NCBI GenBank assembly: GCA_001643675.2
Contig: LSRY02000032.1
Location: 992,001 to 1,056,000 of the forward strand
Length of the DNA: 64,000 nt
Reading direction: 5' to 3'
Source of the DNA: Monocercomonoides exilis PA203
Lineage: Eukaryota; Protista; Preaxostyla
Shown: one piece after another, positions 1 through 64,000 of the stretch
How the letters are laid out: each line of letters opens with the position of its first letter
How positions within the stretch are numbered: position 1 is the first letter of the stretch
The notes under the pieces: generated by a model
Told to the model about the DNA's origin: nothing
Seen by the model: the letters and a program-made list of their open reading frames with translations, nothing else
Databases searched by the model: none
Made by a program: the position numbers and the translations under genes

Positions 1-329
1 CATGACAATGCATGCATTTCTGAACGATTCCACATTTCAAACATGCATCTTTTTTCTTTCTGCTTGAGTATCATGTTTCCAACTTCAATTGTTGAGTTCA
101 GTAGTCTTGTCTTTGAGCACACAACACCGTGTCCTCGAGACAATAAAGAATTCTCTGGGCAAAATCCAACACCACGAGCACATTCATTTTGCAAGCATTT
201 GAGATTTATTTCTTTTGTTGAAGTCGTCAGTTGTGTGTTGCAATTCTGATCGCGTTGATTGAAGCAACCATTTTGCAGACTAATGAGGATAAAAGCGGTC
301 AAACAACACACAATTAAGTTGCATATCAT
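1..329 (-). CDS. 5' end of a secreted or surface protein (runs off the window), possibly another member of the Cys-rich beta-helix surface family
   Basis: Manual translation from the ATG at 329 stays open to position 1: MICNLIVCCLTAFILISLQNGCFNQRDQNC...RCMFEMWNRSEMHALS. The N-terminus is hydrophobic and signal-peptide-like. Not in the ORF track because there is no stop in the window. Confidence 0.6.
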   Translation of the reverse strand, partial: MICNLIVCCLTAFILISLQNGCFNQRDQNCNTQLTTSTKEINLKCLQNECARGVGFCPENSLLSRGHGVVCSKTRLLNSTIEVGNMILKQKEKRCMFEMWNRSEMHALS

Positions 330-369
330 GTGAATTTTTGATCTAATTTTATATTATGCGATCACACAA

Positions 370-575
370 TTGATCCTTTTTGAAATTAATCTTTCGTTCG
401 AGATCGAACAAAATGTTTTTCTCAATCGGAATTGCAAATAAATATATTTCCTTTTAAACAACATCAAAAACAATATTTGTTTTCTGTTTCGGTTCAGTTT
501 TTCAAATCCCATTGAGAAAAAAATTTTGATCAAAACTCGAACTAATGTATGATTTCAAAATTGACCAGCCATATA
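370..575. mobile_element. Degenerate ~200-bp fold-back (MITE-like) element, copy 1
   Basis: Left arm TGATCCTTTTTGAAATTAATCTTTCGTTCG...TTTTCTCAATCGGA and right arm TCCCATTGAGAAAAAAATTTTGATCAAAACTCGAAC...CAGCCATAT are imperfect inverted repeats. Both arms match the element at 12497-12709. Confidence 0.55.
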
Positions 576-1006
576 TTTTTTTGAAATTTATTTCAAACAG
601 TTTTTTTTCAAAAATATTAAAAACAATAAAAATTATGAACTTATTATCGTTTATTTCATGATGAAATGAGAAATGCAGATTCAGGAATTGTTCATAGCTT
701 GAAATGAGCCTTTTCGTATGATTGTGAGATAATCACTTTTATTTTTGACAGAATAACAAGCATCTTTGAAAACAACCCTTCCTGAAAAATAGTGATTCAA
801 ATTTTTGTTTGACTAAATAAGTTTTGCATGTATTTGTTTTAAGTCCTTTTAATTTTGATCAAATTTATATTATAAAAATTTTAATAATAAGATTTTGATT
901 TGTTTATAATTAAAAAAGAACAATTTTTATTTTTTAAATTTTAAATGTCAATGCGTCAAAAAAATGAAAAATCAAAATTCATAGAATTCGTCTTATCTTC
1001 CATTGT

Positions 1007-4000
1007 TTATAAGAGAGAGAGAAGCATCTCTGCCAAAGAAACTTTTCGAGATCTGAGTTCAACAGAAACATCAACTCCAGAACTTTGCAAAGCAAACTCT
1101 GCTTGTCCAACAATAGGAGTGCCATCAACAAACAAGCCGCTCAAACGAGTTTGTATCTTTTCTGTGTTGTCTCCGATCTCATCCATCGTATCAGAGGCCA
1201 GTGACAAAGTGGTTGTCAGCAGTTCCAGTGCAGCTGCAACTGTGCGTGCACGAGGAAGTCTAAGTTTGCGTCTCTTTGAGCTGTTCTTGTTTGCTTCCCA
1301 TTCCGTGTTCCATGTGTGACCCCAGCCAGCACCTTTCACAAAATCGGACAATGAAAAATGAAGCGAGCGTAACTGGTAAGAGTCTTTCACTCCATCTTCA
1401 TAAGGCTTGCCAGTTGGATCAAGCTCGTGCGAAATAAATCGCATTGTTGTTGAAAGAGTTCCTGTTAACGAAATGAGAGTTCAAATTCAAACAGAAAAAA
1501 TTTCAGCCGAGAATAATAAAACGAAAATTATGAACATATATTAAACAAGAAATGCTCTCTCAAAGCAGAATAATCAATCGCAATTTGCATTTTCTCAAGC
1601 ATCAAAAACAAAATAACGCAAAGACGTCATAAGTTTCATTTAAGCACACCAATTGGTATTTCATCAGAGCTGCGAGTGAAAGTGACGAATGTTGGTAAAG
1701 TCTGTTCAGGATCAAGATGACGAATAGCAACAGACTGAGATGGCTGAAGAAGCGAAGGAATGCAATCGGATGATGTGACGTCCATTTGAACAGTCCTTAA
1801 TTGAAGCTCTTTCACAGTGTTTGTTACTTCGTACTACAATAAAAATAGCATTGCATTCAACAAATCAACAATGAATCAAAAATTTATAAATTAAATTGAA
1901 AGTTTTGAAATTAATAATAATTATTATGATTATGATTATTATAAAATATATTCAAACGTTAATACACAAAAGTTCGATGGAACAAACATAAGATAAAACA
2001 ATCTCTCTCTCCGAAAACACACCATAAGACCAATCTGCTTTTGAGAAATAAGTTTTGTAACAGAAACAGCGAATTCTGTTTCGGGTTCTGTCAGTGCAAC
2101 TGGAGCCGATCTCTTGAACACCGGAGTGAGTCCCTGTCAATTCGAAGTGCAAACACAATGAAAGAAAGAAAGAATGAAAGAATGAATGAAAAGATTAAAG
2201 TATTAAATGATTATAATTTCCATAAAAACGAATCATATTTTAAAAATCATTTTAAAAAAAAAATTACACGATATTAAATAATCCAATGATCTCCAATATC
2301 CACTCGGTTGTATGTCTAATAATAATTTTTATTGCATACCAAATGTTTGAGCACAACATCCTCTCTCGAACCTCTGCCACTGCTGCCCAAATCGTCAGCA
2401 TCTCTCCTTTTATCTCGTCCGCTTTCGTCTCTCTCTCTTTCTCCAGCGCTGCTGTCTCCCTTTCCACCCGCTGTCTCTTCCTCTGCATCCTCCTCAAGAT
2501 CCTGCCTTGCCACTGTCGATCGGAGCAACAGCATCGTCGAAGGCAGCGCTGTCTCAAACAGCACATTCGCATCAATTCCCAGCTTCCTCCCTTTCGTCGG
2601 CAGCGACTCATCGTCTGTGCTCTCCTGCGTATCGCTTAGTGCAGACAGCAGATAAACCAGACGGTCTCTCACTTCGTCATTCTCGTCATCCTTGAAGCGC
2701 TTCAGCAGCGTCACAATGTCTTTGCGCAGATGTGGTGCGTGCAATGCAATCGATGCCAGTGAGCTGATGGCTGATGCTCTCACAGACGCATCTTCCAACA
2801 GAGCACGGTTGTACAGCGCTCTCACGTAATGAGAAGGATCAAAGGATGCAAAAGAGGTGGAGGAGACAGCAGAAGATGAGGAGGAGCCAACAGACTGAAT
2901 GGATGATGATGCCGGAGAAGATGGCAATGAATCAGTTGCGGATGGAGCGTATTGACTTATGAGCGATGAGGAAAGAGGAGCAATGTGCGAGCACGACGCA
3001 GCAAATGATGCAGGTGTAGATGTAACAGCATTGGACAGCTGTGGTGGGATGAACTGCGAAACAAAACTATTGTTATTGTCTTCAGAAGAAGCAGATTGTT
3101 CAGGAGTTGACTGCTGAGGCATTTTGTTCTTCAGATTCGAGAGGAATGCGGTTGATGAAGGAGGCAGTCCAGCAAGTGATGCTGCATCCATCAGTAGATC
3201 AAGCGAAGAGTTCTTAGCACTTCCCTTTTCGCTGCCTTGCTGGCTGTAGATGATGCCTTTCAGTGCGTTGTTCAATCGAGATTCAAACAGCGTAGGAGCC
3301 TCAAGCGAAGATCCACGGAGCTTTCTGTAGTCTTCCTCGCTTTCCTGCTTGACCTTCAATTGCTCTTCCTCCGCTGTGCTCTGCCCATTCGCCTGAGCGC
3401 TCTCTGCTCTCCGCAGCTGGCAATGCTGGTCCTTCCAGGCAGCAGTGGCGTCGCTGAAGAGGCGGTTGATGCGCCGACTAAGTGAACTGTCATCGCAGTC
3501 TTCAACAAATTCGCACAGACGCGTCAGTCCTTCAGACTGGATCGATGGCATGCGGTTCATCAAAGTGATGATCGAGTCAATCGCCTTCGACTTCATCTGT
3601 TTTCTTCCTTCAACATGCAGCGATGATGATAGAAGTGTCATCACACATAAAACAGCTTTCTCAGCTGTCATCTCTTCCTTTGCTCCTCTCGTTCTGCTCT
3701 TCTTCTGCCCCGACGATGGAGAGAACGATGCATCACCTGGAGAATCTGCAGCTGTTCTTTTTCCTTCAGCCTTTGCAAGTCCAAAGCGCACAGCAGCATC
3801 GATAAGCTCGATTTGCTGTGCCTCCTCCAGCTGTACAATCAGGCGCGTGTACTTCTCCACACCGTAGCCTGAAATGGCTGATTGCGAGCTGGAAGAAGAC
3901 GAAGAGCCGATCGCAAAGCCTCCGTCTTCAGCCACAGACAGCAGCAGCACTGCAGCCCACGTGGCTGTCTGCTTGTTGTCATCGCTGAGCAGCGATTCGA

Positions 4001-5457
4001 GGAGAGTGCAGGGAAGAAACGACAGCAGGCTGAGTGAAGGTGATGAATGTGCATTGCCTGCATTTGGGCAGTAGTGATTGTGGATCGCACGAAGTGTAGC
4101 AAATCGTGTTGAAGAGTCACTTCCGCGCAGAAGTGTAGACAAAACTGTTCAGCGTGCATGGGTTGTTTTACACATATGACAAAAGTGCGGTAGTTAATAA
4201 AATTCGCCATTTATTAATAAGGTCCAACGTTTGATAAATGCAAATTGCAATGGTATGGTTCAAAGATTTGTAAAATATTAACCGGTCAAAATAAAAACAG
4301 AAAAAGTGAAAAAAAGAAAGAGTCAACAAATAAAATGCAAACCAACTGTCAATCTGTCGCTTTCTTGAGCTTCCTGATTGATTTTAAAAATGCCCTGAAG
4401 TGCCTCAATTTGAACCTTCTCGGAGACTGAATCGAAACCAGACTCTATAACTTTTAGAAGCTTTCTGTCTGTATCATTCCACTCTCCATTTCCTCCGTCT
4501 CTGAACGAATTTTGCTGCTGCCTGTTCATCTGGCGAGGAGGATGTCGCTTTAACAACACCTCAGCTGCATAGCGAATTTGCAAGCATTGCGCAAGATGAT
4601 TTCGAACTTGCGATGCTTCAGTCAATAGAACTTTAGCAACAGATAACGGATCATCTTTCCGGATAGCGTGAAATGCAGCAAGCGCATGATACTGTGTAAT
4701 TGTCCTATGCTTCGTCAAGCAATCTGTAATTGAGGCAATCCATCTACGAACAGCCTCAGGATTGGTTTTCGCAATTTTGATGCATGCCAGTAAGCTAGCA
4801 GAAGCAACTTCTGAACTAGGATCAACAAGAGCTGCTTGAAAATATTTCTCCACTTGAAGCAAAAATGAATTCTTAATTGATATAACAATTATCATGACAA
4901 TAATCTCCAAAAAAAATATTTAAATGTTCGCAAACATCCACAATTTGTGCAAGAACCCTTAAAGCATTTGCTCGAAATCCGGGCGTTTCACTCGTTATAT
5001 CTTTTGTCAAAGAGCTTGTAACAATAATAACATTATCTTGAGACGGTCTGAGGGATTTGCAAGCAAGAAACAAAAGACGGTGCAAATGTACCTGGATGAA
5101 AATAAAATGATAAAATATAAAGTTTTATAAATTTATGAAATTAATATTTAAAAATGATAGCAAAACATCATTCTGCATAAACAGATTGGTTGTCCTAAAA
5201 AATACAGATGCTCGCTCTGGTTCCGACAAATATTCTCCACTGTGTATAAGCCAAAGAATTCTACATAAAATAACGCGACTAAAAAATATTCCAATGAATA
5301 AAAGAATCAGAAAATATTAAAATTAACAGCAATACCATTTTGAAGGTTTTGATCCATGTGTATTAAATGCTCTTGCTTGTTGAAGTGTTTCTTCTTTTGA
5401 AACACCATCAAAGGGCACAACTCCATCCTCTTGTTCCCTTCTTGAAAGTTCGATCAT
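1007..5457 (-). CDS. COPG: Coatomer subunit gamma (gamma-COP), about 8 exons
   Basis: The spliced GT-AG model from ATG 5457 gives MIELSRREQEDGVVPFDGVSKEETLQQARAFN..., VIIVTSSLTKD, QYHALAAFHAIRKDDPLSVAK, LCEFVEDC, DPSHYVRALYNRALLEDASVRASAISSLA, DENDEVRDR and FKRSAPVALTEPETEFAV. All are gamma-COP trunk or appendage signatures. Stop TAA at 1007-1009. Confidence 0.93.
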
Positions 5458-7024
5458 TTCAAAAAAATGTTTATATGGTTCAAAATGTCATCTTAACTCT
5501 TTCCTTCTTAATAATTTTATAAGTGTAAATTTGATTAAAGGTGTGATTTTTTTTGATTTTTGATCAAAATGAATTATAATACGATTTAAAATCTTTTCAT
5601 TTTATTTTAAAAAATATTTCGTTATACACACTTTGACTTTTTATATTTTAAATTTTTGAATATATAAATATTGTTGAAGTTTATGAGCGGGAATATATCG
5701 CATATTATATTTGTAAAGAATGAATATTTTTTTTCAGCATTTTTTTTCAATTTTCCATGAAAATATCCAACATACCAGATTTTATACAATAATTTTATAA
5801 ATGTTAACTAAAACGTGATTTGCTCCACGTTACAATTTTGTTGAAGATTTCCTTTTATTTATTGAGCACCAAATTTTAGTAATTATTTATTGAGCAATTG
5901 CTTTTGAATGGTTGTTTTGTTCTTCGCATTTTCAATTTATTGGTACTAATTCTTGGAAATTCAGTTGTTTTTGTTGTTAAATTAGTTTAATGAATCGAGT
6001 TGGTTCAAAGATTGATATCAAATAAATTTTGATGATTGTGGAATTGTGCGAATAATTCGGAATGAAATATGCAATGAAGACTCCATTTAACAATCATCTC
6101 AATTCTTCTTTTTTGTGTGAAAATTCTTTTAGAGTTTTATGTAGAATATTTTTCGGTTTGTCATTTGATTAAGAAAATTCAAATTTTAGTTTATTTAAGT
6201 TTAATAAAGTCACATTTTTTCAAAAAAAATCTTTTCTAAATAAAGTTGCAAATCACTAATTTCATTGCTTCTCGACATAAAAAAACAATGTTTGATTTTG
6301 ATTTCAACATGCATTTATTTGTTATTTCACAAATGTTTCATGAAGCTTTGTGATAAATACTTTATTACTATCGATAGATTTGCACACTGATATAAATCAC
6401 TTCATTTTATATACATTTTTAATATTTTTGTGCATTTCCTAAAAAGAGAAAAATCTTTTTTTAATCATTGAGGAAACAACTTGGTTAAAATGAAATCATT
6501 ATTGTCGTGTGAGTTTGAAAAGAGAACGATAATGAATGAAAGAGACACAAAAAAGAATGGTATTTTCTTGAGGCGAGCCTTTAAAAGGTGTGAATGAAGT
6601 GTTGTGCAAATAAATGGGTGAAGTCCATTAACGATTAGAAAATGAGAAAGAAAGAAACTCCTAATAATTAAAAATTTGTTTGTTTTTTGATTGTTCAACA
6701 CAAATTCCAGTGCAACAGTGAAAGTAATCATTCGTAACGAATACCGGTTTGTTAAAATATCATAAATTATCTGCAATTCACTTTATTAAATCACCTCAAT
6801 ATATTATCCAACATTCAAAAAATGCACACTGAAAAAATAATTCCTTACATATGAAATAACAATTTGAAATAAAGAGAAGAACAACATTTCACAAAAGATA
6901 ACACAACCGTTAGTAAATTGCATAATTTTAAACTGTAAAAACAACTTTTAAAATAAATGTGATCTCTTGCAAACAACAAATATAACTTCATGGTAACGCA
7001 AAATAAATAAATAATGTGTTCTAC

Positions 7025-7672
7025 TTACAAAGCAAATCCATAAACTGTAACATATGCTTGTATTGTTTCATTACTCCAAGGTTCCATCAAAAAATCTTTA
7101 AAAATACAAGAGAAAAGAGCATTTCACATTAAAATCAAAGAAATATTAAATTCAATCATAAAAAATGTCATTAAATATTTCTCAAACTATCAGTGGTTTT
7201 ATCCCAAAGACACATTGAGGACGATACAACTCCTGCTCCAACGTTTTGAATTATTACACAGGAAACTATTTTGTTAAATAAGGGAAAAAATATTTTTTTC
7301 TGTTGATAAAAAATAAATAAATAAAAATGTTCAAACCAGAGTATTTGTATTGATGTTTTAGCATTGAAAGTTTTTTCAAAATGCCTTCAAGTATTGAATT
7401 TGTCCAAAAATCAAGCCTGAAACGTAAAAAAAGATTCATCAAAAATTATTATCATTCAATATTTAGTTTTATTCTTTAAAATGATCCAAAAAAGATTTTA
7501 TCTCGCACCTTGAATTTTGGAATTCAGTTGAAGGTTGTAAAATTGAGTTATAAGTTTCTCTTGCAATTTCTTTAAAACATAAAAAAGAAATATATATAAT
7601 TGATGTATAATATATAGTTGCAATACCTCTGATTTCTTCAGCAGGAAATGGATGTCCAAGGTCAAGCTCCAT
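7025..7672 (-). CDS. DYNLT: Tctex-1 family dynein light chain (DYNLT1/3-like), 5 exons
   Basis: Manual splicing of four GT-AG introns gives MELDLGHPFPAEEIREIARETYNSILQPSTEFQNSRLDFWTNSILEGILKKLSMLKHQYKYSVSCVIIQNVGAGVVSSSMCLWDKTTDNFLMEPWSNETIQAYVTVYGFAL*. This follows the Tctex-1 pattern (WT..I, KY.V.CVI.Q..GAG....S.C.WD..TD, W.N). Confidence 0.88.
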
Positions 7673-7988
7673 TTCTCTTTCTATCAAATTCAAATTTATA
7701 TCATGGGATGAAAATCCTAAAAAAGTTTTTGATGAAAATGGAATTTTCTTGTCTTCTTTGAAAATCTTTTGATATTTATTATAAATGTTCTCTCACATAT
7801 TTCAGTCATTAATAATTCAAATTGAAAACAATTTGTAACAAATGAAATTTTTGAATCATAAAAAAATTGTAAATATATAAAGTACATAAAAATCTTTCTT
7901 CATTCATTTTATTAAGGTGATAAATATAGCCCTGGGTGACGTGAAGAAAAAATTCTCCACGTCCGTCACCTATTTTCCACTTCAATTG

Positions 7989-8046
<58 letters not shown>
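7989..8046 (+). repeat. 58-nt poly(A) tract near the left end of the hAT-like element
   Basis: Uninterrupted A run from 7989 to 8046. Confidence 0.95.
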
Positions 8047-8047
<1 letters not shown>

Positions 8048-8399
8048 ATATTTGCTGTTGATTTGAAAAATTTACTTATTTATTTTTTTGCAAAATTCAG
8101 TAAATATTTTTGGAATATATTAAAAAATATGAAATCAAAAATCCCATTTTTATATGATGAGGAATTAAAACTTGCTTTGAAAAAAATAACAAATGAGATA
8201 TGAATGAATGAAAGATGATGGTGTGAGTGCAACCTTTTCATTGCTTCTTATTATTATTCTTTCATTTGGAATTGAAGAGCACAAGCATATTGTTATCCAA
8301 TTTTTGAATGAAAACAACATAGCTTTCTAAACACAATTGCATTATCAATAATCAGATTTAGGGTATTTCGTAAAAATACACAGGTGTGCAAAGTGGTTA

Positions 8400-9774
8400 A
8401 TTTTGAACATATGATGAGTGGATTTCTTTCTTCATTTTTTGTTTTTTGAAAAATTGTTTTCTTTGCTGAAGCATTGCAGTGAGGATGAACAGAAAGCAAA
8501 ATTGAGGAGATGAATGGAGTTATGGAGAAGATGAGCTGCAAAGAAAACACATTTGTTATTTTGGAAGAACTGTTCGACAAAATAGATGGAATAAGTTAAA
8601 AAGAGAAATATTTTATCGAAAATACTCTGTTGCTGTCGAAGTACATTGGACATTCCAATGCGTTGAACTTTTCGTGATGATCAAATTTTCAGCGAACTTC
8701 TTTGGATGCAAGATTTGTGAAGATGATAATTGAAGAAGAAAAGAAAAGGAAGAAAAGAATGAAAAGTTTCTTGTTGATCTTTGAAAATGCAATATTTAAA
8801 CCGGATTTACAACATCATCGAAATTTATTTCAATATGTGTGCCTTGTCTGCTGAAAGTTGCGTTGAAGAAAGAGGAAAGCGAAGAAGCCCAAAAAAAAGT
8901 GGAAATGGCGTTGCTTTCTTAAAGTAATATTGACTTATCATGGGAAAGGAATTGTTTTTGTAGCTTTATTTTCATCATCATTTTTTTAGAATTGTCAGAG
9001 AGTGACAAAAGAATTGTATTTGAATGAGATCAAAGAGATCATCCTATTTCATCAAGAGCACCACAATCTCACTCAGCTTGCCTATCAATCAGCTTGGCGG
9101 TTTTTGATGAACAGATTATAAAAAGGCAAATGTCTGGAAGAAGTCATCGAGAATGATCTGCATTTTGGGAAGGATGCAGCAAGAGAACTGGAAGATATTT
9201 CAAAATGTGAAGATTGGAAGAAAGAGATAGAAGAAAAGGTGAAAGAAAAGAAAGAAGAGTTTATAATGTTGAGATGGATTGCAACGCTAAACATTTAATT
9301 AGACAGGTATCGATTGAGGGATAAAGAATGTGCTGGGCTTTTAGCAGCATTGTTATGGCGTTTAGAGTAGCAAAGAATAATCACAGAGAAATTTGCAAGG
9401 GATGCAATAGTTCGCTTAATACTGCTGCAAAAAGAAACAGATCAAAAGTTAATAACTTATAGGAGAGTGGAGCTATTGATGTATTTTTGAAAGAGATTCA
9501 CATGTCAACATTGAATGATCGAAAGTTTAAAAAATTCCAAGAAATTTTTGGTTATATTTTATATCGATTAAAAAAAGAGGATCATCCTTTTCTACCATTT
9601 CATCATCATGATGAAAAGGAAGGAAAGGAGTATTGCGAAATGGAAGAAGAGGAACGAAAAGCATTGAAAAAGAAAGTTTTTGAAAAGATAGAAGAAGAAG
9701 GATATGAAGATATCATCATTTGCTTTCAAGAAATGTTTGATTTACAAAACTGTAAATTATTTCCAAAAATATAA
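8400..9774 (+). pseudogene. Degraded copy of a Glu/Lys-rich alpha-helical hypothetical gene, carried inside the transposon
   Basis: Coding-like fragments (..RFVKMIIEEEKK.., CVPCLLKVALKKEESEEAQKKVEMALL, ELYLNEIKEIILFHQEHHNLTQLAYQSAWRFL, ..EKIEEEGYEDII) are broken by several frameshifts and stops. They resemble a highly repeated oxymonad hypothetical family (recalled, not searched). The start coordinate is approximate. Confidence 0.65.
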
Positions 9775-11293
9775 ATTAATTTCTGATTATTTTATGGATG
9801 CTTTTGGAAATTCGAAGATTTTCATATTCAGATTTTTGCTTTCTCCTTTTACTTAATTTCACGAATTGAAAACAGATTGTTGTCAGAATAAATATTTAAA
9901 CAGTATTAATTTTTCCATATCATTCCATCGGAATGTGTAACGAAAACAAAAACAAAAAATAAAAATAATAATTTTCTTCATTCTCTCAATTTCTTTTTTA
10001 TTCTTTGAAAATCTTCCCCGAGTAGCTAATTTTCGAACGAATTTCATCAAAAATGGAAATTATCTTGTTCTCTCATATCACCGAGCTGTATCTCCTGCGC
10101 TTCTTTGTTGTTTTGTGGTTATCTGGGCTCTTTATAAACTTCTCTTTAGTCGATAAATTTGAATCAACTTCACAAGAGAGAAACAAACGCTGAGTGAACA
10201 CTTATGATTAGGAAAAAAAGAAAACGAGAAGAATTTTTAAAAGCGTTCAAATTTTGAACGCTTGTATTATTCAAGTTGGATAATTTTCGTATATTTATGA
10301 AAATATGAAAGGTCATATGTTTAATAATACTAATTCCGCGCATTACAAGAACATGTGAAAAGAACGTAACATTTTCAATCATTTGATAACAAATCCCACT
10401 CGCTTTTTCGTGTTGTTAATGCTCCTCAAACTGAAGGGTATCCAAACATTTTTAATTTTTGCGCAAATTGATCCTGATTTTTATCAGGAAAAATAATTAG
10501 GCCATATATTGTAAATTGTCAAATGATATTTTCCATAATGATATGGAAATAAGAATTGGTTGCACAAATCCTTTTACAGAATCCATTTTCATTTATTAAC
10601 AAGCAGGATATTCATAACGTTTATATTTTTCAACGAAAATCTTGAAAGACATTTGTTTTTCAAACAAGTTGACCAAAGCAATTCTCATAATGATCTATAA
10701 AAAAATAAGTAAATTAACTCTTGATAAAATAGTTTTAAATTCAGACCTTGTCAATATTTTGCATTTGAATGTTTGTGCAATTGAGAAAAACTTCATATGG
10801 TTTAATTATGTTGCTTTTTTTTTTTGTTTGAACTAGCTTCTTTTGTAAAATAGTTGCATATTCAGATAATAAAACAAAAATTTATGGATGCTTCCTTTAG
10901 AAATATAAAATCAAACCTTTTTTTTAGATATAACTTGTGTTATTCATTCTTCTGCAGATTTTTTTTATTTTAAAGTAAAACTGACTTGAAGTGGAGTCAG
11001 AAGTCACTGACGTCAGTGACGTGTCAAAATTCCGATATACGCTTTCACGTCAGTGAAAAATACATTATGGAAAAATTAATAAAGAAAGATTTATAAAATT
11101 TTTTTTGGTTTTTTTATAATAAAAAAAACTACATGATTTGGAAATACTTTTTTTTTTTATAAAAACTTAATTAATTCTTTGATTTTTTCTTATGACGTGG
11201 AAAAATATGACACGTCCGTCAAAAATCGAAAAGGTCACGTCAGAAGTCACCACGTCACCCAGGGCTAGATAAATATATATATATATATATATA

Positions 11294-11690
11294 CAGATAT
11301 CGCATAAAATACCGGACATCGCACAAAATACCGGACAAGATCAATTTCACAATAACCGCAAGAGGAATAATTCTGACTATTTTCCTCAAAACACACCTCA
11401 TCAATACAAACTCAATTGATATACGAGACTTTAAAAATCGCCTCATTTGTGCTCAGAGAAATTTATTTTTTAAAATTTCGGAGAAACAGGATTTTGAGTT
11501 ACTCCGAGATTTCGATATATATTTTTTCTGAGCTCAAGCGAAGCTTTCCTAAAAGTCTTGTATATCAATTGAGTTTGTATTGATGAGGTGTGTTTTGAGG
11601 AAAATAGTCAGAATTATTCCTCTTGCGGTTATTGTGAAATTGATCTTGTCCGGTATTTTGTGCGATGTCCGGTATTTTATGCGATATCTG
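11294..11690. mobile_element. Tc1/mariner-type MITE (397 bp) with ~139-bp TIRs
   Basis: Ends read TA|CAGATATCGCATAAAATACCGGAC ... GTCCGGTATTTTATGCGATATCTG|TA. Arms 11294-~11432 and ~11552-11690 are near-perfect inverted repeats, with a TA target duplication. Each arm contains a tandem 19-bp direct repeat ATCGCA(T/C)AAAATACCGGAC. Confidence 0.9.
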
Positions 11691-11869
11691 TAACAACTTT
11701 TGAATAATTATCCTTCAGTTTTTAATTTATCCTTTCGTAAAATTCTTGTGAAACTTCATTTTTGATTTTTTAGGTTGTTTTTTTCGATATGGAAAAATTG
11801 CCAAGATGAGAATAATATCGTAAGCATAGTGAAAAAAATATCATTTTGTGCGCAGAATATAAAAATACA

Positions 11870-12114
11870 TGAGTAAAAATTTTTTTGAAAAGTTCCTTTT
11901 GCTATAATATCTAATAAACCAAAATTTACATATTTCGATCAGATTTCTGTTTTCACTCACCAAATTTCTCTGTCATGAATATAAGATCTTGACAATGTAA
12001 TTATTTCCATTTTTGTGAAGTTTCATGAGAGATAACAGAAAATTGATTGAACTATGAATTTTTTATTTTCTTTGAAAATTAAACAAAGGGAACTTTTCAA
12101 AAAAATTTTATTCA
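11870..12114. repeat. Degenerate inverted repeat pair (old fold-back element)
   Basis: TGAGTAAAAATTTTTTTGAAAAGTTCCTTTTG (11870-11901) pairs with CAAAGGGAACTTTTCAAAAAAATTTTATTCA (12084-12114). Weaker similarity continues outward. Confidence 0.5.
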
Positions 12115-12496
12115 AGTGGTAGTATTGTCTGCCAAATAAATATTTATGAATGCTTATAAAAGACTTTCATTTGAAACTTCTGAAATTCAAAAATTTTGAA
12201 AAGGATTATTTTAAAGTTATTGACAGAAAAAAGTGATAAATACCACATCTCGAAAAAAATTATGATTTCAGAAATACTTGCCCGTATGATTTTTTATCTT
12301 GAATCATGTATAAGGAACAACGAAAATCGACATCGTAATAATAATTAATTATTGCGAATACTTTATTCTTTTTATTACAAAACCATAACTTTTATAACGT
12401 TATCATTTTTATCGTTAATTTCTGTATAATTGAAAAAAAAGGGTTTTAACTATCCATTCATTCAGAAAAATCAAAATTTCAAAAATAATCTCCAGT

Positions 12497-12709
12497 ATAT
12501 GGCTGATCCTTTTTAAAATCATACTTTCGTTCCAGTTTTGATCAAAATTTCTGTCTCAATGGGATTTTTATGAAAATGTTTATCTGATATAACAACATCA
12601 TGAATAAGATGCATTTTCAGTTTAAGCTCAATTTTTCAAAATCCCATTGAGAAAAAAATTTTGATTAAAACTCGAACGAAAGTATGATTTCAAAAAGGAT
12701 CAGCCATAT
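12497..12709. mobile_element. ~210-bp fold-back (MITE-like) element, copy 2
   Basis: ATATGGCTGATCCTTTTTAAAATCATACTTTCGTTCCAG...CTCAATGGGATTTT (12497-12569) is inverted relative to AAAATCCCATTGAG...GAAAGTATGATTTCAAAAAGGATCAGCCATAT (~12638-12709). Homologous to 370-575. Confidence 0.7.
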
Positions 12710-13400
12710 CAGTTAATTTTTGATAAATTTGATATCACAATATACATGGTTGAACATAATCACATTACTAAAAAGTCAAATTCATACAAATAATTACATA
12801 AATAATTTTTTTTATATGGAGAAACTATAAAGCATTTTATCATGAATTTCAAAACAACAATCAATTATCTCATTACATCCATAATTGCTCAATTTCATTT
12901 TCATAATGACGTATTTTTCATCATTCATATTTTATCATTTTTTCATTTTTTTTCTGCAATATATTTTCTTTATTTTTCGAATAATATTTATTTTTTTTTA
13001 TTATTATATTTTCTCATTTTTCATTTTTTCGCATTTTCAGTTTTCCTTTTCTTCTTCTTTTTCTTTCTAACTATCAAATTATTCAATTTCATCTCTATTC
13101 TTTGATTTTCTTTGCTTATTTTTTCGCATTAATTACCCAAAATTCGTTCCCATTTTTAATAATATTTCTTATTCAAGTTTTTAACGTTGAGAAATACATT
13201 TTCGTGAAAGCAATAAACAGTTCTTATAACGTGTGATTAAAATTCTTTTTATATAAGTTAGTTATATCATTTGTTTAATATTGAATATATTCGTTCATTG
13301 TTTTTTGTAACAGATTGGAAGTTACATTGTTGCAAAAATACATATTTAATCATACAAATAACTAAGGAATTTTGCAATTTTTTTCAAGGAAAAGGAGGCA

Positions 13401-15020
13401 ATGTTTAGCAGTTTGCTATATATTTAATTTTATTTAATAATATCATCTTTTTTTAATGAAGGATCGTTATTATTGGTTGTTTCAAAAGATCACCCATCTA
13501 TTAAAGACTATGATTCTCTTTCCTTTGATATTCAACATGCAGATATTGAGACCTTGATAACTGGCTTCACTTCAACAATAACTTCGCAAATTGAAAAAAT
13601 ATTGGAATCTGGAACAGCTGAAATAAGATCAAAATTTTATCCGTCACTTTTACAAATAATAGCGAAAATATCTAGATCTCTTAAAGAAGGAGAAACACAC
13701 CCTCTTTATTCGAGATTTTCAAGAGGTAATTTGTTGAATATGATGATATCGTCAATTGTTGGAACACGTCAAGATATTATACCAACAGCAGAAATTGTAT
13801 GCTCGACAGCTCATCTTCTTAAAGCACAAACAACAACAGAGACCGTTATATTAAAACTTACAGCACATCTTCGAAGCATCATTGAAGAACATATTGAAGA
13901 AAAAGAGATAACAGAAAAAGTAATAGAAGCTGTGCATGGAATTGGTTATTTGGGAGAAGTTTCAAGTATGACAAGTCCCTGTTGATAACTTCAAACTTGA
14001 TTTTTTTTTTATTTTCAAACAATAATGTACTATTTTGAAAATGTTTAACTCACAGCTTCAAGAAGCATTATTATTCATGTGGGAATTCATTCGATTTTAT
14101 ATCCGTTGATTGTTCACCCTTCACTATCTGTTACAAATGCTGCTTATTATTCACTTTACTTACTTTCAAACGGTAATAACTCCATTGGATATGACCTTGT
14201 TCAACAAGGAATAACAACAAAATTGTGTCAACTGTTCCGACAGACGTTATCCGATACTTTTAAGCTGAGAGACAAGAAAACGGAGAATCTTGACAAAATT
14301 TCGACAGAAGAAAAAACAGTCAATTTGAATGACGAGGTCGATGGGTTCTCCCATCTGAAGAGAATGCAATGCTTAACAAGCGCAGCTCTTAGCCTTCTCC
14401 GAAGGATGTTGAAAGAATACCATCACATGCGCGAAAGTTTTGCAAATTCTTCAGATTTGCTGGAACAAATGGTTAATTTGACTTCGTATTCATCGCTTAC
14501 TTTGCTGTCTCCGCACTGCCCAGATGCTCATCAGAGGCACGCTGCATTCTTTCCTTCGAAATGGGACAGATGGATGATTCTGTCAATCAACTTCTTTGCA
14601 ACAGAAGCCTCATCAGAGATGATATTGAAAACAACAGAAAGAGAGGTATTTAACGTTTTGAGTGTTGACTTGAGCCAAATTTCACCTGACTTTTCGAACC
14701 ATATCCCGATTACTGTTGATCCAATGAAAATTCTTGCTCGCTCTGGAATTTGCTCGTTGGCAATGAGTTTATTTGAACAGCTGGCTGAAGAGAATTATGT
14801 TCGTCTTTGTGCATTCGAAACAGTGAGAAGTCTTCTTATGTCATTAGACAAAGAAAAGACGTTCATAGAAAAAGGATTATCCAACTACTTGTGGACGCTG
14901 TCTGAAGAAACAGGAGCAGAAGACTTGCTTTTGATGGATTTTGTGAAAGTTAAAAAGGGAGAATTTCGAAGTGCTTATGTTATCCTTCAGAAAGGGAAAA
15001 AAGATGGAATTTTTATTTGA
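13401..15020 (+). CDS. Hypothetical alpha-helical (ARM/HEAT-like) protein, at least 3 exons
   Basis: ORFs 13473-13985 and 14079-15020 join in frame through a GTATGA...CACAG intron. A short first exon ATGTTTAGCA|GT...AG joins in frame upstream. Amphipathic-helix, ARM-like pattern (HGIGYLG, AAYYSLYLLSNGN). The start is uncertain. Confidence 0.6.
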
Positions 15021-15832
15021 ATGATATTTATGAAATGAGTGATGAGAAAAAATTATGTTATTATTGTTTATTGATTTTTACTATCAAAATATGCTCATTT
15101 TTATTGTTATAAATTATAAATGAATGCTATTCTACAATTAGTAGAATTTTTTATTGAAGATTTCATTTCAAAATTCGGAGTTAAGTTTGTCTGAAACAAT
15201 AAAAAAATATGTATTTGTAACATCAGAAATACTTCTGCAAAGTTATGTTATTAATTGTTTTGTATGTTTGACTCAAATTTATGTTCAACTATCTGTCAGA
15301 ACGAATATCCCATTCAAAACACAGGATTAAAATATGTTAAACAATAGCAATAATTAGGAAAAATGAACATTCCACATTTCGTATCAACGCACAATTTCAC
15401 TTCTCTGTTAGCAAAAATGAAATGAAAGAAGTTTTTAAATTTCAGTTAAGTGAGATGATATAGAAAATACGTTGGAGTGAAATTTGTAAACATAAACATT
15501 TTAAATGCATATCGGAAAACATTCAAAAAAAGATAAAACTTAAACGAAAAGCGAAAAATCATAAAACATTAGAGAGAACTACAACATTTCAATAACAAAC
15601 ATAATCAACTCATAATTCTCGACTAAGAGATGAATTTACCAAAACAATAGACATTATGTCCCTATTTGACGAATAAGTGAGGAATGAATTCAAGAATGAA
15701 TGACAGAATAACAAGTCATATGCAATCAAGTGATTTTTGATATAAGTTGCGAAGTGAAACATTGATTCCATCAAATATAAATTTTTTTGTTAATCAAAAC
15801 AAAAATATAAAAATAAAAAGAAGAATATTTTG

Positions 15833-18466
15833 TTATATGAAGAGTCGATATAAAAGATAAACAGCAAACTGATCAATCATCTTGCACTTGCTTGCAATGT
15901 CGAACTTTCGAGACTCCTCAACACTTTTCTCGCTGTTGAGAATGTCATTCATCATTCGGCAGATTGCTGCATACAAATTGGATATTTTTGTGTAATTCTG
16001 TACAAAGAAAAAGAGAATAAAAAGATAGAGGAAAAAAATGTGAAAAATTTGAGTAAAAAATTATATAACAAAATGAATTTCAACAAAATGCTCCTCATCA
16101 GACAAAAATTGTTCATAAATTGTTTCTTTTAAAAAAGATCGTCCTTTCAATACAACACAACACGCAAGTATTTGATTAACATCAGATGTTTTTCTTTTTC
16201 ATAGCCACTGTTTTTTTGTGTGTTCATCCTCTCATTCAGAAACACACCCTGTGTATAATTTTCAGCCCAGCTTGCACAGCCAGCTCTGGTGATTCAGAAT
16301 CGACAGGCGCTTCTGACTCACGCTGTGCAACAGCTGTCATGTGAATAGCATCTTTGTATATTCTACCCAGCCTCTCTTCAGCTTGGATGCATTCACCAAG
16401 AAGATGCTTGATATCGCTGATTGTCTGAGAAAGAACATAAAATTCATGCAAAAATACAATTTTTGAAAGCACAATGTGAATATGTTGCAATTGAAATTAT
16501 TTTAACAACCATTTTGAAATTTTGAAATAACAACTCTTTATCTTTTATTTCCATGTTCAATTTTTTCATCCAGCATCATACCTTCTCCATATCTGCCCTC
16601 TGGTTCGATATGTTGCTGTGCATCTCGCATATCTTCTTCACATAATCTGTACGTGAGTTCTGCTTGTTGATGCTGTCGTACTCTGACTGAGCCTGCTGAT
16701 ACAGCAGCTGCTTCGTCTTCAGCTCCTCTGAAACAGCAGCCAGCCCCTTCCGCACCTCTGCCAGCTGCGTCTTCGCCTGGTGGTGCAGACTCCGCTCGCC
16801 TCGACTGGAAATGAGCGCTTGTTGATACTGCTGCACCCACCCACTCCTCACGCTGTCCCATTCGCTTGCAGAGTTGCGAATCTGAATGGGGATTGAAACA
16901 ACAGCAGAACAAAAAGATATTTGATTATTAAAACAAATGATATGAATAAAAAAAGAAGGCATTAAAAATAGAATATCCATTATTCGCATATATAGATAAA
17001 GCAAGACATACATTTTCCATCAAGTAAGTGTTCATCTTCTGCAGATCTTCAACAGATCGCTCTGGATCGTCCATGAAGCCAGTCAGCAGCGTTGCAAAGT
17101 CCAAGCTCTGTGACAGCTCGTCGTGCTGCTGCTTTTTGACCTCTTTCTTCAGATGCAGCCGATCGCGCCGCCGCAGCTGAATGTCCGTCTGCCTGATGAC
17201 ATCAGCTGCTTCGCTGCCCAGTTTCACCAGCTCTGCCTGCAAGTCATCAATCATCTTCTGCATCTCCGCTGGCGACTTTCTTGGCTTCCCGTCTTTGTCG
17301 ACTCCTTCCATCTCGATGTCGAATGCCTCGTCGTCCTCACTCTCCTCCTCGCTCTCCTCTTCTTCCTCAATCGCCTCCAGCTCCGATTCCACCTCTGACC
17401 GCGTGAAGACACAGCGTCCAGACGCGTCCTCTGACATCCCGTCCTGCAGAATATCATTCTCGGTCAGCCCAAGCATCGCCAGCCGCCGGGCACGCTGGAT
17501 CCGCTTCAGGGCCTCCCTCCGCTCCTGCTTCACACGTGCCATCGTCCGCGTCCGCCACTCCTCCAGCTCCTCAAACGTCATCGCAACTGGCGCCTCCTCT
17601 TCTGGCTGGAACATCACAGACCGCTGGAAACGAGTCAGGCGTATTCGACTTCGCTTTTTCGGCTTTTCGAGTTTCAGAAGTTCATCGTCTTCTGACAAGC
17701 TCTTTTTCTTACTCAGGTCAGTGTCGCCAATTGTGAAATGTTTAAGTCCTTTAACGACACACCGAAGTGCATTGGGAACAAGATCAGGTAAAGCATGAGG
17801 ATGATATTTTCCTAGATCTGCCCAATAATCTCGCAAAGATAGATTTGTTTTAATCATGTGAGGGTGAGTGAAGTGTCTATTAAATTGAGGACGAATTTGA
17901 CTTTGCTGAATCGCTGGTACTACCCAAGGAATTGTCATTGTACTTTTCAATGCATCTTTCACCTCGTCCAATATGCTTAAATCTGAAACAAACAACATAA
18001 AACAAGTTAGTAAACAATATCTCAACAATGAATGAAAAAAATTAACCCGAATCAGAAAAATCTCGCTCGGATTGATCAGTCGAAGGTAATCTTTCAAGAA
18101 GAAATGATAAATATTCACGAATTTCCGAAGCATTTGGATAAAGAAAATGATGAAATTCACATTCATTGTAATACCCCGCTTTCTAAAATGATATAAAGTT
18201 TTTGGATTGAAAAATACTCAAAAAGTTAAAAATTGAAAAAATACCTTCATTTGATTGGATATTATCGAACTATGCTCCACTCTTCTAATAGCATCTGCAG
18301 GCACTAAAACTGGAAGCTCTATGGATTTGTCAATAATGTTAAGAACTACCGCACAGCAATGCATCAATAGCTCAGGGGTAAAATCCGTGCAAGATTTGAT
18401 TTTTTCATCTATTGCACAACCAACCTGACGCAACGTCATTATAGTAATTGCGTCCGCTTCCTCCAT
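15833..18466 (-). CDS. CCDC22: CCDC22 (CCC/Commander complex subunit), multi-exon
   Basis: The N-terminus MEEADAITIMTLRQVGC...FTPELL and exon 2 GYYNECEFHHFLYPNASEIREYLSFLLERLP match the CCDC22 NN-CH domain. The C-terminal coiled coil has WDSVR and RTDYVKKICEMHSNISNQRADMEK. The 3' end is uncertain. Confidence 0.85.
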
Positions 18467-18657
18467 GATATATTACACTCTCAATCCTTTGAGAAAGCGA
18501 TTGATTTCAATAAAACAATGAATCATGGGTTTTGGATCAGCTTTTCTTTCAAACAAAAAATGTATTCTATCTTTTAGAGTCTGAATTGTGAAGTGAAATT
18601 TTTAGACAAAAATTTTTTTTATTTAATAAAAAATATATTTATCAAAATGTTTTGTAA

Positions 18658-21600
18658 TCAATGCATCATTGATACAGTTTTAATGATTTCCATGTGAACT
18701 CTTGCCACGCTTTCAGAAGGTATCTGCCCAACAAACGAAACCAAAGTGTCTGCCCGTTCTTTGAGATTAGCAAGATGCTGTTGAGCATTCAAGCTGCTGC
18801 TCTTTAGTGAAGAAACTTTCTGTTCAGTGAGAATAGAATTGTATCTGGAAGATATTGTGTTCACCGCCAATGAAAGGATGCCTGATATATTGCGGGAGAG
18901 GCAAGGGAGCAGGTAATTCGACAAAAGTTCTGTTTTCGCAGCGATTTCAGCAGAACTCCGGGGCAAAATGCCTGAGTCATCCAGACACTGCAGGGCAAGC
19001 GCATAGTTCTGCTTCTTCGCCTCGTCAGACGCCTGTGCGATTTTGACAGCTGAAATGATAGAAGCACGCAGAAGAGCCACACGAGGAGAAGAAGAAGAGG
19101 AAGAAGAGGAAGAATTAGAAGAAGGAGGCTGAGTGAGGTAAGTCCTCAATATTCTGAGGATGTTTTCTCTGTGTGGGTGAGTACCCGGAGGGGAGAGGAG
19201 GCAGGGGGTGAGACATTCAGAAGCCAAAGAGTATGCTCTTTCTTCTTCGCCCTGTGAGTAGAAGAGAAGAAGACGCAGTGCCAGTGCAGGGCGCCCTTCG
19301 TCTGCACAGCGCTCGGCAGAGAGGGAGGAGAGGAGGCTGCAGACAGAAGAAGGGAAGAGGGAGAAGAGGATGCCACGGGGTTGGGAAGGGTGAATTGTCA
19401 AAGAAGAAGAGGAAGAAGATGTTGTTGAATCTAAATCAGAAAGAGAAGAAGAAGAAGAAGAAGAAGAAGAATTAGAGATAAATGAACCAAAGAGAGCGTC
19501 ATATTCATTGGAGGATGTCACAATCTCCAGTGCGAAGAGGACGGAAGGGTCGCGTCGGGTGAGGAACGGCTGGGGATGGGCAGAGGCAGCATAGGCAAGG
19601 GCATACTGTGGATGGGAACTGAGCAAGCGCTGGCAGTATGCCCTGCTCAATGCAGCTGGCTTCACAAACAGAAGAGAAGATTCAGCAGATGCTGTTGAAG
19701 TGGTAGAGGAGGAAGAAGAGGAAGAGGAAGGAGAAGAAGAGGAGGAGGAAGAAAGGGCAGATCGGCCAAATGCTGAGGAAGCATTCAAAGATGGTTGAAC
19801 AAGCGATGAAGACAAGTTCTGCTTAGAGACGAGCAGTGATTGTGCAGCGATGTCAGCCACAGAGCGAGCAGTTGTGTACATCGATGAAGCATTCACCCCT
19901 CCTTGTTCTCCTCTTTCGATGCAGCCACTCTGAGGCAATCCACCCAGCATCACATCTTCTGCCTCGTAGTCTTCGTTCAGAAGGCCGTAGAAGCTGAGAC
20001 ACCGCTGCAGATGCACAGCCCCACAGAGCAGCTCAGCCGAGCGTGAATTCACCAGAACAGACGCAGCGTCGCTGGTTGTGCTCACATCACCAAATGAAGA
20101 TGACTCAAAAGATGAAGAAGAAGAAGAAGAAGAAGAGGCAAGCGACTGAAGAAGTGGGTCTATCTCAGAAAGAGCAGAGACAGCCAGCTCGAACTGCTGG
20201 GTGGCTATCAATGACTGCACAAAGGGCCATTTATTTGTGCCACTCAGATCATACTGCGATCTGCTTGAGACATTCACCATCTGTGCGAGTGAGGAGAGAG
20301 TGTTGATGGGAGAAGAAGAAGTAGACGGCGTCGTTAATGAGGATGAGGATGAGGTCATTGCAGAAGCAGAGGCAGAGGCAGAAGCAGAAGAAGAAACAGG
20401 CTGAGCCATTGAGCCAGTCAGGAAGGCTGTTGTTAGATCTTCTTCTCTGCTGACCATCAGCAGCCTTGACCAGAGGAAGTCCTGCCGAGTGGCAAAGGGA
20501 AATGGGGTTGTTCTGGTTGACTCTTTCCTTCCAATCACTTGGAACACAGCCACTTTGTACAGATCCTTCTCATCAGCTATGGCTCTCCCGCTGTTCGAAG
20601 AAGAAGAAGAAGATGATGATGAAGAGCCCCATGCAGCATCCAGCTTGTGCTGAGCAGACAAAGAGAGCGAGTTGTTGTTGTGGAGGTAGTCGACGAGCAG
20701 TTGCAGGCACAGCGAGGCGTCCGGGTCTGTGTGTGGAGAGAGTGTGCTGATTGCCTCCAGCGACGACGGCAGCTCAAAGGCAGGAGAAGACACAGCAGAG
20801 ACAGTCGGCTCGCTCAGCAGGGCAACAGCATCTAGCAGACGCCCACTCCGCAGGCAGAAATAGACCAATGGCCAAAGGGGCAGCCCGTCTGCTGTGAAGC
20901 ATTGCAGCGCCAGCGGCCACTCGGCTTCTCTGTGTGCCCCCACTTGCGTCATCGTGAGCATTGCTCCTCCTTCTGGGCTGATAGCCTTGTCGAGGGGAGT
21001 CAGTGCCAGCGGGGCGAAGGAGACAGACGAGGGCTGCTGGATGAGTGTGGAGCATCCTCTGTGCTTGATGCTGCAGAAGGCAGAGGCGCAGCTGATGAAC
21101 GTCTGCTGGTCGCCTCTCCGTGGGCTGTGTGTGCTTGGCGGGTGTGCCACGACTGCTGCCATCATCGCAGAGAACTGCTCTTCAAAGAACTCAGCGGCAC
21201 CCAGAATGAGCCCTCTCTGCAGTCTGAAGGCATCACTCACGAGAGAGGCATGGGCTGTGGCAGAAGAAGAAGAAGAAGAGGAAGAAAGAGAAGAAGAAGC
21301 TTCTCCACAGACAACTGGAAGAGACAGAGGCGACAAAGAGAAAGGAAGCAGTGTGCGGTCAGAATAGTCGCCAGTCAGCTTCGCAGAGGAAGAGCGCAGA
21401 AGATGAGGAAAATTCGACTCTATTCCGAAAAGAGGAGAGCTGCTTGAGACTTCATTTGGAGCAGCAAAGGCGCGGTTGAAGTAGCGATATGGAACAGCAT
21501 CGAGAGAGACAGGAGTGCTGAAGGAAAAAAAGAAATAATAATAATAATAATAACATCACGAATATAAAAGGAATGAATTTTAAAGGTTTAAAATAATAGG

Positions 21601-22570
21601 ATTATATTCCAGGATGAAAAAAACAAAATGAGAACAATTAAAAAATAAACAGTTTTATACCCTCCCATATAGCTGGCTGCCCTTTTTATCATTGATGCCA
21701 GCAAATTAAATGTATCAGTCATATCAACTCTCATCTACAAAAAAAAAGTTCATCAAAAATTCACAAAGAATAATTAATTTTAATAATTAAGAGGAAATAT
21801 CAAACTCTTTCTGTCTCGTTCATTTCATTTGTTGAAGATAAAATTCGAATTGTTTCAGGAAGAATAGGAAATAAAAAAGGTTCTATAGAAGCTGCATTAG
21901 CTTGCCCATTCATTGCTTTTTCAAGAAACGGAAGACGACGTTCGCAATAACGAGTTATTAAATTAGCGAAGCCCATCACGCGAGGCGTCAACTCCTTTCC
22001 CCTTTTCAGGAAATCTGAACCACTATCAGATTCAAGATCGGCTTCATATCCTACTCAAAACAAAAGGAGGAAGTAAAACAATTTAATAAAATCTTATAAA
22101 ATTTTATACCTCCAAAAAAGCCATTTGAAAATGATGAACCTCCAGTTGTTCCAGAATGAATTCCCAATTGGCGTAATATTTCTGCCTTTGAATTGTTCCA
22201 TTCAGTTGCCATGGTCATATTTGAAAAGTCAAGATAAGATTGTATAGACTATTTAAGTCAAAAAATTGAAAAATATTTATCTTTATAAAAAAATTCAAAT
22301 AAAAACCATTTGATTGGCTTCTTCAACTGCTGATAAAACAATCATATCATGAGCGTATTGCAATGATTCTTCCAGTCCAACCGATTGGAATTCTTCTTGT
22401 GGAGTGACATGAGAAAATACTTCAATATCCCCAAGGTTGCGAGCAGCCTTGATAGGATCGACGCCTTTTGAAGCAAAGAATCGTTGACTAATTTAATAAA
22501 ACAATTGCAGAATTAATTTAATATGTTATTAATAAATATAAAATGAGATATACGCTTTATGAACACTCAT
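18658..22570 (-). CDS. NUP93: Nucleoporin Nup93/Nic96, multi-exon with a 2.9-kb last exon
   Basis: N-terminal KAQRFFASKGVDP...HDMIVLSAVEEAN, and body motifs PLWPLVYFCLRSG, DLYKVAVFQVIGR, TRQDFLWSRL, LIATQQFELAV and AVHL...YGLL are typical of Nic96/Nup93. Many poly-Ser inserts. Confidence 0.85.
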
Positions 22571-22739
22571 GAATTGATCTACTGATCAAAGAAATCTTTA
22601 TTATGCTACAAGTTTTTTTTTTTAGAAAAAATCATAATTCAACTCAAACACTTTATGAAGTTGTTGTTATTTTATTTCAAATAAGGAAAGATTTAATATT
22701 GTAATTAAAATGCAATCGAGTTCAACAAAAATTTTATTT

Positions 22740-24864
22740 TTAATTCAACAATTTATCAAGTTCATTTACAAGATTGTCGAAGTCCTTAAGACCATCAATA
22801 AATGGCTGAGGGGTGGTGAGGTCAACTCCAGCATCTTTAATGATGTCTATGGGATCTTTTGATCTTCCAGCCTTTGAAAGGTTGATGAAATAGTTTTTGA
22901 TTTAAAATAAAAAACAATGAAAATGTTTCAAACCTTCAGAAGTCCGAAGTATTTTTCAGTTGCTTCTGCATCGCCAGCCAATATTTTTTTAGCGATTAAT
23001 TCGGAAACGCACATCGAAGTTGCGTATTTGTATACATAGAAATTGAGGAAAAAGTGGGGCACTCTCATAAACTCATATGCAATTCGTGGATCTGCCTTCA
23101 ATACATGAGGGAATTCAGGTTCTTTGAGCAAAAACAAAAAAGAAAAATAAAAAAATTTGAAAGAAAAAGAAAGAAAGAAAGAAAGAAAGAAAGAAATTCA
23201 TTAAGAAAACAAAACACTTTATGATAATTTCCAAACTTCCATCTTTGACTAGGCACTGGTCTCCATAGTACACATCATTGATGTCCTTGTACAGTTTGGT
23301 TAGTGAGTCTGGCGTGAGTGGCTCGCCTTTCTCAGCCATTCTGTGCACGGCCAGATCAAACTCTGCGAACTGTATTTGTCGGATGACTGTTCCTTTGTAG
23401 TTGTCGCACTTGTTGTAGACGAGGCTGATCTCCATCTCTTTGTTCCCCTCTTTCCTCGCTTTGTCCAGCAGATACTGGTTGAGCAGCGCCTCGTTCAGCG
23501 TCGACGCTATCTCAGCCACCGCCAGCGAGTAGTGCGCCGTGTGGTAGGGCTGTGCCATGGACGAGTAGTATCCGTGCATCGAATGGCCCAGCTCATGCAT
23601 CATCGTAAAGGCAGCATCGAGCGTGTCGTTGTAGTTCAGGCACATGTAGTGTTTCTTCCGATAGTTGAATATCGAGCACGCATTCGACCTCTTCCCTTTC
23701 GTCTCATACACATCTGCCCACCGCTCTCCTCCCACCAGCGCCTTCCGCGCCACCTCACAATACTCTTCGCCCAGCGGCTTCAGCGCCTCCAGCGACCACT
23801 CCACAGCCTGCTCGTAGGGCACCTTGAGCTCGTAGTCCTTCACCAGCGGCACATACAAGTCGTACATGTCGAGCGAGGGAAGCTTCATGACACGCTGCCG
23901 CACAGCCAGATAGCGGTGGAAGGAGGGAAGCGATTGGTGCATTGCTTCAATAAGCGACGTGTACACAGACAACGGGATGTTATCTTTAAACAAAGAACGC
24001 TCAACACAGCTCGGATACTTGTAAGCCTTTGCATAGAACACTTCACTTTTTATCTGGCCATCAAGCATGCAACATATTGTATTCTTGTTGGATACTAGTG
24101 AGTCATGCATACAACCCCATGCCTTTTTTCTAGTCTCTCGATCAAATGACTCTAAAAACCTGCGATAATTGCCGCGAGTCAATTGCTCAGATTCTCCTTT
24201 TTCATTTGTAATCACTGAAAATGTAATATCAGCATCCATTAACATGGTATAAGATTTTTTGCTTGCTGATAGTGCAGGATCTGCACTCGAAATCAACTTT
24301 TCCTCAAGAGCAGATAATGTGTGAGGCTTAAATCGAACAATTGTATCAAATTTTCGGAGCCATTTTTGCATTCCTTCGAATTCTCTATATTCCTTTAGTT
24401 TTTCGTCTGGAAGACTGAGTAATTCTGGTTCTATCCAAGACTCCTTTGAATCTATTTCAGCAGATTTTACAGTAAGGGAAGAATCCATTCCTTGAGCTTC
24501 GCTGTCTCCATTATCTTCGAACAAACGTATCGATGAATAAACATCTAGATAATGTAGTTTCAGAGAAACTTCATCGCAAATTCGAAATACTTCAATAACC
24601 TTTTCCGGTCCTTCGTGAAGGTGGCCTTCAAACGATTCAAGTGGCTTTACCATGTCATCCAATTTGTTTACGTCTTCTTTCCATTCTTCCAATGAAGAAT
24701 AATTGCTTTAAGCAAAAATTGTGTTATCATATCAAAAGAAATTTAACATGAAAAATAGATAAAATATCTTTCATTCTAACATACCATTTGTCATCCCATT
24801 TATATTTTTCATCTATTTCAGAACGAAGAGGAAGCGTTTTCACAGCCGATGAAGATTTCGACAT
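22740..24864 (-). CDS. pepF: Oligoendopeptidase F (peptidase M3B), bacterial-type, 4 exons
   Basis: N-terminal LPLRSEIDEKYKWD, WADVYETKGKRSNA, zinc motif HELGHSMH, VAEIASTLNE, RQIQFAEF, RVPHFFLNFYVYKYATS and C-terminal DIIKDAGVDLTTP. Three GT-AG introns. Confidence 0.92.
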
Positions 24865-24932
24865 TCTGTTGTAAAACTAACAATAATTTTTTGATCGTTG
24901 ACCCATTGTCTTGTGCATCAAATTCTCAAACA
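24865..24932. promoter_or_regulatory. Putative 68-bp bidirectional promoter region between pepF and the PKS
   Basis: Head-to-head ATGs at 24864 (-) and 24933 (+). This depends on the inferred PKS micro-exon 1. No promoter motif was verified. Confidence 0.4.
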
Positions 24933-27900
24933 ATGCAAGAACCCAGACTCGTATGTTATCGATAACTTGTATTTATACTCAAATAACATGCTTCAAATAA
25001 AATTACCTCTATAAATTAGTACTTTATTGCAGAGCCCGAGATCTTGAAATCTCAGAGCTTTGTTGATGCACTTCTTGTTAGAACGGCAATTTCACCAAAT
25101 AAAATTGCATTTTCGTATCTAGTAAATGGAGAGACAATGGGAAGACAAATGACTTATGCTGAACTGAAAACTCGAGCGCAAGCTATTGCTTCTGTCCTTC
25201 AATCAAAAGGATGCTCAAATAGATGCTGCCTTATGCTGTATCCTTTGGAAGGATTGGAATTTATTGAGGGTTTAAACATATTAATATAGAATTTTCATTT
25301 ACTTATTCAATATTTATTTGTTATCAATTTCTCTTTTTCTAATAAATTCGTTTTTGATGATTAACGTTTTTTTAATTTCTGCTTTCAGCCTTCTTTGGAG
25401 TTATGTTTGCGGGTTGCATTGCTGTTCCATGTTACCCTCCAGATCCTAGTCGTCTTAAGAGAACAATGGCTCGTTTTCGAGCAATTATCGAAGATGCAAA
25501 AAGTCCGGTTGTATGTACAACTAAATTTATGATGGGAATGCTGAAACCAGTGATTGCTTCCGTTCCTGAATTTAATGATATCGAAATCTTGTGGGTTGTT
25601 ACGGATGAAATTGAAAGCGATCAATCTTCTAACTGGATTAATCCTCGCGTTAACAAAGATACAATTTGTTTTCTTCAATACACTTCTGGTTCAACCGGTA
25701 TTCCAAAGGGTGTCATGGTGTCTCATGGAAATTTAATTGCAAACGTTAAAATAATTACAGAAGGGTTTCACTATCATCCTTCATTTACTGTGCTTTGCTG
25801 GCTTCCATTGTATCACGATATGGGTCTTATTGGTCACGTATTTGGACCTATATGGATTGGATGCCCCACAATAATTATGGCCCCTACAGATTTCTTGAAA
25901 AAACCGTCGCGCTGGCTGAAAGCGGTATCAGACTACCGCTGTGCCGTTGCTGGAGGGCCGAATTTTGGATTTGAGCTGGCGATTCGGAAGACGACGGAAG
26001 AGCAGAGAGACCAACTTGACTTGTCGTGCTGGGAGATGGCTTACTGCGGCTCAGAGCCAATTCACCCGAAAGTTGTGGAGAACTTCTTTTCGTTTTTTGG
26101 GCCTGCGGGTGCCAGGCGGAATATCTTCACGCCATGCTACGGCTTGGCTGAAGCGACGCTGATGGTCACGTCGCACACACGCGGGACGATCCCACGGATG
26201 TTGATGCTGGACATGGACTCACTCGCACAGGACGAGGCTGTGATGTACTACTACCCGAAGGAGACAGAGCCCGACGGGTCAAAGGCAAAGTCCATCAAAT
26301 ACTTGATGACTGCTGGAAGAATTGTGCGCGGCGTTTGCGTGCGAATCGTGTCGACGAAGCCGCCTTTTGTTGCTCAGAAACCAGGAATCGTCGGAGAAAT
26401 TTGGGTCACTGGAGAAGCCACTGCGCTTGGCTACTGGGGACGAGAAGACGCTACGCGCGAGGCGTTCAGGGCGTTTCTGGCATCAGGCGAGGGTCCCTTC
26501 TTGCGAACAGGCGATTTGGGCTTTTTGAACTGCGGCGAGCTGTTTATTTGCGGAAGATTGAAGGATATGATGATCATTGGAGGAAAGAACATCTATCCAC
26601 AAGACATAGAGACAGCAGTGGAGATGCATGTCGATGAGATTCGAGGCGGTTGCTCTGCTGCTTTTGCGCTGGATGGTGTTGAAGCAGAGAAGATCATCTA
26701 CGTTGCAGAGACGAAGACAGACGTGGAGGCAGAAGAAGGAAAGGACATTGTGCATCGCATTGTTGATATTGTCTCTGCACAATGCGAAGTGGCGCTTTCG
26801 TGTGTTGTTTTAATCAAAGAAAGAACGATTCTGAAGACAACATCTGGCAAAATCCAGCGGCGTGCCACGAAAGAAGCATTTCTCAAGAACGAGCTTGATG
26901 TGCACTTCAGCTGGACAGAAGGGCAGCCATTGGGCCCATCGCCAGTTGATCCCAAAGAGAAGAAGAAGAAGCAACAGCAGCAGCCAGTCATCTCCACACC
27001 TTCTCCGATCCTGATGCCTTCTCCCACAATGTCGCCCAGCATGAAGCAGCCCATCCTCTCCACAGCCACCGCACTGGAGTTGGAGTACCGCGATTTCCTG
27101 TGCAAGCGCATTGCAGAGCGAACAGTCACAGAGCCTTCTCTTGTCGACCCCAACGACACATTCTCCTCCTTCGGCATCTCATCCAGCGAAGGACTCGTGC
27201 TGATCGGAGAAATCGAAGACCACATCAACGCCAAGCTTGCTAATTCTGTGCTGTATGAGCATCCAACCATCGCCACACTGTCGCACTATCTGGCTGAGCT
27301 GTCTATCGCCACAAATGCCCCTCGCTATCAGCGCCTCGGCCAAGATGCAGACAGAGCAGAAGAGCTGAGGGCAGATATGAATCCTGTGCCGATGGACCAG
27401 AAAGACATGTTCAACTTCGATGGACTCAAACGCAAAGCGAACGAAGCAGCAGAATCAGCTTCGGCTTCTGCTTCAGCATCAGCATCAGCTTCATCTGATG
27501 CCTCTATCACATCTCCTTCTTCTGTTCTGTTTCCTTCAGCTGACTCTTCTTCAGACACAGCAACCACAGTCAGCAGCGGTGAGTCTATTGCGATTGTCGG
27601 TATGAGCTGCCGTTTCCCTGGTGCCCACTCGACACAAGAGTTCTGGAACAACATCTGCAACGGAGTAGATTCCATCACCCGTGTGCCTTCCTCTCGTTGG
27701 GATGCTGATGCATTCTATTCACCTGCTCCATCCACACCTGGCAAGATGAACACACGAATGGGCGGCTTCATCGACGGCATCGACCAGTTTGACAGGCGCT
27801 TCTTTGGCCTCACAGCAGAAGAGGCAGCAGCGATGGATCCACAACAGCGTCTTGTGCTGGAAGTGGCTGTGGAAGCAATCGAAGATGCAGGAATGCCACT

Positions 27901-30900
27901 AAACGAGGTGCAAGGATCGATGATGGGCGTGTTTGTGGGCGTTGGTGGATCAAGCGATTACACTTCCATGCAGCACAACCCATCTTCCTTGTCGAAGTCA
28001 AGTCCCTTCACCGCAACTGGATCATCACCTGCAATTGTATCTAACAGACTGTCGTATTTGCTTGATATTCACGGACCTTCTGTTTCGATGGACACTGCGT
28101 GCTCATCATCTCTTGTTGCGTTGGATGCTGCCTGCACAGCCATCAGAAACGGAACATGCACCTCTGCACTGACAGCAGGCGTGAATGTGATCTTATCTCC
28201 GCTGGTGTCTGTGAATCTCTCACAGGTCGGATTTCTCTCACCAGACGGCCACTGCAAAGCATTTGATGCCTCTGCGAATGGCTATGTGCGGAGCGAAGGG
28301 TGCGGGTGTGTTGTGCTGAAGCCGCTGTCTGCTGCGCTGCGGGACGGCGACCGCATCTACGCGTGTGTGCGCTCGACAGCAGTCAACCAGGACGGCAAAT
28401 CGAACGGGCTGACTGCACCCAACCCGAAGGCGCAGGAAGAGTGTCTGAGAGCAGCAGTGGCAGGGGCGTTGGTGGACGGCGCAGCAGTGCAGGTGATAGA
28501 GGCACACGGGACAGGCACAGCACTCGGTGACCCCATCGAAGCCAAAGCAATCTCACACGTTTATTGCCCACCGAACAGAAATGCTAAGAATCCGCTGCTT
28601 GTAACTGCAGTGAAGTCGAACATTGGCCACTCTGAAATTGCTGCTGGAATGGCTGGGCTGATCAAGACAGCGCTGTCTATCTACACAAAAGTGATTCCTG
28701 GTGTTGCCCTCTTCAGAGAATGCAACAACGCCATTGACGAAGAGCAGCTCAAAATACAAATCGTGAGAAAGACACAGGAATGGCCAGAGCTTTCTGTTGG
28801 AATGGTTCGATTGGCAGCAGTCTCGTCCTTTGGCTTTGGAGGCACCAATGCCCATGCTGTACTGCAAGAAGCACCAAAAACAAAAGATGATTCAGAGACT
28901 GAGCCAATTATGCAGAAGAAGGATGCAGTTGGTGCCAGCATGTCACCACCACCTGAATCATCCTCATCTCCAAGTGGAAACGAGAATGAGAACTCACTTC
29001 CTGTTGTGCTTCCTCTGTCTGCAAAGACACAACCATCGCTGAAGCTGCTTCTGTTTGCCTTCAAAAAGTACCTGAAGGAAATGGAACAGAACAGCTACAC
29101 ATATTCTCTCCCATCGCTTGTCTCTCCGCTGTTCTTCAACCGCAATCACCATCCAGAGCGTGCAGCTGTCACTGGACGGAATGTGGAAGAGCTTGTCGGC
29201 TCGATCGATGCACTACTCAGCGACAAGCCACCAAAAGTGGGCGGAGCAACAGGCAGAGCAGCAAGAAATGTGGGCGCAGGCACAAAAGTTGGGTTTGTGT
29301 TTGTGGGACAAGGAACAGCATATCCACACATGTGCCAGGAGCTGATGAAAGTGGAAGGACCGTTCAAAGACACGATGACAAAGATACAGAAAATGATTCT
29401 GGAAATCAATCCTAAATTGGACATTTTGAAAGAGATGATGTTAGACAAAGAGAACAGCCGACTGAGTGCATCTACAGCAGTGTCTCAACCATGCATATTT
29501 GCAGTGGAGGTGGCGCTGGCGGAGCTGGTGAAGTCGTGGGGTGTGGAGGCGTCGGCAGTGGTGGGGCACTCGATTGGGGAGATTGCAGCGAGTGTGGTGT
29601 GTGGAGCGATGAGCATGGAGGAGGCGGTGCGTCTGGTGGTGATCCGTGGGGAGTGCATGAGCCGAGCGAAGGAAGGCGGGGCGATGGCGGCAGTGGAGAT
29701 GTCAGTGGAGGAGGTGATGAAAGTGCTGGAGAAGTGTGGAGTGAAAGAGAGCTCGGTGACGATTGGGGCGTGGAACAGCCCAACATCGGTGACGCTGTCG
29801 GGAGAAGCAGGAGCGATGGACAAAGTGCTTGGGGAGCTGGAGAAGACAGGAGTGTTCTGCCGGAAACTGGATGTGTCGTCGGCGTTCCACACGTGGTACA
29901 TGGACTCAGCGCGAGAAGAGCTGGAGAAGCGACTGGGGGTTGTGAAGAACACACATGGGAAGATTGCGTTTGTGTCGACAGTGAGTGGGGAAGAGATTGA
30001 TGGAGAAGAGCTGACAGGAGAATATTGGGGAAAACAAATCAGATCCCAAGTCAAATTCTGCAAAGCTATCGAAACAATGGAAGAAAATTTGAAAATTCGC
30101 ACTTTCATTGAGATCGGACCTCATCCAGCACTCACACGAAACATTGCAAGTTGTGTTGAAGCAGCTGCCACATCATCTGCTTCGGCGTCAGCCACAATTA
30201 TTCCCACTCTTATTCGAAATGAAGATTCATCAGTTGCCATCTCCACAACCATATGCCATCTTTACACAGCAGGAATCCTGCTTCCACAGGCTGTCAGTGC
30301 AATCTTTGGCATTGTGCGCAAGCCATTCTATGAGACACCATTTATTGCATCTCATCCACTTCCACTCACTCCATGGAACCACGAGCGATGCTGGGTGGAC
30401 ACAGTCTCATCAGAACCCTTCAGAGCAGCTGCACTCCTCTCAAAAACAGCAAGTGCGGTTGATCCACTGGCTGAAGATGCCTCATATGAAGAGCATTTTG
30501 TACCTTCTTCATTGCCAGCCACAAGAACAGGATCAAAGAAGGACAAGAACTTTGTTGTGCTGCTGCCGCAGAAGGAGATGACCGAGCCAATGAAGTATTT
30601 GGTTGAACTGTTTGCCAGAAAAGGAGACAGAGTGGTGTTTGTTCTCCCACCAGCCACTGCGCATCACTCATTCAGCAAATCAAACGAGAAAGGCAAACAG
30701 GAAAAGAAACAGGCAAAGATCGAAATTCTGACACCACAAACAAATGAAGTTGTGAGAAGCTATCTGTCTGGATTGAAGCCGAAAGGAAGATCAACTTCAG
30801 CTTCAGCATCATCCTCTTCTTCTTCTGTTGTGGAATGCCCAGACCAGTTTCTGTTTCTGCAGACCCCGTCGGATCCATCTCGGTTGCCGACGCTGTTTGA

Positions 30901-33900
30901 GATGATGGGCACACACTTCATCGGAGGAAGTGAAAGCGAAGGAGCATTCTCTGTGGTGTATGGCTGGGCACTCGACGGAGTGTCGTCTGATTCGAGTGAG
31001 TTGAAAGCACCCACATCAGCCGTGGCAGCCACCTTCCACACGTTTGTGTCGTCGTGGATTGCACACTTTTCGAGTGTTCCTCGTCTGTTTGTGCTGACAG
31101 CGGGTGTGGCACCTGTGGAACGCACAGGAAATGCCCTGTCGAGCACAGCTGGATGCAGCCACTTGACACGCTTGGCTGATCTGCAGAAGGAGAAGACAGA
31201 AGACGCGAAGGATGTGCCAAACACACTTTCTGAGGCGCCTCTGTGGGGATATGCAGGGAGCATTGGAGTGGAGTATCCAGACTCTCACTGCAGTGTGGTG
31301 GATGTGAGTGCTGCACCCGAGGCATCAGCTGAGGATGTGGCTGTGTTATATGCTGAACTCCACTCAGCTGCCGAGCAGAGCGAAGATCGAGTGGCCATCC
31401 GCGAAGGCAGCAGGCTGGTGGCAAGACTCCGAAAGGGAGCAGTGTTTGGGAGCGAGCTGGAGAATGAGGAGAACAACTTTGAGGCAGAAGAGCAGAAACA
31501 GCATGGAGCAAGGAAAGGAGAGAGCAGTGGAGCATATGTGATCACAGGTGGATTTGGCGGGTTTGGGCGAAGAGTGGCAGCGTTTCTGGCATCGTCTGGT
31601 GCGACAGCGATTGTTCTGGTGGATGTTGCGATTCCTCCGCCGTCGTCGCCAGCAGGCACAGCCGTTGCGACGCTGAAGTCGGCCTTCAGCCGGTGCAAGT
31701 TCGACGCGATTGCATGCGACGTGGGAGATGCACAGACGCTGCGGAAGAAGCTGATGGAGGTGCCATCCATTGGTCCCAAACTGCGCATCCGCGGGGTGAT
31801 GCACTGTGCAGGGCTGTTATCGCAGAAGCTGATTGTGCAGTTCAACGAGGAGGAGATGACAAAAGTGATGCGGCCGAAGGTGGAAGGAGGATGGGCGCTG
31901 CACGAGATTGCGTTGGAATCTGCGCGTCTGTCGCCTTCTGTGCTGAAGCACTTTGTGGTGTGGTCGTCGATCTCTGCTGTTGTCCCCACACACGGCGAGG
32001 CTGCATATGCATCGGCCAATGCGTTTCTGGATGCCCTGACACAATACAGACGATCAATTGGACAGCCATCCACGTGTCTGAACTGGGGTGTGATTGGCGA
32101 TGCAGGAATGATCACAACACAGTCATCAGCCACGCTGAATGCGATGAAAGACATCGGCCTTGGATCCACACCGATCGACACAGCAGTCAGAATTCTATCA
32201 CACACACTTCAGTTCCCTCCAGCAAATGGGCAGCAGCAGGTGTATCGGCTGGACTGGCAGAAATGGTTGGAGCTGCACCCAGCAACAAGAAGATACGATG
32301 AAGTGAAGCCACGTCCAATATCATCAACAGCCAGCCTGCTGGATGCATACGAGCAAGCAGGAGCATCCGATGCATCAGCCTCAGCATCTTCTGCATCTGC
32401 TTCGAGTTCAACGTCTGCCTCAGGAGCAGCAGGAGGCATTGCACGAAGCTTTGAGGAGATCAAAGAGTGGCTGCTGGATGCAGTGAGCGAACATCTGGGA
32501 ATGAAAGCAGAGGAGATCTCGCCTGAAGAGCCGTTGATGCAGTATGGCCTGGACAGCATGGGAGTGATGTCGCTGACACGGGCACTGTCATCATATCTGG
32601 GTGTGACTATTTCACCCACACTTTTGTATTCATACAGCACAGTCACACAGATCGCATCACACTTTGCAGCTTCTGATGAAGAGCTGGCTCAATCATCTGC
32701 CTCTGCTTCATCATCGTCATCTGGTTCATCATCATCAATTTTGAAGAAGGAAGCATCACTTGGCAAGTCATCTCCACTCGACTCGTCTCTGGCAATTGTG
32801 GGAATGAGCTGCAGATATCCAGGCTCGTGCCACTCGCTGGCTGAGTTCTGGTCGTTCCTTCAGACGAAGAAGGATGGTGTGATTGCAGTGCGACCAGACA
32901 GATGGGACATTGAGACATACTTGGCGAAGGACAACGACACGCAGGCGCCTGGAAAGATGGTGTCTCCGTGTGTTGGGTCATACGATGAGATGGACAAGTT
33001 CGATCCACACTTCTTTGGGATCTCTCCGAGGGAGGCAGAGCGGATGGATCCGCAACAGCGTCTGGTGCTGGAGTGCAGCTGGGAGGCGCTGGAAGATGCA
33101 GGAATTGTGCCAGAGTCGCTGAGCGGGAGCGACACGGGGGTGTTTGTGGGCATCTCGTACTCAGACTACGGAATGATGCAGAACGGGAGCATCAATGATG
33201 TGAACCCGTACTCTTCGACAGGTGGGGCACTGTGCATGGCAGCCAACAGGCTGTCGTATCTGCTCGATCTGCGCGGGCCGTCAGTGGCGTGTGACAGCGC
33301 GTGCTCGTCTTCGCTGTCTGCGCTGCATCTGGGCGCAAACTGCATCAAGCAGGACGAGTGCAATCTGGCCATTGTGAGTGGTGTGAACTCAGTGCTGCTG
33401 CCACACGGAGCCATTGCCCTGACGAAGACAAGTGCTCTGTCGCCAGAAGGAAAGTGCAAGACATTCGACTCCTCTGCCGATGGGTTTGTGCGTGCTGAGG
33501 GGTGCGGTGTGGTGATCCTGAAGCCTTTAGCACAGGCTCTGCGTGATGGCGACCGCATCTATTCGACGATCCTGGCATCGCTGCTGAACCAGGACGGAAG
33601 AAGCAATGGACTCACTGCACCGAACGGACTTGCACAGCAAGCGCTGCTGAAGGGTGTGTATGCGAAGGCAGGAATCGATCCGTCGGAGGTGTCGTTCATC
33701 GAGACACACGGAACAGGTACGAAGCTCGGCGATCCAGTGGAGGTGCAGTCACTGTGTGCTGTGCTGTGCCAGAAGGGCAGAGACGCAGAGACAGCTCCAC
33801 TGCATTTGGGATCAGTGAAGTCAAGGATTGGCCATTCAGAGTCAGCTGCTGGTGTGGCGTCGCTGATCAAAACGAGTCTGACGCTGTGGAAGAGGAAGCT

Positions 33901-36900
33901 GACACCGAATCTGCATGTGAAGGAGCCGAACGAGATGATTGCGTGGAAGGAGTATCCATGTCTGCATGTGCCAGTGGAGTGCAGCACACTCTACTCGCAG
34001 GAGTATCTGAAGCAGCTGAAGAAGCAGCATCTTCCTCTTCCGCAATACGATGTGCCTGAATCGAGTGAGAAGAGCAACGAGGAAGAAGAAAGCGCTGCAG
34101 GAGAAGACAAAGGCACTTTGTATGCAGGTTTGTCTTCATTTGGATTTGGTGGGACGAATGCACACATTGTGGTGCAGAGTCCACTTTCGTCGTGGGAGCC
34201 AAAAAGACACAGCGGAAAGCAGTCGAAACGGACACACTTTATGCTTCCTCTGTCAGCACGCTCAGACAGCGCATTGCAGAACCTGGCTGGGAAGTATCGC
34301 GACTACATCTTGTCATCAGCATCTTTGAGGAAGATGAAGAAGAGCCAGGCAAAGAAAGAAGGAGAAAAGCGGATTGAATTCTTTGATGCACCTGCTGATC
34401 TCCAGGCTGCTGATTTGTGCTACACAGCTGCCTTCAGAAGACAGCATCTGTCGCATCGTGGATGCTTCTGTGCATCATCACTCGAAGAGCTGGCAGAAGA
34501 GCTCGACCGCTTTGCACGACAGGCACCTGCACCAGAAAGAGCGAAGGGAGAGCCAGCAAAGACAGCCACCGTGACTGGAACGCTTCCCGTTTCAACAGTT
34601 CAGAGACGTGTGGGATTTGTCTTCACTGGACAGGGATCTCATTGGCTTTCGATGGGAAAGAGATTGATTGAGAGCGACCCAGTGGTGAAGAGGACAATTG
34701 CACAGATTGATGCACTGGCACAACGTGTGTTTGCTTCATTGAAAGCAGAAGATCCAAAGAGGAAAGTATTTGAGTTCTCCATCATGGAGGAGCTGATGAA
34801 TGAAGATGAGAAGGAATCACACATGAAATCAACAGCAGTGTCTCAACCATGCATATTTGCAGTGGAGGTGGCGCTGGCGGAGCTGGTGAAGTCGTGGGGT
34901 GTGGAGGCGTCGGCAGTGGTGGGGCACTCGATTGGGGAGATTGCAGCGAGTGTGGTGTGTGGAGCGATGAGCATGGAGGAGGCGGTGCGTCTGGTGGTGA
35001 TCCGTGGGGAGTGCATGAGCCGAGCGAAGGAAGGCGGGGCGATGGCGGCAGTGGAGATGTCAGTGGAGGAGGTGATGAAAGTGCTGGAGAAGTGTGGAGT
35101 GAAAGAGAGCTCGGTGACGATTGGGGCGTGGAACAGCCCAACATCGGTGACGCTGTCGGGAGAAGCAGGAGCGATGGACAAAGTGCTTGGGGAGCTGGAG
35201 AAGACAGGAGTGTTCTGCCGGAAACTGGATGTGTCGTCGGCGTTCCACACGTGGTACATGGACTCAGCGCGAGAAGAGCTGGAGAAGCGACTGGGGGTTG
35301 TGAAGAACACACATGGGAAGATTGCGTTTGTGTCGACAGTGAGTGGGGAAGAGATTGATGGAGAAGAGCTGACAGGAGAATATTGGGGAAAACAAATCAG
35401 ATCCCAAGTCAAATTCTCAAAAGCAATTGAGTATATGATCAAGTCACCACTTCACATCAACACATTCATCGAGCTTGGCCCACACACATCGCTACTGGGC
35501 TATATTAAGCGTGTTGCTGCTGTGGCTTCATCAGCACCATCATCGATTCAGCTTGTGGGATCATTGCGCAAAGGAGAGAATGAAAGTCTGTCGATGCTGT
35601 CAGCATTGGGACATTTGTTCTGTGGAGGAATGAAGCCGAAGTGGAGCCAGGTGGGTGGATACGATGGAGTGTTTGTCCGAGCACCAACATATGCATGGGA
35701 TCACGCGAGCTATTGGCTGAACGACTCGATCATCAGCCACTCAATCAGTGCGAGGATGTCACCAATCACAGGAAAGATGGTCAGCGGACGATCGAATTCA
35801 GCAGAGCTGGCCAAGATGCAGGGAATGGACTCACTCTCCATTCTGAACGGAACACCCACAACACATCCACTTCTCCGCTTCCACACAGAATATGCAGGAG
35901 GCATCCACATCTGGGAGACTCCGCTGAAGAAGGACGAGTCTGCACGTCGCTTCATCTACGACCATTATGTGATTGGGGCAGTGCTTGTGCCTGGTGTGAC
36001 ATACATCGAGATGGGTCTTGGACTGTCAGCACTTCTCAATGGAGACGGACCACACACGATCACAGACATCCGATTCGACAAGCCGCAGTTTTTGAACGTG
36101 GAAGATCCACGACACTACCAGATCCATCTGGTTCCAGTGCCAACCACATCGAGCGAGGCTGTTGGAACAATCGACATCTATTCACGTGCACCAGTTGCAG
36201 AAGACGAAATCAAATCTTCTTCTGCCTCTGCATCTGCCTCAGCATCATCTTCTGATAAATCAGGTGCCAGTGGAGAAGACAGCTCGAAGGTGCAGTGGAC
36301 ACATCACGCATCGATGACAACACACTTTTTGAGAGAAGACGGCTGGTATTCTGCGCCAAAACAGGCCCAGCTGCAGAAGAAAGTTGATCTGAAGAAGCTG
36401 AAAGAGCGATGCCCGAACGAGCTGACAAGAGCAGAGTATTACGACGAGCTGTTTGAGAGAGGACTGCAGCTGCGAGATCGGTTCAAGGGAGTGACAAATG
36501 TGTATCTGTCAGACACAGAATGCTTGGCAAGGATTCAGCTGGCAGAAGGAAACGACCGAAGAGGAATGCATCTGCACCCGACGATGCTGGACTCTTCGCT
36601 GCAGTGTGCAGGAGCAATGCTTCTGTTCCACCGCACGCTGACCGACAAGCGGGGCATCTACTTGCCAGTCTCACTGGACAAACTGCATTCGTGGCGCCAG
36701 TGGCCAGATGTGGTGTTTGCGTGGGTGCGTCTGCTGTCCTTCCAAGAGAACTCGCTGCTGGTGGACATCACAGTGTATGACGAAGATGGACTGGAGGTGG
36801 CTGATATCCACCACTTCCGCTGCAGATACGTGGAAGACACACGAAATGTGGAGGACGACATGTATAACGTGATCTGGACAGAAAGCTTGCTGAAGGCAGA

Positions 36901-39900
36901 GGACGAGATTAAGCACAAGGAAGCAGAGGATGAAGACGGAAATGCTGAAGAAAGAGAGAAAGGAGATGATGGTGAGATAGAGAAGATTGTACCAGAGGGA
37001 GAGAAGAAAGCGAAGGAAAGCTATGTTGTGCTGCTGTGCGGCAACGAAGAGACTCCACAGAACAAAAGAGTGAATCGACTGGCAAAAGCGCTGACCGAAA
37101 GCGGATTCGCTGTGTATCGAATGTATTTCAGTGAAAATGGATCCGGATTTGATGGAAAGAAGAAGATCGCTCGGGTGAGGATGGTGGAGAAAGAAGACTA
37201 CGAAAAAGCGCTGACACAAATTGCAGAGGCTGCTTCGAAATCTGGACGAAATGTTTGTGCAGCCATCATTCATGGAGCATTACTGAATGACGAGACACTT
37301 CTTGCAGCTGAAGGCGCAACAGAAGCTACACTTCACAAAGTTCAATATGATGGATGCTTGTCTGCACTTCAGATTGTGCAGTCCATTATGACTCAAACTG
37401 CTCCTCCTCGTCTGTTTATTCTGACAGCAGGAGCACATGATATCAAGTGCAGAAACAATGAAGCAGCAGCACTTGTTCAACCAGGTGCGTTCTCTATGTG
37501 GGGCTTTGGAGGAGTTGTGCAGAGCGAATGCCCAACATTGCGTGCAACGTTGATTGACTTCACAAACACCGGAAAGGACGAACTGGACGAAGAAGAAGCT
37601 AAAACATTTGCACAGCTGGTGACAGTTGGCTCGCTTCAACAGAATGTGATTGCATCGATTGCAGCAGCAGACAGTGAAGCGTTGAGAGAGGAAGAAAATT
37701 CATCAGCATCGAATGAAAAGAAAGAAACAGCCAACAATGGAACAGCATCATCACCTGCAATGCTTGCACTCGAACAGAATATTGCTCTCTCGCACAATCG
37801 TGTCTTTGTGGATCGAATTGCAAAGGCACAACGTCCAGTTATTCCAATTTCAACAGAAATGGCTGGCTTCGATTCACCGCTAGCATGGAGACTGGAGATT
37901 GGCAAGCCAGGCAATCTGCAGACTCTCCGTGCTGTGGAGATTCCTCCAATTTCAGCAGATAAATGCGATCCAGTTACACACAGACGAAACCCAGAAGCTG
38001 AAGAGCTGGAGCTGAAGGTGTATGCAGTTGGAGTGAACTTCCGAGATGTTCTGAAGTCGATGGGGCTGTATCCAGCAGAATTTGACGAGACACTTTATTT
38101 GGGAGCTGAATGCTCAGGTATTGTGACAAAGGTTGGAAAGGATGTGAAGAGCGTGAAAGTGGGTGATCGTGTTGTTGTTTGTGCATCTTCGTGCTTTGCG
38201 TCATATGTCATTGCGAAGGAGGCCTACACAGCTGTTATTCCAGAGAACATCTCGTTTGAAGAGGCTGCATCGCTTCTGGGTCCGTTTTTGACTGCTCATT
38301 ACGGACTGGTGACTGAAGCTCGCATCAAAAAGGGAGAAAAAGTGCTGGTGCATCTGGGATCTGGTGGTGTTGGTATGGCAGCGATCATCATCTGCAACTA
38401 CTTTGGATGCGAGGTGTTTACCACAGCTGGGTCGCCAAAGAAACAAGAAGTTGTGACAAAACCTCCATTCAACGTGAAGCCTGAAAACGTGTTCAGCTCT
38501 CGAACGCTGGCATTTGTGGATGGAATTCGTGAGAGGACAAACGGAAGAGGAGTAGATGTGGTGTTGAACTCACTGACTGGTGAAGGGCTGGAAGAAGGCT
38601 TCAGATTGTTGGCACCACGCGGACGATTTGTGGAGATTGGCAAAAGAGACATTTACAACAACTCGCGAATTGGAATGCAGCCATTTGCACATAATGTGAA
38701 ACTGATAACTGTTGCTATGGACGGATTATTTGATAAGCACACAGAGGTTTCTTCGAATGTTATGCATGATGTTATGGATCTCTTTGCAACTAAAGCTTAC
38801 ACTCCAATTCCATACATTGCATATCCAATAAGCGATGTGACGTCCGCTTTCTTGCTGATGGCTGGAGCAAAGCACATTGGAAAGATTGTGTTGACATTGC
38901 ACGATGCTCCTGCTATTCCTGTGGAAATGCGTCCAATTCGCTCTCTGACTGCGAAGGAGGATGTGGATGACGGTGCATTCGTTGTGACAGGAGGATTGGG
39001 TGGCCTTGGCCAAGCTCTTCTTCGATGGCTGGCTCAGCGAGGAGCCACACAGCTGGCTGTTCTGGAGATGCGAAGTGAAGAAGAGATGAGAGAAAGAGAC
39101 AAGACAAACACGATTGGCCGATGCTTGGACTCTCTTCGTCACCACGGATGCCGAGTGGAGGTGTTTGTGACAGATGTGTCAGACAAAGCGAAGTGCAAGG
39201 CAGCAGTTGATGCTGCACGGAAGTCATTTGGAAAGATTGTTGGAGTGTTCCATCTGGCTGGCATCATCGACGACTGCCTCATCGACCAGCTGGACGTCAA
39301 GCGATTCCTGCGTGTGTGTGCCCCGAAGATTGCAGGAGGATGGAATCTGCACGAAGCAACACTACCCGACAAGCAGACACTGCGATACTTTGTGCTGTTT
39401 TCGTCTGTTGCAGCTATTCTTGGACAGCCAGGACAGACAAATTATGCTGCTGCAAACTCATTCTTGAACGGTCTTGCACAATATCGAAGATCTGCTGGTC
39501 TGCCTGTGACATGTTTGAATTGGGGTCCGTTGAGTGGAGCTGGAATGATGGCGCGAAATGAGGAGCTGACAAAAGCAACAGAAGCACAAGGCATCCACAT
39601 GATCACAATCAAACAGATGCTGACTGCAATGCACATCATCATTGACAGAGATCTGAAGCTGCACAAAGAACCAGCAAAGAAAGAGAAAGGAGAAAAGAAT
39701 GAAGAGACAGCAGAAAGGAATTGCTCAGAGTGGTCGACTGGAGTGCTGCAGGTTGACTGGGAAAGGTGGTTCAGCCGCAACCCATTTGCTGCGAGATCAC
39801 CTCGTTTCTCATATCTTTCATCGAATTCTGCGCAGGCAAGCCATTCAGCCGCACTGAAGCTGAGGAAAGCAGTGCTGAGCGAACAGAACGAAGAGAAGCA

Positions 39901-41089
39901 AATAGCAATGCTGGGAGAGGTGCTGACACGACTGGTGAGTGCAGTGACTGGACTGGCTGAATCAGCAATTCCGGCAGAGCGACCTTTGAACGAAATGGGC
40001 TTGGATTCGATGGTGGCAGTTGAATTGAGAGCACGGATGGACCAGGAGATCGGATATTCAGTTCCAATTGTGACATTCGTGCAGGGTGCATCTGTGAAGG
40101 CTGTGTGCGAAAACATTCTGGAGCAGATGAAAGGCTCTTCACAGTCTTCATCTTCCTCTGCCTCTGCCTCTGCCTCATCATCTGCTTCATCGTCTTCTGC
40201 TTCGAGTAGCGCAGGTGCGAAGAGCGAAGCGATGGTGGAGCTGACGAAGGGATCAGGAGCAGTCTATGCTATTGTGTGCCAAGCAGGTGGAGTGGCATCT
40301 TCAATGAACGGACTTGCAAATCATATGACACAAATGCTGAAGAGAGGCGTGGTGGCATTTGAAGATCCATCACTTTATGGAACAGCAGCTCCATTCAAGT
40401 CAGTGAAGGAAATGGCCACACAGTACATTGCACTGCTGAAGGAGAAGCAACCGAAAGGCCCATATTCATTGTGCGGATTCTCATTTGGTGGCTTTGTGGC
40501 ACAAGAAATGGCACATCAGCTGATCGAGAAAGGCGAAGAGGTGGCAACACTGTCGCTGGTGGATCCTCCATCACCATCTCTGTGTGGTGCGAAGACAACG
40601 AGAGGAAGATCAGAGACATGTGCTGTGCTGTTGATGGCAGCCGGAGTGAAAGGAACAGCAAAGGTGAACGACAGTGTGGCAAAGCGAGTGATGAAGCGGT
40701 TGAGCGAAGTGAAGGAGGATAGCAGCGAGGCAAGATGGAGCGTGTGTGTGGAAGAGCTGAAGAAGATTGGAGTGATCACAAGGCCAGGAGAGGAAACAGT
40801 GCTGAAGAAGACTTGGACAGTTATTGCCAACGAGATTGAACTGCTTCCATCACATCACCCAGATATCATTGCTGGAAGCAGTGGATCAACAACTAAATGC
40901 ATATTGTACCAGCCGCAGCAGAACAAGAAGTTTGTGAAGGACTTGTTGCTTCTGGACGAGGCAGAGAGCGAGTGGCGCAAGATTATTCCATCTCTTCAGG
41001 CTGTGCCTATTCCTGGAGATCATTGGACAATCATCGGTGCAGAACTTATGGACGAGACAGCTGATCTGCTGGCAAAGGCGGAACAGTGA
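24933..41089 (+). CDS. Modular type I polyketide / fatty-acid synthase: FAAL-ACP | KS-AT-KR-ACP | KS-AT-DH-ER-KR-ACP | TE (~5,300 aa; two 5' introns and one 15.7-kb exon)
   Basis: FAAL: FLQYTSGSTGIPKG, WLPLYHDMGLIG, YGLAEATL, LRTGDLGF, KTTSGKIQR. ACPs: GISS, GLDS, GLDS. KS1: DTACSSS/HGTGT/KSNIGH. KS2: DSACSSS/HGTGT/KSRIGH. ATs: GHSIG and SAFH. KR1: GGFGGFG/YASAN. DH: HYVIGAVLVP and DSSLQ. ER: NFRDVL and LVHLGSGGVG. KR2: GGLGGLG/IDD/YAAAN. TE: GFSFGG and GDH. Intron 25270-25388 joins ORF 25044-25289 to the 5228-aa ORF in frame. The 24933 start is tentative. Confidence 0.95.
29474..30059 (+). repeat. 586-bp direct repeat, copy 1 (AT1 core)
   Basis: Identical on visual comparison to 34832-35417 (offset 5358). 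The ORF track shows matching incidental ORFs in both copies. Confidence 0.92.
34832..35417 (+). repeat. 586-bp direct repeat, copy 2 (AT2 core)
   Basis: Identical on visual comparison to 29474-30059. Confidence 0.92.
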
Positions 41090-41483
41090 GCTTATTTAAA
41101 GGAGGGTTGTGACTAACGATGCGCTCTGCATTGCTCGTTTAATAATGGCAAACACACTCTATTCAATTATATAATTTTTTGTTCCAAAAATTTAATGTTT
41201 TCGTTTGTATTTATAATATAATACAGTTTTTGCCATGACTGGATTTGCGGAGATGGCTGTTTAGCAGATTCGAACGCAAAATGCCAGGACATTTCGTTTC
41301 TTTTATGGCAAATTCTGATCCTTTCTTTCACAAGCACACTTCTTCGGCATCTCAAAAAATAATAGTAAATAATCATTTTTTTCAATCAGTCTTTTTTTTG
41401 CTTTGAAGTGTGAAATGTTTTTTTTTTTTAAAAAAAATATGAAATGAATTTAAAGAGAAAAGCAACTTTTAACAAATTATCTG

Positions 41484-42820
<1,337 letters not shown>

Positions 42821-43787
42821 AGAAAAAATTGATCAAGAAATAATATATTAATTATTTTTTTCACTTCTCAAAGATATAAAAAAATGTGTTCGAAAAAACG
42901 CTTATTGAAGGAATATCAAAATATCTCTTTTTATACTAAATTTGCATCTTTTATCATTAACACAGTCATATTCAAAAATTATAACAAAAATGAGAATCAA
43001 AGAGACAACACGAATTAACAAAATAATTAAAAATAAAACAATTTTTTGATAAATGTCTCATTCATACACAAAAATACTCAACATTCATTTTTTATGATTT
43101 TGACCTATGATAAATGCTCATTCATTATTTCTTATTCATTTGATTGAATAAAAACATATTAACAATTATTGAAAAAATACACGCGGCATTAAAGGCAAAA
43201 ACAGAACATTATTTTTATGATTTCATTTCCGTTAATTTTAATAAAAGAGGTTTTCTGTTTAATTTTTTACAAAAATTAAGAAATGATTGAAAGATTTTTT
43301 TGTTTATTGATGAACAAGCTAATTTTCAAAAACATGTTTGATAACGCAGAATTTTCAGCGTTTTTGAAAGAGTCATTTCTCGTGATTTTTGAGCAAAATT
43401 TTCAGTGAAAAATCAATGTACATTAAGTTTCATTTAACAAGAAAATTTATAAAAGAAAATAGGTATATTTTTCGAGCAACTGATTCACTTTTTTGTAATT
43501 CCTTCTTGTAATAAGCTTAAATATAATATTTTGATCGATATTCAAAGCAAATATGAAGTGAACTATCTATTTTGAGAAAAGAAAGGACGCAAGAGATTAA
43601 ACTTAAACAAAAAATTGGAATGAGAAATAAAACATTTCAAAAAACTTTTTTCTTCAAAATTATTTTTCTGATCCAATAGGTGTAATATATATAACTAATT
43701 TTTCGTCAACAAACCATTTGCGACATCAAGCAAACAAAATTGATTTTGTTTTTTTATTTAGAAGGATATATTTCCTTGACTTATATT

Positions 43788-46700
43788 ATGTTATTGTTGC
43801 TTTGTATTTGCTGTTTTTATGGCGTTGTTAGCTGTAACGAGATAAACAATTGTTTTTTGAAAGATTTTGGCGATGAAAAGAAATCAGAAAGTTTAACCAC
43901 TTTCACAAAACCACAAATAGCTGATGCACACATTCTGTTCTACAATGCTTCTTCTGCGATGATTCATGTTGATTTTTGGACTGTTCATTCGGAAGATCAT
44001 GTGTTTGTTGTTGATGAAAAGTCCAAAACGAAGTTGGTCGATATCCGCTTTTGCATGAAGCACTCTTGTCCACAGCACACCCTTTTCTTGTCGAATGGCT
44101 TTGTTTGGGCATCGAATCTGAGTTTCGTTTCATTCGATTGCAGATGCTCAATTCCATCGATTGTCTCCTCTGCTCCAGGATTTGAGAGCCAAAATGAAGG
44201 GAAAACTGTCTTGGAATGCAGTGCAATCAGTTCACATGTGATTTCAACAACATGCCCCTTTGTGGGTGATTGTGGCACTTCATTTGTGTCTTTGGAGGAT
44301 TGCCACTTTTTCAATGTCACACAACAGAAAAGAGTGAAAACTGTTTCTTTGTCCAATACAAAAGCGATTGTTGACAGCTGTGATTTTTCGGATATGACAA
44401 CACCATATTATGGATGCATTGTCAGTGGATTGCTTTCAACAGGAGGTTTTGCAGTGTTCAACACATCTTTTCGAAAATGCAGTTACAGCAAAACTGTTGT
44501 CAATACAGTTACAACAAATGGAACAGAACCTGTGTTTTTCTCTGACACTTATTTCAATTGCAAATCTGAAAATGATGGAGGTGCCATTTATCATCGCATT
44601 AACTATCCAATGACAATTGAGAGATGTATGTTCTTTGAATGCAATTCTTCTTTGAATGGAGGAGCAATAAGATCCAACAATGATCCAGCACTTTATGCAT
44701 TAACCATCAACAATACAATTGGTGAAAAATGTGCTGCCACTCTTGTTGGAGGGTTTTTAGTGAGTGATTATCAGAAAAACATGCAAATGCGAAACACAAA
44801 CATTTCTGATTCACATGGAAAAGAATGTGGGTGTGTGTATTTGAATCGGTATCCTGGAAATGTTTCAATTTCATGTTGTTATTTGAATAATTGTTCTGAA
44901 GAAGGAGATAGAATACCTTTGAGTTCAGGAGGCATTTTGATTGGAGATGGACACAACGTGTCAATTAGTGATTGCAGTCTAACAAAATGCTCTGGTCTAA
45001 CAGTTGGAGGCATTTGCTTTTGGGGAGATAAAGATTGGGGTGGCGATTATACAGGGGTTGTGATGTTTTGCTTCTTTGAAGAAAACTCAGCCAGAAATGG
45101 AGGAAAAGATGTTTCAGTAATGGGGGAGTGGGTTGAGAATGCAGACCAGTCAATGTTGATTGAATGCCGATCAAAAACATTGGGATCGAATCGAGTGATG
45201 CATGGGGAAAGTGATGTGAGTGAGTGGATTCCATATTTTTATTCTGGAGCGTTGTATGTGAACAGCGAGACTGGAGATGACAACGAGGCTTGTGGAAAGA
45301 ATGAAAGGAAGTGCAGGACAGTGGGCTATATCCCTGTGTTGGTTGATCCGCAAAAAGCAGAAAGCACAAGAGTGGTGATTGAGTCACCGAGGATTGCAGA
45401 GCATGGCTGCAATGTGGCAAACAAGAAAATAGAAATTGTTGGGAGCACAGGTGGAGAGCTGACAATAACAACTGCTCTCGCATCTACTTCACTATTTTCA
45501 GTTGTGGATGGACATTTGAGCACAAACTCGATTCAGATCATTCATGATGCTACACAATCGACAGCAGATTCATTGGTGTTCCTTTTGGAAGGATCAGGGT
45601 CACTCCATGTGGATGGTTGCACCCTCACGTCAGGGAGCGGACACTCTGAGTCAAATGCATTCTCCAGCTCGATGATAATGCTGAAAGGAGGCGAGGCCAC
45701 AGTCGAAAACACTCACATCTCGTCATTCTGGCTGCTGGATGCATCGTGTATTTTGCTTTGTGGATCGTGCTCAATGAGAGTCTCGAACTGCACACTGGAG
45801 AAGATTGTCCGAAACGGAGGAGAAGGTGGAGGCATTTCTGCAACCATTAAATCTGGTTGTGAGCTTGAAATATGTGAATGTGCATTTGACAATTGCACAG
45901 CAAAAGAAGGAAATGGAGGAGGGGTGAAAGTTGTTCTGGAAAGGGGAGGAAGCCTTGTTATTGGTGAATCGACAAATGCCACATCATTTTCTGTGTGTTC
46001 TGCACAAAGAGCCAATGGAAAAGGAGGATTTGGAGGTGGGCTGTGCATCTCCAGCATGGCCGAAGATGTGTCGCTCAGTCTGATCAACCTCGAATTTGCA
46101 GACAACAGTGGATCAGTGGGAAGGGATGTTTATGCTTCATTGAAGGATCTCAGGACAAAAGTGAACAATGAGACATTTTCATGGGCATTTTTCATCGAGT
46201 CGGAAAAACGGGAGAACTCGCTGTGTGGAGTTGATGGAAACTTTTTCGAAAACGATGTGGATCTCTTCATCTTCATCACAGGGCTTCAATCAACAACAAT
46301 CGGCACAAGTGGTAGTGAAGGCGAAAATGCCATATACTGTGGAAATGATGTTCCCTGCAAAACACTGGATTATTCCATTCAGCAAGCTGCGGGTATTGGA
46401 GAGTTGACAATCACGATCCATTTGTCAACCACACTGTCTTCGGAGACTGTTCTGAACTCTCACACAATAAAGTCAGGCAGCGACTCAGAATGCAATCTTG
46501 TTGTTAACTCATCACTTGAAGGGCAGACAGGAAAAGTGATCTCGACAACAGGAGTGCTGAAGTTGAACAAGATTGCGTTTTCGATTCCTTCATCGTTTGT
46601 CCATTCACAGAACACGCTGATTCATTCGCATTCAACAGCAAGCGAACTCACAGTCAATGGCTGCCAATTTGTGAACCAAACATCAGCTCCCATCTCGTAT

Positions 46701-49700
46701 GTGCTGTTTGATGTTTCTGAAGGAAAACTCAGAATGGAAGACATCACACTTTCATCGTTATCCTTTTCGGGAAAGGTGTTTGCAATCACCCCGTCTGTTG
46801 ATGCTGAGATCATCTCACTCAATGTGAGCAATTCAGAATTGGGCACAAATCCCTTGTTATCTGTTGATGGATCTGTGCAACCTCAGAATTCCCCATCAGC
46901 TCGCAACAGTGACCTCACACCGTCTTTGACTTTCAAAACATGCACATTTCGAGAAATAGATGTTTGTGAAGCAGATTGCTCGGGGATCATCTCGACTGGT
47001 GCCTCCATTCCCTTGTTGTTTGATGGATGCACATTTGTGAGCATTTCATCACCAACAAGTGTTGAAGGAGGAGCAATGAGGATCTCGGTTGAAGAGTCTG
47101 GGAGCTTTTCAATCAATGGAACGAGTGTGTGCCAAAAGTGCAGCTGCGAAAACAGAAGGGTTGGGAAGGGAGGCTTTCTTTGGATGCATTTCCCTGAAAG
47201 CCATGGAGACTTTGCTCTGGGGATGATGAGCCTGAAAGAGAACAGCGCATTCACTGGCCGTGATGTGTTTGTCACATGCAAGGACTTGCTTGAGATTGTT
47301 GATCCGTCATCCTTTTCGTTCGCTGCGGCAGTTGCCGAGTCTGAAAGAAGCAATTCTCTGGTGGGCACTGATTCATTTTGGTTTCATTCCCAGGATGAAG
47401 ATCTGTTTGATTTGGTTCTGGGATATCGAAGCCGAGTCATTTATGTGAACTCGACAAAAGGGATGAACCACATTGGATGTGGGAAACGCTCGTTCCAGTG
47501 CACAAGCGTTGACTATGGGATCACACGAGTGGCAGATGGCGAAGAAAGAAGGATTGAGATTGGCGAGGCGGGAAATGTGGGAGGTGAATTCGATCTTGTT
47601 CACCTCCTGATTGAGTCAAACAGCGAAGAAACAGCTGTTCTTTCTGTGAGTGGTGCCATTCCAAAAACGAGAGATTGCATTGTTGAGGTTGGAGATGGGG
47701 TTGTGAAAGATGTGGCATTCTCACTTCCAGGTGCCTTTGTGAATGGGCACGGCACCTTGTTTGCATTGCCATTTCCCACATCTGTGCTGACTCTCGAGGT
47801 ATGCTCCCTCGCCAGTTCTTCATCAACCACAATCTCATTCAATCTTGTTCTTCTCAATGGTGGGGATCTTGCTCTGAAGAACTGCAAAATAGAAAACATT
47901 GCATCAGCTGTTTCGCTTGTGGAAGTGCTCTATCAAGAGCATCCAAGCAACGAGGATGCGAAAGGACACAGCATTGTGTTTGATTCATGCTCATTTCTTT
48001 CGACAACAGAAACAGGGAACACAGCAAGCACAGCGAAGATTGATTCCTCAGACAGTGATGTGTCTGTGACAGTTAAGAATTCGACATTTTTGAAGTGCTG
48101 CGCAGACTCGAGCAGTTGTGGCGGGGCATTGTTTGTTGGATTGGGCAAAGGTTCCTCGCTGGAGGTGAACGATTCGAGCATGAGCCTGTGTGAGACAGCA
48201 GTCGGGAAAGGAGGAGGGATGTATCTGAACGGGGCAGATGCAGAGCATTCGCTCCTGCCATTTGTGATTTCGAATGTGACATTCTCGAGCAACAACGCAA
48301 TTGTCGGGCGCGACATGTTCATCCAGTGCGACAACTTGTCCACTCAGATCAGTGAGCGCCACTTCCTTCTAGATTTCAGAGAGCCTCCATTCAACAGACA
48401 CAACTCGATATGGGGAATGGATGCAGCACTTCCATCACACGATGTTGACATCATCCCCATGGTTGTGATGTATCAGAGCGAGCTGATATTTGTGAGTGGA
48501 ATTGCTTCTGGCGCTGCTGATGCGAAGTCATGTGGAAGTGTGTTCTCGCCATGCCGTTCGCTGTCGTATGGGGTGCTGCATGTGATCCCTTCGATCTACA
48601 GTCAAGTGATTGCAGAATCCGAGACAGCAGTCTCTGCAGAAGTGGTGTTCCGAGATGTGGCTGTGAAGAGCTCTTCATTGAACAGCCACTGCCGTGTGCT
48701 GCTGGGAGGCACAACAGCAAGTGAAACGAAGTATTCGGGATTAATGGAGTGCATGGGGAGTGTATCTTTCGAGAAGATGGATTTTCTCTTTTCTGAGGAA
48801 TATGCCTCGTCGCATGTGTCTGTGTTCAACATCCAGAATGGAGCCACCTCAATCATCTCATGCACATTCACAGGAAGTTCAGAAGCGATGGTGCTCAGCC
48901 AGACCCTTTTTGTTGTTTCAGCAGGGCTGTTGGATGTGCAAAAAGTGGTGTTTGACTCGCTCAACATACACAGCGATATTCTTCTCCTGAGTCCATCAGC
49001 AAGCACTTACATCAGTCAGATACAGGTCAAGGCGGTTGTTTCAGATTCTTCATTGGTTGTGGCAAATCAGGCAAGTGCAACGATGATTGATGTGGAAATC
49101 GACAATTCGTCATGGGGAAAAGGAATGATCACAGCCTCTTCATCGAATGTTTCTGTTTCGTCGTTGACTTACTCCTCTGTGGAGGCTGAAACAGTCATTG
49201 TTTCAGCTCATTCGAGCTTGTCGATTGAAAAGATAAAACTCATCAAATCAACAATCAAACAACATGCCATTCTGGTGGATTCATTGGATGGGCAGGTGAT
49301 TGTCAAGGAATTGTTTGTTGAAAACATCAAACTCTGCAGTGGAGGCGTTGTGTGTTGCACTTCTCGGCAGAATGATTTGACAGAAGGAAACGATGGATTG
49401 TGCAGCATAATGCAGGCATCGTTCAGCAACATCACATGTGCATCAAGTGTTGAATCAAAAACAGCAAGTGTTTTTGACTGCTTTTTGAGCAGATATCCGA
49501 TCCATCTGCAAAACTGCTCAGCTGTGAATTGCACTTCTCATCCAATGAAGGGAGCAATCGCCTCTTTCAACTGCTGTTCAAATGCTTCTTTCGATTTGTG
49601 TGTGTTTGATGGAAGTTCGTCAGCCAAAGATGAAGGCTGGAAAAGAAACGATGGAATGAATGGGGTGTGCATGTGGAATGAATCGATTGTGGGTCTGGTG

Positions 49701-51734
49701 AACTCGAGTGCTTTCATGAAAGACACAACAATCGAAAACTCTCCGTTTGGTGGATTGTCGATTTCTGGTGGGAAAGCAGACATTGAGAAAGGAGAGTTTG
49801 CGAACAATAACCCGCAGATCGAAAAATACCCATCATCCAGAAGAAATGTCTTCTGTTCTGATTCCGGAGCATTGGTTGTTTCGAGCCTGAAAGGGGGAGA
49901 TGGAACAAAGGAGAACTCATCATTGTGGATGTTGAGCGAAGGGTGCAATGTTTCGGGGATTGTGGCTGACCGGTTGTCATCCTTCTTTATTCCTTCATTG
50001 GATTCTGTCACCTTTGTGAAAGCAGGAAATGAAGCTGTTCTGACGTTTGTTGGAAGGCTGTTGCTTCCTTGCAACATCTCGGTCAGCCTCACATTTGCGA
50101 GAGGGGTCGAGCAGGAAGTCGAAAAATACCAGATAGACAGCGATGATGGATATGTTGGAGAAGAGGAAGTGAGGGCTTCAATCCCTTTGTCTCGATTTGA
50201 AAATGCAAGTGATGAAACTGAGATATCTGTGGAAATCTTATTTGGGAACTCTGATTCTCCCTCGTCAACAAAATCATTCATTCTGAAGAACAAGACTGAG
50301 CCAAATCCAAAAGGAGATGAAAGGATTGTTGAAGGAGGATACAAAGAAGGAAAATCTTATTGGTTGTTGATTGTTATAATCATGGCAGTTATTTTATTGA
50401 TTGTTCTTATTGTATCAATAATTTTTATTGTTCGATGGAGAAAGCAAAAGAGAAGGACAGAGGAATTGGAAGAGATTGTGAATGACACAGTGAAAAAGGA
50501 TCCAAAGCTTATTGAGATGGTGACAATGGAGATGTCTCCAGAGGCACAATGGCGAAGAGCAGAGAAGGAGGCAGAGACGAAGAACGATGAAAGGATAAAG
50601 AAGAGAGTGTATGAGAAAAGCCTTGGACATTCAGAGTCATCAGAGCATCTTCTCTCTGAGAGTGGATCGACTGAATATATTCTTGGAAATGACTCTGATA
50701 AGATTCCTCAATGGATGCTGGAAAAGGTTGAAGAAGAAGAGATTCGAAAGAGATCACCTTCACCATCCATTTCATCCACTTCCACTACAGACACTTCAGA
50801 CACAGAATCCACATTTGTTCGCGGAGAGGATCTGTGTCCAACCACCTCGTCCATGTCGAATCTGGTGGATGCAATGGCCTGCTCATGCCCTTACGAGAAG
50901 CTGATTGTGGATCTAAGAGATTCGCTGTTCATGCTGCTTCACGGGAGGAACGAGAAGAAGGAGATGGCGATTGGGACTCTGCAGGAGAGGGAGATGACTG
51001 GCGCTCAGATCCTGTTCTGGGTGGCGAATCTCGCACTCCACTCGTTTGAGGATGGGGAAGAAGGTCTTTCCTCTCTGGCCAATCTGAGTCCTCATATCGT
51101 GCTGTTCTCAGAACATATGGTGATCTGCATTGTGATGCATTCAGACTTCTCTTCTGATGATGATTCAGATTCTTCTTCCATCTCTTCAACAACAGTTGTC
51201 ACATCTGCCAGCGATGATGATGAAAGTGACTCTCTGCCCTCATCTGCCTTTGAGGATGAAGATGATTTCAAAAAAGAGTGCCTGAGATGGAAGGCTCCTG
51301 AGCTGCTGATGAACAAGAAAATGGGAGCAACAAAGGAATCAGTGGCATTTTCGATCGGGATGATGCTGTGGGAGTGCTTGACGCTACAGATACCATTCGG
51401 TGAGTATGAAGCCGAAGTTGCTGGGCAGAAGATCATGAATGGGGAAAGGCCAAACATGGAGAATACGCATGCAGAATCGATGTTGATGGATGTTGCAAAA
51501 AGAGCAACATCGATGAATTGGCAGGAGAGGCTCACGCTTGGAGAGCTGAAGCGCGAGTTTATTCAGCGGTTTCCGGCAGGAGCTGTAATAATCACAATGT
51601 CAGATGCAATTGACATGGAAAGGGACAGGGACAGCAGCGGCAGTAACAGCTACAGCGACAGCGACAGCAGAGGAGGAAGCTTGGAGGAAGCAGATTCGTT
51701 GCTTGGAGGCAGTGCACTCTGCTCCGAAAAGTGA
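43788..51734 (+). CDS. Giant single-pass receptor-like protein: signal peptide, Cys-rich beta-helix ectodomain, TM helix, degenerate kinase C-lobe (pseudokinase)
   Basis: Intronless ORF; the first ATG (43788) gives MLLLLCICCFYGVVSC. Repeated GGAI/GGG(L/M) and FxxN motifs, and four G-x-D/N-xxx-CG...C modules. TM helix YWLLIVIIMAVILLIVLIVSIIFIVRWRK. Kinase subdomains VIII-IX (LRWKAPELL, FSIGMMLWECLTLQIPF) are present, but no HRD, DFG or GxGxxG is recognisable. Confidence 0.88.
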   Translation: MLLLLCICCFYGVVSCNEINNCFLKDFGDEKKSESLTTFTKPQIADAHILFYNASSAMIHVDFWTVHSEDHVFVVDEKSKTKLVDIRFCMKHSCPQHTLFLSNGFVWASNLSFVSFDCRCSIPSIVSSAPGFESQNEGKTVLECSAISSHVISTTCPFVGDCGTSFVSLEDCHFFNVTQQKRVKTVSLSNTKAIVDSCDFSDMTTPYYGCIVSGLLSTGGFAVFNTSFRKCSYSKTVVNTVTTNGTEPVFFSDTYFNCKSENDGGAIYHRINYPMTIERCMFFECNSSLNGGAIRSNNDPALYALTINNTIGEKCAATLVGGFLVSDYQKNMQMRNTNISDSHGKECGCVYLNRYPGNVSISCCYLNNCSEEGDRIPLSSGGILIGDGHNVSISDCSLTKCSGLTVGGICFWGDKDWGGDYTGVVMFCFFEENSARNGGKDVSVMGEWVENADQSMLIECRSKTLGSNRVMHGESDVSEWIPYFYSGALYVNSETGDDNEACGKNERKCRTVGYIPVLVDPQKAESTRVVIESPRIAEHGCNVANKKIEIVGSTGGELTITTALASTSLFSVVDGHLSTNSIQIIHDATQSTADSLVFLLEGSGSLHVDGCTLTSGSGHSESNAFSSSMIMLKGGEATVENTHISSFWLLDASCILLCGSCSMRVSNCTLEKIVRNGGEGGGISATIKSGCELEICECAFDNCTAKEGNGGGVKVVLERGGSLVIGESTNATSFSVCSAQRANGKGGFGGGLCISSMAEDVSLSLINLEFADNSGSVGRDVYASLKDLRTKVNNETFSWAFFIESEKRENSLCGVDGNFFENDVDLFIFITGLQSTTIGTSGSEGENAIYCGNDVPCKTLDYSIQQAAGIGELTITIHLSTTLSSETVLNSHTIKSGSDSECNLVVNSSLEGQTGKVISTTGVLKLNKIAFSIPSSFVHSQNTLIHSHSTASELTVNGCQFVNQTSAPISYVLFDVSEGKLRMEDITLSSLSFSGKVFAITPSVDAEIISLNVSNSELGTNPLLSVDGSVQPQNSPSARNSDLTPSLTFKTCTFREIDVCEADCSGIISTGASIPLLFDGCTFVSISSPTSVEGGAMRISVEESGSFSINGTSVCQKCSCENRRVGKGGFLWMHFPESHGDFALGMMSLKENSAFTGRDVFVTCKDLLEIVDPSSFSFAAAVAESERSNSLVGTDSFWFHSQDEDLFDLVLGYRSRVIYVNSTKGMNHIGCGKRSFQCTSVDYGITRVADGEERRIEIGEAGNVGGEFDLVHLLIESNSEETAVLSVSGAIPKTRDCIVEVGDGVVKDVAFSLPGAFVNGHGTLFALPFPTSVLTLEVCSLASSSSTTISFNLVLLNGGDLALKNCKIENIASAVSLVEVLYQEHPSNEDAKGHSIVFDSCSFLSTTETGNTASTAKIDSSDSDVSVTVKNSTFLKCCADSSSCGGALFVGLGKGSSLEVNDSSMSLCETAVGKGGGMYLNGADAEHSLLPFVISNVTFSSNNAIVGRDMFIQCDNLSTQISERHFLLDFREPPFNRHNSIWGMDAALPSHDVDIIPMVVMYQSELIFVSGIASGAADAKSCGSVFSPCRSLSYGVLHVIPSIYSQVIAESETAVSAEVVFRDVAVKSSSLNSHCRVLLGGTTASETKYSGLMECMGSVSFEKMDFLFSEEYASSHVSVFNIQNGATSIISCTFTGSSEAMVLSQTLFVVSAGLLDVQKVVFDSLNIHSDILLLSPSASTYISQIQVKAVVSDSSLVVANQASATMIDVEIDNSSWGKGMITASSSNVSVSSLTYSSVEAETVIVSAHSSLSIEKIKLIKSTIKQHAILVDSLDGQVIVKELFVENIKLCSGGVVCCTSRQNDLTEGNDGLCSIMQASFSNITCASSVESKTASVFDCFLSRYPIHLQNCSAVNCTSHPMKGAIASFNCCSNASFDLCVFDGSSSAKDEGWKRNDGMNGVCMWNESIVGLVNSSAFMKDTTIENSPFGGLSISGGKADIEKGEFANNNPQIEKYPSSRRNVFCSDSGALVVSSLKGGDGTKENSSLWMLSEGCNVSGIVADRLSSFFIPSLDSVTFVKAGNEAVLTFVGRLLLPCNISVSLTFARGVEQEVEKYQIDSDDGYVGEEEVRASIPLSRFENASDETEISVEILFGNSDSPSSTKSFILKNKTEPNPKGDERIVEGGYKEGKSYWLLIVIIMAVILLIVLIVSIIFIVRWRKQKRRTEELEEIVNDTVKKDPKLIEMVTMEMSPEAQWRRAEKEAETKNDERIKKRVYEKSLGHSESSEHLLSESGSTEYILGNDSDKIPQWMLEKVEEEEIRKRSPSPSISSTSTTDTSDTESTFVRGEDLCPTTSSMSNLVDAMACSCPYEKLIVDLRDSLFMLLHGRNEKKEMAIGTLQEREMTGAQILFWVANLALHSFEDGEEGLSSLANLSPHIVLFSEHMVICIVMHSDFSSDDDSDSSSISSTTVVTSASDDDESDSLPSSAFEDEDDFKKECLRWKAPELLMNKKMGATKESVAFSIGMMLWECLTLQIPFGEYEAEVAGQKIMNGERPNMENTHAESMLMDVAKRATSMNWQERLTLGELKREFIQRFPAGAVIITMSDAIDMERDRDSSGSNSYSDSDSRGGSLEEADSLLGGSALCSEK

Positions 51735-53941
51735 AAAGGTTGCTTGGAGTTTTTGATGGCTGAATGGCTTAGACATTTATTCAAAGCGCTGCAAACGGAA
51801 GAAAATAATGAAGGCTTGGGGCATGCGAAAGAAAGTCTGTTTCTGAGTTGCTGCATGAACCTTGCAGCACGAATCCGGATTGCCGATCTGAGCTTTTGAG
51901 TAAATTTGCTCCTGGAATCAGCTTGCTTTTATACAAAATGCTTTTGCTGTGCGCACGGATGCTAGCCATTCATATTTTTTGTTGGTGCTTATCATAAAAG
52001 GTGTTCAAATTCATCCGTTTATATAATTTTTGTTTTGCCTTGCAGCCAAAGGTCTCGTTTGCGTTTATTTGAAAATGCTTTTGTTTTTGAATGAAGATTT
52101 GCACGCAATGACTTTGTAACCTCGTTGACGCTCCTCCCTTCCATTTCACCCTCTTTTCATTTCACAACCAGTTTTATTCATTTGAATTTGCTCAAATTTT
52201 TAGACTCCGCAATATTGGCAGCAACAGCGCAGAGTCGTTCAGATCAACAAAGCAGACCTTGCAAAGCGGAACGTGAATAACAGAGTAAACAAGGATTCAA
52301 CAACAGAATGAGTTAAAGAGTCGTAGCTACGTGATGTCGCTTGTGGACCGCAGAAGCAACAACATATAATTCTTTATATTGCGTTTTAAACAGGCGACTA
52401 TCTTGAAAAACACATTTTGACTGGCCGGTTGTTTTGTATTTGGCTAAATGAAAAATACATTTTACGCAAAGTAATTATGGACACGAGAATTTTTCCGATT
52501 ATGTCGAAGAAATTGAACAGAAATAACAGAATCGAACATATCTAATTGAAATTTGAATATATATATATATATATATTCTTTTGTTCAGTTCTTTTGTTTT
52601 TAATAATGAAAAGAATCACGATATTTTTATTGTTTTTGTGTTTTGCAGAATCTCAATAAAACACATTATTTGCATCTTGACAAATATTTTGATAAAGGGT
52701 TATGAATTTCAATTATTTTTTTGAAAGAAGATCTATTTGAATATATGTGAAAAAAAATTCACATTTTAATTTTTGGTATTTTTTATTCAGTTTGAATTTT
52801 TTTGCTTCGAATAAATTATTTTCTCAATTTTTGATTCATTTCAAATAAGAAACAATTGTAAATCAATAAAATTCTATTCAGTTTTATTATTAATTGAAAT
52901 TTCATTTTTTATAATTAAAAAAAAATAATTTTCATTTTGATTTTCATCGCTTTAAAAAAAAAGAACTGAACAAAAGAATATATATATATATATACCATGG
53001 ATGCTTAACCCGCACCCTGGTGCCAAACCAGCACCCAGCAAATTATCAGATTTTTCAAAAAAAAAAATGTGAACACGCATTTGATTGTGTGTGAAGAGCT
53101 CACATTCGGACAATTACTATATTTATTATTTATAATTAATATTTTCCCCAAAAAATACAAAAATATTCATTTTCATAAAAATTGTTTTAATTTTTATATA
53201 TTTGAAAATTTGCTATTTCCTAGCCATGGCAGAAAAAGAAAAACATCCTATTGTGCTTATTTTAATATTTGCGAACAAAAAATTAAACGTATGGGAAAAT
53301 TTTTCCGATATTTGTCTGATGGAACTTATTTCAACGATTAGATCAAAAACCATAAAAATGTGAAAACAATTGGCATGCTTAGCTGTAGCTTGGAGAAGAA
53401 GTTAACTATGAATATTTCAATAAAATTTTAATAATAATGTATCTTTTATGTAATTTACAGCAATTCTTTTAGTGGCTGCACTTTTCAGAGCCATGCTTTG
53501 TTTGGAGTGTGTTTTTTGGAGAGCAGGCTTTCCAAAAGTTAGATTACAGTTTGCCGTTTTTAAGTACTTGCATATTTTATAAAAATTTGCCTTGTGTAAT
53601 AATTAAATTCTTCAAAAACTTGTTTTTGAATGTTTTGTTTGACGCACATATTTGCTTGATTTTATTATTGAAAAGAATGAAGCTGCATATATAGCTGCAG
53701 CAATTTGTGCTGTAAACATTAACTGCTATTTAATGTTAATTTTTCGAAAATGAGAAATATATGTGTATTGATGGTTTTGATTTTTATCATTTTTTACAAT
53801 TCAATGACTTTTTTGTTAAATGTTCATTTCACGTGTTAATTTTGATGGAATCCGTTGTGCATCTATTTATTGCGTTGTATTTATTTTTTCCAAAATGAAA
53901 TAATTTATGTGTGATGAATGAGACATTAGTAATTATTATTT
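50409..53941 (+). repeat. Left arm (3.53 kb) of the giant inverted repeat
   Basis: Reverse complement of 54243-57773. Mirrored ORFs in the track include 53069-53341/54843-55115 and 50415-50630/57552-57767. I found only two 1-bp homopolymer differences. Confidence 0.93.
52576..52978. mobile_element. ~400-bp AT-rich MITE-like element flanked by (TA)n
   Basis: 20-bp TIRs TTCTTTTGTTCAGTTCTTTT and AAAAGAACTGAACAAAAGAA, each abutting a (TA)n tract. Mirror copy at 55206-55607. Confidence 0.6.
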
Positions 53942-54242
53942 ATTTATTTTCTGTTATAAATGATATTTGTCAACCAAAACACAAATCTATCTGGTAAATA
54001 TTTGTCCAAACCAAATTAACCCAAGGTTATTATGAAAAATAGTCTTGAACTTGATGTAAAACAAATTAAATGTCAATCGGATTTATCTGATTGATTGTTT
54101 TTTAATAACAGAACATGATGTAAAAAAAAGCGTTATTTTAATGTGTTGTTTTAATTCTTAGATAAATGCAAAACGTTATAATAAAATATAAATATTTTTC
54201 TCCTTCTCATATTTAATAAATGAATATTTAAATAAAAATATC

Positions 54243-57200
54243 AAATAATAATTACTAATGTCTCATTCATCACACATAAATTATTTCATTTTGGAAAAAA
54301 TAAATACAACGCAATAAATAGATGCACAACGGATTCCATCAAAATTAACACGTGAAATGAACATTTAACAAAAAAGTCATTGAATTGTAAAAAATGATAA
54401 AAATCAAAACCATCAATACACATATATTTCTCATTTTCGAAAAATTAACATTAAATAGCAGTTAATGTTTACAGCACAAATTGCTGCAGCTATATATGCA
54501 GCTTCATTCTTTTCAATAATAAAATCAAGCAAATATGTGCGTCAAACAAAACATTCAAAAACAAGTTTTTGAAGAATTTAATTATTACACAAGGCAAATT
54601 TTTATAAAATATGCAAGTACTTAAAAACGGCAAACTGTAATCTAACTTTTGGAAAGCCTGCTCTCCAAAAAACACACTCCAAACAAAGCATGGCTCTGAA
54701 AAGTGCAGCCACTAAAAGAATTGCTGTAAATTACATAAAAGATACATTATTATTAAAATTTTATTGAAATATTCATAGTTAACTTCTTCTCCAAGCTACA
54801 GCTAAGCATGCCAATTGTTTTCACATTTTTATGGTTTTTGATCTAATCGTTGAAATAAGTTCCATCAGACAAATATCGGAAAAATTTTCCCATACGTTTA
54901 ATTTTTTGTTCGCAAATATTAAAATAAGCACAATAGGATGTTTTTCTTTTTCTGCCATGGCTAGGAAATAGCAAATTTTCAAATATATAAAAATTAAAAC
55001 AATTTTTATGAAAATGAATATTTTTGTATTTTTTGGGGAAAATATTAATTATAAATAATAAATATAGTAATTGTCCGAATGTGAGCTCTTCACACACAAT
55101 CAAATGCGTGTTCACATTTTTTTTTTTGAAAAATCTGATAATTTGCTGGGTGCTGGTTTGGCACCAGGGTGCGGGTTAAGCATCCATGGTATATATATAT
55201 ATATATTCTTTTGTTCAGTTCTTTTTTTTTAAAGCGATGAAAATCAAAATGAAAATTATTTTTTTTAATTATAAAAAATGAAATTTCAATTAATAATAAA
55301 ACTGAATAGAATTTTATTGATTTACAATTGTTTCTTATTTGAAATGAATCAAAAATTGAGAAAATAATTTATTCGAAGCAAAAAAATTCAAACTGAATAA
55401 AAAATACCAAAAATTAAAATGTGAATTTTTTTTCACATATATTCAAATAGATCTTCTTTCAAAAAAATAATTGAAATTCATAACCCTTTATCAAAATATT
55501 TGTCAAGATGCAAATAATGTGTTTTATTGAGATTCTGCAAAACACAAAAACAATAAAAATATCGTGATTCTTTTCATTATTAAAAACAAAAGAACTGAAC
55601 AAAAGAATATATATATATATATATATTCAAATTTCAATTAGATATGTTCGATTCTGTTATTTCTGTTCAATTTCTTCGACATAATCGGAAAAATTCTCGT
55701 GTCCATAATTACTTTGCGTAAAATGTATTTTTCATTTAGCCAAATACAAAACAACCGGCCAGTCAAAATGTGTTTTTCAAGATAGTCGCCTGTTTAAAAC
55801 GCAATATAAAGAATTATATGTTGTTGCTTCTGCGGTCCACAAGCGACATCACGTAGCTACGACTCTTTAACTCATTCTGTTGTTGAATCCTTGTTTACTC
55901 TGTTATTCACGTTCCGCTTTGCAAGGTCTGCTTTGTTGATCTGAACGACTCTGCGCTGTTGCTGCCAATATTGCGGAGTCTAAAAATTTGAGCAAATTCA
56001 AATGAATAAAACTGGTTGTGAAATGAAAAGAGGGTGAAATGGAAGGGAGGAGCGTCAACGAGGTTACAAAGTCATTGCGTGCAAATCTTCATTCAAAAAC
56101 AAAAGCATTTTCAAATAAACGCAAACGAGACCTTTGGCTGCAAGGCAAAACAAAAATTATATAAACGGATGAATTTGAACACCTTTTATGATAAGCACCA
56201 ACAAAAAATATGAATGGCTAGCATCCGTGCGCACAGCAAAAGCATTTTGTATAAAAGCAAGCTGATTCCAGGAGCAAATTTACTCAAAAGCTCAGATCGG
56301 CAATCCGGATTCGTGCTGCAAGGTTCATGCAGCAACTCAGAAACAGACTTTCTTTCGCATGCCCCAAGCCTTCATTATTTTCTTCCGTTTGCAGCGCTTT
56401 GAATAAATGTCTAAGCCATTCAGCCATCAAAAACTCCAAGCAACCTTTTCACTTTTCGGAGCAGAGTGCACTGCCTCCAAGCAACGAATCTGCTTCCTCC
56501 AAGCTTCCTCCTCTGCTGTCGCTGTCGCTGTAGCTGTTACTGCCGCTGCTGTCCCTGTCCCTTTCCATGTCAATTGCATCTGACATTGTGATTATTACAG
56601 CTCCTGCCGGAAACCGCTGAATAAACTCGCGCTTCAGCTCTCCAAGCGTGAGCCTCTCCTGCCAATTCATCGATGTTGCTCTTTTGCAACATCCATCAAC
56701 ATCGATTCTGCATGCGTATTCTCCATGTTTGGCCTTTCCCCATTCATGATCTTCTGCCCAGCAACTTCGGCTTCATACTCACCGAATGGTATCTGTAGCG
56801 TCAAGCACTCCCACAGCATCATCCCGATCGAAAATGCCACTGATTCCTTTGTTGCTCCCATTTTCTTGTTCATCAGCAGCTCAGGAGCCTTCCATCTCAG
56901 GCACTCTTTTTTGAAATCATCTTCATCCTCAAAGGCAGATGAGGGCAGAGAGTCACTTTCATCATCATCGCTGGCAGATGTGACAACTGTTGTTGAAGAG
57001 ATGGAAGAAGAATCTGAATCATCATCAGAAGAGAAGTCTGAATGCATCACAATGCAGATCACCATATGTTCTGAGAACAGCACGATATGAGGACTCAGAT
57101 TGGCCAGAGAGGAAAGACCTTCTTCCCCATCCTCAAACGAGTGGAGTGCGAGATTCGCCACCCAGAACAGGATCTGAGCGCCAGTCATCTCCCTCTCCTG

Positions 57201-57773
57201 CAGAGTCCCAATCGCCATCTCCTTCTTCTCGTTCCTCCCGTGAAGCAGCATGAACAGCGAATCTCTTAGATCCACAATCAGCTTCTCGTAAGGGCATGAG
57301 CAGGCCATTGCATCCACCAGATTCGACATGGACGAGGTGGTTGGACACAGATCCTCTCCGCGAACAAATGTGGATTCTGTGTCTGAAGTGTCTGTAGTGG
57401 AAGTGGATGAAATGGATGGTGAAGGTGATCTCTTTCGAATCTCTTCTTCTTCAACCTTTTCCAGCATCCATTGAGGAATCTTATCAGAGTCATTTCCAAG
57501 AATATATTCAGTCGATCCACTCTCAGAGAGAAGATGCTCTGATGACTCTGAATGTCCAAGGCTTTTCTCATACACTCTCTTCTTTATCCTTTCATCGTTC
57601 TTCGTCTCTGCCTCCTTCTCTGCTCTTCGCCATTGTGCCTCTGGAGACATCTCCATTGTCACCATCTCAATAAGCTTTGGATCCTTTTTCACTGTGTCAT
57701 TCACAATCTCTTCCAATTCCTCTGTCCTTCTCTTTTGCTTTCTCCATCGAACAATAAAAATTATTGATACAAT
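54243..57773 (-). repeat. Right arm (3.53 kb) of the giant inverted repeat
   Basis: Reverse complement of 50409-53941, separated from it by a unique 301-bp spacer (53942-54242). Confidence 0.93.
55206..55607. mobile_element. Mirror copy of the (TA)n-flanked MITE-like element
   Basis: Reverse complement of 52576-52978 within the right arm. Confidence 0.6.
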
Positions 57774-60700
57774 CAGAACAATTAAAAACAATATGACAAA
57801 AAGAACAATCACTATCAAGGCCCAAGAACTTTCTCTGCCTTTTTCACCTTTTGTGATTGGGGATTCGTTGTTGTTCGTCATTTGAGTTTTGTTTCTCACA
57901 ACAATTGCTTTTGTGAATGAAGACGATTCTTCGTTTCCGAATTGAATTTGAACCGACACTTCTATTTCTGGCGAGGCATCTGAAATGATGGAATTGGGAG
58001 TTGCGCCGACAATTGCTTCTTCGCTTTCAAATCCGGCTTCGTCAAACAAGAAATGTGTTATTTGCTTGGCTTCTCCATCTGACAAAACAACGCAAAACGA
58101 TAAGTTGCATGGAAGCAAAAGAGAACCTTGGAACCTCATCAACGTGTTGTATTCCATTTCCTCGGTTGTTACTGCTTGCAGCGTGGGGACAAAAAATGTC
58201 GAGCCTCTTTCCTCTCCAGCACCTGTTATTTCGCACCCCTCGTTCAGTATCCATAGAGATGATAACAGCTGTGGATTATTCTCACCAGTCTTCACTCCTT
58301 TGATACGCATAATTGCAGAATTTGTGCACACGATGTTCCTTTGGTATGACGGATACTTCTCCATTCCTGGTGAATTGTCGTAAAACTCGGATTTCTCAAC
58401 ATCAACACTGCCTCCACTTACGCTCAGTCCTCCTTCTGATGAATTTGTGATTGTTGTTGCTTTCAAAGTTGCTGTACAGTCTTTGAGCTCCACCACAGAT
58501 CCATTCCATCTGCATATCACATCTGTGCTGCCTTTCTCCAGCACTTCTCTTCCATTCTCTTTCTTCCCTTCGAAAAGCGAATTTTCAACATACACAATTT
58601 TCGATGATGAAACAGACATAATTTGTCCGACATTTGTTGCGCATGAATGATTTCTCAGTGAGCAATTCGCAATCCGAAAGTCTTGCCCTTCAGCACAACT
58701 TGTGATGCAGCTTGCACCATTTGATTTTTGCTCAATATCACCAATCACCGAATAAGCCAACAGGACAGACCCATGTTCATTTGCAGATCCTCTTCTTTGC
58801 TTTCCTTCCTCGTCAACAGATATCAATGAGCTCTCAGCAAGAGTCACATTTCCTATTCTCGCTTCTTTCAATGTGATATTAGCTCCTGGGATGATATGAA
58901 TTATCCCCTTAGCTGAGTTCAAATTGGACATATTCATGGAGCTCAAACAGCATTCGCACCCTCCTTCAAATGCAAACAGCGGCTTTTCACTATTGATCCC
59001 AACAACTTCGCTGTTTTGGATCTGAAACAACCCACTTTGCACAGTTATCAGGGACTGCCTCAAATATTCCTCTCTGCTTCCTGCTGTAAACTTGGACGAA
59101 GAGATCGCAAGCGATCCGTTTGCTTCTGTTAGCACACTCTCGTGAAGCGTCGAGAAAGCTGCGTGAATGCTCATCGCAATGTTTTCCACTTTCACATCTC
59201 CCGAGCACTCCATCACACATCCTTGGGAAGCCAGCTGGCTCACTTCCTGTCTCAGATGGACAATTGCTGGATGCGACACTTCCTTGCTTCTCAACACCCC
59301 ACACCTTATCGCACAGTCTTTCACGATGTCTGCCTCTTTCTCAATCAGAAGCTGGCTATATGACGAATCAAGAAGATGCGAAAGACCGTAATTGAGAGAT
59401 CGGCATGGAGCACTGATATTCCCACACGGCTTTGTGTCGCTCCCTTTTCCCTCTGCCCCGCTCACAAAGATCAGCTCGCTCCGATACACAACGATCAATG
59501 GAATTAGATCTATATCTTCTTCTGCCTCGCCCTCTCCCACACCCCATATCGCATTTCGTCTGTCATATGGAGGTTCTCTCAGATCCAGGACAAACTGAAT
59601 CTCATTGATTTGCTGCGAGGTCAGCCAGCACCTCACAAACATATCCCTTCCGACTCTTGCTCTGTTGCCTCCAAATGTGACATTCGAAACCACAAACCTG
59701 AGAATCCTTGCCTCTTTCATCTCGCTTTCCAGATATGCCCCTCCCCCTTTCCCCTCTTGTGCAGAGCATGTGCATATATTCGTGCTATTCACTTCAACCA
59801 TACCATTTGCAGGCACCATCACCCTGAGCCCACCTCCACAGCTGTTGCTATCTGCGTGACAGCCTTCAAATGTCGAATTCAGAATCTGGATTAATCCGCT
59901 ATTATTGATGCAGCACACCAATGCACATGCCTCTTCGTTGTTATCATTTTCTATGTTCCTGATTGAACACTCTTCCATCTTCATGCTCCTCTCGTCCGTG
60001 TGCTCGCTTGCTTCATTGAAACATATCAGTGCGGATGTGGCTTTTATTCCGCTGATCTCACACAGACACAGCCACAGATCCCCCTCGTTAATCTCAAAAA
60101 TTCGAAAAGACAAAGTCGATTCTGCCTGAAGAGAAAAAGCACATTTTTCGATTTTCACATACGACTGGGGCTGGGCCAATCCGATCAATGCTCTTTGACC
60201 GTTCGTTAATGCACCTGGAATGGAATAGTTCACCCTGCATATTGTTGTTTCATTTCCAGCAAGCACGACTCCTTCATCCATGGGAAGTGAGTCGCTCACA
60301 TAAATTGCAGAATTCGATTCCATTTGCAATGGTCTAACAAGCATGTAATCCAGTTTCGTCTCCCTTCGCACCTCGCACTTTTCCCGAATTGCCACTGTCT
60401 TTTCTCCATCTCCACGAATATGCTCCACTCCAGTCTCAAAAGTCAAGCACGGAAATATCTCTTTTCCGCATCCGATGTTGTTTGCCCCTCGTTCACCATC
60501 GACATAGATCGTCTCGTTGAAATACCCAGTGATGAACACAAACAGATCTTCGTATCCCTCAAACCGTGTTCGGTCGCTCCCCATGAGCGAATTCACCCTG
60601 ATTGAGACATCAATTCTAGAAGCAAACTCAAATGATGAGCTGTTCACAACCTCTGTCAGATCCTTGCAGCTGATGAACATGTCCACTCCCACATGTGCTC

Positions 60701-63700
60701 TGTTGTTCTCAAATTCCAAATTCACGAATCTCACTTCGCTTGACTCTCCTCTGCATTCCAAGCACACAAACCCACCTCGCCCCATGCTTTCTGTCTCGCA
60801 CTCGCATTTGTGGCACAGCGTCTGCACTCCTTGCATTGCAACAGAGCCTGATTCTGTTAATGCCACACGGATCGCTCCTCCAGCCACACTCGATGAAGAT
60901 CTCACTTCATTAAACACGCAATCTTCCAAGATAATCTGCCTTTCAGTCTCCGTCGAGGCTAAGCACCCTTCATCTGTGCTTGCAAGTGATATTCCTTCAA
61001 ATTTGGTTTTGTTTTGAAGAAAGCGTGGAGCGTTGTTATCGTTTTTGCACTTCTCGCTTGTCAATGACTCATCTTCTGCAAAAGCAAACAGTGGACCATT
61101 TGACAACGTTATCTCTTTGAACCAAACCCCATCCATTTCTGCTTCGCTGCTCTCACTAAACTCAAATGGGCTGACACAAAATGAAACACCAGAGATTGAG
61201 CATCTGTCCATTTTCATCTTCCCTCCAACAATTTGCACAAATGTGTATCCAACGGCTGATGCAGACTGGGATTTCAAGGAGCAATCTATCAAAGAAACTG
61301 ATGAGTTGTCTGCATCACCAGATTTGATCAACCGTCCAACAGGGATCGAGTAATGTGGCTGGATCACAAAGTTCACTCTTTCAAACAACACATCTTCTCT
61401 GTTCAGCAGCACCCAATCACATCCTTCCATCTGCGGCGAAGCGATCTCCTTAAACACCAACTCACACAATGAGTCAGCAGCTTTCGAAACAACTGACATC
61501 CCCGATAAGTCAAAACGGTCCTGAATGATTGTTTCTCTGTCGATTCTTATTTCTTTCACTTCGGCTGCATCATGCGCGATATTTGCATATCCCCTCCAGA
61601 ATGACTCACACGGGAGCAATTCATCTCCACATCCCAAAACATCAGTCCCTTCAGCAGACACTTCGATGCACAGCGAATGGCGCTCCTCCAGAAAATACGC
61701 CAGATTCACACCTTCAGAAAATAAAATGTCATCAACTCCGTAAATGTCAATATCATTCCTTGTCTCATCTCCATCTTCGTTCTTTATTCCAAATATTCTG
61801 GTGCGTGATATTGTTCTGTTCAGCTCGTGGCATTTGATGAACACATCACGTCCCATCAATGCTTTGTTCCCACTCACGCAAACATCGCTTATTGCAAAGT
61901 CCTTTGGACAGTCTTCTCCTTCAAGCTCGATATATATCCCTCCTCCCTTCCCGATTGTTTCATCAACTGCGCACTCCTTCATCGTTGTGTTCTCAACCTC
62001 CAATTTCCCATTCTCCTTCACACGGAAATACATTCCTCCTCCGTCTCCATCTGCTCTCTTGCAAGAACAAATATTGCAGCTCTCGTTCAGTGTCATTTCA
62101 TCCATGCCAGCACCCTTGATCCCACATCCATCTGCAAAGACACAATTCGAGATACTTATTCCTCTCAGCGCAACACATCCCTTTTCTGCTGTTATCAGTC
62201 CATATCCACTCAATGAGGTTGAACAGAAGTCGTGAATCCCCACATTATCCATCTCAAGACTGTTTCCTCCAAACATCACAACAACCATTTCTGTTTCTGG
62301 AGCTTGTGCATTTCCAAATGCTTCTTCTTCTCCACACTTAAATTCGACAAAGTTCGCAACACACTTTCCAACAGAAACTGTTATAAATGCCTGATGATCG
62401 CTTTCGCATGGCAGTGTTACCACCAAGGAGCACATCTCGAGGCTCGTCGATTCGTCTCCTGTTGTCTGTTCCACACACCCACACCTTGTCACAACAACAT
62501 TTCCTTTGACTCCGTTATTTCCTGCAATTCTCAACTCTTTCCCGCCTCGATTCACTCTTCCGTCCAGTGGAGCAGTGTCCTTTATGATCAACGCAGTCTG
62601 ATCGTCTCTCATCATATCCATTCCAAACTTCACTTCATTGCACGGAACATCAATCCACCCACAACGCTCATATTTTCTTCCCTTTCCATCGACAGACAGC
62701 CGTGTCTGTTCGAGCGGAGGCCTGAACACGAAATGAATCAGAGATGTCAACAACTCCATTCCTTCTGTTTTATCCTCCACCAACATTCGATCCTCGCCAA
62801 TGTCTCTGAAAACTGTGTCTGTCCATGCTGATGGTTCCAGCATCTTCTCTGGCTCAGCTGTCACGATGTAAATATCCTTTCCGTGTTTCCCTTTATTGCC
62901 TGAAAATGTGTTGTTTTTCACTGAATATGATGTGCTTAGGCATGACAACTCCAGAAACATCCCTCCTCCACATCCATTTTGTTCATCCACGCTGCATTCA
63001 CTCACTGTGCACGAGTTTATTTTCAGCACTCCTCCATTCTCGACTTTCACACACAATCCTCCTCCTTTTCCATTCAAGTCATTGCACTTGCATCTCTTGA
63101 TTGTGCTATTGTCGAGCTCAACAGTCTTGGCTTCTGCAACTGAGCAGCTCAAAATGCTTCCACACACATTGCAACGGGTCACATCGCAGAATGTTGAATT
63201 GATGCCTTTGAAGATATCTCCCAGACTCACAAGTGGAACATTGTCCATCATAAATCCAGACACTTCGCAAGTGTGCAATGTGACTGTTCCTTCAGCAGCC
63301 CAGATATTTGGATGCTGAAAGACGATATCTGGCGAGTCTTTGCATCCTGTGAGACAGCATTTGTGGAGCTCAAGTGTGCCTCCGGCATCTGAAATGCAAA
63401 ACAAGCACGACTCCTTCTCGCTGTTGTCTGGCTTTCCATGGGCAAACATCAGATCCGACAAACTCAAAACTCCAGAACTTATCATGAAAAGTCCTTTCTC
63501 TTCTGCTTCCAGCTTTGCAATTATCTCAGATGCCCCGCTTCCCTTTCCCTTCCCTGTGATCTCAAATCCATCAATTTTGATCTGCTTCGAAACAAAAACC
63601 CCTTCATTAATCTCCATCTCAATGTGCTCTTCACTTGCTCTTTCCACTCCTTTTCCAACAGTCAGGCAGTTCAACGAGTCATTCTCACTTCTTCCACATC

Positions 63701-64000
63701 CGCTCCAATCAATGCCATTCGGAGTCACAACAATCACATCCAACACTCCAACAGGATCTGGGAGCAAATGGGATATGTTTTCTGAAATATCCCATTCATA
63801 CACAATTCGTTTTTGGTTGCTGATGGAATATGAATTGACAATAACAAGTTTCAATTTATCCCTCTGAGCATTGCTAACAAAAATGTCATTTCCATGTTGA
63901 ACTGCTGAATTGTAATAAAAAAAGCAACTGATTATTGTTGTTGTATATTTTACAGTTTGAGTGTGATCAAAAAGGACTGCTCCTGCGTTTGTCAAAGCTT
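56449..64000 (-). CDS. Second giant receptor-like pseudokinase paralog (5' end beyond the window; 1-bp frameshift near the C-terminus)
   Basis: Open frame from the window end to 56667. Same architecture as 43788-51734, with five Cys modules visible and TM helix SWALIVIVLFVILFLIVLIVSIIFIVRWRK. The cytoplasmic part is identical to the + copy until an A5 to A4 change at ~56682-56685 shifts the frame. The remaining C-terminus lies in ORF 56449-56670. Confidence 0.85.

What the first reader, a model, noticed from the sequence alone, without database searches (positions are those of the whole stretch)
24933..41089. Complete FAAL-primed bimodular PKS in an intron-rich, oxymonad-like genome; predicted 5-hydroxy-fatty-acid / delta-lactone synthase
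Seen in the sequence: one polypeptide with a FAAL-ACP loading unit (~25044-27300), module 1 KS-AT-KR-ACP with no DH or ER (~27580-32670), module 2 KS-AT-DH-ER-KR-ACP (~32790-40130) and a TE (GFSFG...GDH). All the catalytic motifs I checked are intact. Established knowledge: FAAL-ACP loading of a preformed fatty acid is used by mycobacterial FadD/Pps, cyanobacterial lipopolyketide synthases and the Cryptosporidium megasynthases. It differs from the single-module iterative animal and fungal FAS. GHSIG with xAFH suggests malonyl-CoA extenders. KR1 lacks an LDD motif (A-type-like), while KR2 has IDD (B-type, as expected before a DH). Inference: collinearity gives R-CH(OH)-CH2-CH2-CH2-COOH (starter plus 4 carbons), which the TE could release as a delta-lactone. 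If the host is an anaerobic, lipid-scavenging gut flagellate, this would be a dedicated modified-lipid or signal pathway. It could easily be annotated simply as a 'fatty acid synthase'.
Basis: partly seen in the sequence, partly recalled or inferred. Interest (0 to 1): 0.9.

Follow-up and report, generated by a model that had tools for sequence, protein, structure and literature searches.

The report
Two-module fatty-acid-primed polyketide synthase gene
This is a real, spliced gene of the mitochondrion-less protist Monocercomonoides that encodes a 5,322-residue enzyme built to load a ready-made fatty acid, lengthen it by two C2 units and leave one hydroxyl; close relatives keep the same design, but its product is unknown.

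Summary
A three-exon gene (24933-41089, + strand) encodes one protein with 13 domains in this order: FAAL-ACP / KS-AT-KR-ACP / KS-AT-DH-ER-KR-ACP / TE. All the catalytic residues I checked are intact. Spliced RNA contigs confirm both introns. The genome's size and contig count match the M. exilis PA203 long-read assembly, and the neighbouring genes are ordinary eukaryotic genes.

New findings:
- The same 13-domain order occurs in Blattamonas, Paratrimastix and Mastigamoeba. FAAL, KS1 and KS2 trees each recover these proteins as one clade among bacterial modular PKS and FAAL sequences.
- A second copy lies 305 kb upstream. It is about 99% identical in protein from mid-KS1 to the TE, but its loading module is old and divergent (dS about 1.9).
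- The cores of the two AT domains are identical over 586 nt, which points to conversion within the gene.
- The genome holds a PPTase and a likely malonyl-CoA source.

The predicted product, a 5-hydroxy acid or delta-lactone, follows from collinearity but is untested. KR1 stereochemistry cannot be called. Automated annotations already name these genes as PKS, and a 2026 FAAL survey mentions FAAL-PKS in Preaxostyla. The scan also flagged the upstream copy separately. I class it as a new member of a known kind, of moderate interest.

The parts
24933..24950 (+). Exon 1 (start codon plus 5 codons)
   Evidence: First ATG after the in-frame stop at 24885-24887. The RNA joint 24950>25020 has GT..AG ends in 4 runs.
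24951..25019 (+). Intron 1 (69 nt, GT..AG)
   Evidence: Skipped in RNA contigs of 4 runs.
25020..25269 (+). Exon 2, the N-terminal part of the FAAL domain
   Evidence: RNA contigs cover 25020-25268 and join to 25388/9. The second copy has a homologous exon with the same boundaries.
25270..25388 (+). Intron 2 (119 nt, GT..AG)
   Evidence: Skipped in RNA contigs of 4 runs.
25389..41089 (+). Exon 3, including the stop codon at 41087-41089; it carries all the remaining domains
   Evidence: Uninterrupted frame. RNA contigs lie along the part that was laid, up to 30600.
25020..26917 (+). FAAL (fatty acyl-AMP ligase) loading domain; the span given includes intron 2
   Evidence: Pfam AMP-binding and AMP-dom_DIP2-like. 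Best solved matches are the FAALs 7r7e and 3kxw, E 1e-110 and 1e-95, aligned end to end. NCBIfam FAAL models score 310-350 bits against about 100 for FadD CoA ligase.
27098..27292 (+). ACP0, the loading carrier domain
   Evidence: Pfam PP-binding. The attachment serine (ORF residue 594) is invariant in orthologues.
27581..29107 (+). KS1 with its C-terminal extension
   Evidence: Pfam. Cys900, His1035 and His1076 are invariant. Best single-KS solved match is CurL at 432 bits, against 283 bits for animal FAS.
29294..30271 (+). AT1
   Evidence: Pfam Acyl_transf_1. Ser1390, Arg1415 and His1496 are invariant, and the specificity motif is of the xAFH type.
29474..30059 (+). 586-nt tract in the AT1 core, identical to 34832-35417 in AT2
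   Evidence: The second gene copy has the same internal repeat, with 2 mismatches.
31529..32095 (+). KR1 catalytic subdomain; the structural subdomain lies upstream, from about 30500
   Evidence: Pfam KR. Lys2159, Tyr2202 and Asn2206 are invariant. The LDD position is not LDD, and the A-type tryptophan is absent.
32465..32662 (+). ACP1
   Evidence: Pfam PP-binding. Ser2385 is invariant.
32786..34519 (+). KS2 with its linker
   Evidence: Pfam. Cys2634, His2769 and His2811 are invariant. CurL scores 382 bits against 258 for FAS.
34616..35632 (+). AT2
   Evidence: Pfam. Ser3176, Arg3201 and His3282 are invariant.
34832..35417 (+). Second copy of the 586-nt identical tract, in the AT2 core
35864..36841 (+). 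DH
   Evidence: Pfam PKS_DH_N and PS-DH. His3521, Gly3525, Pro3530, Asp3730 and Gln3734 are invariant.
37997..38893 (+). ER
   Evidence: Pfam ADH_N, ADH_zinc_N and ADH_zinc_N_2. The nucleotide-binding glycines 4321-4324 are invariant.
38972..39535 (+). KR2
   Evidence: Pfam KR, E 3e-57. Asp4623 and Asp4624 (LDD-type motif), Lys4642, Tyr4681 and Asn4685 are invariant.
39920..40111 (+). ACP2
   Evidence: Pfam PP-binding. Ser4869 is invariant.
40280..41086 (+). Type I thioesterase
   Evidence: Pfam Thioesterase. Solved matches are the NocB, EntF, Pks13 and FAS TE domains. Ser5027 and His5207 are invariant.

Best explanation
The gene encodes an expressed, functional type I polyketide synthase of the cis-AT modular kind, fused to its own fatty-acid loading unit.

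Shown here: the domain order, intact catalytic residues, splicing, purifying selection, and conservation of the whole architecture in related protists.

Inferred mechanism:
1. The FAAL domain adenylates a free fatty acid and transfers it to ACP0 without a CoA intermediate.
2. KS1 condenses it with malonyl-ACP1, and KR1 reduces the new keto group to a hydroxyl, which stays.
3. KS2 adds a second malonyl unit, and KR2, DH and ER reduce that unit fully.
4. The TE releases the chain.

If each module acts once, the product is the starter acid plus four carbons with a hydroxyl at C5. It would be released as a free acid, a delta-lactone or an ester. The chain length of the starter is unknown.

The second gene copy keeps the same extension modules but has an old, divergent loading module. 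The cell therefore probably feeds two different starters into the same chemistry.

The gene entered an ancestor of Preaxostyla from a bacterial-type PKS lineage and has been inherited vertically since. A Mastigamoeba gene shares that origin.
For: - Architecture: Pfam order and scores.
- Catalytic residues: invariant across M. exilis, Blattamonas, Paratrimastix and Mastigamoeba.
- FAAL identity: solved FAALs are the best matches, and NCBIfam FAAL models outscore CoA-ligase models.
- KS affinity: modular PKS KS domains outscore animal FAS by more than 120 bits.
- Expression: GT..AG joints in RNA contigs of 4 runs. All 26 variant letters in those contigs are the bases of the second copy, so both copies are represented.
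- Selection: between the two copies, dN/dS is 0.02-0.16 over AT1 to TE.
- Conserved asymmetry: the KR-only first module and fully reducing second module are kept in all four species, domain for domain.
- Phylogeny: KS1 clade 98/72 (100/96 for Preaxostyla alone), KS2 clade 100/98, FAAL clade 98. The branching order within Preaxostyla follows the species order.
- Support enzymes: an AASDHPPT-type PPTase and three copies of a carboxyltransferase, pyruvate-carboxylase-CT and biotin-carrier fusion.
- Eukaryotic setting: Nup93, adaptin, kinase and M3 peptidase neighbours, with GC3 like theirs.
Against: - No product has been observed, and collinearity is an assumption. Modules can iterate, and a DH can act on the previous module's intermediate.
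- KR1 fits neither the A-type nor the B-type motif, so the configuration of the hydroxyl cannot be called.
- The mode of TE release cannot be read from sequence.
- The RNA runs are labelled 'synthetic metagenome' and were available only as contigs from one study. If they were simulated from annotated transcripts, they are not independent evidence of expression.
- The tree position among bacterial sequences is a polytomy, so no donor can be named.
Confidence: 0.65

Rival explanations
1. The enzyme works as a fatty-acid elongase and not as a collinear PKS. In this reading, one or both modules iterate, or the module-2 DH and ER also process the module-1 hydroxyl. The product would then be a longer saturated acid, or an acid hydroxylated further from the carboxyl end, destined for membrane lipids.
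For: A published analysis found no components of short-chain fatty-acid synthesis in M. exilis (PMC6759080), so megasynthases might fill lipid needs. The related Cryptosporidium loading-unit synthases are reported to act as elongases (my recollection, not tested here). Module 2 has the full FAS-like reducing set.
Against: A KR-only first module has been kept in four species over deep divergence, with separate KS1 and KS2 orthologue clades. That is hard to explain if the hydroxyl is always removed. The genome also has three separate FAS-like KS-AT-DH-MT-ER-KR-ACP-AT genes that are better candidates for bulk synthesis. The KS domains score nearer modular PKS than FAS.
Confidence: 0.2
2. The chain is built as in the best explanation, but the TE is a transferase and not a hydrolase or cyclase. 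It would pass the hydroxyacyl chain to an acceptor such as a sugar, a lipid head group or CoA, as the Pks13 TE does in mycolate synthesis.
For: The Pks13 TE is among the solved matches and is the best NCBIfam match of the TE region. The Mastigamoeba orthologue carries an acyl-CoA-binding (ACBP) domain directly after the TE.
Against: The matches are weak (E 1e-6 to 1e-13) and equally close to hydrolytic and cyclising TEs (NocB, EntF, FAS). The ACBP fusion is absent from the three Preaxostyla proteins and could be a gene-model fusion.
Confidence: 0.12
3. The locus is a bacterial contaminant, a dead gene or an assembly artefact, and the identical AT tract comes from collapse or over-polishing.
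For: The nearest non-protist relatives are bacterial. The assembly was polished with ten rounds of Pilon (PMC8767320), which could in principle homogenise repeats.
Against: The gene has two spliceosomal introns that are removed in RNA. It sits inside a 1.19-Mb contig among eukaryotic genes, and its GC3 is like its neighbours'. There is no stop or frameshift in 15.9 kb, and dN/dS is far below 1. The AT tract differs at 19 sites between the two gene copies but at 0-2 sites within each gene, which fits conversion within the gene and not collapse.
Confidence: 0.02

Closest known systems
Orthologues in Blattamonas nauphoetae (P0001, 'putative FadD26'), Paratrimastix pyriformis (P0002, 'putative EryA1') and Mastigamoeba balamuthi (P0087)
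   Same: They have the same 13 domains in the same order. Identity is 54%, 40% and 34%. The same catalytic residues are present, and FAAL, KS1 and KS2 each group as one clade.
   Different: None has been characterised. The Paratrimastix model has about 1,090 extra C-terminal residues with a NADAR domain, and Mastigamoeba has a C-terminal ACBP domain. The identical AT1/AT2 core is specific to M. exilis.
Cyanobacterial olefin synthase (Ols; the FAAL structure 7r7e comes from this type by my recollection) and CurL/CurM-type modules
   Same: The N-terminal half, FAAL-ACP-KS-AT-KR-ACP, is the same, and a TE sits at the end. The FAAL and KS domains are the best solved matches.
   Different: Ols has a single module followed by a sulfotransferase before the TE and makes a terminal alkene. 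Here Pfam found no sulfotransferase domain, and a second, fully reducing module is present.
Mycobacterial FadD26 plus PpsA-E (phthiocerol) and FadD32 plus Pks13
   Same: A FAAL hands a long fatty acid to a PKS. KR-only modules are followed by a fully reducing module, which leaves hydroxyls in an otherwise saturated chain. This logic is known from the literature. FAAL, Pks13 and Pps-type models all match.
   Different: There the FAAL and the modules are separate proteins, methylmalonyl units are used, and five or more modules act. Scores here are far below the curated cut-offs of those families, so the resemblance is analogy and not membership.
Cryptosporidium CpFAS1 and CpPKS1 (loading ligase-ACP plus 3 or 7 modules plus a terminal reductase; from my recollection of the literature)
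   Same: A eukaryotic single polypeptide with an acyl ligase-ACP loading unit, followed by non-iterative modules in an anaerobic or parasitic protist.
   Different: Those enzymes end in a reductase and not a TE, and CpFAS1 modules are all fully reducing. No apicomplexan protein appeared among the best 120 hits of any search, so they are not close relatives.
Animal-type iterative FAS and the three FAS-like genes of the same genome (contigs C31, C23 and C2)
   Same: They share the KS, AT, DH, ER, KR and ACP domain families.
   Different: They have a single module, no FAAL, a methyltransferase-like domain and a terminal acyltransferase. Their KS domains form a separate clade.

Membership tests
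Type I modular cis-AT polyketide synthase | KS, AT and ACP domains fused in modules on one polypeptide, with at least two modules | tested here: met
   Two KS-AT-...-ACP sets in one reading frame.
Type I modular cis-AT polyketide synthase | Catalytic Cys-His-His in each KS; Ser and Arg in each AT; attachment Ser in each ACP | tested here: met
   Invariant columns in the four-species alignment.
Type I modular cis-AT polyketide synthase | KS domains related to modular PKS KS domains, not to iterative FAS | tested here: met
   CurL, PikA, DEBS and MAS score 330-432 bits against 258-283 for animal FAS. Both KS domains sit among bacterial cis-AT KS domains in the trees, although no FAS outgroup beyond the genome's own FAS-like genes was included.
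Type I modular cis-AT polyketide synthase | Each module used once (collinear operation) | not testable with these tools
   Needs product analysis. The conserved difference between the two reductive loops is indirect support only.
Fatty acyl-AMP ligase (FAAL) loading domain | ANL-superfamily adenylation fold whose closest relatives are proven FAALs | tested here: met
   7r7e, 3kxw, FadD23, FadD32 and FadD28 are the top solved matches. FAAL models rank above CoA-ligase models in NCBIfam, though below their curated cut-offs.
Fatty acyl-AMP ligase (FAAL) loading domain | FAAL-specific insertion that blocks the CoA-ligation conformation | tested here: inconclusive
   The stretch around ORF residues 255-305 aligns with the corresponding stretch of 7r7e and is longer. 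I placed the insertion from memory and did not model the structure.
Fatty acyl-AMP ligase (FAAL) loading domain | Dedicated carrier domain directly downstream as acceptor | tested here: met
   PP-binding domain at ORF residues 566-630 with a conserved serine.
Malonyl-specific AT | Aliphatic residue in the GHSxG motif and a Phe-containing xAFH motif, not the Q and YASH of methylmalonyl ATs | tested here: met
   Both ATs carry Ile in GHSxG and an xAFH-type motif. Both motifs lie inside the identical tract. The motif rule comes from the literature and is predictive, not proof.
B-type ketoreductase (KR2) and A-type ketoreductase (KR1) | LDD motif for B-type; conserved Trp eight residues before the catalytic Tyr, with no LDD, for A-type | tested here: inconclusive
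   KR2 has the DD of the LDD motif in all species, so it is B-type. KR1 has no LDD in any species and no Trp at the A-type position, so its type is undetermined.
Animal-type iterative fatty acid synthase | Single KS-MAT-DH-ER-KR-ACP-TE module with no loading ligase | tested here: not met
   Two modules plus FAAL-ACP.
Olefin synthase (Ols/CurM type) | Sulfotransferase domain between the last ACP and the TE | tested here: not met
   No sulfotransferase family appears in the Pfam scan of the C-terminal third.
Cryptosporidium-type loading-unit megasynthase | Terminal thioester reductase domain | tested here: not met
   The terminal domain is a Thioesterase (PF00975). No NAD_binding_4-type reductase was found.

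The most novel reading that the evidence does not exclude
Preaxostyla, and through a shared origin Mastigamoeba, keep an ancient, truly collinear two-module PKS pathway. It would turn scavenged fatty acids into a specific C5-hydroxylated lipid or delta-lactone with a cellular or signalling role. In M. exilis the two gene copies would form a natural starter-swapping pair: gene conversion keeps the extension modules identical while the loading modules stay distinct.
Probability: 0.3. Interest if true: 0.7.

Novelty: new member of a known kind. Interest (0 to 1): 0.52.

Why it matters
Non-iterative multi-module PKS enzymes are rare in eukaryotes, and almost none has a known product. This one is small (two modules), complete and expressed, and it is conserved domain for domain across free-living and gut-dwelling anaerobic protists. 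Its predicted product is therefore simple enough to test directly.

It also changes the picture of lipid metabolism in the model amitochondriate M. exilis. That genome was reported to lack components for short-chain fatty-acid synthesis (PMC6759080). Here it shows six megasynthase genes: three FAAL-PKS genes and three FAS-like genes. It also has a PPTase and a transcarboxylase-type malonyl-CoA source.

The two gene copies and the identical AT cores are a clear natural example of gene conversion shaping PKS modules while sparing the substrate-selecting loading unit.

Tried and rejected
- The KS1 search of the representative library was ranked by summed scores of giant multi-KS proteins and did not show nearest neighbours. 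I re-scored all fetched proteins domain by domain in a script instead.
- A self-BLASTP to find internal repeats returned only the diagonal. I replaced it with domain-versus-protein BLAST.
- PF08326 (ACC_central) found nothing, but it also found nothing in any control genome, so that blank is uninformative. PF01039 then found the carboxyltransferase fusions.
It found no bacterial protein with the same 13-domain architecture. The next best hit after the three orthologues scored 5346 bits against 7057-8312.
- The Pelomyxa schiedti protein P0403 has a similar FAAL two-module layout, but its KS domains do not join the KS1 or KS2 clades. I rejected it as an orthologue.
I repeated the motif check by residue position only.
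- Literature searches found no paper that analyses these genes. There is a one-line mention in PMC12820801 and automated product names in a supplementary table of PMC10703272.
- I considered and rejected contamination, pseudogene status and assembly collapse (see the rival explanations).
- I did not try structure prediction or complex prediction, because they would not decide the product.
Full report
**Observation.** The window holds one open frame of 5228 codons from 25403 to 41089 on the + strand. Pfam places the domains in this order: AMP-binding with its DIP2-like C-terminal subdomain, PP-binding, KS, AT, KR, PP-binding, KS, AT, DH, ER, KR, PP-binding and Thioesterase. Nothing else of weight was found.

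**Gene model and expression.**
- The ATG at 24933 is the first after an in-frame stop at 24885-24887.
- Contigs from four RNA runs of one study skip 24951-25019 and 25270-25388, both with GT..AG ends.
- The coding sequence is therefore 24933-24950, 25020-25269 and 25389-41089, which gives 5322 residues.
- The first acceptor lies 15 nt upstream of the one I had guessed from the sequence alone.
- All 26 positions where RNA contigs differ from the window carry the base of the second gene copy, so both copies are represented in the RNA.
- Caveat: the runs are labelled 'synthetic metagenome' and were available only as contigs. I cannot exclude that they were simulated from transcript models.
- Procedure: I joined the exons only inside local scripts, to check frame and length and to find the homologous exon of the second copy. 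No joined sequence went to any database search, fold or other tool. All searches used exon 3 by reference.
- Only 24700-30600 was laid with reads, within the 6,000-letter limit.

**Catalytic competence.** Residue numbers below count from the Met at 25403; add 94 for the full protein. I aligned the protein with its relatives from Blattamonas, Paratrimastix and Mastigamoeba. The following residues are invariant:

| Domain | Invariant residues |
|---|---|
| ACP0 | Ser594 |
| KS1 | Cys900, His1035, His1076 |
| AT1 | Ser1390, Arg1415, His1496 |
| KR1 | Lys2159, Tyr2202, Asn2206 |
| ACP1 | Ser2385 |
| KS2 | Cys2634, His2769, His2811 |
| AT2 | Ser3176, Arg3201, His3282 |
| DH | His3521, Gly3525, Pro3530, Asp3730, Gln3734 |
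| ER | glycines 4321-4324 |
| KR2 | Asp4623, Asp4624, Lys4642, Tyr4681, Asn4685 |
| ACP2 | Ser4869 |
| TE | Ser5027, His5207 |

- The loading domain aligns end to end with solved FAALs (7r7e, 3kxw, FadD23, FadD32, FadD28). It scores higher on NCBIfam FAAL models than on CoA-ligase models.
- Both ATs have the malonyl-type motifs.
- KR2 has the LDD-type motif expected before a DH.
- KR1 has no LDD in any species, but it also lacks the A-type tryptophan, so its stereochemistry cannot be called.

**Host and setting.**
- The window is G000:C28:992001-1056000 of an 82.3-Mb assembly in 101 contigs. These are exactly the figures of the M. exilis PA203 ONT assembly (PMC8767320).
- The neighbours are an M3 peptidase, Nup93, an adaptin and a kinase-like protein. 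No biosynthetic cluster is nearby.
- GC3 of the gene (0.52) lies within the neighbours' range of 0.44-0.52.
- With two spliceosomal introns as well, contamination is excluded.

**Relatives.**
- The best hits are Blattamonas nauphoetae (5117 aa, 54% identity, full coverage), Paratrimastix pyriformis (6229 aa, 40%) and Mastigamoeba balamuthi (4856 aa, 34%). Bacterial modular PKS proteins follow at about 30%.
- All three protist proteins have the same 13 domains in the same order.
- A profile of the four scores them at 7057-8312 bits. The next protein, a four-module cyanobacterial FAAL-PKS, scores 5346 bits. No bacterial protein with this exact architecture was found.
- In a careful KS tree, KS1 of the four species forms one clade (98/72; Preaxostyla alone 100/96) and KS2 forms another (100/98). 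Within each clade the order is Mastigamoeba, Paratrimastix, Blattamonas, Monocercomonoides.
- The FAAL tree gives the same clade (98), nested among myxobacterial and acidobacterial FAALs.
- The gene therefore predates the split of Preaxostyla and shares an origin with the Mastigamoeba gene. The deeper position is a polytomy, and no donor can be named.
- A Pelomyxa protein has a similar layout but is not an orthologue by the KS tree.

**Second copy and conversion.**
- The genome has eight KS matches in six genes.
- One of these genes, at C28:712396-728374, lies 305 kb upstream of this gene. An earlier scan note had flagged it.
- It is 95.8% identical in DNA from window position 28013 to the stop codon. 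Similarity ends at the stop.
- In protein it is about 99% identical from mid-KS1 onward, but only 60-77% identical in FAAL-ACP0.
- dS is 1.9 in FAAL, mosaic across KS1, and 0.09-0.14 from AT1 to TE, with dN/dS of 0.02-0.16.
- In the FAAL tree the two M. exilis copies and Blattamonas form a trichotomy.
- The simplest reading is an old duplication whose extension modules are kept alike by gene conversion while the loading modules stay distinct. Intron positions are shared between the copies.
- Within each gene, a 586-nt stretch of the AT1 core is identical to the AT2 core (29474-30059 = 34832-35417). In the second copy the tract has 2 mismatches, and the tracts of the two genes differ at 19 sites.
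- That pattern fits conversion within the gene and not assembly collapse. Blattamonas does not show it.

**Support enzymes.**
- An AASDHPPT-type PPTase is encoded on C51.
- Three loci encode a fusion of about 1,260 residues carrying acetyl-CoA carboxylase carboxyltransferase, pyruvate-carboxylase carboxyltransferase and a biotin carrier. This is a plausible transcarboxylase source of malonyl-CoA.

**Mechanism.**
- Shown: the parts are present, intact, expressed (with the caveat above) and under purifying selection.
- Inferred from established PKS logic: FAAL loads a free fatty acid on ACP0. Module 1 adds C2 and stops at the beta-hydroxyl. Module 2 adds C2 and reduces it fully. The TE releases the chain.
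- If each module acts once, the product is a 5-hydroxy acid four carbons longer than the starter, which a TE could also close to a delta-lactone.
- The KR-only first module has been kept in all four species. This is the main indirect argument that the hydroxyl matters.
- Iteration, cross-module dehydration or release by transfer remain possible.

**Comparison and novelty.**
- In logic the enzyme resembles FadD26 with PpsA-C, and the first half of cyanobacterial olefin synthase. As a eukaryotic fusion it resembles the Cryptosporidium loading-unit synthases.
- It meets the defining features of a FAAL-loaded cis-AT modular PKS. It fails those of animal FAS, Ols and the Cryptosporidium type (see the membership table).
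- It is not unknown. Orthologues carry automated names such as 'FadD26' and 'EryA1'. M. exilis models are called 'polyketide synthase' in a supplementary table. A 2026 survey lists FAAL-PKS in Preaxostyla in one sentence (PMC12820801).
- No paper in the library analyses architecture, evolution or product.
- The 2019 genome paper stated that components for short-chain fatty-acid synthesis were not found. That statement sits uneasily with six megasynthase genes.

**Verdict.** This is a genuine and well-preserved gene, and a new member of a known kind. It has a simple, testable product prediction and an instructive pattern of gene conversion. Interest is moderate.

Noticed in passing
G000:C28:712396-728374 (L002 plus L007), 305 kb upstream of the gene on the same contig: A second copy of the FAAL two-module PKS (5325-codon last exon). 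Its protein is about 99% identical from mid-KS1 to the TE, but its FAAL-ACP0 is old and divergent (dS about 1.9). Intron positions are shared, and RNA contigs carry its alleles.
   Followed up: yes
window 29474-30059 and 34832-35417: The AT1 and AT2 cores are identical over 586 nt inside one gene. The same repeat exists in the second copy, with 19 differences between genes and 0-2 within each gene. This fits conversion within the gene. It is not seen in Blattamonas.
   Followed up: yes
G000:C31:868445-879043 (L004/L009), C23:881480-892495 (L005/L008), C2:1835460-1846376 (L006/L010): Three close paralogues of 3533-3672 residues. The domain order KS-AT-DH-methyltransferase-like-ER-KR-ACP-AT was read on the C31 gene; the C23 and C2 genes were not scanned for domains. 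These FAS-like or HR-PKS-like synthases have a terminal acyltransferase where a TE would be expected. They are candidates for de novo fatty-acid synthesis, which a 2019 paper reported as not found in this organism.
   Followed up: partly
G000:C5:1338000-1347969 (L003, minus strand): A third FAAL-ACP-KS-AT-DH... synthase gene. Its KS groups with a metagenomic FAAL-PKS and not with the KS1 or KS2 clades. The gene runs beyond the stretch I fetched.
   Followed up: partly
G000:C5:1146353-1150132 (L011:854-4633, minus strand), and two further loci on C6 near 1.31 and 1.44 Mb: Three copies of a fusion of about 1,260 residues: ACC carboxyltransferase, pyruvate-carboxylase carboxyltransferase and a biotin carrier, with no biotin carboxylase domain. 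This is a transcarboxylase-type candidate source of malonyl-CoA.
   Followed up: partly
G000:C51:186719-187768 (L001:1033-2082, + strand): A single AASDHPPT-type 4'-phosphopantetheinyl transferase of 349 residues. It was the only PF01648 match in the genome.
   Followed up: partly
window 23115-24864 (minus strand) against 24933 (plus strand): An M3-family oligoendopeptidase gene is transcribed divergently. Its likely start codon at 24864 is only 68 nt from the PKS start codon, so the two genes share a very short head-to-head promoter region.
   Followed up: no
P0087 residues about 4770-4850; P0002 residues about 6070-6210: The Mastigamoeba orthologue ends in an acyl-CoA-binding (ACBP) domain after the TE. 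The Paratrimastix model carries a NADAR domain about 900 residues after the TE, which may be a gene-model fusion.
   Followed up: partly
window 56667-63995 (minus strand) and 43740-51734 (plus strand): Two very long open frames of 2442 and 2664 codons. The first has no Pfam match. The second has only a weak kinase match near its C-terminus.
   Followed up: no
runs X1-X4 (one study): RNA libraries labelled 'synthetic metagenome' hold spliced M. exilis transcripts of both PKS copies. Whether they are real mixed-culture RNA or simulated reads could not be told.
   Followed up: partly

Follow-up and report, generated by a model that had tools for sequence, protein, structure and literature searches.

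A 7.4-kb palindrome links two divergent ectodomain genes to one pseudokinase tail in Monocercomonoides exilis

Two convergent giant genes, A and B, end in the same DNA in the window (the whole 64-kb stretch that was analysed), and their ectodomains differ strongly. The locus raises the question of how two different ectodomains came to carry one cytoplasmic tail, and whether the palindrome formed by the shared 3' ends has counterparts in the gene family.

The palindrome and its two genes

The features of the locus are as follows.

43788..51734, + strand: gene A, a single-exon ORF of 2648 aa; the deposited model, MONOS_17812, starts later
50367..50435, + strand: TM-coding segment of A, within which similarity to B changes from 31% at the protein level to identity at the nucleotide level
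50436..51731, + strand: cytoplasmic tail of A, with a charged helical stalk, a Ser-rich segment and a degenerate TKL-type kinase fold
50409..53941, + strand: left arm, 3533 bp, with the C-terminal TM half, the entire cytoplasmic tail, the stop and 2207 bp of 3' flank
53942..54242, no strand: unique, AT-rich spacer, 301 bp, 21% GC
54243..57773, - strand: right arm, 3531 bp, free of substitutions relative to the reverse-complemented left arm, from which it differs by two 1-bp gaps
56449..64000, - strand: gene B, with its start outside the window (about 65270 by model P0002), five Cys-Gly modules, a TM and a tail identical to that of A

The original prediction of a 7.4-kb palindrome with these arms and a 301-bp spacer was borne out by a global alignment. 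Identity ran from 50409/57773 to 53941/54243 with 0 substitutions over 3533 bp, and both 1-bp gaps were in A-runs (51497 and 52917, missing from the right arm). As had been claimed, identity set in abruptly within the TM-coding segment (50409/57773), with three mismatches in 50394-50408, the last at 50408, and zero beyond. It then continued through the tail, the stop and the ~2.2 kb of non-coding DNA that had been predicted, measured as 2207 bp past the stop of A. As in Y-type palindromes, the arms flanked a unique spacer and were >99% identical. Chance cannot account for a nearly perfect inverted repeat of 3.5 kb; other inverted pairs in the 64-kb window did not exceed 170 bp per arm.

The two convergent ectodomains were strongly diverged, as expected, with 634 of 2068 aligned residues identical (30.7%). 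The anticipated four versus at least five Cys modules were counted from the translations as four in A and five in B (a regular expression gave three and four). Gene A encodes a hydrophobic N-terminus, four Cys-Gly modules with a predicted right-handed beta-helix, one TM helix and a pseudokinase tail. An AlphaFold2 ectodomain model of 975 aa (pLDDT 86.5) consisted almost entirely of strands, forming an all-beta solenoid. Its top PDB matches (E 2e-4 to 1e-3, TMq <=0.20) were PL6 alginate lyases, the Sf6 tailspike and autotransporter passengers, all of which we take to be beta-helices. Both proteins carried GG[AG][ILVM] and FxxN repeats, presumably the motifs of the chlamydial Pmp autotransporters (GG[AG][ILVMA]: eight in A and eight in B; FxxN: nine in A and 12 in B). 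Instead of the C-terminal autotransporter barrel of Pmp proteins they had a TM helix and a cytoplasmic tail, and no Pfam match to Pmp was found.

One hydrophobic peak per protein preceded the tail, placing a single TM helix between the ectodomain and the kinase-fold tail. This is the architecture of TK/TKL receptor kinases, but the catalytic motifs of active ones were missing: the A/B tail kept RWxAPE and the C-lobe, and lacked GxGxxG, VAxK, HRD and DFG. Each of these four motifs was found in 0 of 122 family tails, with D[FLWY]G somewhere in 4/122 and W.APE in 121/122. The tails of distant relatives likewise lacked the Gly loop, the VAxK lysine, HRD and DFG. The A/B tail matched PF07714 at positions 162-257 of 258, and its C-lobe matched MLT/TAK1/ILK. 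Apart from the cluster of the family itself (0.99), an Atlas search yielded just weak leads to kinases (0.78); a structure model of the tail (pLDDT 48.7) was left unused.

As assembled, B is frameshifted by the gap at 51497/56686, with a stop at 56667, 73 codons early, and the deposited model P0002 has the same short end. The frameshift is likely an assembly error, because contigs of 4/4 sequencing runs compared carried the extra base at this gap.

Tail exchange after gene duplication

The same contig carries near-copies of both genes, A' of A and B' of B.

1..329, - strand: 5' end of B' (P0122), same contig; a 96.6% copy of the ectodomain of B, used as outgroup in the four-gene test

The sequence of B' was the same in two annotation sources. 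In gene positions, taken from the accession order after checking that it is positional, A' sits 29 ahead of A, and in the window B' is separated from A by ~8-10 genes. A' and B' are apparently not adjacent to each other.

In the ectodomains, 1248 informative sites grouped (A,A')(B,B') and 0 grouped (A,B)(A',B'). In the tails (365 columns), 13 sites grouped (A,B)(A',B') and 0 supported each other split. Ectodomains and tails were grouped in opposite ways, and therefore the tails exchanged DNA later than the duplications that produced the A/A' and B/B' pairs. The conflict persisted without B: the tail of A' agreed with that of B' at 350/365 positions, and with that of its own duplicate A at 341/365. 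Compared with 118 paralogs, A and B shared minority states at five tail sites, and A' and B' at eight. At 13/13 informative tail sites the arms shared changes absent from the outgroup copies, as in Y-type palindromes. These four-gene site patterns support the original proposal that a tail was copied, as DNA, onto a different ectodomain.

Exchange was also assessed across the family, using proteins only (113-122 of 530 matches, picked by tail similarity; pairs were non-independent). Median identity was 35% for the ectodomain and 81% for the tail, and tail identity was uncorrelated with that of the proximal ectodomain (rho -0.004, 7381 pairs, 122 proteins). A repertoire of variable ectodomains with conserved tails thus stood as predicted; a strictly constant tail did not, since the tails of typical paralogs differed at ~19% of residues. 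The proposed comparison of ectodomain and tail trees revealed incongruence family-wide: 20/28 supported tail splits contradicted the ectodomain tree (113 members), versus 0 in 5/5 simulations. The membrane-proximal ectodomain halves contradicted each other as well (17/33 supported splits), as did the tail halves.

The nearest tail neighbour was on the same contig for 69/100 genes (permutation mean 2.6) and the nearest ectodomain neighbour for 54/100, with contigs told apart by their length. Among pairs with a tail identity of at least 90% and an ectodomain identity below 60%, 21/26 were on one contig. On these protein comparisons, tail and ectodomain histories were shown to be decoupled across the family, with exchange mostly among same-contig genes. 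The tail-sharing pairs looked up were 6-97 gene positions apart; exchange does not require a palindrome, and adjacent palindromes genome-wide for tail-sharing genes were rejected.

Complete tail identity (100%) was confined to A and B, which makes them an extreme instance of the tail swapping inferred for the family. The best other matches of their tail type reached 82% (best 120 of 530) and 85% (best 120 of 245). The idea that the arms are a consensus collapsed from dispersed paralogs was rejected on protein evidence, because the 120/530 and 120/245 matches listed contained no further copy of this tail. Purifying selection alone was also rejected: silent and non-coding sites were identical, and the tails of close ectodomain duplicates can be at background level (for example, 88.6% ectodomain and 80.6% tail identity).

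The TM and the edges of exchange

The TM had been predicted to act as the exchange point. Mapping of 49 exchange edges confirmed an enrichment near it, with 16/49 in the 66 residues of linker and TM versus 5.9-7.5 expected under uniform breakpoints (p 0.0001-0.002, for bins picked after the data were seen). It did not single out the TM itself, which held 7/49 (3.1-3.4 expected, p 0.03-0.05). A second zone ~125-225 residues upstream held 16/49, and 12/49 were inside the tail. Edges gathered where family-wide identity steps up. The TM is best read as a homology boundary rather than a dedicated switch site, because an equal number of edges was upstream and the ectodomain halves conflict too.

We regard it as very improbable that linker and TM are a dedicated, possibly programmed site, at which ectodomains are switched onto a constant tail in the manner of antigenic variation. 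The excess of edges there would suit such a site, as would the edge at -12 common to A/B and A'/B' and the 6/25 close ectodomain pairs with background-level tails, whose excess identity ended between -57 and +24. However, 33/49 edges were elsewhere (16 of them 126-225 residues upstream), the TM excess was small, and halves of both ectodomain and tail conflicted. Every gene examined had its own tail and none looked like a tail-less donor cassette, and a recombinase gene was absent from the window. The enrichment at linker and TM would equally arise from a targeted site.

Origin of the palindrome

To follow the arms in reads, Logan contigs of the sequencing runs were compared over 55330-60600. 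B and B' were merged in these contigs, so that they tie the A-type tail to a joint B/B' ectodomain rather than to B by itself; none of them spanned an arm, and the long-range layout of the arms rests on one assembly. The X3 and X5 contigs led from a B-type ectodomain into an A/B-type tail, ending 30 bases into the arm, and the X3 contig agreed with the arm letters of the window for 954 bp. Site 56559 had the A/B letter in two runs and the A'/B' letter in two. Contig depth is not copy number, by the tool's own warning; in X1 it was 183 on the arm-specific flank, 140-147 on contigs in which the B and B' ectodomains are merged and 330-347 close to the stop, consistent with two copies of the arm, and on the flank in X3 (3.7) and X2 (56) it was not above that of single-allele ectodomain pieces, at face value one copy. 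A B model present only in EukProt, P0123, stops 7 bp short of the arm, at 57780, and presumably derives from an earlier fragmented assembly; B' is whole in EukProt. Read-through of the convergent genes might, as originally proposed, yield long hairpin dsRNA. A contig of the RNA run X5 (possibly with DNA in the library) covered 55693-56820, ~760 nt beyond the stop; 55330-55681 was uncovered, which proves nothing. Argonaute and RNA interference are not mentioned in the excerpted text of PMC6759080.

The second arm could stem from the assembly itself, if a fold-back or an artefact of read correction gave B the tail of A in place of a true, ~96% identical version. Both arm differences are homopolymer gaps, one of them contradicted by the 4/4 runs, and the flank depths in X2 and X3 look single-copy. 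Nanopore accuracy falls in inverted duplicates (PMC7229812, in excerpt), and the assembly paper describes multi-copy parts as less well polished (PMC8767320, in excerpt). We nevertheless consider an artefact distinctly unlikely. The flanks of the arms differ, contrary to a simple fold-back chimera, and the residual errors in the right arm would speak against homogenisation by short-read polishing. P0123 ends at the arm edge even though an identity of 96.6% did not prevent B and B' from being resolved, two identical arms would account for both the 2:2 letters at 56559 and the X1 depths, and the tail-ectodomain conflict stands for A, A' and B' alone and family-wide.

Continuing gene conversion between the arms of an old palindrome, in the style of the Y chromosome, seems unlikely but deserves more weight. 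Palindromes of that type endure under recurrent conversion, and their spacer occasionally inverts. Y/X palindromes likewise have near-identical inverted arms, a unique spacer and changes absent from outgroups, and human P6 conversion tracts measure 2 to over 9 kb; their arms are tens of kb or more, whereas those of A/B are 3.5 kb and contain only the 3' parts of two otherwise different genes (PMC3723533, in excerpt). An old palindrome would agree with the 13 differences from A'/B' common to both arms. It would also agree with the ~600 bp of 3' flank that A'/B' appear to share with the arms (contig depth and a branch near 55821-55857); on that evidence both this type of tail and some of the flank are older than the last event. 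Given the 29 gene positions between A' and A and only ~8-10 genes between B' and A, A' and B' appear non-adjacent, and so there is no sign that a tight palindrome predates the duplication. A single copying event covers all data in fewer steps.

One recent inverted copying of a 3' end, amid family-wide ectopic conversion, is thus the probable origin of the palindrome, although data from one genome fit either donor direction and either single or repeated conversion. Homology-driven DNA repair would have placed an inverted copy of the 3' end of one convergent gene on the other. The copying, by ectopic gene conversion or a break-induced process, would start in the conserved tail and continue until homology falls off. 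The last event may have been an inverted duplication that arose close to the spacer, through fold-back or template switching, and was resolved in the TM of the partner. Copying, not selection, is indicated because there were 0 substitutions in 3533 bp, silent and non-coding sites included. Homology between A and B stops in the TM because the ectodomain and linker of B are orphans (<=35% to any paralog except B'). Because 2.2 kb of non-coding flank is identical as well, the last step was more plausibly an inverted duplication than small patch conversions.

Comparable systems and the M. exilis kinase-like family

In VSG/MSG-type antigenic variation, a silent archive feeds a single active, exclusively expressed site by gene conversion, and a conserved 3' region anchors the exchange. 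Compared with this 3'-anchored exchange, edges in M. exilis were enriched at linker and TM, yet spread over other zones. The ectodomains of Entamoeba transmembrane kinases have Cys-rich CXC/CXXC repeats, a fold unlike the M. exilis beta-helix. These kinases are likewise an expanded surface family with near-identical members in an anaerobic gut protist, but EhTMKB1-9 has kinase activity, and HRD, DFG and the Gly loop were found in 0/122 M. exilis tails (PMC2880585, in excerpt). Plasmodium var genes similarly combine a large variable ectodomain, a more conserved cytoplasmic tail and recombination shaped by location and homology; unlike them, the M. exilis genes have no intron between the parts, and their tail is a kinase relic (PMC1805758, in excerpt). 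Plant receptor-like kinases of the CRK type, with ectodomain/kinase swaps, also have discordant ectodomain and kinase trees, with conversion of tandem copies set by distance and homology (PMC6368629, in excerpt). In contrast to the CRKs described there, the M. exilis genes are intronless across the TM, catalytic motifs are missing from their tails, exchange partners lie scattered over a chromosome, and the members of one pair match at 100%.

Tyrosine-kinase-like genes are the largest family in M. exilis, with 332 predicted (320 TKL), and overlap unclassified repeats (PMC6759080, PMC8767320, both in excerpt). A and B belong to this TKL expansion, and PF07714 is found on most relatives. In the excerpted main text of these two papers, whose supplements may list domains, the TM, the beta-helix ectodomain, the loss of catalytic motifs, tail exchange and palindromes are unmentioned. 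The mechanism of tail exchange is already known from other families, and apparently undescribed in this one.

The putative function of the family is that of a large repertoire in which surface binders with varied beta-helix ectodomains are mounted on a scaffold tail that is catalytically dead and can be interchanged. The exchange probably makes for uniform tails, with new pairings of ectodomain and tail arising as a side effect of ordinary recombination. On a less probable reading, hundreds of beta-helix binders might form a chromosome-local combinatorial repertoire in which a common pseudokinase tail keeps being traded, preferentially within two zones of homology. Old orphan ectodomains would then be refitted with the current signalling module, the palindrome being a snapshot of one refit.

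The palindrome by itself is a modest finding. The products of the catalogued tyrosine-kinase-like genes are predicted to be giant proteins of the cell surface whose kinase module is dead, as it was in each of the 122 tails checked, and kinase-domain trees misreport the history of the M. exilis TKL genes. The largest family of a model amitochondriate eukaryote is recast as one in which tails evolve in concert along chromosomes and ectodomains diversify, providing a testable case of receptor-repertoire maintenance via ectopic recombination in a commensal gut protist.

The palindrome and its neighbours

Arm-to-arm alignment confirmed the predicted inverted repeat, with its two arms, its spacer and a switch to full identity inside the transmembrane (TM) segment of the convergent giant receptor-like genes A and B. 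The arms, which hold the 3′ ends of these genes, had no substitutions and two 1-bp gaps, both in A-runs. The ectodomains were strongly diverged, as predicted (30.7% identity).

Features of the window (coordinates, strand, description)
371–589, 11292–11692, 11876–12109, 12470–12733: AT-rich MITE-like hairpins
1000–5124, −: adaptin/gamma-COP-like gene
18658–22500, −: Nup93/Nic96
22931–24692, −: oligopeptidase F
25403–41089, +: type I polyketide synthase (PKS), two modules, 5228 aa; start probably near 25020, with an intron
41757–42053, −: small Cys-motif gene, presumably RING-like
43788–51734, +: gene A, 2648 aa
50409–53941, +: left arm (arm alignment)
between the arms: spacer, 301 bp
54243–57773, −: right arm (arm alignment)
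entering from beyond 64000, −: gene B

One arm gap frameshifts B, 73 codons short of the stop of A. The missing base was present in the contigs of all four sequencing runs aligned there, so the frameshift probably stems from an error in the consensus. In the region 43788–44900, the start of A falls 366 residues too late in the deposited model (MONOS_17812); its annotation is probably truncated, because the open frame from 43788 matched the 2648-aa A′, a near-copy of A, at 95.5%. Each arm also carries a 435-bp element (52560–52994, mirrored at 55190–55623), possibly a non-autonomous transposon and a candidate source of breaks; its 44-bp terminal inverted repeats end in TA runs.

Hairpin 371–589 lies directly upstream of the start of B′, a near-copy of B, and is 72–78% identical to 12470–12733; part of it seems present upstream of B too. 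The two-module PKS was found in an anaerobic oxymonad, and a term look-up in the accessible text of oxymonad genome papers did not return the word “polyketide”. Its domain order is AMP-binding, ACP, KS, AT, KR, ACP, KS, AT, DH, ER, KR, ACP, TE. The AT domains (29470–30072 and 34828–35430) share 603 bp at 99.2%, the KS domains being far less alike, which likely reflects intragenic gene conversion.

A predicted pseudokinase family

All 119 named matches among the 120 listed came from M. exilis. Of 7973 candidate proteins, 530 passed E 1e-10, and a second search gave 245 shorter ones, both counts including overlap between two annotation versions. In the accessible text of the sources, this is the largest M. 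exilis family, with 332 predicted tyrosine kinases, 320 of them TKL (PMC6759080), and it overlaps unclassified repeats in the genome (PMC8767320).

The tail matched the kinase C-lobe only. GxGxxG, VAxK, HRD and DFG were each found in 0/122 tails, and W.APE was kept in 121/122. Relatives at 19–28% identity had the same degenerate kinase domain, preceded in three by a TM helix. The ectodomain model (975 residues, pLDDT 86.5) consisted nearly entirely of strands; its best PDB matches, at low TM-scores, were PL6 alginate lyases, phage tailspikes and autotransporter passengers. We read these as beta-helix surface proteins that cross the membrane once and end in a pseudokinase tail; they may serve in binding and signalling.

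Separate histories of tails and ectodomains

A′ (P0124) and B′ (P0122, start codon at window 329) are encoded on the same contig, with ectodomains 95.8% and 96.6% identical to those of A and B. In the ectodomains, 1248 columns grouped (A,A′)(B,B′) and not one grouped (A,B)(A′,B′), whereas 13 tail columns gave (A,B)(A′,B′) and none any other grouping. Thus, tails were exchanged after the duplication of A/A′ and B/B′. With B removed, the tail of A′ was still nearer to B′ than to A. Compared with 118 paralogs, A/B carried the minority residue at five of the 13 sites and A′/B′ at eight. Accession order tracks chromosomal position, and by this measure A′ precedes A by 29 gene positions, with ~8–10 genes between B′ and A, so that A′ and B′ are probably not neighbours. 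Among 58 matches to the full B-type ectodomain, no relative except B′ exceeded 35%, yet B-type tails fall within the tail radiation of the family, so the replacement of the tail postdates the divergence of the ectodomain.

The same decoupling, with a same-contig bias, extended across the family. To the 120 of the 530 matches that were listed, less one duplicate model, we added A, A′ and B′, which gave 122 proteins for comparison. Median identity was 81% for tails and 35% for the last 535 ectodomain residues, and the two were uncorrelated. Contig and tree analyses covered the 113 proteins with a contig label, on 42 contigs, leaving out nine without one. Of the 100 genes having a contig mate, 69 had their nearest tail and 54 their nearest ectodomain on the same contig (permutations, 2.6); for 20 genes the nearest tail and the nearest ectodomain belonged to one and the same neighbour. 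Same-contig pairs made up 21/26 of those with tails at least 90% and ectodomains <60% identical. The phylogenies were incongruent, as the original prediction had implied: 20 of 28 tail splits (support at least 0.95) clashed with a supported ectodomain split, compared with no conflicts in 5/5 simulations of tails evolved on the ectodomain tree. A second crossed quartet (P0014, P0059, P0061, P0065) occupied one contig (1,199,392 bp), with ectodomains pairing 14–61 and 59–65, tails 14–65 and 59–61, and edges 136–183 residues upstream of the TM end.

The TM segment had been proposed as the exchange point. In 26 mosaic pairs the shared tract started in the TM in four (all from the A/B/A′/B′ quartet), 67–217 residues upstream in 13 and inside the tail in nine. 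After merging, 49 edges remained on 17 contigs: TM 7, linker 9, the −225 to −126 zone 16, other ectodomain 5 and tail 12. Relative to uniform breakpoints, there was an excess in linker plus TM (16 vs 5.9–7.5 expected, p 0.0001–0.002), in the TM alone (7 vs 3.1–3.4, p 0.03–0.05) and in the upstream zone (16 vs 8.3–10.9, p 0.005–0.06), with bins picked after the fact and edges not fully independent. The linker/TM excess agrees with the proposal, but 33 of the 49 edges lay elsewhere, 16 of them in the upstream zone, and a dedicated TM switch is very unlikely. Because ectodomain halves (17/33 splits) and tail halves (5/5) also conflicted with each other, exchange took place at more than a single point. 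Both the linker/TM and the upstream zone coincide with steps in family-wide identity, as expected if tracts extend until homology fails.

We propose homology-limited ectopic gene conversion as the general process. For A and B, the last, recent event would be an inverted copy of 3.5 kb, plausibly via fold-back and break-induced copying, of a kind described for yeast in the accessible text of PMC6103520. The absence of substitutions bounds arm divergence below ~0.09%, and the duplicates show ~4% protein divergence. Continuing arm-to-arm gene conversion, the other reading originally offered, is improbable.

The second arm and comparison with known systems

Assembled read contigs, none spanning an arm, from runs X1, X2, X3 and X5 were aligned to part of the right arm and gene B (55330–60600). 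Several results favour a real second arm. X3 and X5 contigs passed from B-type ectodomain into A/B-type TM letters, ending 30 bases into the arm, and X3 agreed with the arm over 954 bp. At diagnostic site 56559 two runs had each letter, and P0123, a second protein model of B, stops at 57780. Coverage was divided: X1 depths (arm-specific flank 183, near the stop 330–347, merged B/B′ contigs 140–147) are consistent with two arms and a further two copies outside them, but the flank looked single-copy in X2 and X3. The contigs merge B with B′, and their depth does not equal copy number. Nanopore base calls also degrade in inverted duplicates (PMC7229812, accessible text). On balance, an artefactual second arm seems quite unlikely, and we hold with high confidence that the finding is real.

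In the openly searchable main text of the literature, including oxymonad genome papers, we found no description of the palindrome, the tail exchange or the pseudokinase state. As far as the accessible texts go, conversion works alike in sex-chromosome palindromes (PMC3723533), and the exchange resembles ectodomain/kinase swapping in plant CRKs (PMC6368629) and recombination of var genes (PMC1805758); unlike the M. exilis family, Entamoeba TMKB1 is an active receptor kinase family (PMC2880585). The process is already known from other families, and M. exilis has a variant of it.
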